From assembly GCF_022539665.2 (NCBI RefSeq), contig NC_081333.1, positions 4,588,001-4,652,000 on the forward strand: DNA of 64,000 nt, in the 5' to 3' direction. The position numbers were made by a program, and so were the translations under genes. The stretch's first letter is position 1, and each line of letters starts with the position of its first letter. Of this stretch, positions 1 to 64,000 are shown in pieces. The stretch comes from Daphnia carinata. Lineage: Eukaryota. The notes under the pieces were generated by a model. The model was not told the DNA's origin. It saw nothing but the letters and a program-made list of their open reading frames with translations, and ran no database searches.

Positions 1-2687
1 TCCTGCTGTTCCGGCTGCCAACGCCTATATACCATCAACTCCTACCGCTTGTATAATACTCGCCTGTAGCTTATAAACGAACTGTGCAACTCTCGTTCTC
101 TCTCTCACACACACACACACAGATCCGTAAGGCTTTTTATTTTTTTTTATTCTCTGTGGTACTTCCAGAGTACCATGGGCGTTGCTTGTTATTAATGGAC
201 ACTTGCCCCGTCGGGCATCCATACACGCAAAGCTGTATCCGGTGAAGGGTAAACGATTTAATGGTAACAGAGTTGTCTCACTTTTCTTCACCAGTTTGTC
301 CTATATTAAAAGCCAAAAATTTCCGAAAACAAACAACTAAATTTTTTTTTTTTTTTTAGACATCACCGCTATTTGTAATAATGAACTCGCCCGGCACTTT
401 TATAGTACCCCTCACAAATGCTTCGTAACGATTTTAGGGTCTTTGTGCAACACCGTTTACACACTTGTGATTAGGGTAGCATTATAGTATTTCGTCTATA
501 CGTGGCAAAAGCAAAATGTCAACTGAATGACTGCAAAGCTGTACAAATGCATAAATACGCAAATAGTAGACTATGCAATGATCCCTTAAGGAAAATAGGA
601 AAAGTGTACCGAAAAATGGAATTCTTTCTTTTTCATTTCAGGATGTTAACCTTGCAATAGTGGCATTATGTAGCCAGTTTCCGTTAAAAACGTTTGTAGG
701 TTCGAAATCAGTCGTCAATGGGGCGGCCTTCGACAGAGGTGGGGATTCCAGTAAAATAGCATGTGCCGTAATAAAAGGAAAAGTAAAATGGCAATTGTTA
801 AGAGCCACGAACGAAAGTCTGCTGTAACACACAAAAAAAAGAAGAGGAGGAGGAAAATAGCGAACAAATAGGAAGGGAACCTTAAACATCTATGACCTAC
901 AAGCTGTATTTGCCCAACCCCTCCCTGATTTGGCTGAACCTAAGTTTTCTCTCCTCTCTTTTTTTCAATTTTGCTAATAATGCCAATGTGTCAAAATGAA
1001 TTTTCAAAAGTAACTAATAATATAGTTACAGATTACAAAAATTTGGGGAGAGCAAAAAAAAAAAAAATCTATCTTGACATCTTTATTCTAAAAAAAAAAA
1101 AATCAATCGCTGCGGTTTTTATCTATTTTCTTGCGGTGCAGTGGGCAGGAAGTCGGGGAGTTGAAAGTGCATTTTTGGCTGAGGTCCCGCCGATCGGGAA
1201 TGGGAGGACTATGGCTATCAGCGGTCACCGCTTGACTGAGCCCGTTACGGATGAATATACACACAGCGGTCATCAGCCTCTTCTTGTATGGCTCCTCCCC
1301 AAAAACATATTCTCGATTACGGTTTTTTTTTTTCCCTTTCACACACACACACACACACATACAGAGATAAGAACACAGATTCAGTTATACCCCTTGTATA
1401 TATGTACACACATTTCCGGATTTAGGCGTCTCCCCTCTTCCCCGACGTAGTGGAGAATAGCTTCTGATTCTTATATCTTGTTCCAATCTCGTCCTGTCCA
1501 CGAAGCTCGCGTTATCCAGCCTTCGATAAAAATATGTTAGATGAAGCAAATCGCAGATATTGGCTATATAAACAGGACCATCATCTCACCCTGTCACCCC
1601 CTGCTCCCCGTATAGAGAAAAAAAAAATAATGATAATGATATACATTGCTTGTTTTCTTTTTACATTTTCACATTGTATTGTATAATTCGGCCAACCATT
1701 CATACTCTGAGAAAGCCAGTGGTTCACTTATGTTTTAGCTTATTTATGGCACACAAAACAGGGTAGGGGATGTACAAATGACTTTAACGTAATTGATTCT
1801 TCACCGTTGTACTATTGTAACATATTATAAATTAAAGCGGACCGAAAAATTGTTCATGCCACATTACACATTTTTTTTATCTTGCAATTTCCGTAACATG
1901 AACCCATACCGTAACGCTATATTAGAACAATTTCCGACTTGTTTTTGCCACAGTACGAAGGGGTTACACACATAAAAGGTTGAAAATAATATTTTATACT
2001 TTACATTTCAGTGTGGTTTCAAGATGGATAGGGGAAAAAAGTTGTTTTTAAAGAAGCTGGAATGTGAAGAAGAAAGTGTTGTTTAAAAGGCGGCGACCAG
2101 ATGTTTAATTAAGTCTTATTTATTCTGAATTTTGTGACGCAAAAAATCAGATATTTCAAGCGTATTTTTTTTTTCATGATCTATTTATTTTAAAAAGTCG
2201 TGGAAAATTATTCTAATTTCCTACCTACATTAAATTTGTAAACAATTTACTTTAGGATAAGTAGCATGCCTAAAACATTAAGGTTAAAGCATTACAAACG
2301 TTAGAACTTGCGAAACTTAAGTATCAAAAGCTGAGCTCAGTGGCCTGGTTACTGAAAATTCAAGTATCGGGTCGCCGCCATTGATATTTAATTGAGTAAA
2401 GTGCTCAAGGTAACACATCGGTCTATGAATAATAGACGAGTTCAATTTGTGTTCGATAAGGGCGACGGGATTCGTGATAAATAGATGGGATACAAGCTCA
2501 AAAATGATACATGAGATCATATACAAAGTCGTAAGCAACTGCGCTTCTACATGTGGTTTGGGCTGGGAATATTGAGTGCGCACCCAATTAACAAGAAATT
2601 TAAAATATTCGCCTTTAAAGCTAGCAAAACGCAGGTTCAAATTAGCACATGATAAAATGCTTATGAATGAACATCCTGGAGTGTTCG

Positions 2688-4678
2688 TTACCACCACCGA
2701 GACTGTGGTCCAAAACTAAAAGAATGGCTTTGCGTTAGAGGAATAGACCCGGGAATGGTGGAGGGCAAAGAGCCTATAGGCTGCGCCATCGGTGCTGGGC
2801 GTAGGCTTTGGTTCATGGTGGCTAAAGATGGTAGTTGCATGGAAGACGGATCAACGCTGTTGGCTCCTATCCCATTCATGCTGAATGCGTTGACCATGTT
2901 TGGTGCATTCCTATTAAAAGACATGGCGTTCATGCAAGCAGCCGCTGCTGCTGCCGAATTAGTCAGTGAAAATTCGTGAGCTTGGACGTTGTTGAGGGAT
3001 TTGTCAGGCCCCGGGATGTTACTGGCACTGGATGCGCCATTAGTCAAACCTCCAATCATACAAGTTCTCCCATCTCTCACAAGGACCGGGACGGCCACTC
3101 TCCGGGCAGAAGGTAACGGCTGTTGAAGATCTTGAACGTTTTTCTCGTGTCGGGCTCGTTTCGTCTTGTATCGGTGATTTTGGAACCAGATCTTGACTTG
3201 AGTCGGCGTTAAGCGGATGATGCTGGCTAAATGCTCTCGTTCGGGTGCGGACAAGTAGCGTTGCTGGCGGAAACGACGCTCTAGTTCGTAGGTTTGAGCT
3301 TTGGAGAATAATACACGTCTTTTGCGTTTTTTGCTCATACCTTGTCCGTCTTCAGCATTCGTTCTCTCCAGACGGGAATGGGACGGCTCTTTCCGTTTCG
3401 CCCCGTGAGCGAGCTCGTCATCTTCGTCGTCATCGCTGTCGCTTAGTCCTTCATCCTGCATCCTGGAATCATCGCGCATATCACCGCTGCTTCCACTAGC
3501 ATTGAAAACGTCCAGGTCACTACTGTCGTCCAGGATGCCGTTGTTACAGTCAGTGCTATCGGGACAAGCGTCATCCTGACGCGAACGGGACTGTTGGCTA
3601 TCGGCTTTGAAGTTGGCATTAGCTTCTTGAATGGGCGTAGAACAAGTTGTGTCGGGACTGAGAGGCGTCACGTTGATGGTAGCCCTCGCTTTGGCCGTTC
3701 GCGCTTCCCACCGAGAACTGGCCTCCAACGAAGACATAGCAAAGTTTTCGGCCGCCTGTTGACGCTGGGAATGGGCGAACAACCCGAGTTGTCCCAAGCC
3801 TTTAGTTTGAAATAAAATCGAAACCTTATTAATTTCTTTGCTTCGTATAGCCTGTTATATTCTCTCATTTTCGCGAAATATCTCGAGCGTTTTGATTGAA
3901 TCAACGTTAAACGAAAAGTGAAACTACGGGAAGTTTACTCGTAAAACTGCTGGACATTTCGACAGTTCAACTGCAATTAAGAAGCTCGCTATTTAAGAAA
4001 CGTTAAGATAAACCTACGAATGAATGAATGATAGATCCCTCCTAAAGAAAAAATAAATTACAAATAAAAGTTGCAAAAAAATGTTAACTTACTTAAGTGC
4101 CGATTCGGCGTGGTTATCGCTGACGTAGGCCATCGGGCTAAACTATAGAGTAGATCCGACGGATAACCAACTGGGTATTCGATAGTCGGATGCCGTGGGA
4201 ATGAGCCGTTATAAGGTCCGTGAAGGCTCTCTCCGAGCATTTGGAAAGTAGGTGAGAACAAACTGCTCGTCAAAAGCCCTTCTGCCAAAAAAAAAGAAGG
4301 AATAGGTTTATAGATTTATGACTTAAGCAACGTCATGATTGCTGCATTCTGAAGGTGGGCTTGCAACCATCGTTGGAAACTTGAACGGAAGCTACGACTG
4401 CTAACCCTCTGCGCGTAAACAACTTGAACTGATGTCTTACTTTGCTCCCCCGCTATATGAGATCGGGCATTGAAATGCTTTTCTAGTTGTGTGTGTATAG
4501 CTATACAGAAATTTTAAAACCATTCGGAAACAAGGTGTGACTTACCAGTTCCAGTAGAAGGTGAAATCTTGTCTTTTGAGCAGCTGGTCGTTTTGACGTT
4601 TGGTAGATCTAAGATGTCTTTTACTGTGAAACCCGATGGCTTTGTTCCTCCACCGACGCTCGTTTTCACGTCCGTCAT
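2688..4678 (-). CDS. vnd: NK2.2/vnd homeobox transcription factor; exons 4546-4678, 4093-4281, 2688-3799
   Basis: Exon 1 [25 protein letters not shown] holds the TN/eh1 motif. Homeodomain [58 protein letters not shown] is NK2.2-type (Tyr54). NK2-[14 protein letters not shown] and a WW C-terminus follow. Two GT-AG phase-1 introns join the exons in frame. Confidence 0.95.
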
Positions 4679-7600
4679 TCTACACAGAATTTTTTATTAT
4701 TACATCGCATTAAATTTCCATCTCCATACAGGCAGAGTTGATATGAACTCACTATCACTCGATCAAAGTATGACAAATTTGTAACCTCTGAATACAAGAT
4801 TTGATTTTAACTAATCTACTTTTATGGAAGAGTTGCGACTCTGTTTAAAGAAAAGATGATCGTCCGTGTAAAATGCTTACTTTTGATTTTCCTCACTCTT
4901 TGACAGTGAGATCGAATCGGCTAGGGAGGTTATCATGATTTGAACGAGCACATTTAAGTCACTGTAACACACTGATCACAATCACTTTGTTCTTTATTTG
5001 AAATCACTGCGAAAGATTATAGTTTCAGTAGAGTAATGTCGATCACTGTTTCACAATTCGACTCCACTGTTCCAACAAAGTGCAAGATGGGGCAACTTCC
5101 TTTCACTTGTGGTGAGTGTGCCAACAAAAAAAAAATGTTCTCAAGAAGCAAGATTGAAGAGGAAGCTTGTCCTTCTGTTGTGTTGAAATGAGAGGAATTT
5201 CACTCAGGGTAAGTGTCGAGGACTGGCGCGTGCGTCTCGTTTCCACCGGCATCGGATACCAAAAGAGAATCACGTAGTGTTTGGCACTCGTGTGAAGTGG
5301 AAACTCAAGGGACTCGACGCGCTCGAGAAAGGGCGGGGTCATCCCAAAAAAAGGGGCTGGACTCTACATTGAAGGCCTACAGCGATTGCTTGCCTCTTTC
5401 TTAATAGAAAGAAACATTGAATAGCTTAAGATATTTATAACGCTTATCCTTGTAATAGCATCTAATTGTAAATCATTTTAACTCTAAACGTAAATTTCAA
5501 CTCGAGTCTTTTAATGCCAACTTTTTGCGATAAAACATTTTGTATTGCTGCGAAAACACAATGTGGACGTGCTTTTCTAGCTCTTATAATTTTGTCTTTT
5601 GTCTTCTGTTATCTTATAAAGCGGTTCGAACAAAGTGATGCCTCTAACTTGTTCGAAGTCTTCGTGAATAAATTGCGCAAGGGTTTCAAGTGATCACGCG
5701 CCACATTGGTCGGTACTCCTCAGCCGGGGAGGGCATAAACCGCTGAATACCCGCAACAAAGGAGGAGCTTGTTTCGAGCGAAAGCCACTGGAAACGACAA
5801 ACCTCCACGATACTCTATCGATTAAACGAGGCCTCTTTTTAAAGTTTCAAATGCGGCCGTACAGCAGATAGCTTTCAGCCTGATGCTATACTAGAGAAGG
5901 TACCATCTATACTCGTGGTCCGTATAGCTTTATCAAGTGAGTTACTGTGCTTAGGTCATTCCTATGTTTAAATAATCAGAAACCGTCTACTGTAGGTCAA
6001 CATGCGAACTAAAAATAAACGTTTCAGATGGAAACGTGTAAGCATGTACACTATAACTGTTTATCAGCTAGGACAATAGCTTGGACGCAGAAAAAATTAT
6101 GTAAAAACAAACAGCTAACTCTAAATAACAAAGTAGTTTCAGTTGGTTAAAATGATTGCCTTTTTTCTATTTATACGCAATATACGAGTATACTTTTAGT
6201 GTACAAGCATTTAGTTTTTAGGGGCATTTCGTTGTCTAAGCTGGATTATATTGCACAAGACAGAGCAAACCGACTCAGGGAATGATCTCTGGAGATCCTC
6301 TAGTCGTCAACTTATTTCCGTTCTCGCATGAAGATTCCCTTTCTTTTAGATATTTACCTAGCCTATGTAGGCTACTTTTCTCTCTGGTAAGGTGTTTATC
6401 AAAGTAGCCGTTTTGGCTTGTCTAACAGCACTGAAGAGCCAAAAAGCCTTTAAAAATATTTGGAGGCACGTTTTCCATATTATCGTTTTTTTGACAACGA
6501 AGGGGATAACCTTAATAAATGTTTTTAGCTTTTCAACGTCTTTCACTGACGGTGAGAGTTCGGAAAGATGGCTATCCGCAGCCCTTGGTGTCACCTATTA
6601 GCTATCAACTCGTACCGGCTGCACGCTTATAAGCAATAATTTATTTAAATCACTTGCTGCTTGGCAAACTATTAAGTAAATTATAAAAGAAAACTTAAGT
6701 TTGTACAGGAGAGCTATTTTTGGAAAATAGACTTAAAGCTGCAAGATCAAATTCTTAAGCAAAGTGAACCGTATAAGATGATGGACAAACATGACTGACC
6801 CTGGACATAAATGGCCTCTTTCTATTATTACGTGAATCAATAAAACTGAAAATCTTAAAACTATCTTGATTGGTGAAGCTGTGTAACCAAGTCTATGTGT
6901 AAAAACACACGCACATTCGCACCTAAAAAAAATGTACATTAAGCTTTTGTACTCCATTTTCAGATTTTTGAAAATTGGTCAGCAAAATAAATTTTGGCTG
7001 ATATGGACACTTTTAATGCTAATAATTATGAACGAGACTAATGCGTTAGATTAATATGCATGGTATGGATAGCTTTTGTTGTTCTGGAACAGACAGTCAA
7101 CTAGTAGCCATATGAAGGTGGGAGCTATGGTGTGGTGATCGTAAAATAATACAAGAACTAGACCCACTGGGTGTGGAAAATTAGGAAGCAGGCATTACAG
7201 GTTATGATGAATAATATCAATTCCAATAAATTTGACCAAAAGAAAGAAAGGTTGATTTGATATCAATGCAGACGTCGAAGTTTTACCGGAAGTCGGTTTC
7301 CCCCCTTTTATTGTGTTTTCCCTCCATTTCATTTGAGCCTATTTACATCGTTTACTGAATATTGACCCTCATGTATCGTAGCAACGATTTTTAAAGGTGA
7401 CAAGGCTGTCAAACCAGACCCCCGCTGTTGTGTGTACGAGACCAACTGTGTTCGGTCGGTGAGCTTTTATACGAGTTCAAGCGAGTAGAAAATGGATTTA
7501 GCACTTGGGCGCTATTTGGGCTATAAGAGAGAAGAGAGGTTTATTCGACGACTGAACCTCTTAACTATAAGCGTATACGCTTTCAGGTTTGAAGCCTCTT

Positions 7601-10303
7601 CCTCACCTTCCACACTGAAAAAAAAAATCTCTCGTCCTCAAGCTAGTCGATACATAGGGGTGATATGGCTCATGTACAGGCCGCCTATGCATTATCCGGT
7701 TTCTGCCTCCTCGGGTCACCCTCTTTTTTTTTCGGCATTGTACTTTCAATAGCAATGCGACAAGGGCGTGTTGAATGGTTTATATTAGTCTATTTAGATT
7801 TCCTTATGCGTGGCGTAGCGTATGTATTTCATGTATCTATGTGTATACAAGCAATGCACGCTTACCCTTTTTTTGTTTTGGCACTAATATTTCAACAATT
7901 AAATGCAAAAAATTTCAAGACATCCACTTAATACTTTCTTTAAACATTTTGCCATTATCATTATCTTTGCGGTGTTCTCAGAATTTACATCAAAATTTTA
8001 GGTTAGGCTATATTCGTTTACTTATATGATGTGGTATATAAGGCGTATAAAATGTACCATTTCAAAGCAAAACACGAAAGATAACTTTTGGGCAGCCGAG
8101 GGGGGAAGCCAATAGAAAATGACTGAAAAGCCTTCATCCGTAGATATATTTGGAATCGAATGGATCAAAAAGATTTATGGAAACGGCAAACGAATATTGT
8201 TTTCAGGCGTTAAAATGTCAAGAAGAATTCTCCATCGACGGCGCACCCCACATTGTCATCTTTGTTGATCGAACAATATGCCGGAAGTTCCCACTTTAAC
8301 AATTCCGAGTCAATTCGCACCCTAGGTGGTCCCCCACCTTAGCCTATCCATTTTTAGTGCAAGGGATACAAGGAAACCATCGGATTTGAACGGAACGCCT
8401 AGAAAACCCACACATTCTACTTAAACATTTTTGCAACTGCTTTTCACATTTTGAGTACAGTGCAGTTTACAATTTAAAATTTAAAAAATGAGTTACTGAG
8501 CTACGGTTTCCGAAATACCATGGTCTTCCTACACGTATATATAATATTGATTACAGATAAATAAATTTATTTCGTAAAAATAAATGGCTGAGAATGGAAT
8601 TATTTAAATGAAATCGAGGTATAACATATTAATAGCTATCGGTGTTATTGTAGCGGGATCTTATCACGAATGGGCTATTCAGTAAACAGTCTGTTTGAAG
8701 GGTATATATGTACAATTTTACAGGGTATCTGCTATTAATAAAACAGCTTACGGATCAGTCAGTTTTGACGGCTCGAACCAACAAAAGCGGTTAAGTTGGA
8801 AAGTTCTACTGCGACCGAGGTGAAGCGATGCACTAGGGAGATAGTGTCTTCTGTGTTGGTTCTAATGCCTCGATGCAAAGTAGCTTGACGTGTCAAGGAA
8901 AACAATCTTGAAACGTCGTCTTCAGCCTAAAAGGTTCTTATATATCTGTTTTCTTAGATAACCATGTTTTTCCCCCTTCTTTGTTCGTTTGATATGTCTG
9001 ACCAGCACGAGATGATAACATGGCATAATCATCCGTGTTCCTAGGACTTGTATACCAGTGTTATGTATGTTTAGCAACGGAAATGACTTTACAGAAGAGA
9101 TTTCTGTTTTTACTTCACTTTCTCCTGGAAATATGTTTATTAATCTCCTGCTTCAGCTTTCCCTATTTCAGTTCTCAACAGGACTTGATCTAACATGTCT
9201 ATTTTCCCGACATCTCTAGTTTCTCCGGGGCATAACTGACTAGTGCATGTAACCTAATGCCAACACTACACAGGCAAAATAGGGTAAACCATGTTCTGTG
9301 TCGGTCATCTATCAACGATCGGCCGCAGTTGCCTCTAACTGAGGTCCCTTCCCTGCCCCGAAAAAAGCCATTCGATTCAACCCGGATTGGATTCGGGGTG
9401 AAAAATTTTCCCCCCATTTTTTGGTATTGCGATAAGTAGTTGATGGTTGTGCGAGATATTTATGGCCGTATTGCTGTATATAACCAGTATTCGAAAGGAT
9501 TCGAATACAACAGGCACGAAGTGCGGTCACAGTGTTAGAGGCATGACCGTGTGCTTGGTTCGTGGTTTGGAGTTCAGAGTGATATGGTGCATGGTGCATG
9601 CTAACGTCTATCACTCGAACCACTGCACCAACCCGAGAAAAGGGTATACTTACCTCACCGTACTTACCCTTGCGTTTGTCCGGCTCTCCATCATCCTCGC
9701 GATGAACCATTTTTCATCAGGTGACCCCCGCGTTGCATCCCACGGCGGTAGAAAATAGATAAAGAAAACATATTTTTACCGAGAGAATAGCGTACCTCAA
9801 ATTGGAAAAAGGTAATATTTACCTTCAAGCTGTGTCCCCTTCACCTGTTTCCATATCTGCATCACAGCGGCTCTTCTGTAGTAGGAGTCACTCCTACATT
9901 AAAGGAAACTGCGTCTTGAAGTTATGTTTGGTTAGTTATGCTAGCCACCACTAGATTGCGTTGATAAGCTGAGCGTGAGCGCTGATGGTTAGCACATTTG
10001 GCGCAAGATTTTTTAAAATTTTCTTATTTCATTATTCTGCGAAAACAGTTTATTTAAGTACTTCTTCTATTACCAACTACTATTACTAACTTGCGCAGTA
10101 CTAGAGCATTCTGCCTCTGCTCTAGTGGCATCAAGCCAGCAATCGACACGCTTTCTACTAGTAAACATTTCGGGAAAAAAGATGGGTTAGCCCAGTTGCG
10201 TACAAAAGAATCGAGTTGGTAAATTCCCCATCGAGAAACACGATTAAACTGGTAGCTCAGTAGTTGTATTAATTGCAAATACAACATTTGATAATGAAAC
10301 GCT

Positions 10304-12188
10304 TTACTTGAAAATTTTGCCTTGGTTAAAGGGACGGCCATTTTTATCGGTGCCCGTCCACGAGAAGTATTGTGCCACCAACGCTTTAGTTTCCTCTGAA
10401 TCAGGGTCCAGTTTCTTCCAGTCATAGGTTTCATAGTCAATTTGCCAATCCGGGCTCAACTGCATATGATGAAAAGAAATAAAAATGTTAAAACACATCC
10501 AATCCTTAGCCAACAAAAAAGCCTTAGAATAGATAATTCTTTTACTTTCCCTCTATTTGTTACACGAAATGTTTATAAAAAACATTCGTGTCTTTGAAAG
10601 AGGTTGACATACGTAATGAATTTTACCTGAAATGCTAAATCTTGTCCACGCCAGACCCAGACTCCCGAGATAGTACTGTCGTTGTCGGCCCCGAACAGGC
10701 ACATGGATGCAAAGCATTGCTTCCTCATTTTGTCCAACCTTTGATACATGCCTATTAAAGAAAAACTATTCATGTAAATTCTCAATCAGAGAAATTATCT
10801 TTGACTAACCGCCAATCAAATTTGAGGACATGAAGACTTTGGTAAGTTCTTCAGAGTATTTGTACTCCCCAAACCAAATAGAATAATTCTCTTTGTCAAA
10901 CTTTTCCCAGAAGTAAGGGATTGATTTGGTTTCTTCATTGTTTGAATAAAAGCGCTTGAAATCATCCATATTGAAAGTCCCTTTGGGCATTTCATCAAAA
11001 GGATCTTTGGATTTTGGTTCCTCAAGCAAAGCTGCTTCAGCAGCATCAAGTTCTTCTGGTTCCTCTTCCGCCTTCTTTGGCTTTGGTTTTTCCTCTTTCT
11101 TTTCTTTCTTCTTCTCTTCCTTTACAGCTTTCTTTTCTTCTTTCTTGGATGACCCACCCATTTTGCCTATTACATTGAATTGGCATAACATCTCATATTT
11201 ATGCATTTATGTACATTTCCTTACTTTGGAACTCAGCAAACTTCTTGGGATCCACCTGGCATTCTTTCTGGCACATCTTAAAGTCTCCAAGAACAGCCTT
11301 GAACTGGGGTTGGTTGACACAGGTAACAAACCATCTGTTTAAATTTTGGTATGGTTTCCTGTTGGTTTCATCACAAATGTTCTCATAAAGGTGAAGAAGA
11401 TTGCAGGCAACAACAATGTCTGCAAGGGTTATTTTCTCTCCAACCAAAAACGTGCGGGTTAGAAGATGATTGTTAACAACAGAAAGGATGGTGTTCAACT
11501 CCTGCTTGGCATGATCAACAGCCTAGGAAAAAAGTTTAAAAAGTTTAAAATGTTAAAACTATGAAAAATATGTTTAAAATTTTCAAAACCTACCTGTTTG
11601 TTATATTGAATTATTCCAAGTACTGGAAAAACAATTGTACAGGACAATGGAAGAATTTCACCATCAGCAAATGACATCCACTGAAGGATATGGGCCTTCT
11701 CTACATCACTGTTTCCACGAAGTTGCTGGTTGGCAACTAAATTACAAGACAGAAAAATACTGACATTGCCAGAAAACTAACGGCAACTCGAATTACCGAA
11801 ATAAGCGATTGCGTTGCTTTCAGCAATGCATTGCCCATCTTGGGATTCAAACGCTGGCACCTAGGACAAATACATTACAGAAACATTAACAAAAGTAATT
11901 AAATTTAAAGAACTTACTTTCCCCAATGGAAATTTCTTGAGAAAGGATTCGCTCTTGTTGGTCTCTCCAAAAACAAAATTGGAAGCGACGTTGATTTTAA
12001 AACCGGAGTACTGAGCCGCAATAAGAGCCTTGCTGGCCCTAAAATTGCTTGGATAGGTGTACAAAGTCTAATAATTAACAAAGTAACAATGAAGTTTTGC
12101 AAAAAATAGCCAATCATTGAAAAATATACTCGGATGTTTAAGAATTTTTTAGATTAAATCAGAGAGTTATGCTCACCCCAGAAGCCAT
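10304..12188 (-). CDS. eEF1G: Elongation factor 1-gamma; exons 12177-12188, 11918-12067, 11797-11860, 11594-11736, 11225-11522, 10810-11166, 10627-10751, 10304-10459
   Basis: GST-like N-terminus [26 protein letters not shown]...KFPLGKVPAFE, Lys/Glu-rich linker, C-terminal domain [23 protein letters not shown]...[10 protein letters not shown]...FNQGKIFK. All introns GT-AG and frame-consistent. AATAAA on the minus strand at 10049-10054. Confidence 0.97.
10483..10606 (-). ncRNA. Candidate intronic box H/ACA snoRNA in the last EF1-gamma intron
   Basis: 167-nt intron versus ~55-70 nt for most others. Hairpin 1 has lower stem CCTCT/AGAGG, upper stem ACACGAATGTTT/AAACATTTCGTGT and an internal pocket. 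H box AAAGTA (10543-10548), a weaker hairpin 2, then ACA plus 3 nt (10483-10488). Confidence 0.7.
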
Positions 12189-12219
12189 GACGTTGAAGTG
12201 CACTATTGCGAGCTTGACG

Positions 12220-12240
12220 TGGAAAGAAGAAGACGAGGTA
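12220..12240 (-). promoter_or_regulatory. Polypyrimidine (TCT/5'TOP-like) initiator region of EF1-gamma
   Basis: Minus strand CCTCGTCTTCTTCTTTCC ~35-50 nt upstream of the ATG, typical of translation-apparatus genes. Confidence 0.5.
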
Positions 12241-12324
12241 AGGCTGGTGTTCAAACCTGTAAGGCTTCTTTTGTTCGTTGGAAGTAATACGGGCAAGAAA
12301 ATAAACCTGAACTTCTGGTTGATG

Positions 12325-12875
12325 ACTATTAAGGATCGGCCCCGATTTGCTATAATCGGGTAATCCAATTTGGCCAACAATGCCCGATCTGTTAAGATTT
12401 GTTTCGACTACTTGTTCAACTGTTTTGTTTTGACCATCTGTCCGATTATCGCGCATACCTATGGGAAAAATCATTGAAGAATATAACATTTTCGCTTTTA
12501 ATTATTTTAATTTTACAGAAGTATGATAGTGTCGAATGCATATTTATATGGAGTTAACTTTAGTAGCAGGTTTCAAGCCGTTCTTACCAGTTTACACTGG
12601 CAGAATCAACTGAATCGATAGGCGTTAAAAGCAGGGCATTGGATTTGATATTCTTGGTTGAATTTGACAAACCAAAATCGTTTCAGCAATTTTGAAATTC
12701 AAATCAAATAGTTTCGTTAAAAAACCCAAAATTTCAATCCTCCAACCAAACAAATTTCAAATTCATATCAAATGTTGTTCAAAATAATTTTTTTAAATGT
12801 CCCGCCTGCACCGAAAGGCTTTTATTGGGGCGCAGCAAGAACCCCGATTACAGCTAATCGGGGCCGCTCGCTAGT
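12325..12875. mobile_element. Two outward-facing Helitron-like 3' termini (12325-12360 minus, 12842-12875 plus)
   Basis: CCCCGATTA-CAGC-TAATCGGGG hairpin, 7 nt, then CTAG|T. A related copy on the minus strand reads CCCGATTATAGCAAATCGGGG...ATAG|T. Confidence 0.5.
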
Positions 12876-13150
12876 CACTTCTAACAGTTTTTTTGGCCAT
12901 GATTTTTTATTTGAAATAGATTTTATTTCTACGCAAATTTTGACCAAATCCACATCAAAACATGGTCGTTTTTTAATTAAAAAATTCAATCAAAATGTTT
13001 AAAATTTCCTAGATTTGATTTGGATTAGATTTGATCTGTCAAATCCAATATTTTGGTTCGACTTGGGGTGCTTTTCGCGCCGACCATGGCCTACTATAAT
13101 AACGGATAGTCAACGCGCAATCCCTCCTGCGCCTAAAACTAAATTACAAG

Positions 13151-13374
13151 AGGATCGTAATACCCCAAACCGAATCCCACTTTCCACAGCCTCTTTTCAC
13201 CCATTCCAATTTTCACGATATTGGCAATACCTGCCCTCTGGGGAAGAGGAACTACCGTTGTAGTAAATATAGCAAAACTCCACTTTCCACTGCTTCTTTC
13301 CGCTCATTTCAATTCTGTATTAGTTACCAAACAAGGGAAAGTGGAATTTGGTTTGGGTATTAGCCTACGACCCT
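13151..13374. mobile_element. MITE-like element with ~40-bp imperfect terminal inverted repeats
   Basis: AGGATCGTAATACCCCAAACCGAATCCCACTTTCC versus the reverse complement of the right end AGGGTCGTAGGCTAATACCCAAACCAAATTCCACTTTCC. No clear TSD. Confidence 0.55.
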
Positions 13375-13875
13375 AAATTTTTTCTTTGTTCAGTTACATA
13401 CATTTCGATCGATATGCTTTAATTCAATTCGTTGAAACTAAATTATACTTTCCAGTCGTTTTCGTATCCAAATCGTAAAGCGCGTATTGTTTTCCAGCTA
13501 AACCGGTTTTAATCGATTACCGTATTAGTTCATTTCATGTGTTTATCGTACATAAAAAACGACTGACGCTTTCTTTCCTGTTCGAATGCCAATAAAAAAT
13601 ATTTAATTTGAATTACATTTGTTATTCATTGGATTTATTAAAATTGTTTGCATGCAGTTAACAGCAGTTAGGAAGCATTGAATCGAATTCACGATATGGT
13701 TTATTAACTAGTTAACCACAAGTTAACCGGTTAAGCGATTATGATGCACACCTTTAGAACACATTTTGGGATCAAAAGAAGAATAAAACACAGACAAAGA
13801 AAGAGTGGAATTTTCTGTGAAAAAGTATTCTAGTTGTCCCAATAATCGTGACTAGCTTTCGCTAATAGATCAGAA

Positions 13876-16800
13876 ATGCCGGCGATTGTTTTGGAAAAAC
13901 CGAAACTGAGCAGACCCATGTGGAATTCCCTGAAATCCCACATAATTAGAGAAAGACAGAGAAAAAAGCAAGGTAATTATATTTTGGCTTGGAACCGACT
14001 TTCGGCTATAGAACAGTTATTGTATTTTGAAATGAGATTTGAAAGGAGTTGTTATTGTTTGTAACAGAACAGGAAGCAGATGCTGAGGTAGAGCGTCAAC
14101 GAAGAGAACGAGAAGACCAACAGAAAGAACAAGAAATGACTTTAGAAGAAACAAAGGAACAGGTTGCTCAATCAGAATCCAAACTTTCACAGTTGAAAGA
14201 AGACAAACACCAATTATTTCTTCAGCTCAAAAAAGTCCTTAATGAAGATGATACCAGAAGAAAAATTAAGGAGTCCAGTTTTAAGTATGCATCTACACAT
14301 CTTTTCCTTTGATATAAATTTAAACATTAGTCACAGAACTTTGTTGAACAGGTTTTTAATAGCAATGAAAGTGGTCTCTGTTTTAGTGTGGGGGGTGTGT
14401 ATTTTCTTGTCTTGGTTGTTAATGATTATAGTATTTTCCATAACTTTTAAAACTATTGGTTTAAACTAAAAATGTTTTTGGTTCCTGGATAAAGTCTTAA
14501 ATCTGTTTTTACCTCAGCAGTGATATGATGCTGTTTCATCCTTATCAAACTGGAACTTCTCTAGTACATCCGAGTACCCATGGTTCTTTGTACATGCACC
14601 CCAATCTTGGTACTCCTAGGCCAGTCTTCAATGGTGGGAAAGAAGAATCCCTTTTGAATCTGCACGGAGTACCACCTTCGTCACTCTATGGACAGCCGGT
14701 GAATATGGTCCCTTCTCTAGGACATCAAATTCAAGCTAGTCAGAAGAGATCCCGGAGTCCGTCTCCGCCACCTCAGCTGTATCATTCATACAAACCACCG
14801 TCACTTTCCCCATACAATCCAAGTAAAATGCTAGTCCTTCGCTTTTTTCATTTTCTTTCTTTCTTTTTTATTAATTGAATTCCTGATTATTTGTATTGAT
14901 TATATTATAGAAGGTACCGGTAGTCCGTATGGAGGGAGCCCTGCAGTCCCTGGTAGCATTTTCTATACACACTCCGTTTCAGTAAGTGCTGCACATAGCG
15001 CAGCAAGTGGCGGCTATCAACTGCCTCCAGGGTCGATGTACAGCTACCCCACTCACTCTTCTTCCTCACGCCCAACATATTCTGTTCAAACGCCGGTCTC
15101 ATCCAAAGATGATGCTTCTTCTGCTTCTAAGCATCATTCAGCTGTATATGTCGGACAAGGAAATGTTCTACCTCAGAATCCTCAAAGAAGTAAGCATTGA
15201 TTACCTATAATATGAGATTCTAATTGGGAAATAAGATTGAGGTTAGAAGCAAAAAAAATTTAAATAAAAATTACATCAGCAAACCTATTGTGGTTGTCAA
15301 ACTAAAGAATGCAACTGAAAGCTTGGCAAGAGAAACTCAAAACGTACATTTATAATTTTTCAGATGTCCCACCGAGAAATTCTGGGCCTTCGCTAAATCA
15401 AGGTTGGTACCGTATTGATTTCCGGTTTTTTTTTTGCTATGGAAATATGTTGTATACTGATTATATTATATTTTATTTATTAAAAAATTTTTTTTAGGAT
15501 ACCACCACCAGCCTGTTGAACATATGCTTGGCAAAAATCCAAGTACTTATGGACCTACAGAACAAGAAAAATACTTTATTTCACCTTCTCATGGTTCTGC
15601 CTCAAACGTGTCTTCAAACGCTAGTGGCGCCCAATCAGCTGGTGGGTTACGTCCTCATGCTGGTTTATTAGCGCCAATACCAGTTCCTGGTGCGTCGCAC
15701 CCATCTGGAATTCCCATTCAGCAACAAAATCATACAAAAAGTGGTAGCATTATTACAGGAAACCCGTTACGGCCTCCACCTTCAACCGGCTCCTACCACT
15801 CTGCTACTTCTGCACCAAACGTAAGTAAATTAAAAAAAAAAAACTCAATAGCATCCATGTGTTTAGGTCAAATTTGATCAAACTGAAGTTTTATTTAATA
15901 TAGCAAAGCTTATAAAGTACCGAGTAAGAATAGGTTACGTTTAGTTTTGCAAATATGTCCGAAGACGTTTCGTATTTCGCCTGTTCCAACATGAGCAGTA
16001 GTTTAACTAGTAAAAATTGTATTCTTTTGTTTGCTTATAGCAAACCGTAATTTTCTACGTTTTTCTTTTGCTTTTTTTTTTTCCTATTTTCTGTTGTTTT
16101 TTGTTTTCCCGTTTTCTATTTTCCAGTTAAAATAAGGCATTTAAGAGAACAAATGAATTTTGTACAGATGGTGAACACAAATACTGTAGTGACTCGCAAA
16201 AATGAGTACTTGTGTTCTATAATGTTTTGCCGTCGAAATTTTTTTGCATAAATTTTTAGCTAGGTTAATTGCACACATGGTCCAATAAGATAGCAAAAGC
16301 AATAGCTTATTGCCTATCGCCGCTAGACATCCCTGCCATTAGGGCTCTTTGAAAACAAAATACTCCCTAAGAATCCTAAATATCTTAAAAATAGGATCTG
16401 GTGAATCAAGGATCTGAAGATTTGAAACCTTGTCCTACAAAATTTTGGTTTGCCTTATGCAATCTTTTAACATTCGAAAGATAAATAGGTCATTGCTCAC
16501 TGGTGATGGATTTTCCTTCTTATTTTACGTAGCACCAGTCAAATAGTTCAGTTCTTCATTGGTTTTCTGTCTTTATTCCACTTAAACATATTTGCTGTTA
16601 ACACGAACAACAAAACTCTAGTCCTTGAGCAAATTCTAGTTTCGGTTTGTATGGCGAAGTGTGTAATCTGGAGAAAATTACTTTTACTTATTTGGCGGCT
16701 GTTCTAGAAAAAGACGTTGTCGTCTTACTGCACCTAGAAGCAAACAAGAACTTCTAAATACTATTCTAGGTCAATCAGAATTTACCCATTTGATTCGTAT

Positions 16801-17183
16801 GCCAAAGGCATTTACCAATGCAAGTTCCTCGATGATTCGGTTAACTGTTTTAATAGAATTCTTAGTTCGTAATTATTTTTTACTGTGATTTTTAAAAATT
16901 TATCGGGTTAATGATAATGCTTTGGTAACCTTCCTATGAAATAGTGGCTTGGTTCATTCCGAATGTTATACTTTCTCTAGTTCCTTCTTAACGAGAGCAA
17001 TATTGTATTACGATTTATTTTGTGTGATTCCATTGACTTATAATTGCTATATTAGCTGTGGCTTAAATCGTATCTAAAATAATTATGCTTTTGACTTTTC
17101 AGGCGCAAAACAACCGCCAAGCAAATACTCAGAGTGGTGGACAATCTTGCCACCCTACTCGCTATTATGGAAATCCGAGCTAG
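13876..17183 (+). CDS. GPS2: G protein pathway suppressor 2 homolog (NCoR/HDAC3 complex subunit); exons ~13876-13972, 14068-14285, 14518/14521-14822, 14911-15189, 15364-15402, 15498-15820, 17103-17183
   Basis: N-terminus MPAIVLEKPKLSRPMWNSLKSHIIRERQRKKQEQEADAE...MTLEETKEQ...EDKHQLFLQLKKVLNEDD matches the GPS2 coiled coil. Downstream Pro/Ser/His-rich exons join in frame through GT-AG introns; the last exon is less certain. Confidence 0.88.
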
Positions 17184-17992
17184 GAGAACATTTTGTATTT
17201 ACATGCGTCACACGATCTTAGGTTGTTGCTCAGCTTATTTCAATTCTTTGTGTCTGTTGTTACATTCCTTCTGAAGTGGGTATCTTGGATTTTATTATTA
17301 ATCGCATCATATTCCTGGAATGAATAAATAATTCTAAGTGTTATCCTCTAATTCGCTGCTTTTGGAATTACAAGTGTTAACCCTAAAATATTCCGAGTTC
17401 AAAATGGGAAACAAATGCAATCTACCACGCCAAATCACATTTATTAGAATTTCCTAAAGTGCACCCGTAGGGCAAGGAAAAGGCGCCCATCGTTAGGGTT
17501 ACAATTGAACTTTAGTTACGTATACAATTAGTGAGATACAATTATTATACCAATTGTTCTACAGAGAATTCTATCGGTATACTGTATGTGTCCGAGTTTT
17601 AAACTATTCTTTGCACATTTCAATCTCAGCTGCTCAGTCCGAAGTTTACTCTGCTATGAAATTTTAAATACAGCCAAAAATGCCCAAAAAATGAGAACCT
17701 TCAGTTAGCATTAGTGTAACAATACGTCGACAGTTTATCGTGTATGAACGCGCCGAACATTTATATATATTTATACATTTTAAAATATATCGGCATTTTT
17801 TTCTGTTTTGCTGCTATCGCCATCTATCGGTCAAATTTCTAGTTAATTCTCTACATACGGCCTCACCGAATATTCCTGCTGGATCAGCCCTAGCGCTGTA
17901 GCGTACTGGCGCGCTAGCATTACGACAAACATTCGGTGTATTTCAAAAACGATTAACTGAATGAAAAAATAGCAATTTTCCCGGAATCACCA

Positions 17993-18140
17993 TTCAATTT
18001 TGAGTATATCCTGTGACATTCAACCCATTACCAATATAGGAAAAGTCGGGCTTATTTATAGTCGGGCTTAAAGTTTTTTTCTGCAAAAACTGACTCTCTT
18101 CGGAATTGGTTGAATATCACAGGATATACTAAAAATTGAA
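17993..18140. repeat. 148-bp foldback/MITE-like element with 33-bp inverted repeats
   Basis: TTCAATTTTGAGTATATCCTGTGACATTCAACC versus the reverse complement of GGTTGAATATCACAGGATATACTAAAAATTGAA (2 mismatches). Internal direct repeat AGTCGGGCTTA x2. Confidence 0.65.
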
Positions 18141-18945
18141 GGCTTATTATTTCATTCATATTTAGCGTTCCAAAATGACCAAATGGATGTGGAAATATTC
18201 ACAATAGAGACAGTGCTCAGTTGAAGAAAGATTCATATATGGGAATGGAGAGAGCTGTACGAGATAGATATTGGGAGACTGATTATGGAAATGATGGAAG
18301 CGAAGGTGAAAATCGGAATGGTTGAAAATGAAATCCATACTATGAGCAGCAAGATACGTCAAAATGTGATGCTCTAGGAAGTAAGGAAACTACACCGCCA
18401 TCTAGTGTTCCATCTCGCCATGAACTATAAAACAATTTGAACACGCCGGATGCGCTGGAACAATATTTAGCTCGCACTCCTCAACGGTCTGCAAAAGCAA
18501 AAACATCTCCTCTTGAAATATAAAAATAACCCTGTTAAGATTTGAGTTGCATTATAAGTCTGGTTACAAGAACGTAAGATGACAAATTTAGTATTATTCT
18601 TAAGTTTAATGTTAACAATTTTTTCCCTTCTAGAGATCCAGTCTTACACGTAGAGGCCCTTTGAATATATGAAAATTCTTCTGAAGCAGTTAATTATGGC
18701 AATTTGTTTTACCCAAACAAAAAAAATCGCACTTTTTTTCTTTCCCCTTACATCTACCGTCGTCTTTGTAAATACATAAATTCGTTACTATAGCAGCTAA
18801 TTGTAGTCGAATGTTCGTTCGACCTGAACTGTGTCGACCTTGTATTCTACAGCTCTTTTACAGCAGACAAAAAAAAGGTAGTTTAGGAGGGAGGGTTGGC
18901 AACCCTTTGGCCTCAGACCTTTTCTAGCTCTGTTACAGCATAGTC

Positions 18946-21900
18946 ATGTCTGATCCTAGCTCTAGTTCCAGCTCAGAAAGTTCAAGTGATAGTGATGTGT
19001 CGTCTCGTGGCTCATCTAGGAGATTGAGAATCAGCACGGCTAGAGTTAGAGTAAGCCCCCACGGTTTAGTTCATAGGGACGTTACTCCAGACATTCAAAG
19101 AGAAGAAGAGGCCGACGCCCTGGGGTTAGCCGATCCAGATCGGGACCTTTCGCCGGCTCCTGAGATTCCCCAGGACCCAAAAGTTCCATTGGAAGGAGAG
19201 AGGAAAAGGCGTCCAAGGGATGAAGAGAAAGATCAAAACCCGAGGGCAGGGAAACGACATAAAAACGAGGATGCGGTTGTAAAATTCAAATTGTCAAAGA
19301 GTAGAGGAAAGAGACTGCTACGCCCCTTTTTTAGGGGAGTAGGCGCATCAAATTCCAAGGTAACTAAGGGGCGTTACCTGGCTTCCTTTAAAAAGCGCTC
19401 AACCGCGTTTAAATGCCCTTCCTTGGACGACGCTCTCTACCAACGCCTCAAGCAAGTTAAAGGATCGTCGGCTTCAAAGAACACGATCGATCACAACGAG
19501 AGGGCCTTGTACTGCGTACAGCAAAAGATCTTAGAGGCAGCACAACCACTTCTTTTTTTGTCTAATGAGAAACTTGATGACGACTCTCACCGCGAAGCGA
19601 TTAGTGTAGCTATTCAATTGCTGGGGGATTCCTTTCACGAGGTTACTCAACAGCGAAGAAAGAATGTACTCAGGCAGACTAGCCCTTCATACCTCTACCT
19701 CCTCGACGATCAGGACAACTTTAACACCAAGGAGGCTAGTTCTCTTTTCGGAAAATCTTTCGTAAAATCTATGGTGAGGTCTTCACAACAACTTACCATG
19801 CTAAGCAATCTTCAACCGGTTCAACGCCTGTCAGGGCAACCTTACCGCAATGGCGGACATCAATTTCGCCATCCTGATGGGCACAACAATAGGCCGTCGG
19901 GTCAATCCACCAGCCATCGCTTTGAATCCACCGACGCCCAGCAGGGTTCGTCGTTCAACAACACACAAGTGGGAGAGGCCAACACCCCCTCGGCTAGACT
20001 CGGCGGAGAACGCAGCGCAGTCGAGTACAACACGACCCAGCAGAGTGCCGGGACACCAAGACACTTCAACAACAGGGGAAGGTACGTGTCTATCGTTAAA
20101 TCAAACATCGGCAGACCGCTCTCCCCATCTGGTTCGGAAGTTGCGATAGGGGGTAGGATATCAGCCTTCAAAATGAATTGGTTCAAAATATCAGCTGATC
20201 CTTGGATCCTTGAGTTAGTTTCTAATGGGCTGAGACTGGAATTTTACTCGACGCCTACGCAAGAGAACGTACCGAATAACGCAGCGTTGGGACCGAGTCA
20301 TTGGGCAATCTGTAATGAGGAAGTAGAAGACATGATTAAGAAAAGGGCGGTGGTGCGCGCCGAAACGAGGGGTTTCGTTAGCAGCATATTCATCATTCCC
20401 AAGAAATCAGGGGGCTTTAGACCCGTCATTAACTTAAAAAGGCTCAACACGTATGTTGTGTATAGGCACTTCAAAATGGAAGGGGTCAGCTCAATCAAAC
20501 ACGTAGTCCGCCATAACGACTGGATGGCAAAATTGGACCTTAAAGATGCGTACCTCGCAATACCCATCCACAGTGAGGACCAAAGTTTTTTACAGTTTAA
20601 ATGGAAAAACACTCTCTTTCAATTCATCTGTCTCCCTTTCGGCCTCTCCTCAGCCCCTTGGGCTTTTACTAAACTATTGAAGCCAGTCGTCGCGTATTTA
20701 AGACAGCGAGGAATTAGATTAATAATTTATTTGGATGATATATTAATTCTAAACCAATCTAAGGAGTCGTTAAAAGGGCAGTTAGTGGTAGTCGCCAATC
20801 TGCTGGATTCGCTTGGCTTCATTATCAATAAAGACAAATCGCATACAACCCCCACACAGGAAATAGAGTTCTTAGGCCTTTTGATTGATTCCACTACTGC
20901 TTCCCTTAAACTGCCTGACGCGAAGCAGGACGTCATCATTAAATTGTGCAAGAATGCCTTAAAAAAAGACTCTTTAACGTTAAGAGAAATCGCCAGCGTT
21001 CTAGGAAGGTTTACCTGGGCTGTTTGGGCTATCCCGTTTTCCCAAGCCCACTACCGTAATATCCAGAATACCTACATTAACGGACTCAAGCTAGACAATG
21101 GGGAACTAAAATCCAAAATCTCACTGAACCGGGAAGCTAGAGAAGACTTGTCATGGTGGACTTCATCGCATAATTTAAAGAAAAAGAAAGCACTGATAGA
21201 CCCAAGCCCTTCCATAACCATCTACGCCGATGCGTCTCTCTCAGGGTGGGGTGCAGTAAGTAACAATGTAAAAACGGGAGGTCCGTGGACATCAACCGAC
21301 ACCGCCAGGCATATAAACGAACTGGAACTTTTAGCAGGCTTCTACGCACTAAGATGTTTCGCAGAAGAAAGTCGTTCCAGTACCGTATTGCTTATACTAG
21401 ACAACTCAACGGCAGTGGCCTATATAAATAAAATTGGGGGTTCCAGATCGGCTAGCCTTAACAAAATAGCGCTAGATATAGCTGGATGGTGTGAGGAACG
21501 AGACATCACACTGCAGGCCACCCACTTACCAGGGTTTTTTAATGGCGTCGCAGATCTGGAATCGAGAGTGAGAAAATACTGGAGCGATTGGATGCTGAAG
21601 AAGGAGGTGTTTCAACTGATCCGGAGGAGATGGGAAGTGGCAATCGATCTATTCGCATCCCATTGGAATGCCCAACTGGAAACGTTCTCGAGCTGGAAAC
21701 CCCAACCGGGAGCGGCGGCGACGGACGCTCTCTCATTCAGCTGGCTAGGCCGCAACGGCTATGCCTTTCCCCCATTCTCTCTCATAGAAGACTGCCTGAC
21801 AAAGATAAGACAAGAGAGAGCGACACTGATCTTAGTATGTCCGTATTGGCCGAGCCAATCATGGTTTCCAACAGCCCTAGAGCTAGCTTCCGACATTCCA

Positions 21901-22158
21901 ATAGTTCTCCGCGTCTGCCCGGATCTACTTACGTCCAGTCGGGTGGAACCACACCCCCTGTGCGAATGCAAGAATTTCCAGTTAATCGCTTGGAAATTAT
22001 CCGGAAACGATATGCAGACCAGGGCTTTCCAGAACAAGTGGGCCAATTATTGCTGGCTGGCTCACGAGAGTCCACGAGAGATGCGTACCAGTCCGCCTGG
22101 CTCGCTTGGTACAATTGGTGCGGTAAACAAGACCAAAATCCCCTTCGAAATGACCTAA
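18946..22158 (+). CDS. DIRS polyprotein: Gag-like + reverse transcriptase + RNase H + DAM-like methyltransferase domain
   Basis: RT motifs FIIPKKSGGFRPVINLK, KLDLKDAY, LPFGLSSAP, YLDDILI; RNase H YADASLSGWG, HINELEL, DNSTAVAYINK, ADLESR; MT-like IDLFAS...YAFPPF...PYWPSQSW. Uninterrupted 1070-aa ORF. Confidence 0.95.
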   Translation: MSDPSSSSSSESSSDSDVSSRGSSRRLRISTARVRVSPHGLVHRDVTPDIQREEEADALGLADPDRDLSPAPEIPQDPKVPLEGERKRRPRDEEKDQNPRAGKRHKNEDAVVKFKLSKSRGKRLLRPFFRGVGASNSKVTKGRYLASFKKRSTAFKCPSLDDALYQRLKQVKGSSASKNTIDHNERALYCVQQKILEAAQPLLFLSNEKLDDDSHREAISVAIQLLGDSFHEVTQQRRKNVLRQTSPSYLYLLDDQDNFNTKEASSLFGKSFVKSMVRSSQQLTMLSNLQPVQRLSGQPYRNGGHQFRHPDGHNNRPSGQSTSHRFESTDAQQGSSFNNTQVGEANTPSARLGGERSAVEYNTTQQSAGTPRHFNNRGRYVSIVKSNIGRPLSPSGSEVAIGGRISAFKMNWFKISADPWILELVSNGLRLEFYSTPTQENVPNNAALGPSHWAICNEEVEDMIKKRAVVRAETRGFVSSIFIIPKKSGGFRPVINLKRLNTYVVYRHFKMEGVSSIKHVVRHNDWMAKLDLKDAYLAIPIHSEDQSFLQFKWKNTLFQFICLPFGLSSAPWAFTKLLKPVVAYLRQRGIRLIIYLDDILILNQSKESLKGQLVVVANLLDSLGFIINKDKSHTTPTQEIEFLGLLIDSTTASLKLPDAKQDVIIKLCKNALKKDSLTLREIASVLGRFTWAVWAIPFSQAHYRNIQNTYINGLKLDNGELKSKISLNREAREDLSWWTSSHNLKKKKALIDPSPSITIYADASLSGWGAVSNNVKTGGPWTSTDTARHINELELLAGFYALRCFAEESRSSTVLLILDNSTAVAYINKIGGSRSASLNKIALDIAGWCEERDITLQATHLPGFFNGVADLESRVRKYWSDWMLKKEVFQLIRRRWEVAIDLFASHWNAQLETFSSWKPQPGAAATDALSFSWLGRNGYAFPPFSLIEDCLTKIRQERATLILVCPYWPSQSWFPTALELASDIPIVLRVCPDLLTSSRVEPHPLCECKNFQLIAWKLSGNDMQTRAFQNKWANYCWLAHESPREMRTSPPGSLGTIGAVNKTKIPFEMT

Positions 22159-22961
22159 AACATATTCTATCATTCCTGTCAGAAGCCCATTTCGAAGGAA
22201 AAGCGTATGGCACAATAAATATTTATAGGTCGATGCTTTCCTCTACCTTACAACCAATTGATGGTCTACAGATCGGGAAACACCCGCTCATTGTAAAATT
22301 GATGAAAGGTATATACAATTCAAACCCTCCGAAACCTAGGTACGAGTTCACCTGGGACGTCAGTATAGTGACCAACCATTTAAGCCAACTTAAAAACGAG
22401 GATTTAGCTATCGGCCCCCTCGCTCGGAAACTGGCTACGCTTCTGGCGTTAGCATCCTTCCTTCGAGCTTCGGAAGTGGCTTCTATCGGGAAAGAGGATC
22501 TAAGAATAAGTGAATCCGGTATGAATTTCTCCCTCCTAAAACCGAGAAAGGCTCAGAAGGAAGGAGCGCTAAAAACGTTCTTTATCAAAAGAATTCCGGA
22601 CCCCCGAATTGACCCGGTATCTTGCACGGAACACTACATATCTATAACGGAGAAGTATCGCGTGCAATCGAATGGTAGGCATCTCTTTATGGGATCAGTG
22701 AAGCCGTACAACCCAGTAGTCGGATCGACCGTAGCGGGTTGGTTAAAGAGACAGCTGCAGGAAAGTGGCGTAGACACAGGCAGATTCTCGGCTCACTCAA
22801 CAAGAGGAGCGGCTTTTTCGAAAGCAGCAGCAGCAGGCATCTCTGTCCAAACAATTCTAAACACAGCCCACTGGTCCTCGGAATCAACCTTTACGAGATT
22901 TTACAGAAGGGATCTGCCCAAAGAACCTTCCGTAGCAGAAGTCGTTCTGAGCATAGACTAA
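21588..22961 (+). CDS. DIRS tyrosine recombinase (lambda integrase family), overlapping the MT region in another frame
   Basis: Catalytic residues in LRASEV (R), HSTR (H-x-x-R), HW and FY. N-terminal core-binding region YQSAWLAWYNWC. True start uncertain. Confidence 0.93.
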   Translation: MDAEEGGVSTDPEEMGSGNRSIRIPLECPTGNVLELETPTGSGGDGRSLIQLARPQRLCLSPILSHRRLPDKDKTRESDTDLSMSVLAEPIMVSNSPRASFRHSNSSPRLPGSTYVQSGGTTPPVRMQEFPVNRLEIIRKRYADQGFPEQVGQLLLAGSRESTRDAYQSAWLAWYNWCGKQDQNPLRNDLKHILSFLSEAHFEGKAYGTINIYRSMLSSTLQPIDGLQIGKHPLIVKLMKGIYNSNPPKPRYEFTWDVSIVTNHLSQLKNEDLAIGPLARKLATLLALASFLRASEVASIGKEDLRISESGMNFSLLKPRKAQKEGALKTFFIKRIPDPRIDPVSCTEHYISITEKYRVQSNGRHLFMGSVKPYNPVVGSTVAGWLKRQLQESGVDTGRFSAHSTRGAAFSKAAAAGISVQTILNTAHWSSESTFTRFYRRDLPKEPSVAEVVLSID

Positions 22962-22981
22962 ACAAATGTTGGCTTTAAAGT

Positions 22982-23095
22982 CACAGTTCAGGTCGAACGA
23001 ACATTCGACTACAATTGTAAATTGATCGAGAGCGCGAAGCGCTATCGACGATCAATTTTGATTGTATAAGAATAAGAGAGAGAGACCTGAACTGT
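22982..23095. repeat. DIRS internal complementary region (ICR)
   Basis: The first part is the exact reverse complement of the element's left end and the second part the exact reverse complement of its right end, joined through a shared AATT (circle-junction mimic). Confidence 0.93.
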
Positions 23096-23706
23096 AACAT
23101 CCACCCACCCACCCAGCTTTCCTATTTAATGAGTTTATAAGCTAATCATTCCCACATAGCACAAGTCTGGCCGTGGGATGTCCGCTAGATGTCGAGGTCG
23201 GATATAAGGTACATCCTGTTGACATCCGTCGGACAGCCCGAAATCCGATTTGGATGTCCGACGGATGTTTTTTTTGTTGGTTTTGACCGCCCTAAACAGC
23301 GCCGTCAGACATCCGAAGGATATCTGACCGGACTTCTTACGGCTATAATTTGGACATGTAAGGGATATCTGCATATTCATTCGTTTTATTGATTAATAAA
23401 ATAAAATCGTGAAATAGAAAAGACTGTTGTTATTTTTTGATCTTTGTATTGAAACATGACCAGATTAATGAACATGAGAAACCTTGTGTTGCACAACCAT
23501 ATGCAGATCAAAAACAAAAAAAGGAAAACAGATTCATAAAGAAATCATTTGTCTGACTACAAAAACAAAAACAAAACATTGCTTCAACATTATTCGGGCT
23601 GACTGTATCTGTGTGACTGTGACTGACTGTGAATATAGACGAGAAACATAAAAAAAATACAATTTTTTTCTTTGTGAATGGATGATGAATGGAATGATGA
23701 TGGGAC

Positions 23707-24040
23707 TCATAGGACAGGTACCGTGCGAGGTTTGTCTTTACAGTGTCGCAGCATGTCAATCATGGCTGATTTAACATCTGCCTCTGTAATCAATGGCGTG
23801 TTACGTACCGATGCAGCTGAAAGATCAATACGTATTATAAACGAATGAAACGGATAACATGAATATTTAAAATAAATACCAATTATCACTTTTCCGATGT
23901 TGGTATCGGCTAGCTTTTTGTTATTACGATGTCCAAACCAGCTGAAAGATTTGCCTAGTTCGTTGGTCATAAGCCGCCGGGCGATCGATCTAACAATTGT
24001 TCTTGGGGTGTTTCCCCCTATTGCGATCAGGTGGGTTTTC
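23707..24040 (-). pseudogene. C-terminal remnant of a DUF4806-like accessory gene of element A
   Basis: KTHLIAIGGNTPRTIVRSIARRLMTNELGKSFSWFG...NNKKL...VKSAMIDMLRHCKDK fits the GG...W-x-G...LR pattern of DUF4806-type proteins. N-terminal part missing. Confidence 0.6.
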
Positions 24041-24134
24041 TAGAAAACATTTAAAAAACAAACAAACAGACAACACCTGAAGTTTAATTTAATTCAAATT
24101 TTAATAATTAAAAAAAAATTACCAAACGTTGTGA

Positions 24135-24194
24135 CTGGGCGGGTACGGCAAGGCAGCTGGGTAGCTGGGCGGGTACGGCAAGGCAGCTGGGCAG
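24135..24194. repeat. 30-bp tandem duplication
   Basis: CTGGGCGGGTACGGCAAGGCAGCTGGG(T/C)AG x2. Confidence 0.9.
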
Positions 24195-24721
24195 CGCGAC
24201 GAACACGTTTCACAAGTCTTTCATGCACACTTTAAAATCCAAGTTCTGCTAATTTTCAAAAAATTCACACAACACCATACAAAGCACATGACTCAAAGGC
24301 AGCTACCGAGCGAATGCCTGAATCGCTAGATCCCCATGCGAAAGAAGTCGGAACTACCATTTTTTTTGCTTTTGGTGTTCATTCCCTAAACACAGGTAAA
24401 TGGTATCTTCTCAAAAAATTGCTCATCAAATAATTATTATTAATAAAACAGTTATCTTATAAAAAAACACTGTTGAAATTTAAGTAGATGTTTTTACGTT
24501 ACATATTAAATAGTAATTTCAAGTAAATTTAAATTTAATAAACTGCTGGAACATATCACTGCCATTTAAGTTATCTGACAATGCTGATTTAATATATAGG
24601 GGAAAAAGGCGGCCATTATTTTTCTAAATACCATGTATTATATGTGTTTTTCACAAATACGACAAGTGGATTTGCGCCTGTAACTGTCAACATGACGTGA
24701 ATGAAATTATTTCGTTAACAG

Positions 24722-25552
24722 GTTTACTGATGTTGGGATCCATTCTGTCTTTTATATCACTTATGCTGTTGGTTATGTCATTTGCCAGGTAATCCCAACC
24801 AATTCTCTGTCAAACATTCATATGCCAATTTACCCTTTGTTTACAGTCCACATTGGCTGGTCTCTTGGCAAGACACATACAGCCCGTTCAAGAACATGGG
24901 TCTCTGGGAGTTTTGTTTTAGCAGATTCCGTTACCCAAACTACCAATTTGATGACCTCGTTGATGGTTGCCACTATGTCTTCAGCAAGACATACTTTGTG
25001 ATTTGGGAATGGTTGCTGCCAGGTAAATTTAGAGTCACACTTTCCTTTGCCGGCTACTTCACAACTCTTTCATTTGCTCTCCAAAGGTTGGCTGATGGCA
25101 GTGCAGGTTTTTATGACGCTGGCCTTGATATTTTCCTGCTCTGCCCACATTGCCTTAACAATGCTTCTTGTTCGTTGGCCGCTCAACTTCACATTCCGAT
25201 ACCAGTGCAGATCCTGTCTGCCTGTGCACTAATGAATGGTTTGAAATCCTTTTGCCTCTTCCTGTCGGTGGCTGTCTTTGGTGGACAATGTTGGAGACGT
25301 GACTGGATGCCCTACCCAAATTTCAACTACCTCTCTTGGTCGTACGTGTTTGCCGTAATCGCCATGTTCATCGGAATGGCTGCCACAGCCAGTTTCTACT
25401 TCGTAAGTTCTCATCATGCAATTCACCATGAAATAATTCTAAACCAAGCAAACTATTCTAAAAATGACGCCAAGAGGACAGTGGAACGCAAGAAAGCCAA
25501 CAGCAATCTAGTTGTTCAGATGCAATCACACGGCAGCCAGATTTACATCTGA
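24722..25552 (+). pseudogene. pck: Captured intron-containing copy of the septate-junction claudin pickel/megatrachea, frameshifted
   Basis: Spliced reading VMSFASPHWLVSW..FKNMGLWEFCF..GCHYVFS..WLLPGWLMAVQVF..RWPL..FGGQCWRRDWMPYPNFNYLSWSY..NLVVQMQ..YI follows Drosophila Pickel as I recall it. Introns 24789-24846 and 25024-25087 retained; 1-nt frameshift near 25207; last acceptor apparently lacks AG. Confidence 0.85.
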
Positions 25553-25739
25553 AAATGTGTGCCTCATCCTCAAATATTTGGGCTACAAACAGTTGCAGCT
25601 GTGAATCTCTTTATCCATCATTCCGTTCCACAATGTCACCTCCGTCCATTGCTTAAATTTAAATCGTTGAGTGAGCTGTAATGTTTCTCTTTTTTTTTAA
25701 TGTAAAGTAGTTTTACCAGAAACTTGTTTGGGGTCTTAC

Positions 25740-25854
25740 CTGGAACTCTGGTAGAGCGGCAGAGGTCAAGGATGTACTCCATGGTCGTTAATTCGATGTT
25801 TCCGTCCATAATGAGCAAACGACAGTTGGCTATGTCCTCCTCGTACTGCCTCAC
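25740..25854 (-). pseudogene. Captured single exon resembling a PfkB-family (pseudouridine kinase-like) gene
   Basis: AG/GT-bounded exon VRQYEEDIANCRLLIMDGNIELTTMEYILDLCRSTRVP. The hydrophobic strand-D-G-N-helix pattern resembles YeiC-like kinases. No flanking exons recognised. Confidence 0.55.
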
Positions 25855-26787
25855 CTTTTTTTTTATTACAAGTTGACGAAAATAGATTGGATCTTTTAAA
25901 TAATTCTGTTTGTGTGCCGTCACTTTCATTCAGAGTTGTGTGTTCCCTACACACTACAACAAAAAAAGGTATGTACGGTTCTAGAGTTAAATGCAACTAC
26001 TTAGTAAAAATTTATTAAAAATATTTTTATTTTCAATATATTCAAAAAAATTTGTTGAAGATCTTCTTGTCTGCTCGAGGGATGTTGTTAGGACATCATT
26101 TTTGCACATCCATCGGACATCCAACCAGACTAGCCGAAGGACATCCGTGGGCCAGCCCATAGAAGACACGGACATTCGGCCATGGATCGGACATCCGACG
26201 GCTGAGATGTGCTATGTGGGTTGTTACCCTTTTAAAACGCAGATTGGATCATCGGCAAAGTGGGATCCAACAGTTCAGGGGCAGGTATTGACGGATTCCG
26301 ACGACCACCTACCCTAGTAGAACAATATATCTTATTCCTTTCTTATCGATATCTAAATTTCTTTAAAAAAATCATTTTCAGATATGTTTGCGGTGTGTTT
26401 GCATTGACGAAATGTCATGGCTATGAGATATCTGAGGAAAACATTTTTTAAATATTTTGTTCCGACAGGTTATGTACACCACTAATTGTGTAACCTATAT
26501 ATATACAATTATAGAGCGAAATGAAATATTGATAAACAACTAAAAAACATAACCTTTATTTCGTTTCTTTTTACAAAATGGTACAACGGACAAACAAAAT
26601 TACTCTTCCATTGCGTTGCATAACTTAAAGAAAATTACTTTCTACACATTTATTGATTTGTGATTTATTTCTTGTTAGTAAAACAGCATCAGTTTTAAGG
26701 ACACGTTGAATTCAATAGAACCGATAAAATAATTTGTTACTTATAGACAAAAGCAAAAAAGAATGAAATCAAATAACAAATTACGTC

Positions 26788-29700
26788 TTAATTGGAATCC
26801 GATTCTTCTTGGACTTGAGCTTTCAACTGTTCAGAAAGAAAATGCGCCTTGGTATTGCGTAGATGTAGTTTGGTTTCCTGAACGAAGAATTCGTATTCCA
26901 TTTCATGGAACGATTTGTTCGAACGGATTCCATCTGAAATTTCAAATATGAAAATTACCATGCTGAAATTATAATGATTTGTAGTAGAAACAGAATATAC
27001 TTACCTAAGACTGCCTTGGTGATAATATAGGAACGGATTCCTCTTTTGCCTAGACCATTGTTAACTCTTTTGTCCCATCTTCCTAGCCAATTCACTTCTT
27101 TCAACAGAGAATCGGCGAAAACGGTGGACCATCATCTGCGAACGTAGTCAGCAGCACTGTTTTTCGAATTTCTCTTACCAACCAGACGAATACGGGTTAC
27201 CTAAATAATAATTTTATAAAATTTTAATCTCTTTAAACGTATTTCAGGTTGGTAAACTTACGAGCTTTTTCAATAAGCTAGGGTCCTTCTTAAAAATGAT
27301 TTCAAACGCATCTAGTTGTTGCAAATTCTTCGGAGGAAGGGAGTGGAAGTCGTCCTGCATTTCACTGCAGTCTTCGTCAGAAACTGGCTTGATAGACTTT
27401 TCTATAATTGACAATTTTTCGTTAATTTTTGCCAAAGCCGCGGTAAACTGTTCCTTCCTGGGAGCAACTTTTCCTATAAAAATTGTAAAAATAAAAATTG
27501 AATTACTAAATTTAAATGTATTTGAGCCATTGCTTAAAAGGTTACCAAAATCTTGGCTTCCGAAATCACGCGATGCATTTGATGGACTTGAAGGATTCAT
27601 TTGGTAACGAGAATCGAGGTGCTGAGAATTATCTTTCCAATAAGTTAGCATTCCGCCGCTGTAGTAGCCCCCATTATAATTTGAAAATGGTTCCACCGTT
27701 TCTAAAATTTGTAAGGAGAAGTATGGCATGAATGAGTGTTGAAAGTTACAAAACATAATAAAAAACAAGAAAAGATTTATTCAAAGCTTACCGAGCTGCT
27801 TGTTTCCATGCGAATCATCTTCCTTAGATGCGGTTATGCGGCAGATAGTGTTTACTAAAATACGCGTAGATATGTTACATATGTTTTAAGATATGAAATT
27901 GGTGAACAAAACTGGCTAGATAAATAAACTGATCAAGCTTACCAGGCTGAAAAGCTGACTGACTTAGAAAATCCACGCTGTACGGTCCTTCTTTAGAAGT
28001 GAACGGGGCATTATTATTATCATCAGGAACTGAAAATATAACAAAATACTTTACACATTTGCATTCGTAAAAAACTATGAATGATAAATTACCATGCTGC
28101 AAAGTTGAATGAGTTGGAAGACACACATTGTTGAACGACAACCCTTCTCTGCAAGCAGGGTTGGATTACCGCGTTAAAAAAAATACCGCGATAGTACCGC
28201 GGTAATGCGGTATTACCGCTACCGTTACCGCTAGTAAAAAATATCAAAAATCGGTAACGGTACTTTTACGCCATCTAGCGCTGCGACTATAAATTTTTTC
28301 CTGTTTTTAGCAGACTGCATTTCAAGTAAATATTTCAAAACGTTTTTTGGAAATAGGAATTATTTCCAAAGTTGTTCACAGGGTTTGAGGGACCTCGATC
28401 AAGCAAATACGTCTAAATTTCGGACAAATGCTACTATGTACTACCCTTAAATGACAAATACTACCCTTAACAAGTTGCATTCTCACTTCTGCAGGTTTAT
28501 CTAGGCTAGTACTAGGAATGTTTTATGGCTGCTATTGCAGCAGTGTTTAAAATTTTGAAGTAATGCAGCCATCCATAGAATATTGTAAAAAATGTTGCTA
28601 TTATTTGTGTGTGCTTCAAGTTATTAAAGAAAGATAGAGGTTATGATAGTCTAGTTTATTTTAGCCTTTAGTTTAATGAATTTTTTTCTATTCAAAATTG
28701 GTTATTTTGAATTTCCTACTAATGACAATTACATATCCGAAGTTGATTGAAGTATGGATATTGTCTCTGAACCATCTCTTGACATATCCATCAACATTGG
28801 TGAGGCGAAAACTAGTTCTACACAATCAAAAACAAAAGGGAAGAAAGGTGAGAAAATGAAACATGAAACAAACTTGAAACCAACCAAATTAATTCACATT
28901 ATAAATCCAAGTTCAATTTTAGATGGCGAAAAACGTATCATTCACTATCCTGAAACGCTTATCAAATAAGTTGGACCAGGCAAGAGAAAGGGAACTTCGT
29001 ATGATGAATGCCTTATTGGACAGTGCAAAGTAAAGCCAAAGGCACTATCAGCAGTAGACAATTTAAGAGGCAACATCACAAAACACCTTTCAATTAAACA
29101 TAACAAAGAAAATTTTGAAAATTTTCAATTTTCTATGGAAAGAAACTGACATTACCCGTGAAACGAATTTCAAAGTGAAACGAAGTAGTTCTTTCCTGAA
29201 AACACAAGGAACTGCAGCAACATTAAAAGAAACTCAAACAAAACTATCGTAAAGTGGCAACCTACGAAGTTTAGATCTTTATTACATTACGAGACCGAAA
29301 TTTAGATTTTTCTTGTGCATGCTATGCACTCGTCTTGGAGTCAAAATAAAACGATACTGTGAGAAGTACGATAAGTGTTTCCTTCGAAAAAAAAAGATAA
29401 GGCTCTAAGGAAACCCCAATGAAGCAAAATGGCTCTGCAATATTGCTGACTATTTTTAGGGGCCAACAGTTCGTTATAATAAAATCACATCAATACAGAA
29501 GTGATTTTCATGAAGTCTGATCGTATTATGCAAAAAAAAAAATTTACCGCTACCGTTACCGTGCGTTACTTGGATAAGTAGTACCGCGGTAGTACCGCTA
29601 CCGCTTTACTTTTGAAAAAAAATTGAAGTAAAGCTACCGCGGTAGCGGTACTATTTAAAAGTACCGCTTCCAACACTGTCTGCAAGTGTGGGTGGCAGTT

Positions 29701-30542
29701 TTGTTATGATGAACTGAAAATATCTAATACGGTTAAAGATTGTGTCAAAATAATAAAAAATAACTTGTGAGTTACCAGGCTGCAAAGTTGAATGAGTTGA
29801 AAGATACTCATTACTGAATGGCGAGCCTTCTCTGCAAGTGGAGGTGGCTGTATTATTACCAGGAACTGTAAATATTATACGGTTAGAGATTGGTGAAAGT
29901 AGTATGGAATAAATTTTAACTTGCCAGGTTGAAGGAATTTTCTTTTGACTGTTAGTAGTCTTTTTTGTTAAACGAAGACCTACTAGTGGCTTTGGGAGAG
30001 AACCTGCAGTGGGTTTGGACAGCGTGCTTTTAGGAGAAGATGTCTTAGATGGTTTGGCCTTCACTGCTGTTTCCCTAGAACGTTGAGTGGAAATCTCTTC
30101 CTCACTGTCAATTTCTGTTGTTTCTCCAGGCATATTAAGCCTCTTCCTTTTCTTCTCTCGCTGTCCTCTTCCTGTGTTGTGACAATTCAAGATAGGAAGA
30201 CCAGCTTCCACCCGCGGAAGATTACTCCTTGCTTCCTCATATGAGCCTATGCAGAAATTGAACCAAAATAGCCATCATAATAAAACAATTACCGCAAAAA
30301 GCATAAAATAAGAGTTTAAAATGTTTACCAAATTTTTCCACGATTTTGAAACAGGGGTTACTGTCCCATTTTTCCACATCAGGAGGCATTCTACACTTCA
30401 AGGGATTGGCTTTGTACGCAACAGCGTACGTATCGTCGGGTAATTAGAGGATGTCGTTATCGATCCAATTTTCAGCTACAACAAGTAGCCAGTTACCTTT
30501 TTCACGCGACGTTTAAGGTATATCGACAATCCAGTACGACAT
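26788..30542 (-). pseudogene. Multi-exon DUF4806-like accessory gene of element B with in-frame stops and a hAT insertion
   Basis: N-term MSYWIVDIP*..VVAENWID..PPDVEKW..|SYEEAR..TGRGQREKKRK; C-term LPPKNLQQLDAFE..KKL|VTRIRLVG..VRR*WSTVFADSLLKEVNWLG..|DGIR..LHLRN. GT-AG introns throughout. Confidence 0.7.
28156..29678 (+). mobile_element. Non-autonomous hAT element nested in element B
   Basis: Ends CAGGGTTGG / CCAACACTG, perfect 8-bp TSD TCTGCAAG (28148-28155, 29679-29686), dense TACCGC/GCGGTA subterminal repeats, and a BED-finger-like remnant CLIGQC...NITKHLSIKH at ~29009-29101. Confidence 0.92.
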
Positions 30543-33500
30543 AATGTCAACAAATTCTGCACGGTAATAGCAACAAACGTGAAACAGGCGTTTGAAAAAT
30601 GGCGAAGTAAACTTACATCGGTCGCCATGCGTTACAGTTGCCATTTACAAAATACTTTACTATTATCTTTGAAAATTGTGTATAAACATATATAAAATCA
30701 TTTTAAAGTAATTTTTAAAGTAAAAAAACATTTTTAATATAATAATTTCTTTTGTTGGAAATTCGCAATGTGTATGTTAAAAATACGTGAATTAAAAACA
30801 CCGTTTGACATCCCTGTTAAAGTAATCAATCGATTTAGTTAGTTTTCCAAACATCGCTAGCAAACAATAAGTGGATGGGTTTCAGTTTTTATTCTTGTTG
30901 TTGAGTTCAGTGTTTTCTTGTTCGTGGCATACATTATCATCTGCACAAAGCCAATAAACTTTTAAGGAACCTGTTTCACGAACTGTAAGGTAATTTACCA
31001 CCAAAATGATTTCATCATACTACTTTGCTTCTTTGTGATTTGCGGTACGTAATTTTACTTTTTTCCCTGTTTATAGCTGGTGCTTTCATATTTACATTGC
31101 GCTCCGTGGCCAAATACTTTATTTAATTCTTCCAACCAATTTCAAGAGTATTATCCGCTTCAGCCATTACGGTACTATAATCATCCAATTTTCAGTGTCA
31201 TATTACTTGTTTTGGTGGGTTTTCGTTGATAGATAAGCATTACGTTTTTCCTAGACTTTCGTCGTCAGTTTCTATGAATAAGCGAAAGGTTAAAGATTTC
31301 GTTGGTCCTAGACAATGAGCCCGTGGAATTCGTAGAATGGTTGATGAACAACTAAATGGAAATGGAAATGACTGCGTCACTCGTGACAACGAGGAAATGG
31401 GTAATTTACTCGAAGAAAGACCAATCAACTACATGGGAGTAGGGGATGTTGGTATTATTGTTGGTGATAGTTCGCCGAATCACGTTGAAAGCATTGACGA
31501 TTCATCAGTTGGGACAGGTAGTGATGTTGAAGGAAGTCATTACGGTCCTACTGAAGATAAAGAATACTTTGCCGATAACTTAACTTTATACTTTAACCAT
31601 GAACGACAAAAATTACACAGTATTTCAATTGCAATAATTTTAATTCCAAAAAATAGTTCAGCCTGTGAATAAAATAATTTAAAGCCATCTATTTACTCAT
31701 TTGTATTTTACATATATGGTGCGAGAAGGTTAAGTACGCCTCGCTGCCACGCACGCCAATTGCAATCTTTCATTTTGGGAACATACTTTTTAACTGTTGC
31801 TTATAGTGTTACACGAATTGTTGTTGCCAAAAATATTATAATAAAATATATGCCGAAAATAGTTTATGGAGGGGAAAATGTGGGAAAGATGTTTTTCACA
31901 AGACAGCCTGTAGACATCTGGTGGACATCAGTAAACTACACTAATATTTGACATATCGTTCTATAGGCTTACAGTTGTTTTAGATAACTAAATACAGTAA
32001 TTAGACAAGTTGGTATCTATTAGACATCAAAAAGATATCACGTTCTACTAGGGTAACTCAGATGAAGTGAAAAGGTCTGAGGCCAAAGGGTTGCCAACCC
32101 TCCCTCCTAAACTACCTTTTTTTCTGCTGTAAAAGAGCTGTAGAATACAAGGTCGACACAGTTCAGGTCTCTCTCTCTTATTCTTATACAATCAAAATTG
32201 ATCGTCGATAGCGCTTCGCGCTCTCGATCAATTTACAATTAGGACGACGGCAGCTAGCACACACACAGACAGCAGCAGTTAATAGTTATGGATAGACTTG
32301 ACGGTAATTATTGTTTAATTATGATTTATCGTGGTGTTATAATTCATTTAAATAAGAGCTCAGTGATATAATTAATTTGTAGAAATGATTTTTGTTGAAG
32401 AAGTTGTGCCTCAAGAGAAGTTTAATGAGCAAGTTGGTGAAAACTTAAGCTTTTAAAGTAAGAATTCAAAACAAGTGTATGATTTTACAAGCAATTATTT
32501 AATTTTTAGTCATTCAATCCACTGGGATTGTCATCGGCTTCGAACTTGCAGAAATCAAACTCATAATCAATTGTTTTACAGTGGGCTCGACAAACTTACT
32601 CAGTGTTCCAGGGAAACTGGTGCACATTTCATTGAACTAAGTACAAAAAACTAATCTTTATACTTAAATTCCTTAGCTTTTATTTACTTCTCCATCTTTA
32701 AATATTATTCTCCAGCTACTGAACTGACTGCCAATGGAATCGAATGACCTTAAACCGTCTACACGCCTGTAGCAATAACAATAAAATGGATGGCTTAGAG
32801 GCAGAGAAAAACTTGGGGTCCTTGTCAATGCAACGTCGAACAAGCGGATTACATAGATGAAGTTTTCGGTTTGCAATTAAAAGCATTGTAGAAGTAAAAG
32901 ACCTGAAAAAAAAACAAACATTGGGAGTACCTCCTGTCAGAAAACCTGACGCCCGACTCCCAGTCGACGAGTTAAGCCAGGACCGGGAAAGAGAATGCAA
33001 GCCCGGAGGACGAGGGGATAGAAAACCTAGGCGGAGAAAACCAGCCAAGTGCCGCGACGTAAGTATCCGCACCGTTGGACGAACTAGAGAGTAAGCGTGC
33101 CCGGAGGAAGAGGGCAACACACCGCTTATTAAACCCAGGGAATCCGGTATATGATATCCAAATATGTTGACGTGTTCTACATCTATATAGGAGCGGTCTC
33201 TAACGAGAAGGGTCAGAACCTCACACCAAAAACTAACGGAAGAAAAGAAGATAGTAGCCGCCAAGAAAACCCTTTCAACATCGGGGAAGGGGAATTGAAG
33301 TATAGTAGGAGGGGGTCATCCCGCAGTTACAAGAAAGAAGAATAAGCGGTGACATCTAGGCCAACGTTGAAATTAATGTTTGAGTCGAATAAATTATCTG
33401 TCAACGGTGGGTTTTGTAGGGGTATAAAGAGGGCCGAATAGGCCTATTGAATACACTCACATTTTTGCACCGATCGAGTCTGGTAATTATTTCTTACTTG

Positions 33501-33816
33501 CTTCCTTGTTGTTGTGTTGTTTGCTGCTGCCTGCCTATTGCCGCTGTCTACCTGCCGTTTCGCCGTTCGCCGCTGGTCGTTGCCTCGTGCCGTTTGCTGC
33601 CTGCCGACCCGCCGATTCGCCGTCTCGCGCCGCCGCCACCTGTCTTCGCTGCACCTCCATCCATCACCCTCACGAGTAAGTACTTAATAATATTTTTTCT
33701 CTAAACTTATTTCAATTATTCTAGGCGCGGTCCATCCTGAGCTGCCGAGTGTCCAGACCGGATCCGCCCGCCTGCCACGATAGTCCCCCCCTAGAAGGGA
33801 GTACTATCCATTATAC

Positions 33817-34016
33817 GCCCGTGATTCTTAGTCGAGTCACGGTCATCAAAATATACGGTAGCCCCCATAAGGGCTAGGCCTTCAAAATTTGCATTCCACC
33901 TTCATTTATCTGAGTCGGCAGTCTCCGACGGTGGAAGTAATTTCCACATTTGCCCGTGATTCTTAGTCGAGTCACGGTCATCAAAATATACGCTAGCCCC
34001 CATAAGGGCTAGGCCT
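33817..34016. repeat. 65-bp direct repeat pair with a 70-bp spacer, hairpin-rich
   Basis: 33817-33881 and 33952-34016 are identical except for one base. Confidence 0.9.
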
Positions 34017-34094
34017 GTGCTTCGAAAAAATGTGAAAATATATGTAAAAGGCCGAAAAATGTAATTTAAATATAACTTGGAAGTATTTACATTG

Positions 34095-34677
34095 GGGGAG
34101 AGTGGGGTATGTTGGAACACTTTTTGGATTTGGACCATAACTCCCTCACAGTATACTCAATTTTATTTTTGATTGTGGTTAGGTATTTTCTGCTTCTCCC
34201 AACTCCATGTTTTTTCTCTTATTTTTAGGAGAAATCATTTACCTGCTACAGATATTTAAAGTTTTGAAAAATTTGTGGAAGGGGGCTCTGGTATTGAGTG
34301 AGTTGGGACGCCAGGGTGGATGATGTGGGATAGCCCAAGTAAATAATTATAAAATATATATATGAAATTTTACGAAATTAACAGGATCCTATTAAATAAA
34401 TTCTATATTTTAGAAACGTTTTTATTTTGATTCAGATTTAAATGAAGCATTTTCCTTATAACATAAGTAATTCCTTGAAAACAATAAATGAAGGGGCCGA
34501 GATGGTCGAAGAAAATGCCGTTATTTTTGTTTTTTAAATAACTTCTGTATTTTGTTACATAATAGTTAAAAATTTTTACCCTATCGCGTAAACATATATC
34601 TTGTAATTTATTGAAATTTATAATCCCCCCCGCACTATCCCACTTTACCCACTGTCCCGGTTCACCCCACATTCCCC
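34095..34677. mobile_element. Degenerate MITE-like element with G-rich imperfect TIRs
   Basis: GGGGAGAGTGGGGTATGTTGGAACA versus the reverse complement of the right end GGGGAATGTGGGGTGAACCGGGACA, followed by TA on the right. A similar motif lies internally near 34305-34332. Confidence 0.4.
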
Positions 34678-36037
34678 TATTACCTTTAATTACAACTTGT
34701 TTACAAAACTTGATGCAGTTCGTGCAAATTCTCTTTTCCAGATGGAAGAAACACAAGGGGATATTCAAATGTATATTCGCGAGCAGTTGCACCATTCACA
34801 AAGGGTGATCGAAAAGATTTCTCCCCTACAAATTATGAAGATAAGTAAGGTAAACACGCATAATTTTTTTACTTGAATCTATTTTTAAAATGTTAATTTT
34901 GGAAAGGCTTGTTATGGCATTTTGAAGAATGCTGCCTACACTATTCTGCTTATTAAAAAAAATAAAGTCATATACAAAGTGGCGAATAAAGCGATGATCT
35001 GAAAACGTTTTGTTTTGCTTATTTTTATTTTTTATTAAAGGTTTCAATTCATACGTAATATTTCGAAGCAGAAAAACAGGATGGATACAAATTGATATGG
35101 GAGGGTTGCAGGTAGTCTTTGGGAAGCCGGAGATACGCTGGTATGAGGCAATCGAAAAATATATTTGAATCAAAACATAATATACGATATACGAAATTGG
35201 TGAAAAAATCGGGCTTATATTTTCGGGCTTATTTTCAAACCCAACAATTTGACGAAAAAGATACATTACATGAGGTGTATTAAAGAATACACGTAATATT
35301 CAAAATTTAACACTAATTTTTGGAAAATTGTTTGTTTTCTCGTTAAACCCGCTGTTTCTTTAATATATTGAACTTTCCGATAGGATGCTGTCTAGACGGG
35401 ATGATATAGTACACCAACGATCCCATTTTTTGCGATATTTCTCTAAATGGATGGCGTTAGTTATAAGAGGGATTTAACACAGGTTTCGATGGCCTTCAGA
35501 AGTGTTTATGTTTTGTCGGTTGTCGTGCAGAGCTCTCGAACTGGTGTTGTTGTGTAGCTGCCATAACAGTTGAGTGCAACGTCACATTTGCCGACTAGTA
35601 ACTGTCTTGATTAGGGAGGGCGCAGCTGTAAAGCCCAAATTTAAGTTTGTCCAGTGTTCTTGGTCGTCTGTAGATGGAGTTATACGTGAAAACATGTCCA
35701 TGTAACTTACCTATGGAAAACAAATAAAATGGACAGTAAAAGAGAACAATTTTGTGCAAATCATGGGTTTTATCACGCGTTTTATAAAATCCGTATAAAG
35801 AATTTTGATCAGTGATGTTAGTCTGTTGATCGGCCGGCTGTTGGAAGCCGTTGAGTGTAATCGGGGCATACGGTTGTCGTGATTCAATAGCAACCATGGC
35901 CGATGGCTATCGGGAACATCCCGAACGTAATAAGGCCCTCTAGTATACATGGTGTGACATTCTAATTTAATATAATATCATAACTAATAATAAGAACGAA
36001 TGACACAGCCTTTAGAAAACCAATTCGTTGCCAGGCG

Positions 36038-36555
36038 TAGCGCTCGGCCCCGATTGTCTTTGATCGGGGCAAACCGCGGTTTTTCATTTTTAAAATCGTC
36101 GGTTTAGCCATTTTTGACTGCGCTTTGGTTTTCGGCTTGCAACTGGGCGTAACCGGTTTGAACCGCCATTAAAATTTTTTTACAATTTTACTGAAATTCC
36201 AAATAAACTAATTATCACTAATTCTTGCGAGCGTAGAGGCGGTCAACAACTTGTTATAAAACAAATTTTTTATCAGACTTACCGCGATCGAAAATTGGTC
36301 GATCTTTCCGCCATCTAGCGACAAATTCTGTTACTGATTTATTGTCCTACGCAAACCGTAAATCAGCGGTGCAAACCGTTAAACCGCGGTGCAAACCGTG
36401 TAAAACCGCGGGTACAAACTACGGGTACCAACCGGCAAACTGCGGTACGATCTGTTTAAAAAAAACGGCAAACCGAACCGCATCGGTTTATCCTTTAAAA
36501 AAAAACCACGCGGGTCGGCCAAAATCGTGCCCGATCGTCGCGGGGCCGAACCCTA
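36038..36555. mobile_element. hAT-type MITE
   Basis: 15-bp TIR TAGCGCTCGGCCCCG versus TAGGGTTCGGCCCCG, perfect 8-bp TSD GCCAGGCG (36030-36037, 36556-36563), and AACCG/CGGTT subterminal repeats. Confidence 0.9.
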
Positions 36556-39500
36556 GCCAGGCGACGCACGAAGCCCCGGCTTAAAAAGGAAGTTCGCGGC
36601 CTTTTATCTCAAAGTCTTTCCGAAACGCCATCTATCATGAAGAAAAAAGTGCCGCAACTGAAGTCGGCCGTCTAGATTGCTCCGCACTTCTACGTTACGC
36701 TGCCCTTTTAATTTCCTTCTACAAGATCTTCTACAATCTTCCTTCTACAAGATGATGCCGACTTCTACAGCACAACATCGACGATAAAAAAAAAACATGT
36801 AAGAAATTTGTTCCGATACACCTTCTAATGTTGCGTCATCTGTGGAGAAAATTTTCGAAAAAATTGGTCGAAATCCGGTTGGCTATGGAGACGAGGAACA
36901 GAGGTTCGATAGAATCACTATCGAGAAATCAACAAAGCGGCATCAAGAGGATGAACAAATGAAGTTTGAGGAAATTAGAGAAAAAGAACAGAAGCGCAAC
37001 TTTATTGAAAAGATGGGCTACCTGTTTTAGGACAACAAATTCAAAACCGCCAGGTAGATTTCCACTTGACGATGAGAACATCAATCCAAGGGAACAAGTA
37101 ACAGGTATACAGCTGTCTAAACACGTTTCTGTAAGACATTTGTCACAATCATGTTCATAACGCCTTGCCGAATTGACACGACGGTCTCAAACAAGGAAAT
37201 GTTTTATCCCTTTCCTGTCCTGAAGGTGTCAAAAAAGACCCACCCTGCTTATTGGTCATCCTGTTTCCTGGCAATCTACCATTGCCAGTCATTCATGGAT
37301 GACCCCAGCCTGCCACACCGTACCACATCAATTAACAAACAGTGCGTGTAACAAAAAAGAATGCCAATTACCGAGGTCAATGTTCTTGTTCAGTCGTCAC
37401 ACGCACATTACGTATAGACCTCCACAAGAAAAGAGGCAAAAAAGTTTTAAAATTATCTTTCTTTTATCATAGAGGTAAAGGAAATTGAAGATGGAAGCTA
37501 GTCAGTACTAATAAGAAAGCAAGATAGTCATTGAGCCGCATCGTTAAATAAGAGAATTACTTTCGTTGTAAAATAGGCAATAGTAGTAAATCCGCCAAGT
37601 TTACATTTGGGTAGATTTTGGTTTCGAACCAAAACTTGAGGTAAATGAGCAATAGCGTGATGGGTGGACAACAGTTTTCGTTCCAACTAAAGCGAGAGGA
37701 GTTTATGCTGACATTGAGTAAATGGCAGTCGCATGCTAATCGTACTTTCTTTTGTCGCTTCTAGGGTAAGTATGTCGTGTGATATTCACACTGACGTAAC
37801 ATCCCGGTATAAGAAGCTCTTATTGTATTTGGTAAAGAGGTGTCATAAAACCAACAATGAAGAAAGAAAAACTTATGGGTTCCAGTTTCCTTTGCTTCAA
37901 GCCATATTTTGCGTATACCTGGTTGGGCATCACACACATGTACCATATCCAGGTCTATAATTATCACTCAACTTGTCAGTCAGTTAAAGTTTTTTCTCGC
38001 CATACATTAATTAGATGGTTGCGTGACATCACACGGTTTGTGACAGGCTATATAGAACATTTTTACTTAAACGGTGTAACAGGACAGTTAAACCTCTTCC
38101 CACACTCCGAATTTAATAGCCTACTGCAGTTTGTTACGACTTTATAAATAATTGAACTATTATTTTATTCAGCAATGGCTTCGAAATGGCTATCACTTCC
38201 TTTTTGAGGATTCAAGTAGTTCGTAGCTAATACTAGATAAATGCAACAAATTAAAGAGAGAATATACGTAATATTTTTAGCGACCTGTTGACATTGTATA
38301 CATTTTCTACAATTGCATGATGAAGTAAAGGTCGTGATTAACGACAGGGTAGGATAAGCAACTCCTTTCATTTTTCCTTTAATCGATAAGAGTCTATTAT
38401 AAAAAAATCAGACGCAAATTTTTGAAATAGAAATGACCTTAACCAACCGCTTGTGTACACTAGGCTACTGTGCACCACTCGAAACACATTCGTGTAAAGA
38501 ATCATGTGTAAATCTGTCATACTATTACAAAATATTTAGTTATAATCCAAAATAAGACGCGTGGGGGTTATATTGAAATTTAACGCAGAACTCCATCAAT
38601 TTTTCCATTTGTTTTGGCAATAATCGCTAGCCTTCCCATTCTTCTTCATACCAGTCCTTGTACTCAATAATTACTTTCTCCTTTACGTATGCCTGTGCCA
38701 ATTGCTGTTAAGAACGTCTATTACTTATCCAGTTGTGTTGTTGTCAAAATTTATCTGCATGCTGTATAAGTCAGCTTGTCCTATCTTCATTCCTAACCAC
38801 ATGGTGTCGCGCGTGTTTGTTGATCTATGTTGACTGAAACTATAGCCTACTCTATTTTTTAAGGATTCGTTAGCTCATACACATATGCAGGTACACGCAA
38901 AAGAAGATTATTGTTGAGGGTCACCCACGTCACAGTTATTTTTCAACCTATTCTTCGAAACTAGAGGCCGTCGGGTTAGCTTTCTCAAGACCTTTTGCTT
39001 GCAATCATGTTTATCTGCAGTTATGATGGGCAAGATAGTTTATCAGCTTCTTTTAACTTTTTATCGCACACACAAACAATGACACCCATATCATGTGCAG
39101 TCATATATAGACTTGCCATAGCCTTTCTAATCAAGTAATGTTGTCCTGGTGCTTAAATGTACCGTATAAATGAAAGCAGGAAAAAAAAATAAGACAAACA
39201 GATGAAGAGGATGCTCATGTCCAACCAAAACACGGTGAATCATCAAGTCGGTGATGAACTCACGAGATTCATTATATACGTGAATGTTGTAGGCCTACTA
39301 GTAAACATAGTTTAGGAAAGCGATGAGCTCCATTGCTTAAGTATGAAGTGGACTGAGCAGAACACAGTGTAGACTTCCAGTCTCGGCCTCGGCCAGCTGT
39401 CGGAACCATGACCAGCCTGCTTATAAGGGCCAAAAAGGGGCCTGTCGGTTGCTCCTTCTATTTGAAGGGAGGAGCAGGTAACGTGATGTATCCTTTTAAC

Positions 39501-40883
39501 CAATAGAAATAGCTGTCTTCTGCCAGGCGTGGGCGTGTGCCGTGCAAGCAAACCAATAGATGCCTCGAAAACGAATAGATGGACGCCAGATGGTCGAACG
39601 ATTGGTCGGCTAAAGCTATATGAATCCCCCTTGCTGCGCACCGTTTTTTGCTGTAACTTTGATCCACCCAAACAGGGCGAGTACGTCGAAGGTTCGGGGT
39701 CTGTGGCTTGTGCCATTTTTGTTAGTGAAACAAAGAAGCATGACTTGTCGGGTTCGCCCAACGTGCTGTATACATGACGAAGTGAACCGGGCGAAAATAA
39801 CGCAATTCACCCGACGACCACACAGGTCTTTTTCTCTTCCCGGCTGTTTATTGTGGTACATAAATGTTTCGTCGTTGATTTGGTTAAAACAAACATATCC
39901 AATTTTCTTGAGTCAAATCAAGAAGATGAACATTCAATGCCCTCATTCGCATAATTCTATTGATGATGATTCAACCAGTCTTTGATTGCGTAGGCCTATG
40001 GCTAGCAAATCAACACTTTACCCAGAAGGGCGATAAACTTGGCAATTCCATTAAATTATCGTTATCGACGTTCACGTCAGCTTGTAAGGAAAGCGTCGTT
40101 GTAGAGACAAGCCAGAGCGAAGACAAAATGGAAACAAGGCAGCGATGGCGATGCGAGTAAATTCGGCGTCCATTACTGAGCCATGCATTTTTGGCCCCAC
40201 CTCCCAAGAGCTAACATTCACCCGCCTCCAGTACTCCTATCTGCCCTCCCCTTCTTCCTACTTTTCCTCTTTCCCTCCTCGCTTCTCTCTATTCCTCCCC
40301 CTTGGTTAAACTAATTTGAAAGACTGTACACACGGCCACTCGATTCAGTTTGTTAGTCCAAGCGGCTTGAGATGTGTGGACGCACCAAACAGGCCAGCCC
40401 CCAACCTCCTTCAACATAATCATCTTCATCACCATCATCGGTCGTGTCGCTAACTTTGACCTGTTGCTCTTGAAACAAGTCGCGCATCTCCGTTAGACTC
40501 GCCAACAGCCGAGTTATTGGCAAATTGGTTCAAACGCGCTCTGTTTGTTCATGTGCTTGTGCCATTAACGCTAAATTTGCTGAATCGTCGTATCGAGTGC
40601 CGCCATCTTCGTGTGTGTGTTGCTCCTATACCTCTCATTTGCGTCTACAAAATTTTCATCTTCATGTTTTATCAAACTAATCGTCAACACACAAGTCTAT
40701 GACCGTGTTAGGTTTTGTCAACAAAAAAAAACTGGTTCAAGTTGGCCAAGTGCGCACATTGGCCGTGTACTTGGTGAATTCGCTGATCGCTTCCAAGTGA
40801 AACTACACATACCCTACGTTTACGTGCGTTGGTTTTTTACTTGCGAAGAATTGAAATAGTAGGGATTCCCGTCATCAAAATAA

Positions 40884-43757
<2,874 letters not shown>

Positions 43758-44815
43758 CAATTATGAGGCGTGTCCATTGCGAAAACTTGAACGAACACTT
43801 GTCTCCGCAAAAGGGCGGCGATCGTTCACTGAAACAAACGCATTTGGCCTACGCTCCCCCGGGTTATCAAGCACGACAAGATCTTGGGGAGATACACGAG
43901 GCAGCTTGATGCCACTAATTATATATATATACAGTATACAGGGTATTGGCATAGTGTGGGTGTGCATTCGGGAGTGGTGTTGAAAACTGTTTTGAACGAA
44001 AAACAAAAACAAAAAACAAAAACAAAAAACATGTAATACTGAAGTGCAATATGCATCTCATATGCAAAAATCCGCATTATTGTATTGTTCGTACATGGAA
44101 AGAAAGAATGTTGGACTTGCATCGATGGTTGTTTTGCAGTACAGTAGGTCTTTAAGACGATGACAAACGAAGCCGTCAGCCGTTGAGCCGTGTATGCTAC
44201 ATACATTAACTGAAACGCATATACACACAGACAGGCCAAGATAGACTCAGAACCTATATCGTTGACGAACTTGTTTATAACTTTATATACCCTTTCTCTT
44301 TGATAGACATATTAGACAAAATGCTAACCCAAAATGCACAAGTTGGACTCTCTTCCTCTTATATTTTTCAAAACTACACTGTTCGTTTCTCTCCTGATCG
44401 TCAGACAAGAAACAATTTCTTTTTATATCGACATTGTCTTTTCATTAAAAACCTTTGATTCCAATTGTTTGTTTTGTTTTTTTTGTTCTTTTTCCGCGTC
44501 GTTAACGACTTATGTGATAGGCTTTTGTTTATGTTTAGAGTACCATGACCTCGAGCAATCACCTACATTTTTGTAGCGTGCGCTTGAGGCTCTTGAGAAC
44601 TCAATTGTTGAAAATAATGACATGGAGAAGTGTGAACATTTAGAATCGCGGAGAGGATAAACCACGTATTGATATCATTCAGTTTGTAAATACAACATAG
44701 AATCCAAATAAATATAGTAATAGTCTTGTGTGTGGACGTGATTGACGTTTGTCCATCGACAGTAAATCCATATTGTATGCCGTTTTTGTTAGGTTTCAGC
44801 TGGTTCAAGTGCATT

Positions 44816-44817
<2 letters not shown>

Positions 44818-44851
<34 letters not shown>
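44818..44851. repeat. (TA)n microsatellite
   Basis: About 17 perfect TA units. Confidence 0.95.
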
Positions 44852-44853
<2 letters not shown>

Positions 44854-47800
44854 ACAAATTAAAATTTGATGCCCATGTTGTCTGTCACGCCGAATATGCG
44901 AAGCTTCAGCCGGCCAATGGTTTGCGAACAACCATAGGCTTCACGAAGCGCAGCGTTTTGCTGTTAAGTCTCTCGAAGTTGGCCCGGCCGAATAGACAAT
45001 GGAAGCCAATCTCAATGGGGTTTGACAAAATTCAATGGGTCTGTAACAAATGCAACAACTAACTATTTTGTGAAGGACGAAATTTCATTTGTTGTTATTC
45101 TGTTAAAATTGTCTCTCTGTGTTGCAATGTAATTTCATTTTTTTAATGTGTCGACCCTCCGTCGGCCTTGTGCTCCTCCTCCTTACCGTGTTCTTTATTT
45201 TTTTTTTTCCCCGTTCACTGTGTGTGCAGATTTTGGATTGTACAACTATATATGAAGTAATGCATGTATACATGCGTGCGTACGTGCTCGTTTGGCCTGT
45301 GCACCACTGTGAGGAAATCTGTTACGTGTATAATAAACCAGTGGAAAATCGGACTGGGGATTTAGTGCAAATCCTTGCGATGAATTTTATTTTTTTTACG
45401 TCAACTTAAGATGAAAGGGTTATACATTTTTAGTAAAGTTACCTATTCTCATAGAAATAAAACTTGGAAAACGGCCTATGTACTAACTACCCTAAATGTA
45501 TCAGGGTAGGCCTAGTGCGTTTGTTTTAACAGTCCGTAAATGTCGATGTCAGGCCAACGATATATCAGGCGCCTTGACCATTTATCCTGATCACATAAGC
45601 TTAAAACATTCAGGCGTTGAACTGATGCATTCTAATCTCATTGCCAATAGTTATTTCTGCTTTCAACCGTAACAGTACATAGCCCTAAAAATAGAGCGTT
45701 CTCTTGTCGACATAAACTTAAACTTTAAACCGTCTTTTTTTTAAATGCTACTCATTACCTATTATCATAGTTGTTCAAAACGAGTAGTGTGCTTGGCATA
45801 AGATGAATCATTTTGTTACTAACCTTATTGTATGCAATTTCATCGTGGCCGGTCACCATCAGCGATGACTACATAAGAGGAAATAAGGTCAATTAAAAAG
45901 ACTAGTGTCAACACAGAGGGATTAAGTGAGGGTGGATGTTAGTCGAGGAGGTTTATTGTTGCGTCTGGCTCGTCCAGGTTCACGCACAGATTTCTCATAT
46001 TCACTTGGCGCACACAAGGAGGGAAGGGGACTGCGTTTTATTTGATATTCAGTCAATGATGAGCTTCTACTTTGCCGGAATATAGATGTAAAAGGCCAGC
46101 AAAAGACAGTATAAGACAGCCTGACACAAGCGCAAGCTCGAAGTCGGGACTGAAGCCATATATACAAGCCCCCCCACGCCAATGGCAACAAGAGCAACGA
46201 TAACAATGCGGAATAACAGAATCAACGATTGGCATAGCATGCTGTAATTGTCGAGTCCATTTGCAGTGCCTTGGGAAGGAGGGAAAGACGTGTATACCAG
46301 TCGCACAAGAATAGCCACCGACGGCTTTGCATCACAATTAAGCCAACGTTTGCCTCTTTGAATATATATATCGCATACACAAAGCGAAGCGACGCCACCC
46401 CCCCCCCCCCCTCCCCTGCCTCTTTATTTTGCAGCTATTGAGTAGTATATTGTTGGTGGATTTACATCGGATTGAAAAAATCCAGTGGGGGCGGATTATT
46501 TTCTACTAGGGGGTATGCACATATGTCAGTTTAACACACTATCTATTTTTGAATGTCAACCAACAATCAGACTGCATGTCCAACCCCCCACTCGCCCTTT
46601 ATACAAGTAGAACGCCTTAAATCCCTGTTCAGCAACCAACTGTGCGTATACTAATATAGCCTACTGCACAATAAGTATGTACACCAAGAAAAGAATAAAT
46701 AAATAAATAAAACGAGAAAAATAAAATTTGAAAAAGCAACGGTAAGTCGCACGCGCCAGTCCCCTGTACAGACTTAAAATAACAACTCAGAAACAGGGAA
46801 AACGGGGAAACATAAATAACAAAAAAAAAAAAAAAGAAGTTCCATGATTTGTGATAAAGCAGTGTTTTCATGTTCTGTTGCTATAGTATGACGGCCAACA
46901 CAGTTAAACTACTCAGCTTTGATCTGCCGAGGCTTGTTAAGAAAATAATATGCTTTCGTGGGGAACAGCAGGTTTAGTTTCAAATCAATAACCAAAGTAA
47001 AAATGATATAGCTATATAACTTGTTTTAACCAGTCTTGAATGACGTGAACGATAAATGTTTAGGCGCTCGCATTCGACGCAGGTGCAAATGGCACTATCA
47101 AGATTAAAAAGAAATTTTGATGGTCATTTTCGGATAAGCATAAGCCTTATATTATGATGAACGTCATTATAGTAAAATGTAACTGAAACTAAAACTAAAG
47201 TCAACGAAACTCATAAATGCCTGTTTTTTTCCTTTTCATCTATTTTACTAAACCCACATGGGAGGGGAGGGGAGGGTTATTCATTTAGGTAGAGACTGAT
47301 ATTTCTTTTCAAGTTCACGCGTTCTAACGTACAAGGAACAACAGTACTTAGCAGAACAAAAAGGATAGCGCATTCAACTTTACGAAATGAAATTCAATAG
47401 ATCTCACATCTTTAAAAACAAAACAATGACTATTGCATCCATTGTTTTCTCTAACCAAAACAGCCATATTAAGGAAAAATGGTGCACGAAATGGATAATA
47501 ACATTGAAAATGGAACGAAATCTATAGGTCTCTAGCGATACAACATTAGATAGCATTTTCCACTCGTGGCTGATTGGCCCCGACTCTTGTACCTTAACAT
47601 CAGGTTGTGCTCGTGTTTGTCTCACGCTTTTTTTCCCGGGGGCCCAACCCTATTAGACAGCAAGAGTGAGGAGCCGCAAGGCTCATCAGCTACGATTAAT
47701 CTGGCCAACGGCCATTTTGGTGCGGTTATAAATCCCCATGTGTCAAATCGGTTGGGAGAAAAAAGTAAAATAACAAGCAAACCTCACCCCGCAAATGTCC

Positions 47801-50391
47801 CTTCAATCATTGACGGCCAAATCTACGCGGTTGATTAGACGGCCGGCCCTCATCTCGATGTCCAAAGTCACTAGACGCGCGAGATCGATAAACGTGGCCC
47901 GAAATATCATTCAATGTCGAAAAAAAAAAGTAACTGAATATACGAGGCAGACTAGAATTTTTAGTCAGACTGATAAAAAGAAGAAGAAAAAGGAAAAAAA
48001 AATTAACTTTGTAGTTTAAGTTTTGTGCATTGGGGAGCGGTGGGAGGATGAGGGTAAAGCGGGGAACGGAGGGGGGGGGGAATGGTCAGAACATTTTGAC
48101 CACGGTGAAGTGAAAGTGAAATACGTTTTAAAACAAGATTCCACTATCTAGTGTATCATATCAGAAAATTATCAGTGCGACTTGACGTCGTTGTTCTTAT
48201 CGTCAGTTGACCACGAGCGGAGGAAGGGCGGAGAGTTGTGGCTGGTTATCTTATCGCCGGCCGCTTACCCGACAGGTACGTCACCTCTCCGCTTTACACT
48301 CGTATTCATTGACATGACTTTCAGTTAACTGTTCGACTCGGCTTATCATGTAGTTCTGCTCCCCGTGGTATACAGATCTCGGGCCCACACGTAACGTCAA
48401 CTATACACATCTGCGTTTCTTTTTTTTTTTCTCCGCTTGCTGGAACTAGACGACACCGCATTGACCGCAAGTCTTCCATATCTACCTCAATATTCCCCCT
48501 GCTTTTTTTTTTTTACCGGTGCTTGAAGCTTTGATGCCTAACGCGTCCCTGTACAGCAGAAGGTAGCCGCCAATATCGTTTGTGACGATCGGACGGTATA
48601 GAGACGTCTTCAGATGCGACATGTATAGTTAAAAATCAACGATTGCCGGACGTTAGAAAGTCATGTGTTATATAGGGGATATAGTTTAACGAAAGATGAA
48701 TAAACCGAGTCGGTAGTTAAGGGATCCCCAGTTAATAAGCAATAGCCGTTCCCACGGTTTAATTAGTTATGCCGATGGGGCAGTCAATGTCAACAAAAGA
48801 ATTTTTTAAAAATCTAAATAATAATGATATCAAATCGGTGAGCATTTTCCATTTTCAATAGCATTGTACTTCAGGTTATACCTTTCACTCTATAAAGAAA
48901 TAACTTCTGGTTTGGATAGTGACGTGTTATTGTGAGTTGAACTCGGAGACACACGCTGTTAGATAAATTTTGAATAGCCGCGATAACGTCTAAAAATACA
49001 AGATAAAAACAAAACTCAAAAAAAAAAAAAAGAAAAAGAAAAAAGAAATAGTGAAAACAAAAACAAATCTCTCATACCCTCCGCCCTCCCCTTTCTTCTC
49101 CACAAATAATACAGACATGCACATACACAAATAATTTAAAAAAAAAAATAAAAATATAACCGAAGCTCCGTCTTGTTTTCCTTCAGATAGGTTATCGGCA
49201 GTCAAAGATATTCTTGGGGGTCAGAGTCAGCTGTGACACGTTGACGAGTTCACCTCGTACAACACACGTCGTTTCACATGGACATGCGCTTCGCCGATAG
49301 GGCAAAAGAGCGATTACACCGCGTGAAAGCGTACACAAGAAGGAAAACAAAAACATGCGGAATACTTAAACCTCGTGATAATTGGACATTTAAAATATTC
49401 TACCACACCATAACCTCATCTGTATTTCGTTATAATAATTTTTTTTGCTGAATTTCTAGTTTTTTTTTTTTTCAGTGAATCAATTTTGTCCCCCCCCCCC
49501 TCCCCACCGTTTGTTTTGATTGGAGAAAAGCGTGTCATGACCCGTCATCTATTACATTTCACCGATAAAACGTCGCTACGATTCAAGTGTTTACTCGGCT
49601 CGTGTAGTTCTATCCACTCTTCCACTCTCTACTTCTATCCTCTTCTGCGTTCGTTCTTTTCTTCTTATAATGCACTACTTTAATACATCATATACTTACT
49701 GCACACGATCGATAAGAAATAAAGTATTGCAAGTTTTTCTCTTTTTTTTTCCTTTTTTTTTTTCCCTTTTTCTTTTTTTGTTATTCATTTGTACATTTCC
49801 ATCGCAGTTTGCTTGAGAACACGAAAGGGCAGGAGGGTGGTTGGGAAATGGGAATTAGAGGTGTAGTAGTGGATGGCAAAACGCTCGGGTCTGGGGGTCG
49901 ACTGTGTTCCATCTAAAGCTGGATATGAGTACGCGACTCATGCGACTCGTACGTCGAGAGAGCTCACGAGCTTTAAGTTTTCGTCCCTCTTACTAAAAGA
50001 GAAGAAGAAGCAGGAAAGAAAAAAAAAGAAGGGGGAAAGAGTGAAGAACTGATGATGTTTCGTGCTTTCGTCCTCTATCGTGTGGCAATGTTGTACTTTA
50101 TCCTGTCGGCCTCCCCACCGCTCAGCACCTCCCTCAGCCATCGGGATATGAGGGCAACTCAAGGACTTGAGGACCACCTCGGCGTATTTGAAATGTTGAG
50201 AGAGAAGGGGAAAAAGAAAAGAAAAAAAAAAGAAAGATGAAGAAAAGAAAGAATGAGGAACGGGCTGAGACCATTGAAAAGAAAAGAGTAAAAAAAAAAA
50301 AAAAAAAACTGGAAGAAAAAAAAAATTACAATAATACAAAAATTTAATGGAAAGCGCGTGCTACGAGCACTCATGAAATGGATTTTATTTT

Positions 50392-50421
50392 GTGTGTGTG
50401 TGTGTGTGTGTGTATGTGTGT
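50392..50421. repeat. (TG)n microsatellite
   Basis: TG run with one interruption. Confidence 0.9.
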
Positions 50422-52440
50422 GGCGAGATGTCCTGTTTCTCCAAGACATCGTAGTGACGATCTTATTATAGCGGTGGTGAGAGGATGTCCTATAGTTGAA
50501 CGGGTGGAATCGCGTTGAACAGGGACTGTTGGTACAGTATTCCATAAGCCCTACGTTTTGCTGTGCGATGTTTTATACTATGCGTCTTTGCTAGAAGGAC
50601 AAACGGCAACGTGTGTATTCCCAGCCTTATGGAAATAATCAAAAAGCAACGCCCCTCTTATAGGGTGACGATAAATTGGGGGAATTGATTCAATTTATTT
50701 CCATCTCAATTCGTCTGCTTCTAGGTTTGTTTCATAATCCTTGTTAGCGTCAGCGTCGGCGCCCTTACAAACACAAGAAATCGAATTATAGGTTCCGCTC
50801 TAACTTTTGCCTCCCCCCTTTACCGCTTGTTTCTCCCTTCATGTCAACAATCCTCACGGACAGACCGATCGAATCGAAATGCGTACAAGTTATTTGGCGG
50901 GCGATCTTGAAATCCGTTTAACAGGATCACCGTAACCCTAACCAATCGTCGAACTGGCAAGAGAATTTTCAAAACCAAAAAAAAAAAAAAGAGTAAACCG
51001 TCGGTATATACGATGAAATTAGAACAACCGGTTCAATGGCTCTGTGTAAAGCAACAGCAACCCCCACACAGGGCAAGGCTTCTTCTCTGAATTTATTTAT
51101 TATTGAACAACTCGTCAGCGTAAATCACGCGATCGGCAACCTTTTTAGATTAATTTCTTCGTGTTTTTGGGTCTTTAATGTGCTGTGCTGCCATACGATT
51201 ACCTTAAATTGCGCCCTGGCCGTTTTACCTCAAAATGAGAATGCAATGATTTGATTTTCATCGTTTAAAAATAAAGGAAGGCTGGTAGCTCTCAGTCCAC
51301 TTGATATTGATTATATTGAAAGACAATTAAGTCACTATACCTCATACTAATATAGCGGCAGCCCGTACAGCATGGCTTATTGCGTCTACATGAAACTGCA
51401 GTACTAATAACGACGAGCTTACATTGTATTGTTTGTCAATGGGTGGAGAGACAATTACAAGCGCTTATGGTCGGTTCCCGAAAACAGGGAAACCCACCCG
51501 ACCTGATGTACTTGCCCATATTATCTTGCGCTTTAGTGTGAGATTCATCAATCCCTTTTCCCCTCTTCAAACAAGCGCTCCGCTTGATGAACCGACAAGT
51601 ATGCAGCTCAAACCGGCAGGGCCAACGCTCTTTTTTTTTTTTTTTTTCTCATCGAATGGGTTATTAAAGCTGGTACGCACTGCCACCGTAAAAGAAAAAA
51701 AAAAGGGTTCGGAAACTGAAAGCGCTCACCAATTTTTCTACACGTACAGTACATATCCCATACTATATACGGAACTATACCATCCGCCAGCGGTGTATTG
51801 TGCGTTACCCCCCGTTACATGGAGTAAATCCATACACGGATGGAAGAGATTTTAATATTTTTCATTTTTAATAAAAAAAAAAAAAAAAACCTTTGAGAAC
51901 TCGCTTTAGTCTGGACGACAAAAGGAAAGAAAAAAAAAGGGGGGATCCTTGTTATACAGAGATTACCAAACAGAGCTGTGCCTCGGTACACGCCATAATG
52001 GCATAATGGTTCGCTGTTTATACCATGGCGTATGCGGGGGCTACCACTTGCAGTCGAATTGCGCAACAAAGAAGCACTACAGATCAATTGAGTTCAGCAA
52101 ACTATTACTCATTTGATGGCATTGATTAGTCAATGTTTCATTTCTGAAATGTTGTTGAATTGTGAAGAAATTACATCATTACCCATTACATTAGTTTCAA
52201 AATACCCTTCGGCAATTGTAATAAGAATCGTGTCACGAACGTCATGGGCTGGACTGCTCCTTCCTTTGGAATATAAAAAAAAAAAAATAAAATAAAAGAC
52301 ATGAAAATGCGATTGTTCACATTTGAAGCATGGCCGGAGATTTTGGATTCACTGTCTGTAGAGTCAGCCTTACTGTTGTAATGTCCTTGCAGCGCGTGTG
52401 ATTGTACACTGTATATGGAGTGTACCATACATTACCCTAC

Positions 52441-52482
52441 GTGAGGACTGAGAAGTTGGACTGTGAGGGACTGAGAAGTTGG
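52441..52482. repeat. Short tandem duplication
   Basis: GTGAGG(G)ACTGAGAAGTTGG x2. Confidence 0.8.
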
Positions 52483-55400
52483 GGGGTTGAAAGGACCGGC
52501 ATCTCGTCTGCATTCAGGCCAGTAAGGGCAGACCGCACGTGCAGTTGTTAAGTGCCACAAACGTGAGGACAAGTGATTGAGTGAAAGAGATGAATAAAAA
52601 AAAAAAAAAGAGGGAACGGAGAGAGAAAAAAAAAGGAGTGATGTGCTTGTGAATCTGTGAAATACACTGGTAAAAAAAGAAAAAAAAGAAAGAAAAAAAA
52701 AATTGAGAAAAAAATGGTCATCGGCTTGGGGTTTTTTTTTCCACGTAGCACTCCATTGTGTGTCCCATCTGGTGGCCTCGGAACTTCACACAGCAGCGCA
52801 AAAATGGACCCGCCCATTCACCACTCAAGTCCAGCTGTCCCACTCGTCAGAATTTTTCATCATTTCCATAATATCACTCTCGTCGCCAGGCTCGTATCCT
52901 CCCTTTTTTTTTTTTTTACACGACTCACAAGTGTGTATTGCGGTTTAAGCGCTATGCCACTCTATGACTCGATGGTTTGTTTTTAAACATCACTGTTCAT
53001 TTCTTTGCATCACCTGAATGACATTGAATTCGCTTTAGCCCCATTTGCGGCAAACTATACGCCTATAAGTTTGCTATTTCTAATTGCTTTTCAAATGGGA
53101 TGTTAACACAGAGGTACACGTATCGGTTAAATAGGCCATGACTCATACGGTGATCCACACATTTTACGATCCCGCCGTGTAGTCGAACAATCTTATGTTA
53201 CAACCCAAAGCAAAGAGAAAAGCTTCCGAGCAAACAAACGAGAAAAACAAAACAAACTTTTCAAAAAAAAAATGTATACAATAATAAATAAACGAAATTG
53301 ACGATAAAGAAGATTGGAATGACGAAAGAAATTAAAAAATTTTCATTTTGTCGAAGGATTTTATTCCGTTAAAATTATCATGTAGGCCTAGTTTGTAAAT
53401 CGTTTAAACCAGGTACTCCCTTCCAAAAAAAATTTAAAAACATCAAAACAATTAAATTGAAGTTGACAATAGTTCCATGACGGGATGGAAGGGCTTAAGC
53501 AGTGCAACGAGAGAACGAAAACGCTTGGCACAGTTGGATGAAAATCTATACCCTCTATCCATTAGGATCGGCGCGTGTCACCAGCAACTCGAGTCCTACG
53601 GACGAAGGGCGGCTCATGACTTCGTTGGCGGCTTTCGAGTTTCGCCCAGTTTTTTTTTTTTTTTACATCAGTAGCGCCACCGTTGGCAGGGAGGGAGAGT
53701 TGCCCGGTGGGAAATGGGGGGGGGGGGTCTTCATGCATTGCAAACGGACCATTTCAGCCGTGCGTAATCCACTCTTTATGGATCGCCCCGTGTCCCAGCA
53801 GTGCACGTTTACCTTGTTGATCCTGCGCTAAAAGCAGACTCAATCCAGCTACGCGAGCAATCGACGCATCCATCGTCTCTCGTTGCCACTTGCATTAGAT
53901 TATAACGTGAGCATCATGCATGTGTGCGATGGGGTTGTATTTTTTTAATGCAGAATGCCGCAACGCTCGGTTCCATTATCTCGTCAACTCTGGTTTTTTC
54001 TTTTTTGCTTGTTTTTTTTTTTTTTTTTTTGGTTATCATTTCACTGTTAAAACGGGAGCAGCGTGACTACAATGAGTCTGATAAGATTAAATGTTTCACT
54101 GGGCATAAAGCTCTTTTACGAACGAGCGTTTTGCCTAGTTTGTTAACCTAATTCAATCTTAGCATAACAACCGGCGCACCTTTTTACTTAGGCCGTTCTG
54201 TTTTTTGCTCAACGTATGTTCGTTAAGAGTCGACGGCTTCATTTTGTACATGTACCTGTCTTCTACGTTGGTCTTACGCGTACAACAAAGTTTAGCGTTG
54301 GACTTTATTTTTTGGAGGGCGGGTAGGGGTTAAGGGCTTTAGCTGTTCAGAACAAACATGAACCTCCAAAATTGACTTTATCTATATCAATATGTGATTA
54401 CCTCTCCTGTTTTATGCCTACCGTGTATCGAATGAGGTACACGTGTCTGACTTGTCCTTTGCCTTATCCATAATCTAAAAAAAGAAATGCTACAGGTACA
54501 CAAGATGCGATGGTAGTGATTATAACATTGGAAATGTATTGAATTGGGCTTTTTTTTTTATTTTGTCCTCTTACGCAGCATATCTAACCAACACACAGTG
54601 CGGCTGTCATTCGCCTCACGAGTGAAAGAATGGGGCAAAATATCGTAATTGACCAAAGTTTACTTATGCTTGTGGCGAGCATATCCCGAGTTTATTGGGA
54701 ACAGAATTTGTGTTCGAAACTGAAACGAACAAACAGTTATTTGTTGAAAAACAAATGTTTAAGCGATTCCGTGTTAGGGGAAAATTCCTATAACGGTGCA
54801 AGTGCGTATCGAGAGATTGAGAGGGGTGGAGGGCTTGAGATAGAATGATAGATATTTAATTATTTATTGACTCAGACGTACCGATAAAATGGAGGAAAAA
54901 AGAAACCTGCTACTTATCGTATCAGACAAGTCCAGACTTGAACATACGAAGTTTTATCGCTAAGCGAGCTCAATGGACTGTAGTACACGAACAAACAAAC
55001 TTTACATATGTATAATTAATTTGTTCAAGAATTCTTTGTGTGATTTTAGATTGACACCTCGGTGAAAAGGTTATTTTTTTTTGTCTCGTGTTAAGTTATG
55101 CATAGGCCTAATTGGTTGACGTGTTCGATAAAATGCCGTCGTAAAATCTCTTTAATGAACAATGAACTTATGTTCTTCCCTTGACCATTTCCAATTGACA
55201 CATAATTTTTGTTAGTTTTATTTGTAAACCTGATTGTTATCACACGTTCCTTAAAGATTTCTACAATAAACTCAAAACCGGCCATTAATTCAAAAATCCC
55301 GATATTGCCATCGAAGTTTTAGATGAATCATCGTAATTGAAATTTTGTATAAGCGCTATAAAAAGGGATTAAAAGGTGTAGGGGAGGAGGTAAAGTAGAA

Positions 55401-57617
55401 TAAGGGATAGGATAGATCGTAAAGGAAATTTGTCAGTTGCGCAGTGTTGTTAGGTCTACTTGCTTCTTCATGGAGGCTTACAGCCAGAATATGTGGAATA
55501 CGCAATACCCATACGGATTTGCTTGTAATCTCATTCTCATTGGTTCTGTATTTTAAACTCTCTCCCTCCTCCTCCCCCTCGCCATCACCACCATTTCAAA
55601 TTATTGACAACGTTTGACGAGAGACGTCGACCAGCAAACGATGGCTGTGCTTTGGAACAGCAGTTCAGATAGGTACGACTCCCTGTCCCGTTTCGATATG
55701 GTTGTCTTTAATGCGGCATTTTAGGTGATTGTAGTAGGTCTTTTTAGGGTGGAGTTGTGTCCTGGCTTTTCGTTGATCGATTAGATATGCCTCCTAGAAA
55801 GAAAAAAAAAATAAGGGGGGGTCGCTCTGAGTATTCTTTTGGAGATTACGCTTGATGGTCCCATTCCTTTCCCTTCAATCTCTCTAGGGTCCTTGGTTTA
55901 AAGAATTTCAAAGTAGACCGTCCATAATTATTTCTGTCTGATAGTTCCACTGTGTATTTTTTACATATTATTCACTCCGGAACAAGTTTCCTTTTTTTTT
56001 TCCTTTCTTTCCCCTTTTTTCTAACCAGAAAAATCAAAACATAAAGTGGTATTAGTTTTAGACTAGCTTTAAACTAGCATAAATGCTAAATTGTATAACA
56101 AAGAAAGTTGGCATAGACAATAAGGCAAATATTGGAACACATATCTTTTTACTTTTTTTTAAGGTGTTGATAATTTTTTGTAATTCATTATTTCTTTGGG
56201 AATCCTATGGCAGTGACACACGAAAAAAATAAAATAAATGCAGGAACTAAACCTGGTTTAAGGCGTATAATAATAAAGCTGTTTTTTTTTCAACACAGAC
56301 GAGAATAGGCCTATAGCTAGAAGCTGAGGTAAAACCTCTTCAGGCGCTTGACGTGCATCGATGTGACAAATACCATTAAAAGCTTAAAGAAGGCAACATA
56401 AATAAATCGTTGACGTGTTCTATGTAGTCAAATCACCTTTTGTGTATTTTCTTATATGCAATCCAAATCTGTGATAACTAACAACAATTATCGGTCGTAT
56501 ATTATAGCTGATATACATCTTTTACACACGATGTGCGAGTAGCACAATTTACATGTACTTTAAAACATTGGGTAGCGTAGATTTTTCTTCACTATTTGTT
56601 TTGTAGAATCTATTTCAAACGCAATCGCTTTTTTCGTTCACCTTTCTTCGACCGTTTCTTATCACAACATTATGAATGCCTAATCATCTGTCAACTTGCT
56701 TAAAAACAAGAAGAAAGGAAATGTGCTAATTCTTCCTATTTAATGTGAAGGTAAAAATGTTCATCGAATTAACGTTACAGGGAGCTGAATCGATTGATGT
56801 TGTACGTCGGCTTGAAAGAACAATCGATGTAGCGCTAGCCATAACGTCATTTCTTGTTCACTTGAGTGGGACTCCATTGCCACTATAAAAGACACGACAA
56901 CAGACTACCCACTTCTATGAAAGCGAAACAAAATAATTGTTTAGTCTTATTTGAGTTGTCTTTTGGGCTGTGAATGTTTATTCCGAATTGTTGGCATTTG
57001 GACTATCGACGGCGTGACCAGAGAAGCGTATAGATGATGCCCGATAGAATCCAGATGCACTTTTCACATGCCTCTTATTTTGGTATCTTTGCGCTGTAGT
57101 TGGCCGTCTATATCACAGCAGCTCTTGCACCTTCTCATTCCTGCTATTCTTTCGTTCCCTCGCTCTTACTTTGCTCTGCTTTTTCCTACTCGATTATTGA
57201 CCTCATGGCTAATATTTATAGATGGATCTTAGATCAACAAGATTTTTTCTTTTTCTTTTATTTTGCTTCATTTTTTTTTTCTCGGTCGCCGGCCCGCTCT
57301 AAAATAAGCGGAGCACGATGCGCCTATATAAGAGCATAATTACATCAATGCAAACACACACGCGTTATGGTTTTTCTAGATAAGATGCGTTCTGTGTGGT
57401 TTCCCACCACTATCATCGTGGCGCACGTACCACCGAAAAAAAAAACGGGAGACGGACGTTTATGATTGATTTTTATTGATGTCTAGTTATATCAGTGGGA
57501 CGTCTCTTTCGCAGAGCTTCTGAAAGATTGATAGTTCCTCTTTTCCCGCATAATCGTTAAAACATCAGCGTGGCAGTTACCAATTTTCGTATTAGTTGTA
57601 AGACATTATTATTTAAA

Positions 57618-57644
57618 AATAATAATAATAATAATAATAATAAT
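57618..57644. repeat. (AAT)n microsatellite
   Basis: Nine AAT units. Confidence 0.9.
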
Positions 57645-60600
57645 ATAATAAGCAAGATGTCGCAAAATAAAATTTTTTGCGCTATCGATCGACTGATGGT
57701 TAGTTCTCGGGACTCGCCTAAAAATATCGACATCCTTTCGTTTTCAGGTTTTATTTTCTATTTTTTAAATATTTTTATTTTATGTTCGGTTGCACATACG
57801 TAAGATATTTGTATATCTGAGATGACGGACGATTAACTATCGTCGTCAAACCTTCCTTGAACAATCCTTCTTGGATTAAACAACGGCTAAATCACTTTCT
57901 TTTTCAAAAATAAAACGAAAAATAGTAAAAAATGGGCACTTCCAATGTGAATAACGTAACCAATATCATATATTATTTTACTTTATTTTGCTCACCTTTT
58001 TTTTTTTAGCTTTTGTCGATAGATGTTTGGGAGGGTAATGGTAAACGGCAGCTGTTTATTATCTCGACAGAGGGTGGCGCGGTATTAGGCCACATTTTCG
58101 ACTATCAGAAAGAAACGAAAATGGAGGGGGCTGAGTTTGGCTGTGTTACGTGCTAAACAGTGTGCTTTTTAGGTGACAGTGTGGACAAAAGACGGGCTGA
58201 CAGGAGGAAGAAAAGCTGGGAGGGGAGCAAGCGAACGCTAACTTGAAAAAGGTTACGTTTATTAGACCTCTGCTATCTGTACACAGCCCATAGCATAACG
58301 CATAGTCTGTTACACCTAGATCTAACAGCCTGCAGTGAAGGATACAAAAAGTATAAGCAAACGAAGTGAAAAGAGGCTTGGAAACTAAGGGAAGGTGAAG
58401 GAAGTCCCCCACAAAAAAGGAGAAAAAAAAAATTAAAAAAAAGAAAAAAAAAAATTGGGAAAATGGTTTGTGTGGTCTAAGCCAATTCTATTATACAAAC
58501 ATAAAGAGACTTGCTTATTCAGCCACCTTCAATGGGCCGTGAAATGTGTCGCTGGGTTGTTGATTGTATAGGTTTCCAGAAAGCTGCCCATTCATTCGCG
58601 GCCCGAGTCCTGACACTCCTCACATTATTATTACACCATTGGATGTAAAGCGATCGAGCCAAGAAGCGAATGGTCTACTCTTCTTTTCTCCCCTATATAA
58701 TGTGCGCAGAACATTGACGCAAGAAAAGACTAGACAAATGACGACAAATTCCGGAAATCCACTGCATTTTTTTTTATTGCCCGCAACGAATAGACTCGTC
58801 CGTTAGAGATGCCACTGTGTAACGTCATTTGACCAGCGCGCATGCCGTAGCCTCCAACTTATCGATCATTCAGGTGAATAGTTTCACCTCACGCCTTTTC
58901 TATGTACTTCCTCTGTGTAAGGTTATACCCCATCGCAGCCCGTCTCTTGTTCAACTAGGGCTGGACATTTACCCCACTCGTTCAATGGCCAGACCACTAC
59001 AATGGCCGATGATAGCCGTTCAACACATTTTCTATAACAAAGTTTTGAAATCGAGCTGCCATTCATCACGTGAAGAATGTGGTCGAAAAATGTGCCAAGA
59101 AAGGTTTTACGACTATTGTCACGATTGCGTAATAGCGAAATTCTCGTCATCGTCCAGCCATTTGGCTAGATAGCTGCATGTTTATTGGAATAATGTGTAC
59201 ACCAAGCGTAAGATACCTAGTGAATTTTGCATAAACGCTACGTGACACCAACAAATGTTTATAGCTTGTTTAATAGTTGTGATGTACTGCGTGAACCTAT
59301 GTACGTCTGCTTTAAAACAAAAAAATTATAAGGGAAACTTAATACTCCGCCGATGATGATTCCACTTATGGGATGTGCAGGCAAAAGTTTCGGAAACTTC
59401 GCTATATCCCACAACTTTCCGTAGCGTTTGCTAAAATTTATGGATTTCCTGGATGAGGCTAACATAACGAGAATTTGCTTAATTCTAAATTTAAGATAAA
59501 TGTAAAGGTAATGTAGTAGGAAACATGTAATGCCATCATTTTTTTGTTCTCTTTAAACGATCAAACTTGTCATTAAATTTAAAAAAAATCTATCGAAAAC
59601 TATTGTATTGAGGATAGGTCTATACATTTTCTTGCCTTACTACTGGCCGTCCAATACGACAACAACATATGGATAAATGGCCTTACAATTAATTGAACGG
59701 CACATTCTTTCGTTTTCCCTTTGTAGCTCTTTATCTTTCTTATAACTCACATTTCTCCATCGTTTCCATGTACGAGCACAGTTCTTCTTCAAATAATGAA
59801 ACGAGGGGGTTTCGACCTGCAGCCAGGGCGCTATGATTTTCCAATACATTAGCCACCATTTAGCCTTTCCATAGAGAAATAATCATCACTCAGGTTGTTC
59901 GAGCCTCGCCATTCGATACGCTATTCGATACCCTTTATTAAAGCTTTGACTTCCAACGCCCTTCAATGTAAAAAAAAAAAAAAAAAGAAGAAACCCGAGC
60001 ACAGCACAAAAGCCTGTCAACCTGGTTCAACTCTTCTTTTTTTTTTTTTTTACCTTCGCTTTTGTAGTCGACCATGTACCATCATTGACCATTTCAGGTA
60101 AACTACAGCGGTTTGAGTTTTGAAAAAAAAAAATAGGTTTGCTTTTGTGGGCATGTAGGACTTTGGAAGGAGAGAACTAAAAAAAAAATAAAAAAATACA
60201 GGAAACGTGAAGAGAAACGAAGCTTTTTGATAAGGGCGAAAGAAAAAGCAAAAGTGTCCAACTGCACGTGCGCGGATCACTCCTTCGACGACACAGTAAG
60301 GTCGTCCACGATGCCTCCTCCCTCTTCTGTTTGATTACAAATGAAAAAAAGAAAAAAAAGGATGAAAGGCGCGGAAGAGTTCGTGCTCGACGAAGAGATA
60401 CCTTTGCCGATGGTACAATGCGTAGCACTTTACCTGCTACTGAACGTGTATTTGCTGTTGCTTTGTCCGTTTTTTTTTGTCCCTTCTTTTCTGCGCGCAC
60501 TCGCTACACACACGTACAATACATTTCAATTTTTTATTTATTTTTTTTTTTTTCTCTTTTTCTTTGGGCTTTTTGGGCGGGAGCCAATTAACCGGTGATT

Positions 60601-62389
60601 TCACAGGTCAACTGAACAAGGTCGTCTTTTTTTTCCCAAAGCCAAGAGGGAGATTGCAATTGGCAAACAATCTCAGTGAGTTGCTGTCACCAAGTAGTAG
60701 GGCGGGTATCGATCACTAGTCAGCAGCGCACCCAAGAAAAAAAACAACGTTCATACCACCGCCGCATTGGCAACGTTTTCAACTGACTAAATAACCTTAC
60801 AATAAATAAGTTTCAACCGACTTTGGTTACAATTGAAATTCTAAGAGATGCGTAGGTCGCATTGTGCTTTAAATCTACAATAATAAACTTCTTTAAAAAA
60901 AAAATATGTCATATTAGCTGATATAGTTTCTACCTAATCAAAGTGGAAGTTAATAGCGATGGTAAATTGGACAAGACGAACATACTCTCTCGCTACATGT
61001 TTGCCCGTTAGAGTTTACTAGAACTGTTTACAATCCACCAAGAAATACTCGGTGCAAACTTCGGTATAGAATGGCCGTTAATCGACGGAGGGTGGAATTT
61101 TACTCATTGTGGTTGCTCGACGTTCCCATTGTTTTTTTTCCAAGTTGTTGTCAACAAGTCAGTTGTATGGGAAAAAAACGAATTTCATGTTCGCACCCGC
61201 ATGCAACGGGTTGTGCTGAAACAATAAAAACGTCTTCAAGAAATCAGAACTCTTTATTCAACTTTCAATGTCTTTAAGAAACCAATTCTCTTCATGAACT
61301 CAAAAGGCGCGGATGACATAAATGACAGGTAAGAAAAGGGACTGCTTTGCGTTCGCTTACACACGTTGTCTTATGGCATGTCTATAACATTTGTGGCATA
61401 TCGATTTGTAAGGGTCATTTATAATAGCTTTATCGAGAAACGAAACCCATGCATAGTGACGAAGACGAAAAGGGAACTTCACGTGAGCAGCCTAATATTT
61501 AAGTAATATCCGTATATTCTTAAGATGTGATGCTTTGTTTTGAAAATTTGAACTAGGCCTCTAGATTTTCAGTATTCACTACTACAGAAGACAGTCGATT
61601 TTTAAATAGCTTACTCATCGCCCCAATAGCCAAAACCCGAAGCTAACTATTAATTATCAATTTACAATCGCGCTAGCTATTAATGAGAGTATAGCGTTTT
61701 AACGAAATTTTTGGGGTATTAGACGCACAACTACGTAAAGCTCTTATTATTAAGTGCTTACAGAAATTCAAACAAAAAAAAAAAATAATCAGCTAAATAA
61801 ACCAATAAAAAATTGGGATAAAAATTGCGTGGTCCAATACTAATGATAGCACCCAGAACCGTAGGTCTGGGTCCTCATAAATTAGAGCCAATCGCCGTAA
61901 TTTCTATTAATTCCTCCTTTTTTTTCTTTTTATTGCGTTGCCGTTAGGCCACATGCTAGGTTGCATTATTTGCCATGGGAAAATCTGTGTCTACATATTA
62001 CAGGTGCTACCAGAGTACGGGAGGGAATGTGTCAGGTGCATGAAAGTGAAAAAGAGAGCCAACCACCCGTCAGCGATCACACGTCACACCCATCGGCCTC
62101 GATGCGACACATCAAATTTGTCACGTCCTCCACCCCCCAAGTATAAACCCCTCCATCCTCTGTTTCTCGGCCTCTACCATGCCATACTTCTACCATCGTT
62201 CTCCCTTTGTTTATAAGAACTTTCGTCGCGAAAAAAAAATAAAATATATAATCCATCGACGGACGACAGAGTGCGTGTACAACAGCTCAGTACGATAGTG
62301 TGAAGCCCGGAACAGAAATGGACGGTAGGGCCATAGCAGAGGCCGTCACTTATAATTTGTATTGGTCATTAGCAACGCGTAGAGCTCTG

Positions 62390-62421
<32 letters not shown>

Positions 62422-64000
62422 TTCGGGTGACACAACTGTCTGGTGATAGAAGAACACGCATGTACTACACTCGTGTCGTGCCCTTTGTTCAATTTTTACA
62501 CATGCAATTGTTTATGTTTATCATAGGGAATATGGAAGAATAGCGTGTGTGCTTTGTCATTCTCTTCCCTTCTATTAACGACCGGTACACTATATACTAG
62601 GTCTATGTCGTATTTACCCCTTCCCGCTTTTACGTGTGTACAATTTATTGTTCATTGATGTACTGCCCTATCGCTACGTAGCGCCGCTCTTCTGCTACCG
62701 GCGGACACCCGCCAACACTCATCACGCATTTATGATTTTTCTTAAGGCTAGCACACTATATACACTGACCGACTTTCCCAATCAGGCTTTAGATCCAATC
62801 TTTGGCGTTCGAAACAACGCATTTATAAAAACGGAACACGCAATACAACGCCACGTGTTAGAGTATAGGCCTATAGATTTGTGTGCTAATTCCTTGATTT
62901 ATAATTTTTTTTTTGTTGACACACGATAGCACAGTCGTAAATTTTGTGATGGTAACTCATTAATCCGGATATTATGATCTGGAAAGATGGTTAATCGTGA
63001 GCTGTCAATCGGTGAATCTAGTAAACCCATTTACCATACAGATATTGCTTTAAAAGTACTACCAAAGGTTCTTATTGGTCCATTAAATGTGACTTAGCCT
63101 GCCATGATTGATGACGTCTAAGACAGTGCCGTAAATTGATCGATGGTTTATATCGCGGACAACTTGGGAATAAGCAAATTTAAAATAAAAAAAAATTCCA
63201 GCACAGGTAATTCCGTTTGCATCTTTTGTTTTTACATAGCCTTACATACATCACTTTAAATTTTAATTATTTACCTCTAACACAGCTGGATTAGAAGATG
63301 ACAGCGCCTCTACTTGCTGCCGAAACATGTGCTTCCGCGAAATGAACAACTCAAGTACCTCGATATCTTGCTGATGTGAGTAAGCCTATAGTGTATAAAG
63401 TCTGTTGTGGTTAATCTGAATATTAAAGTTATATGCTGAAAAGCGCAACGGGACGCGCAGTTATTTCGTCGATGATGGAAATCGAAGAATGTGCCTTTTA
63501 CCTCTAACCGGTAAGTTTTCCTTATGATGACGTATAAGTTTGAATTAATTCCGGCGGCGTGTAAGCAAAAGGCAAATACGCAGGTTATACAAATACGCAT
63601 AACTTATCAAACGATCACACGGTAGGCTATACACAAACACACACAAAGTTTCGTTTACGGCTGTTGTCCTTTTTCTCTGTACAGCATCGGCTGATATAGA
63701 CGCCATCTCCGTTTATTTTACCAACACAAACTCGTCACTAATAGTGCAGCCCATACATGGCATGCCGTTTGTATTCGAAGCGTCCGTTTTGAAACATTTA
63801 CACATTCTCCTCAAATCATGAACATTTTGTTGGCGTCATTAAAAAGAAGCAGTTGCGCTAGTTGATGATTTGCGTTCCATTCGGCATCCACAACTGGATG
63901 CAAAAAAAACGCATTTCGCACGGGAACTAAATTGAACTAAAATCGTTTTGCAATGCAGCGTTCGAATAATCGCTCGTTAAATACGGTTTTGAATGATCGT

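What the first reader, a model, noticed from the sequence alone, without database searches (positions are those of the whole stretch)
23151..26220. Pack-type CACTA/CMC element that captured host genes (pickel claudin plus a kinase exon) in an animal genome
Seen: between perfect 13-bp TIRs with a TT TSD lies most of a pickel/megatrachea gene with its introns, plus an opposite-strand exon of a second, PfkB-like gene. Known: DNA-level gene capture by TIR elements is classic in plants (Pack-MULE, Pack-CACTA) and much less documented in animals. Inference: retained introns imply DNA-level capture, and the TSD shows the loaded element transposed here as a unit, so this may be a gene-carrying family in this lineage.
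Basis: partly seen in the sequence, partly recalled or inferred. Interest (0 to 1): 0.85.

Follow-up and report, generated by a model that had tools for sequence, protein, structure and literature searches.

The report
Water-flea transposon carrying captured claudin gene
A 3-kb cut-and-paste transposon of the CACTA type in a water-flea (Daphnia) genome holds a broken copy of most of the cell-junction gene pickel with its introns, likely picked up once and then spread to several chromosomes, and related transposon ends in other samples adjoin broken pieces of other conserved genes, which points to a plant-style gene-carrying transposon family in an animal.

Summary
Confirmed, with corrections. 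23151-26220 has exact 13-bp CCC-start TIRs, subterminal repeats and a TT duplication. It sits in the 3' spacer of a young DIRS retrotransposon. Inside are the last two exons of a multicopy Daphnia DUF4806 gene (likely the element's own), an unidentified segment, and about 1.3 kb of host DNA: pickel exons 2-5 with introns (frameshift, dead splice acceptor, 5 missense changes) and one antisense exon of an Indigoidine_A/PfkB gene. These two genes are neighbours in other Daphnia sequences (pickel likely nested in a PfkB intron), so this is one capture, not two. D. carinata RefSeq has a full-length pickel and three other copies on two other large contigs. Two share this copy's F74V change, and one model carries the element's internal sequence. 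The same TIR family in metagenome contigs adjoins degenerate mTOR, TRC8/RNF145-type and Rif1 pieces (3 of 7 ends with 700 bp or more of interior; second end not seen). Animal Pack-TIRs are known, but none of the 370 listed by Tan et al. 2021 is labelled CACTA. Not shown: DNA of the other copies, the parental locus, an autonomous transposase partner.

The parts
23149..23150 (.). left copy of 2-bp target-site duplication (TT)
   Evidence: sequence
23151..23163 (+). left 13-bp TIR, CCC start
   Evidence: unique in window
23164..23367 (+). left (L-type) subterminal region with GGATGT/ACATCC repeats
   Evidence: 64% identical over 230 columns to one end of complete element L010:1288-2563
23707..24039 (-). 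last two exons (one intron) of a DUF4806 gene, likely the element's own accessory gene; upstream exons absent
   Evidence: tblastn of D. sinensis/D. magna DUF4806 proteins P0160-P0165, P0169-P0173; HMM E 1.5e-51; family dispersed at several loci in both species
24097..24378 (-). unidentified element-internal segment with a 30-bp tandem duplication (24135-24194); its + strand matches the N-terminus of D. carinata gene model P0125
   Evidence: no Pfam hit; no match to DUF4806 proteins
24650..24721 (+). 3' part of pickel intron 1; left capture junction lies at about 24637-24661
   Evidence: intron-reading models P0126 (D. magna) and P0125 match here
24722..25552 (+). pickel/megatrachea claudin exons 2-5 (24722-24788, 24847-25022, 25087-25402, 25466-25552) with introns; F74V, A102V, S118L, L170P, A182V, 1-bp deletion near 25206, last acceptor AT
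   Evidence: numbering of P0124
25740..25854 (-). single internal exon of the Indigoidine_A/PfkB (pseudouridine-metabolising type) gene with flanking intron DNA; similarity runs to at least 25914
26060..26207 (-). right (R-type) subterminal region; start approximate
26208..26220 (-). right 13-bp TIR
26221..26222 (.). right copy of TT duplication
18799..32240 (+). host DIRS1-like retrotransposon: left ITR 18799-18924, open ORFs 18928-22158 (RT) and 21543-22961 (tyrosine recombinase), ICRs 22982-23095, right ITR and extension 32069-32240; the Pack element and a second TIR element interrupt the spacer between ICR and right ITR
   Evidence: structure as described in PMC3266345 (passages)

Best explanation
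This is a non-autonomous CACTA/CMC-type DNA transposon that holds a 1.3-kb intron-containing piece of the Daphnia pickel/PfkB locus, likely acquired once by template switching or gap repair inside a deleted element and then likely moved as a unit by a transposase supplied in trans. Shown: the ends, the TT duplication, the cargo with its introns and lesions, the DUF4806 remnant, and the position inside a DIRS. Inferred: that pickel is nested in an intron of the PfkB gene at the parental locus; that the other D. carinata copies are TIR-bounded; the repair route of capture; and mobilisation by an autonomous partner. This copy is a decaying pseudogene fragment.
For: Ends and TSD match the animal CACTA (TRC) pattern of CCC start and 2-bp duplication (PMC1636069 passages). 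The cargo is one contiguous piece. ORFs from other Daphnia-type contigs read across pickel's end into the kinase exon at the same spacing. D. magna pickel XP_045028930 and PfkB XP_045028924 lie on a contig of the same length, 13,367,246. The next PfkB exon is not in the element. Multicopy: D. carinata has full-length P0124 (10.9-Mb contig) plus P0123 (14.4-Mb) and P0125 and P0014 (11.6-Mb). V at position 74 occurs in the window, P0123 and P0125 only; 71 of the 73 session proteins with that motif have F. The P0125 model joins the element's 24165-24194 repeat to the pickel piece. Cargo older than this insertion: 5 missense changes in 470 nonsynonymous sites, against no stop in the DIRS ORFs and no substitution in 219 paired repeat bases; conditional p 0.013, or 0.031 for the 4 private changes. 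The family is mobile: 9 of 21 scan loci are true family ends with varied 2-bp flanks. L010/L019 (94% over 782 bp) and L003/L012 (100% over 79 bp) are near-identical ends at different sites.
Against: No DNA of the parental locus or of the other D. carinata copies could be read: no genome is held, and the scans of viral and prokaryote contigs found nothing. Their TIRs, TSDs and junction microhomology are therefore unseen. No transposase linked to this TIR family was found. The clock is weak on ORFs alone (p 0.16-0.23), assumes equal mutation rates and an unchanged parental allele, and one 3-bp indel separates the DIRS ITRs. The one complete relative, L010:1288-2563, has TC/TT flanks (one mismatch, or TT/TT with an extra C) and no identified cargo.
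Confidence: 0.8

Rival explanations
1. Transposition-independent fill-in: an empty element inserted here first and a later break inside it was repaired from the pickel locus, as Tan et al. propose for most single-copy animal Pack-TIRs.
For: This is the commonest route in the 100-genome survey (PMC8277862 section 7). A TSD does not tell the two routes apart.
Against: The derived F74V and the element-cargo junction recur at other loci, which needs one capture followed by copying. The cargo looks older than its DIRS host.
Confidence: 0.07
2. One capture, but the copies were spread by segmental duplication or ectopic recombination, not by transposase.
For: P0125 and P0014 share a contig and a further S-to-L change, so that pair could be a local duplication. 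The flanks of the other copies were not seen.
Against: This copy has its own TSD inside a nearly undiverged DIRS. The copies lie on at least two large contigs other than the parent's.
Confidence: 0.07
3. Same end product, different capture route: two elements inserted on either side of the pickel segment and an aberrant excision picked up the DNA between them (Arabidopsis Pack-CACTA model).
For: Shown in real time for Arabidopsis Pack-CACTA (PMC6379663 abstract). The TIR sequence occurs twice, head-to-tail and 732 bp apart, in L003.
Against: Both junctions are internal, after 1.5 kb of left-end DNA and about 0.25 kb of right-end DNA, with no extra TIR inside. That does not exclude the model but fits gap repair or template switching as well.
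Confidence: 0.2
4. Assembly chimera, or the native pickel gene.
For: No reads could be laid on the region. The frameshift falls at a likely GG dinucleotide and could be a sequencing error.
Against: Exon 1 and the flanking PfkB exons are absent; there are five missense changes and a dead acceptor; a full-length protein exists. The DIRS terminal repeats pair across the insertion. The same junction appears in a database gene model from another locus.
Confidence: 0.02

Closest known systems
Plant Pack-CACTA / Pack-TYPE elements (Arabidopsis, PMC6379663; abstract seen)
   Same: Non-autonomous CACTA-derived ends around chromosomal gene fragments, mobilised in trans.
   Different: Animal host; CCC termini and 2-bp TSD. 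Mobilisation here is inferred from sequence, not observed.
Animal Pack-TIRs, including multicopy Ssk-FB4 (Tan et al. 2021, PMC8277862; passages, section 7, supplement searches and part 1 of 4 of Supplementary Data 1 seen)
   Same: A TIR element with an internal copy of host DNA whose parent is elsewhere; multicopy, on other chromosomes; chimeric gene models. Ssk is also a junction gene.
   Different: 87% of the 370 cases are hAT or Tc/mariner, only four are multicopy, and the median cargo is 224 bp. The strings CACTA, Spm, EnSpm, CMC and Chapaev occur in the 12 supplements only in the header of the TE-count table, and Daphnia not at all; rows labelled Unknown exist. Here the cargo is 1.3 kb with several exons, in a CACTA-type element.
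Animal CACTA (TRC/EnSpm) transposons (PMC1636069, passages seen); Daphnia pulex CACTA families (PMC2884549, passages seen)
   Same: CCC terminal core and 2-bp duplication. CACTA families are documented in Daphnia.
   Different: No transposase in this copy. The searched passages of the Daphnia paper contain no word beginning 'captur'. Its TIR figure could not be seen, so identity with a named Daphnia family is untested.

Membership tests
CACTA/CMC (animal TRC/EnSpm) | TIRs starting CCC (or CAC) | tested here: met
   13-bp exact TIR; criterion from PMC1636069
CACTA/CMC (animal TRC/EnSpm) | 2-bp target-site duplication of variable sequence | tested here: met
   TT/TT; varied flanks at nine other ends; L010 has one mismatch
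CACTA/CMC (animal TRC/EnSpm) | subterminal short repeats in both orientations (recalled feature of CACTA) | tested here: met
   5-6 motifs per 300 bp against 0.17 expected
CACTA/CMC (animal TRC/EnSpm) | autonomous partner with the same TIRs encoding a Transposase_21-type DDE transposase | tested here: inconclusive
   none in this element or inside the nine other ends; DUF4806 locus scan found nothing; no genome to search
Pack-TYPE / Pack-TIR | internal host-derived DNA between the TIRs, introns kept | tested here: met
Pack-TYPE / Pack-TIR | intact parental copy elsewhere, not associated with the TIRs | tested here: inconclusive
   full-length protein P0124 on another contig; its DNA and flanks not readable
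Pack-TYPE / Pack-TIR | non-autonomous (no transposase) | tested here: met
   only a DUF4806 3' remnant; six-frame reading and Pfam
multicopy (transposed) Pack-TIR | several copies, same junctions, distinct TSDs | tested here: inconclusive
   shared F74V and junction at protein level; TSDs of other copies not readable
Helitron or retroduplication capture | no TIR/TSD (Helitron), or introns lost (retrocopy); recalled criteria | tested here: not met
   TIRs, TSD and introns all present

The most novel reading that the evidence does not exclude
One CACTA/CMC lineage in Daphnia routinely captures kilobase, intron-containing pieces of conserved genes (pickel/PfkB here; mTOR, TRC8/RNF145-type and Rif1 in L002, L012, L016) and disperses them: an animal counterpart of the rice Pack-MULE system and a source of Daphnia gene duplicates. 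Some loaded copies (D. carinata LOC130702718 and LOC130698734) are modelled with an open claudin frame from the first membrane helix onward and may be young expressed or chimeric genes.
Probability: 0.45. Interest if true: 0.8.

Novelty: new variant of a known kind. Interest (0 to 1): 0.62.

Why it matters
The published animal survey found TIR-element capture to be rare, small, mostly single-copy and confined largely to hAT and Tc/mariner. A multicopy Pack-CACTA with multi-exon cargo, in a family whose ends adjoin pieces of several unrelated conserved genes, would show that the plant mode of gene shuffling also runs in an animal. Daphnia has mutation-accumulation lines and many genomes, so capture and movement could be tested directly. 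It may also explain some apparent paralogues in Daphnia annotations (the three extra D. carinata pickel models) as transposon cargo. Daphnia's high gene-duplication rate is recalled, not checked here.

Tried and rejected
No own genome and no read data, so parental DNA, junction microhomology and copy number were not measured. The TIR pattern found 0 matches in viral contigs and 0 in prokaryote genome contigs. Protein-led locus scans for DUF4806 and pickel found no locus. Of 21 metagenome pattern hits, 12 were dropped as chance: no homology to the family beyond the searched motif (L011 and L021 match only each other). Pfam was given 82 of the 118 ORFs of 60 aa or more and 45 of the 109 ORFs of 32 aa or more from the family loci. 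L008, L010/L019 and L015 interiors gave no solid host-gene hit; an MBDa hit in L010 (E 0.002 among many queries) is not relied on. PDB sequence searches did not name the Rif1 or TRC8 pieces; RNF145 versus RNF139 is unresolved beyond Pfam TRC8_N. The DUF4806 HMM did not recognise the gene in the neighbouring element. The segment 24097-24378 stays unidentified. Selection on the intact D. carinata copies is not supported: 4 of 5 private missense changes fall in one of three lineages, p 0.14 for any lineage. Site counts used wrong frames for two exons and were redone. Rejected: two separate captures; native gene; retrocopy. Three look-ups of earlier scan findings returned nothing. Nine literature searches listed no paper on CACTA gene capture in Daphnia or another animal; most were judged from listings only, and the library lacks most subscription journals and Repbase Reports.

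Full report
Observation. The element runs from 23151 to 26220. The 13-bp TIR and its exact complement occur once each in the window and are flanked by TT on both sides. Such a pair arises in 4 of 100 resampled windows, so the TIR/TSD alone is suggestive only. It is backed by 5-6 GGATGT/ACATCC subterminal motifs per end against 0.17 expected and by homologous ends in unrelated contigs. No genome is held for this window and no read data could be had, so the outside evidence comes from protein databases and one metagenome scan.

Organism and cargo. The claudin's best named relatives are Daphnia pickel proteins. At diagnostic residues it matches D. carinata, not D. magna, D. pulex or D. galeata. 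Exons 2-5 are present with introns of 58, 64 and 63 bp and the 3' part of intron 1; exon 1 is missing. Against full-length D. carinata P0124 it has F74V, A102V, S118L, L170P and A182V, a 1-bp deletion near 25206, and a last acceptor that reads AT. It is a pseudogene fragment. The antisense exon 25854-25740 matches residues 432-470 of D. magna LOC116921268, an Indigoidine_A plus PfkB protein (97% over 39 aa), and no other exon of that gene is in the window.

One capture, not two. Unnamed ORFs from Daphnia-type contigs (P0024, P0088, P0156, P0157) run across pickel's end and the kinase exon in the same order and spacing. The D. magna pickel and PfkB proteins sit on a contig of the same length with RefSeq numbers six apart (that these numbers follow position is my own knowledge). 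The intron after the kinase exon runs into pickel's 3' end without the next kinase exon, so I infer that pickel is nested in a PfkB-gene intron. The captured piece runs from about 24650 to at least 25914.

Element backbone. On the left, 24039-23707 (-) holds the last two exons of a DUF4806 gene, about 95% identical outside the intron to D. sinensis proteins and slightly less to D. magna ones. That gene occurs at several dispersed loci in both species, as expected of a transposon gene; its link to CACTA elements is recalled and I found no paper for it. The segment 24097-24378 is unidentified. There is no transposase. CCC termini with a 2-bp duplication are the described signature of animal CACTA (TRC) elements (PMC1636069, passages), and CACTA families are known in D. 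pulex (PMC2884549, passages).

Did it move loaded? First, D. carinata RefSeq has three further pickel-like models: P0123 on a 14.4-Mb contig, and P0125 and P0014 on an 11.6-Mb contig; the full-length P0124 is on a 10.9-Mb contig. All three lack the exon-1 peptide. V74 is found only in P0123, P0125 and the window; the other 71 of 73 proteins with that motif have F. The N-terminus of P0125 matches the element's internal repeat at 24165-24194 and then pickel intron 1, and P0014 shares part of that N-terminus. None equals the window copy, which has four private missense changes. Second, the element lies in the spacer between the ICRs and right ITR of a DIRS1-like retrotransposon with the canonical layout (PMC3266345, passages). 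Its two long ORFs are open and its paired repeats differ by one 3-bp indel and no substitution in 219 bases. Had the cargo's changes arisen in place, the conditional probability of this contrast is 0.013 (five changes) or 0.031 (four); from the ORFs alone it is only 0.16-0.23. Both lines favour one capture followed by transposition. They are indirect, because the flanks of the other copies were not seen.

A gene-carrying family? One scan of metagenome contigs with the TIR motif gave 21 loci, of which 9 are true family ends with varied 2-bp flanks. The organisms are not named; short introns suggest Daphnia or a relative (inference). Seven have 700 bp or more of interior, and three of these adjoin degenerate host-gene pieces that read toward the R-type end, as pickel does here. 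L002 holds about 1.2 kb or more of mTOR FAT-FRB exons with introns and at least five in-frame stops, with the match ending about 250 bp from the subterminal region. L012 holds TRC8_N exons (E 3.5e-31 and 1.4e-7), frameshifted by eye, next to the subterminal region. L016 holds the 3' part of a Rif1 homologue, 71% identical to P0174, with a stop where its relatives have Gly. In these three the second TIR is not on the contig, so capture is likely but not closed; an element end landing beside an old pseudogene is not excluded, least of all for L016. L010 is a complete 1276-bp element without identified cargo, and L019 is its copy at another site. L008 and L015 show no identified cargo.

Comparison. 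Pack-CACTA elements are established in plants (PMC6379663, abstract; listing). In animals, Tan et al. list 370 Pack-TIRs, 87% hAT or Tc/mariner and four multicopy, plus Ssk-FB4. A text search of their 12 supplements found CACTA, Spm and Chapaev only in a table header and Daphnia nowhere; I read part 1 of 4 of their case list. Nine literature searches showed no report of CACTA-type capture in Daphnia or other animals, within a library that lacks most subscription papers. So it works like a Pack-CACTA; it meets the structural tests for CACTA/CMC but the transposase test is open.

Verdict. A real Pack-type CACTA/CMC element in Daphnia, probably multicopy and probably from a family that captures often. 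It is a new variant of a known kind. Confidence in the main reading is 0.8; interest 0.62, rising to about 0.8 if a genome-wide catalogue confirms diverse cargo or expressed copies.

Noticed in passing
window 26312-32053: Second CCC-ended element 91 bp to the right: 12-bp TIR CCCTAGTAGAAC (11 of 12 bases as in the Tribolium TRC TIR quoted in PMC1636069) with TA/TA duplication. It holds a multi-exon minus-strand gene with repeated exons and a plus-strand ORF stub at about 31271-31670; neither was identified by Pfam or the DUF4806 HMM.
   Followed up: partly
window 28156-29678: TIR element with an 8-bp duplication (TCTGCAAG) and TACCGC subterminal repeats, hAT-like by TSD length (recalled), nested in the second CCC-ended element.
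   Followed up: partly
window 18799-32240: Apparently intact young DIRS1-like retrotransposon whose roughly 157-bp 3' spacer received two independent CACTA-type insertions 91 bp apart; possible insertion hotspot.
   Followed up: partly
L002, L012, L016 and window 24722-25552: In all four cases the main cargo gene reads toward the R-type end. In L010 and L012 a polyadenylation-like signal lies just inside that end (by eye). May reflect a capture or expression bias; n is small.
   Followed up: no
P0179, P0186, P0200: Short unnamed ORFs closer to the degenerate Rif1 copy of L016 (80-100%) than P0174 is (71%), one in a shifted frame: the degenerate Rif1 piece may itself be multicopy.
   Followed up: no
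L003:727-1537: Two TIRs in the same orientation 732 bp apart; the first end is interrupted by about 290 bp of other DNA and followed by a tandemly duplicated subterminal stretch.
   Followed up: no
L015:83-454 (-): ORF that looks by eye like a CACTA transposase piece (recalled motifs; no Pfam hit) just outside a family end, so probably a nested insertion.
   Followed up: partly
window 2691-3854, 10808-11522, 14043-15874, 40884-42188, 53906-54148: Ordinary host genes around the TE nest: homeobox, EF1-gamma, GPS2, forkhead, weak TMEM9.
   Followed up: no
window 33797-34016: Direct repeat of 85 bp, 91% identical, at 33797-33881 and 33933-34016; not examined.
   Followed up: no
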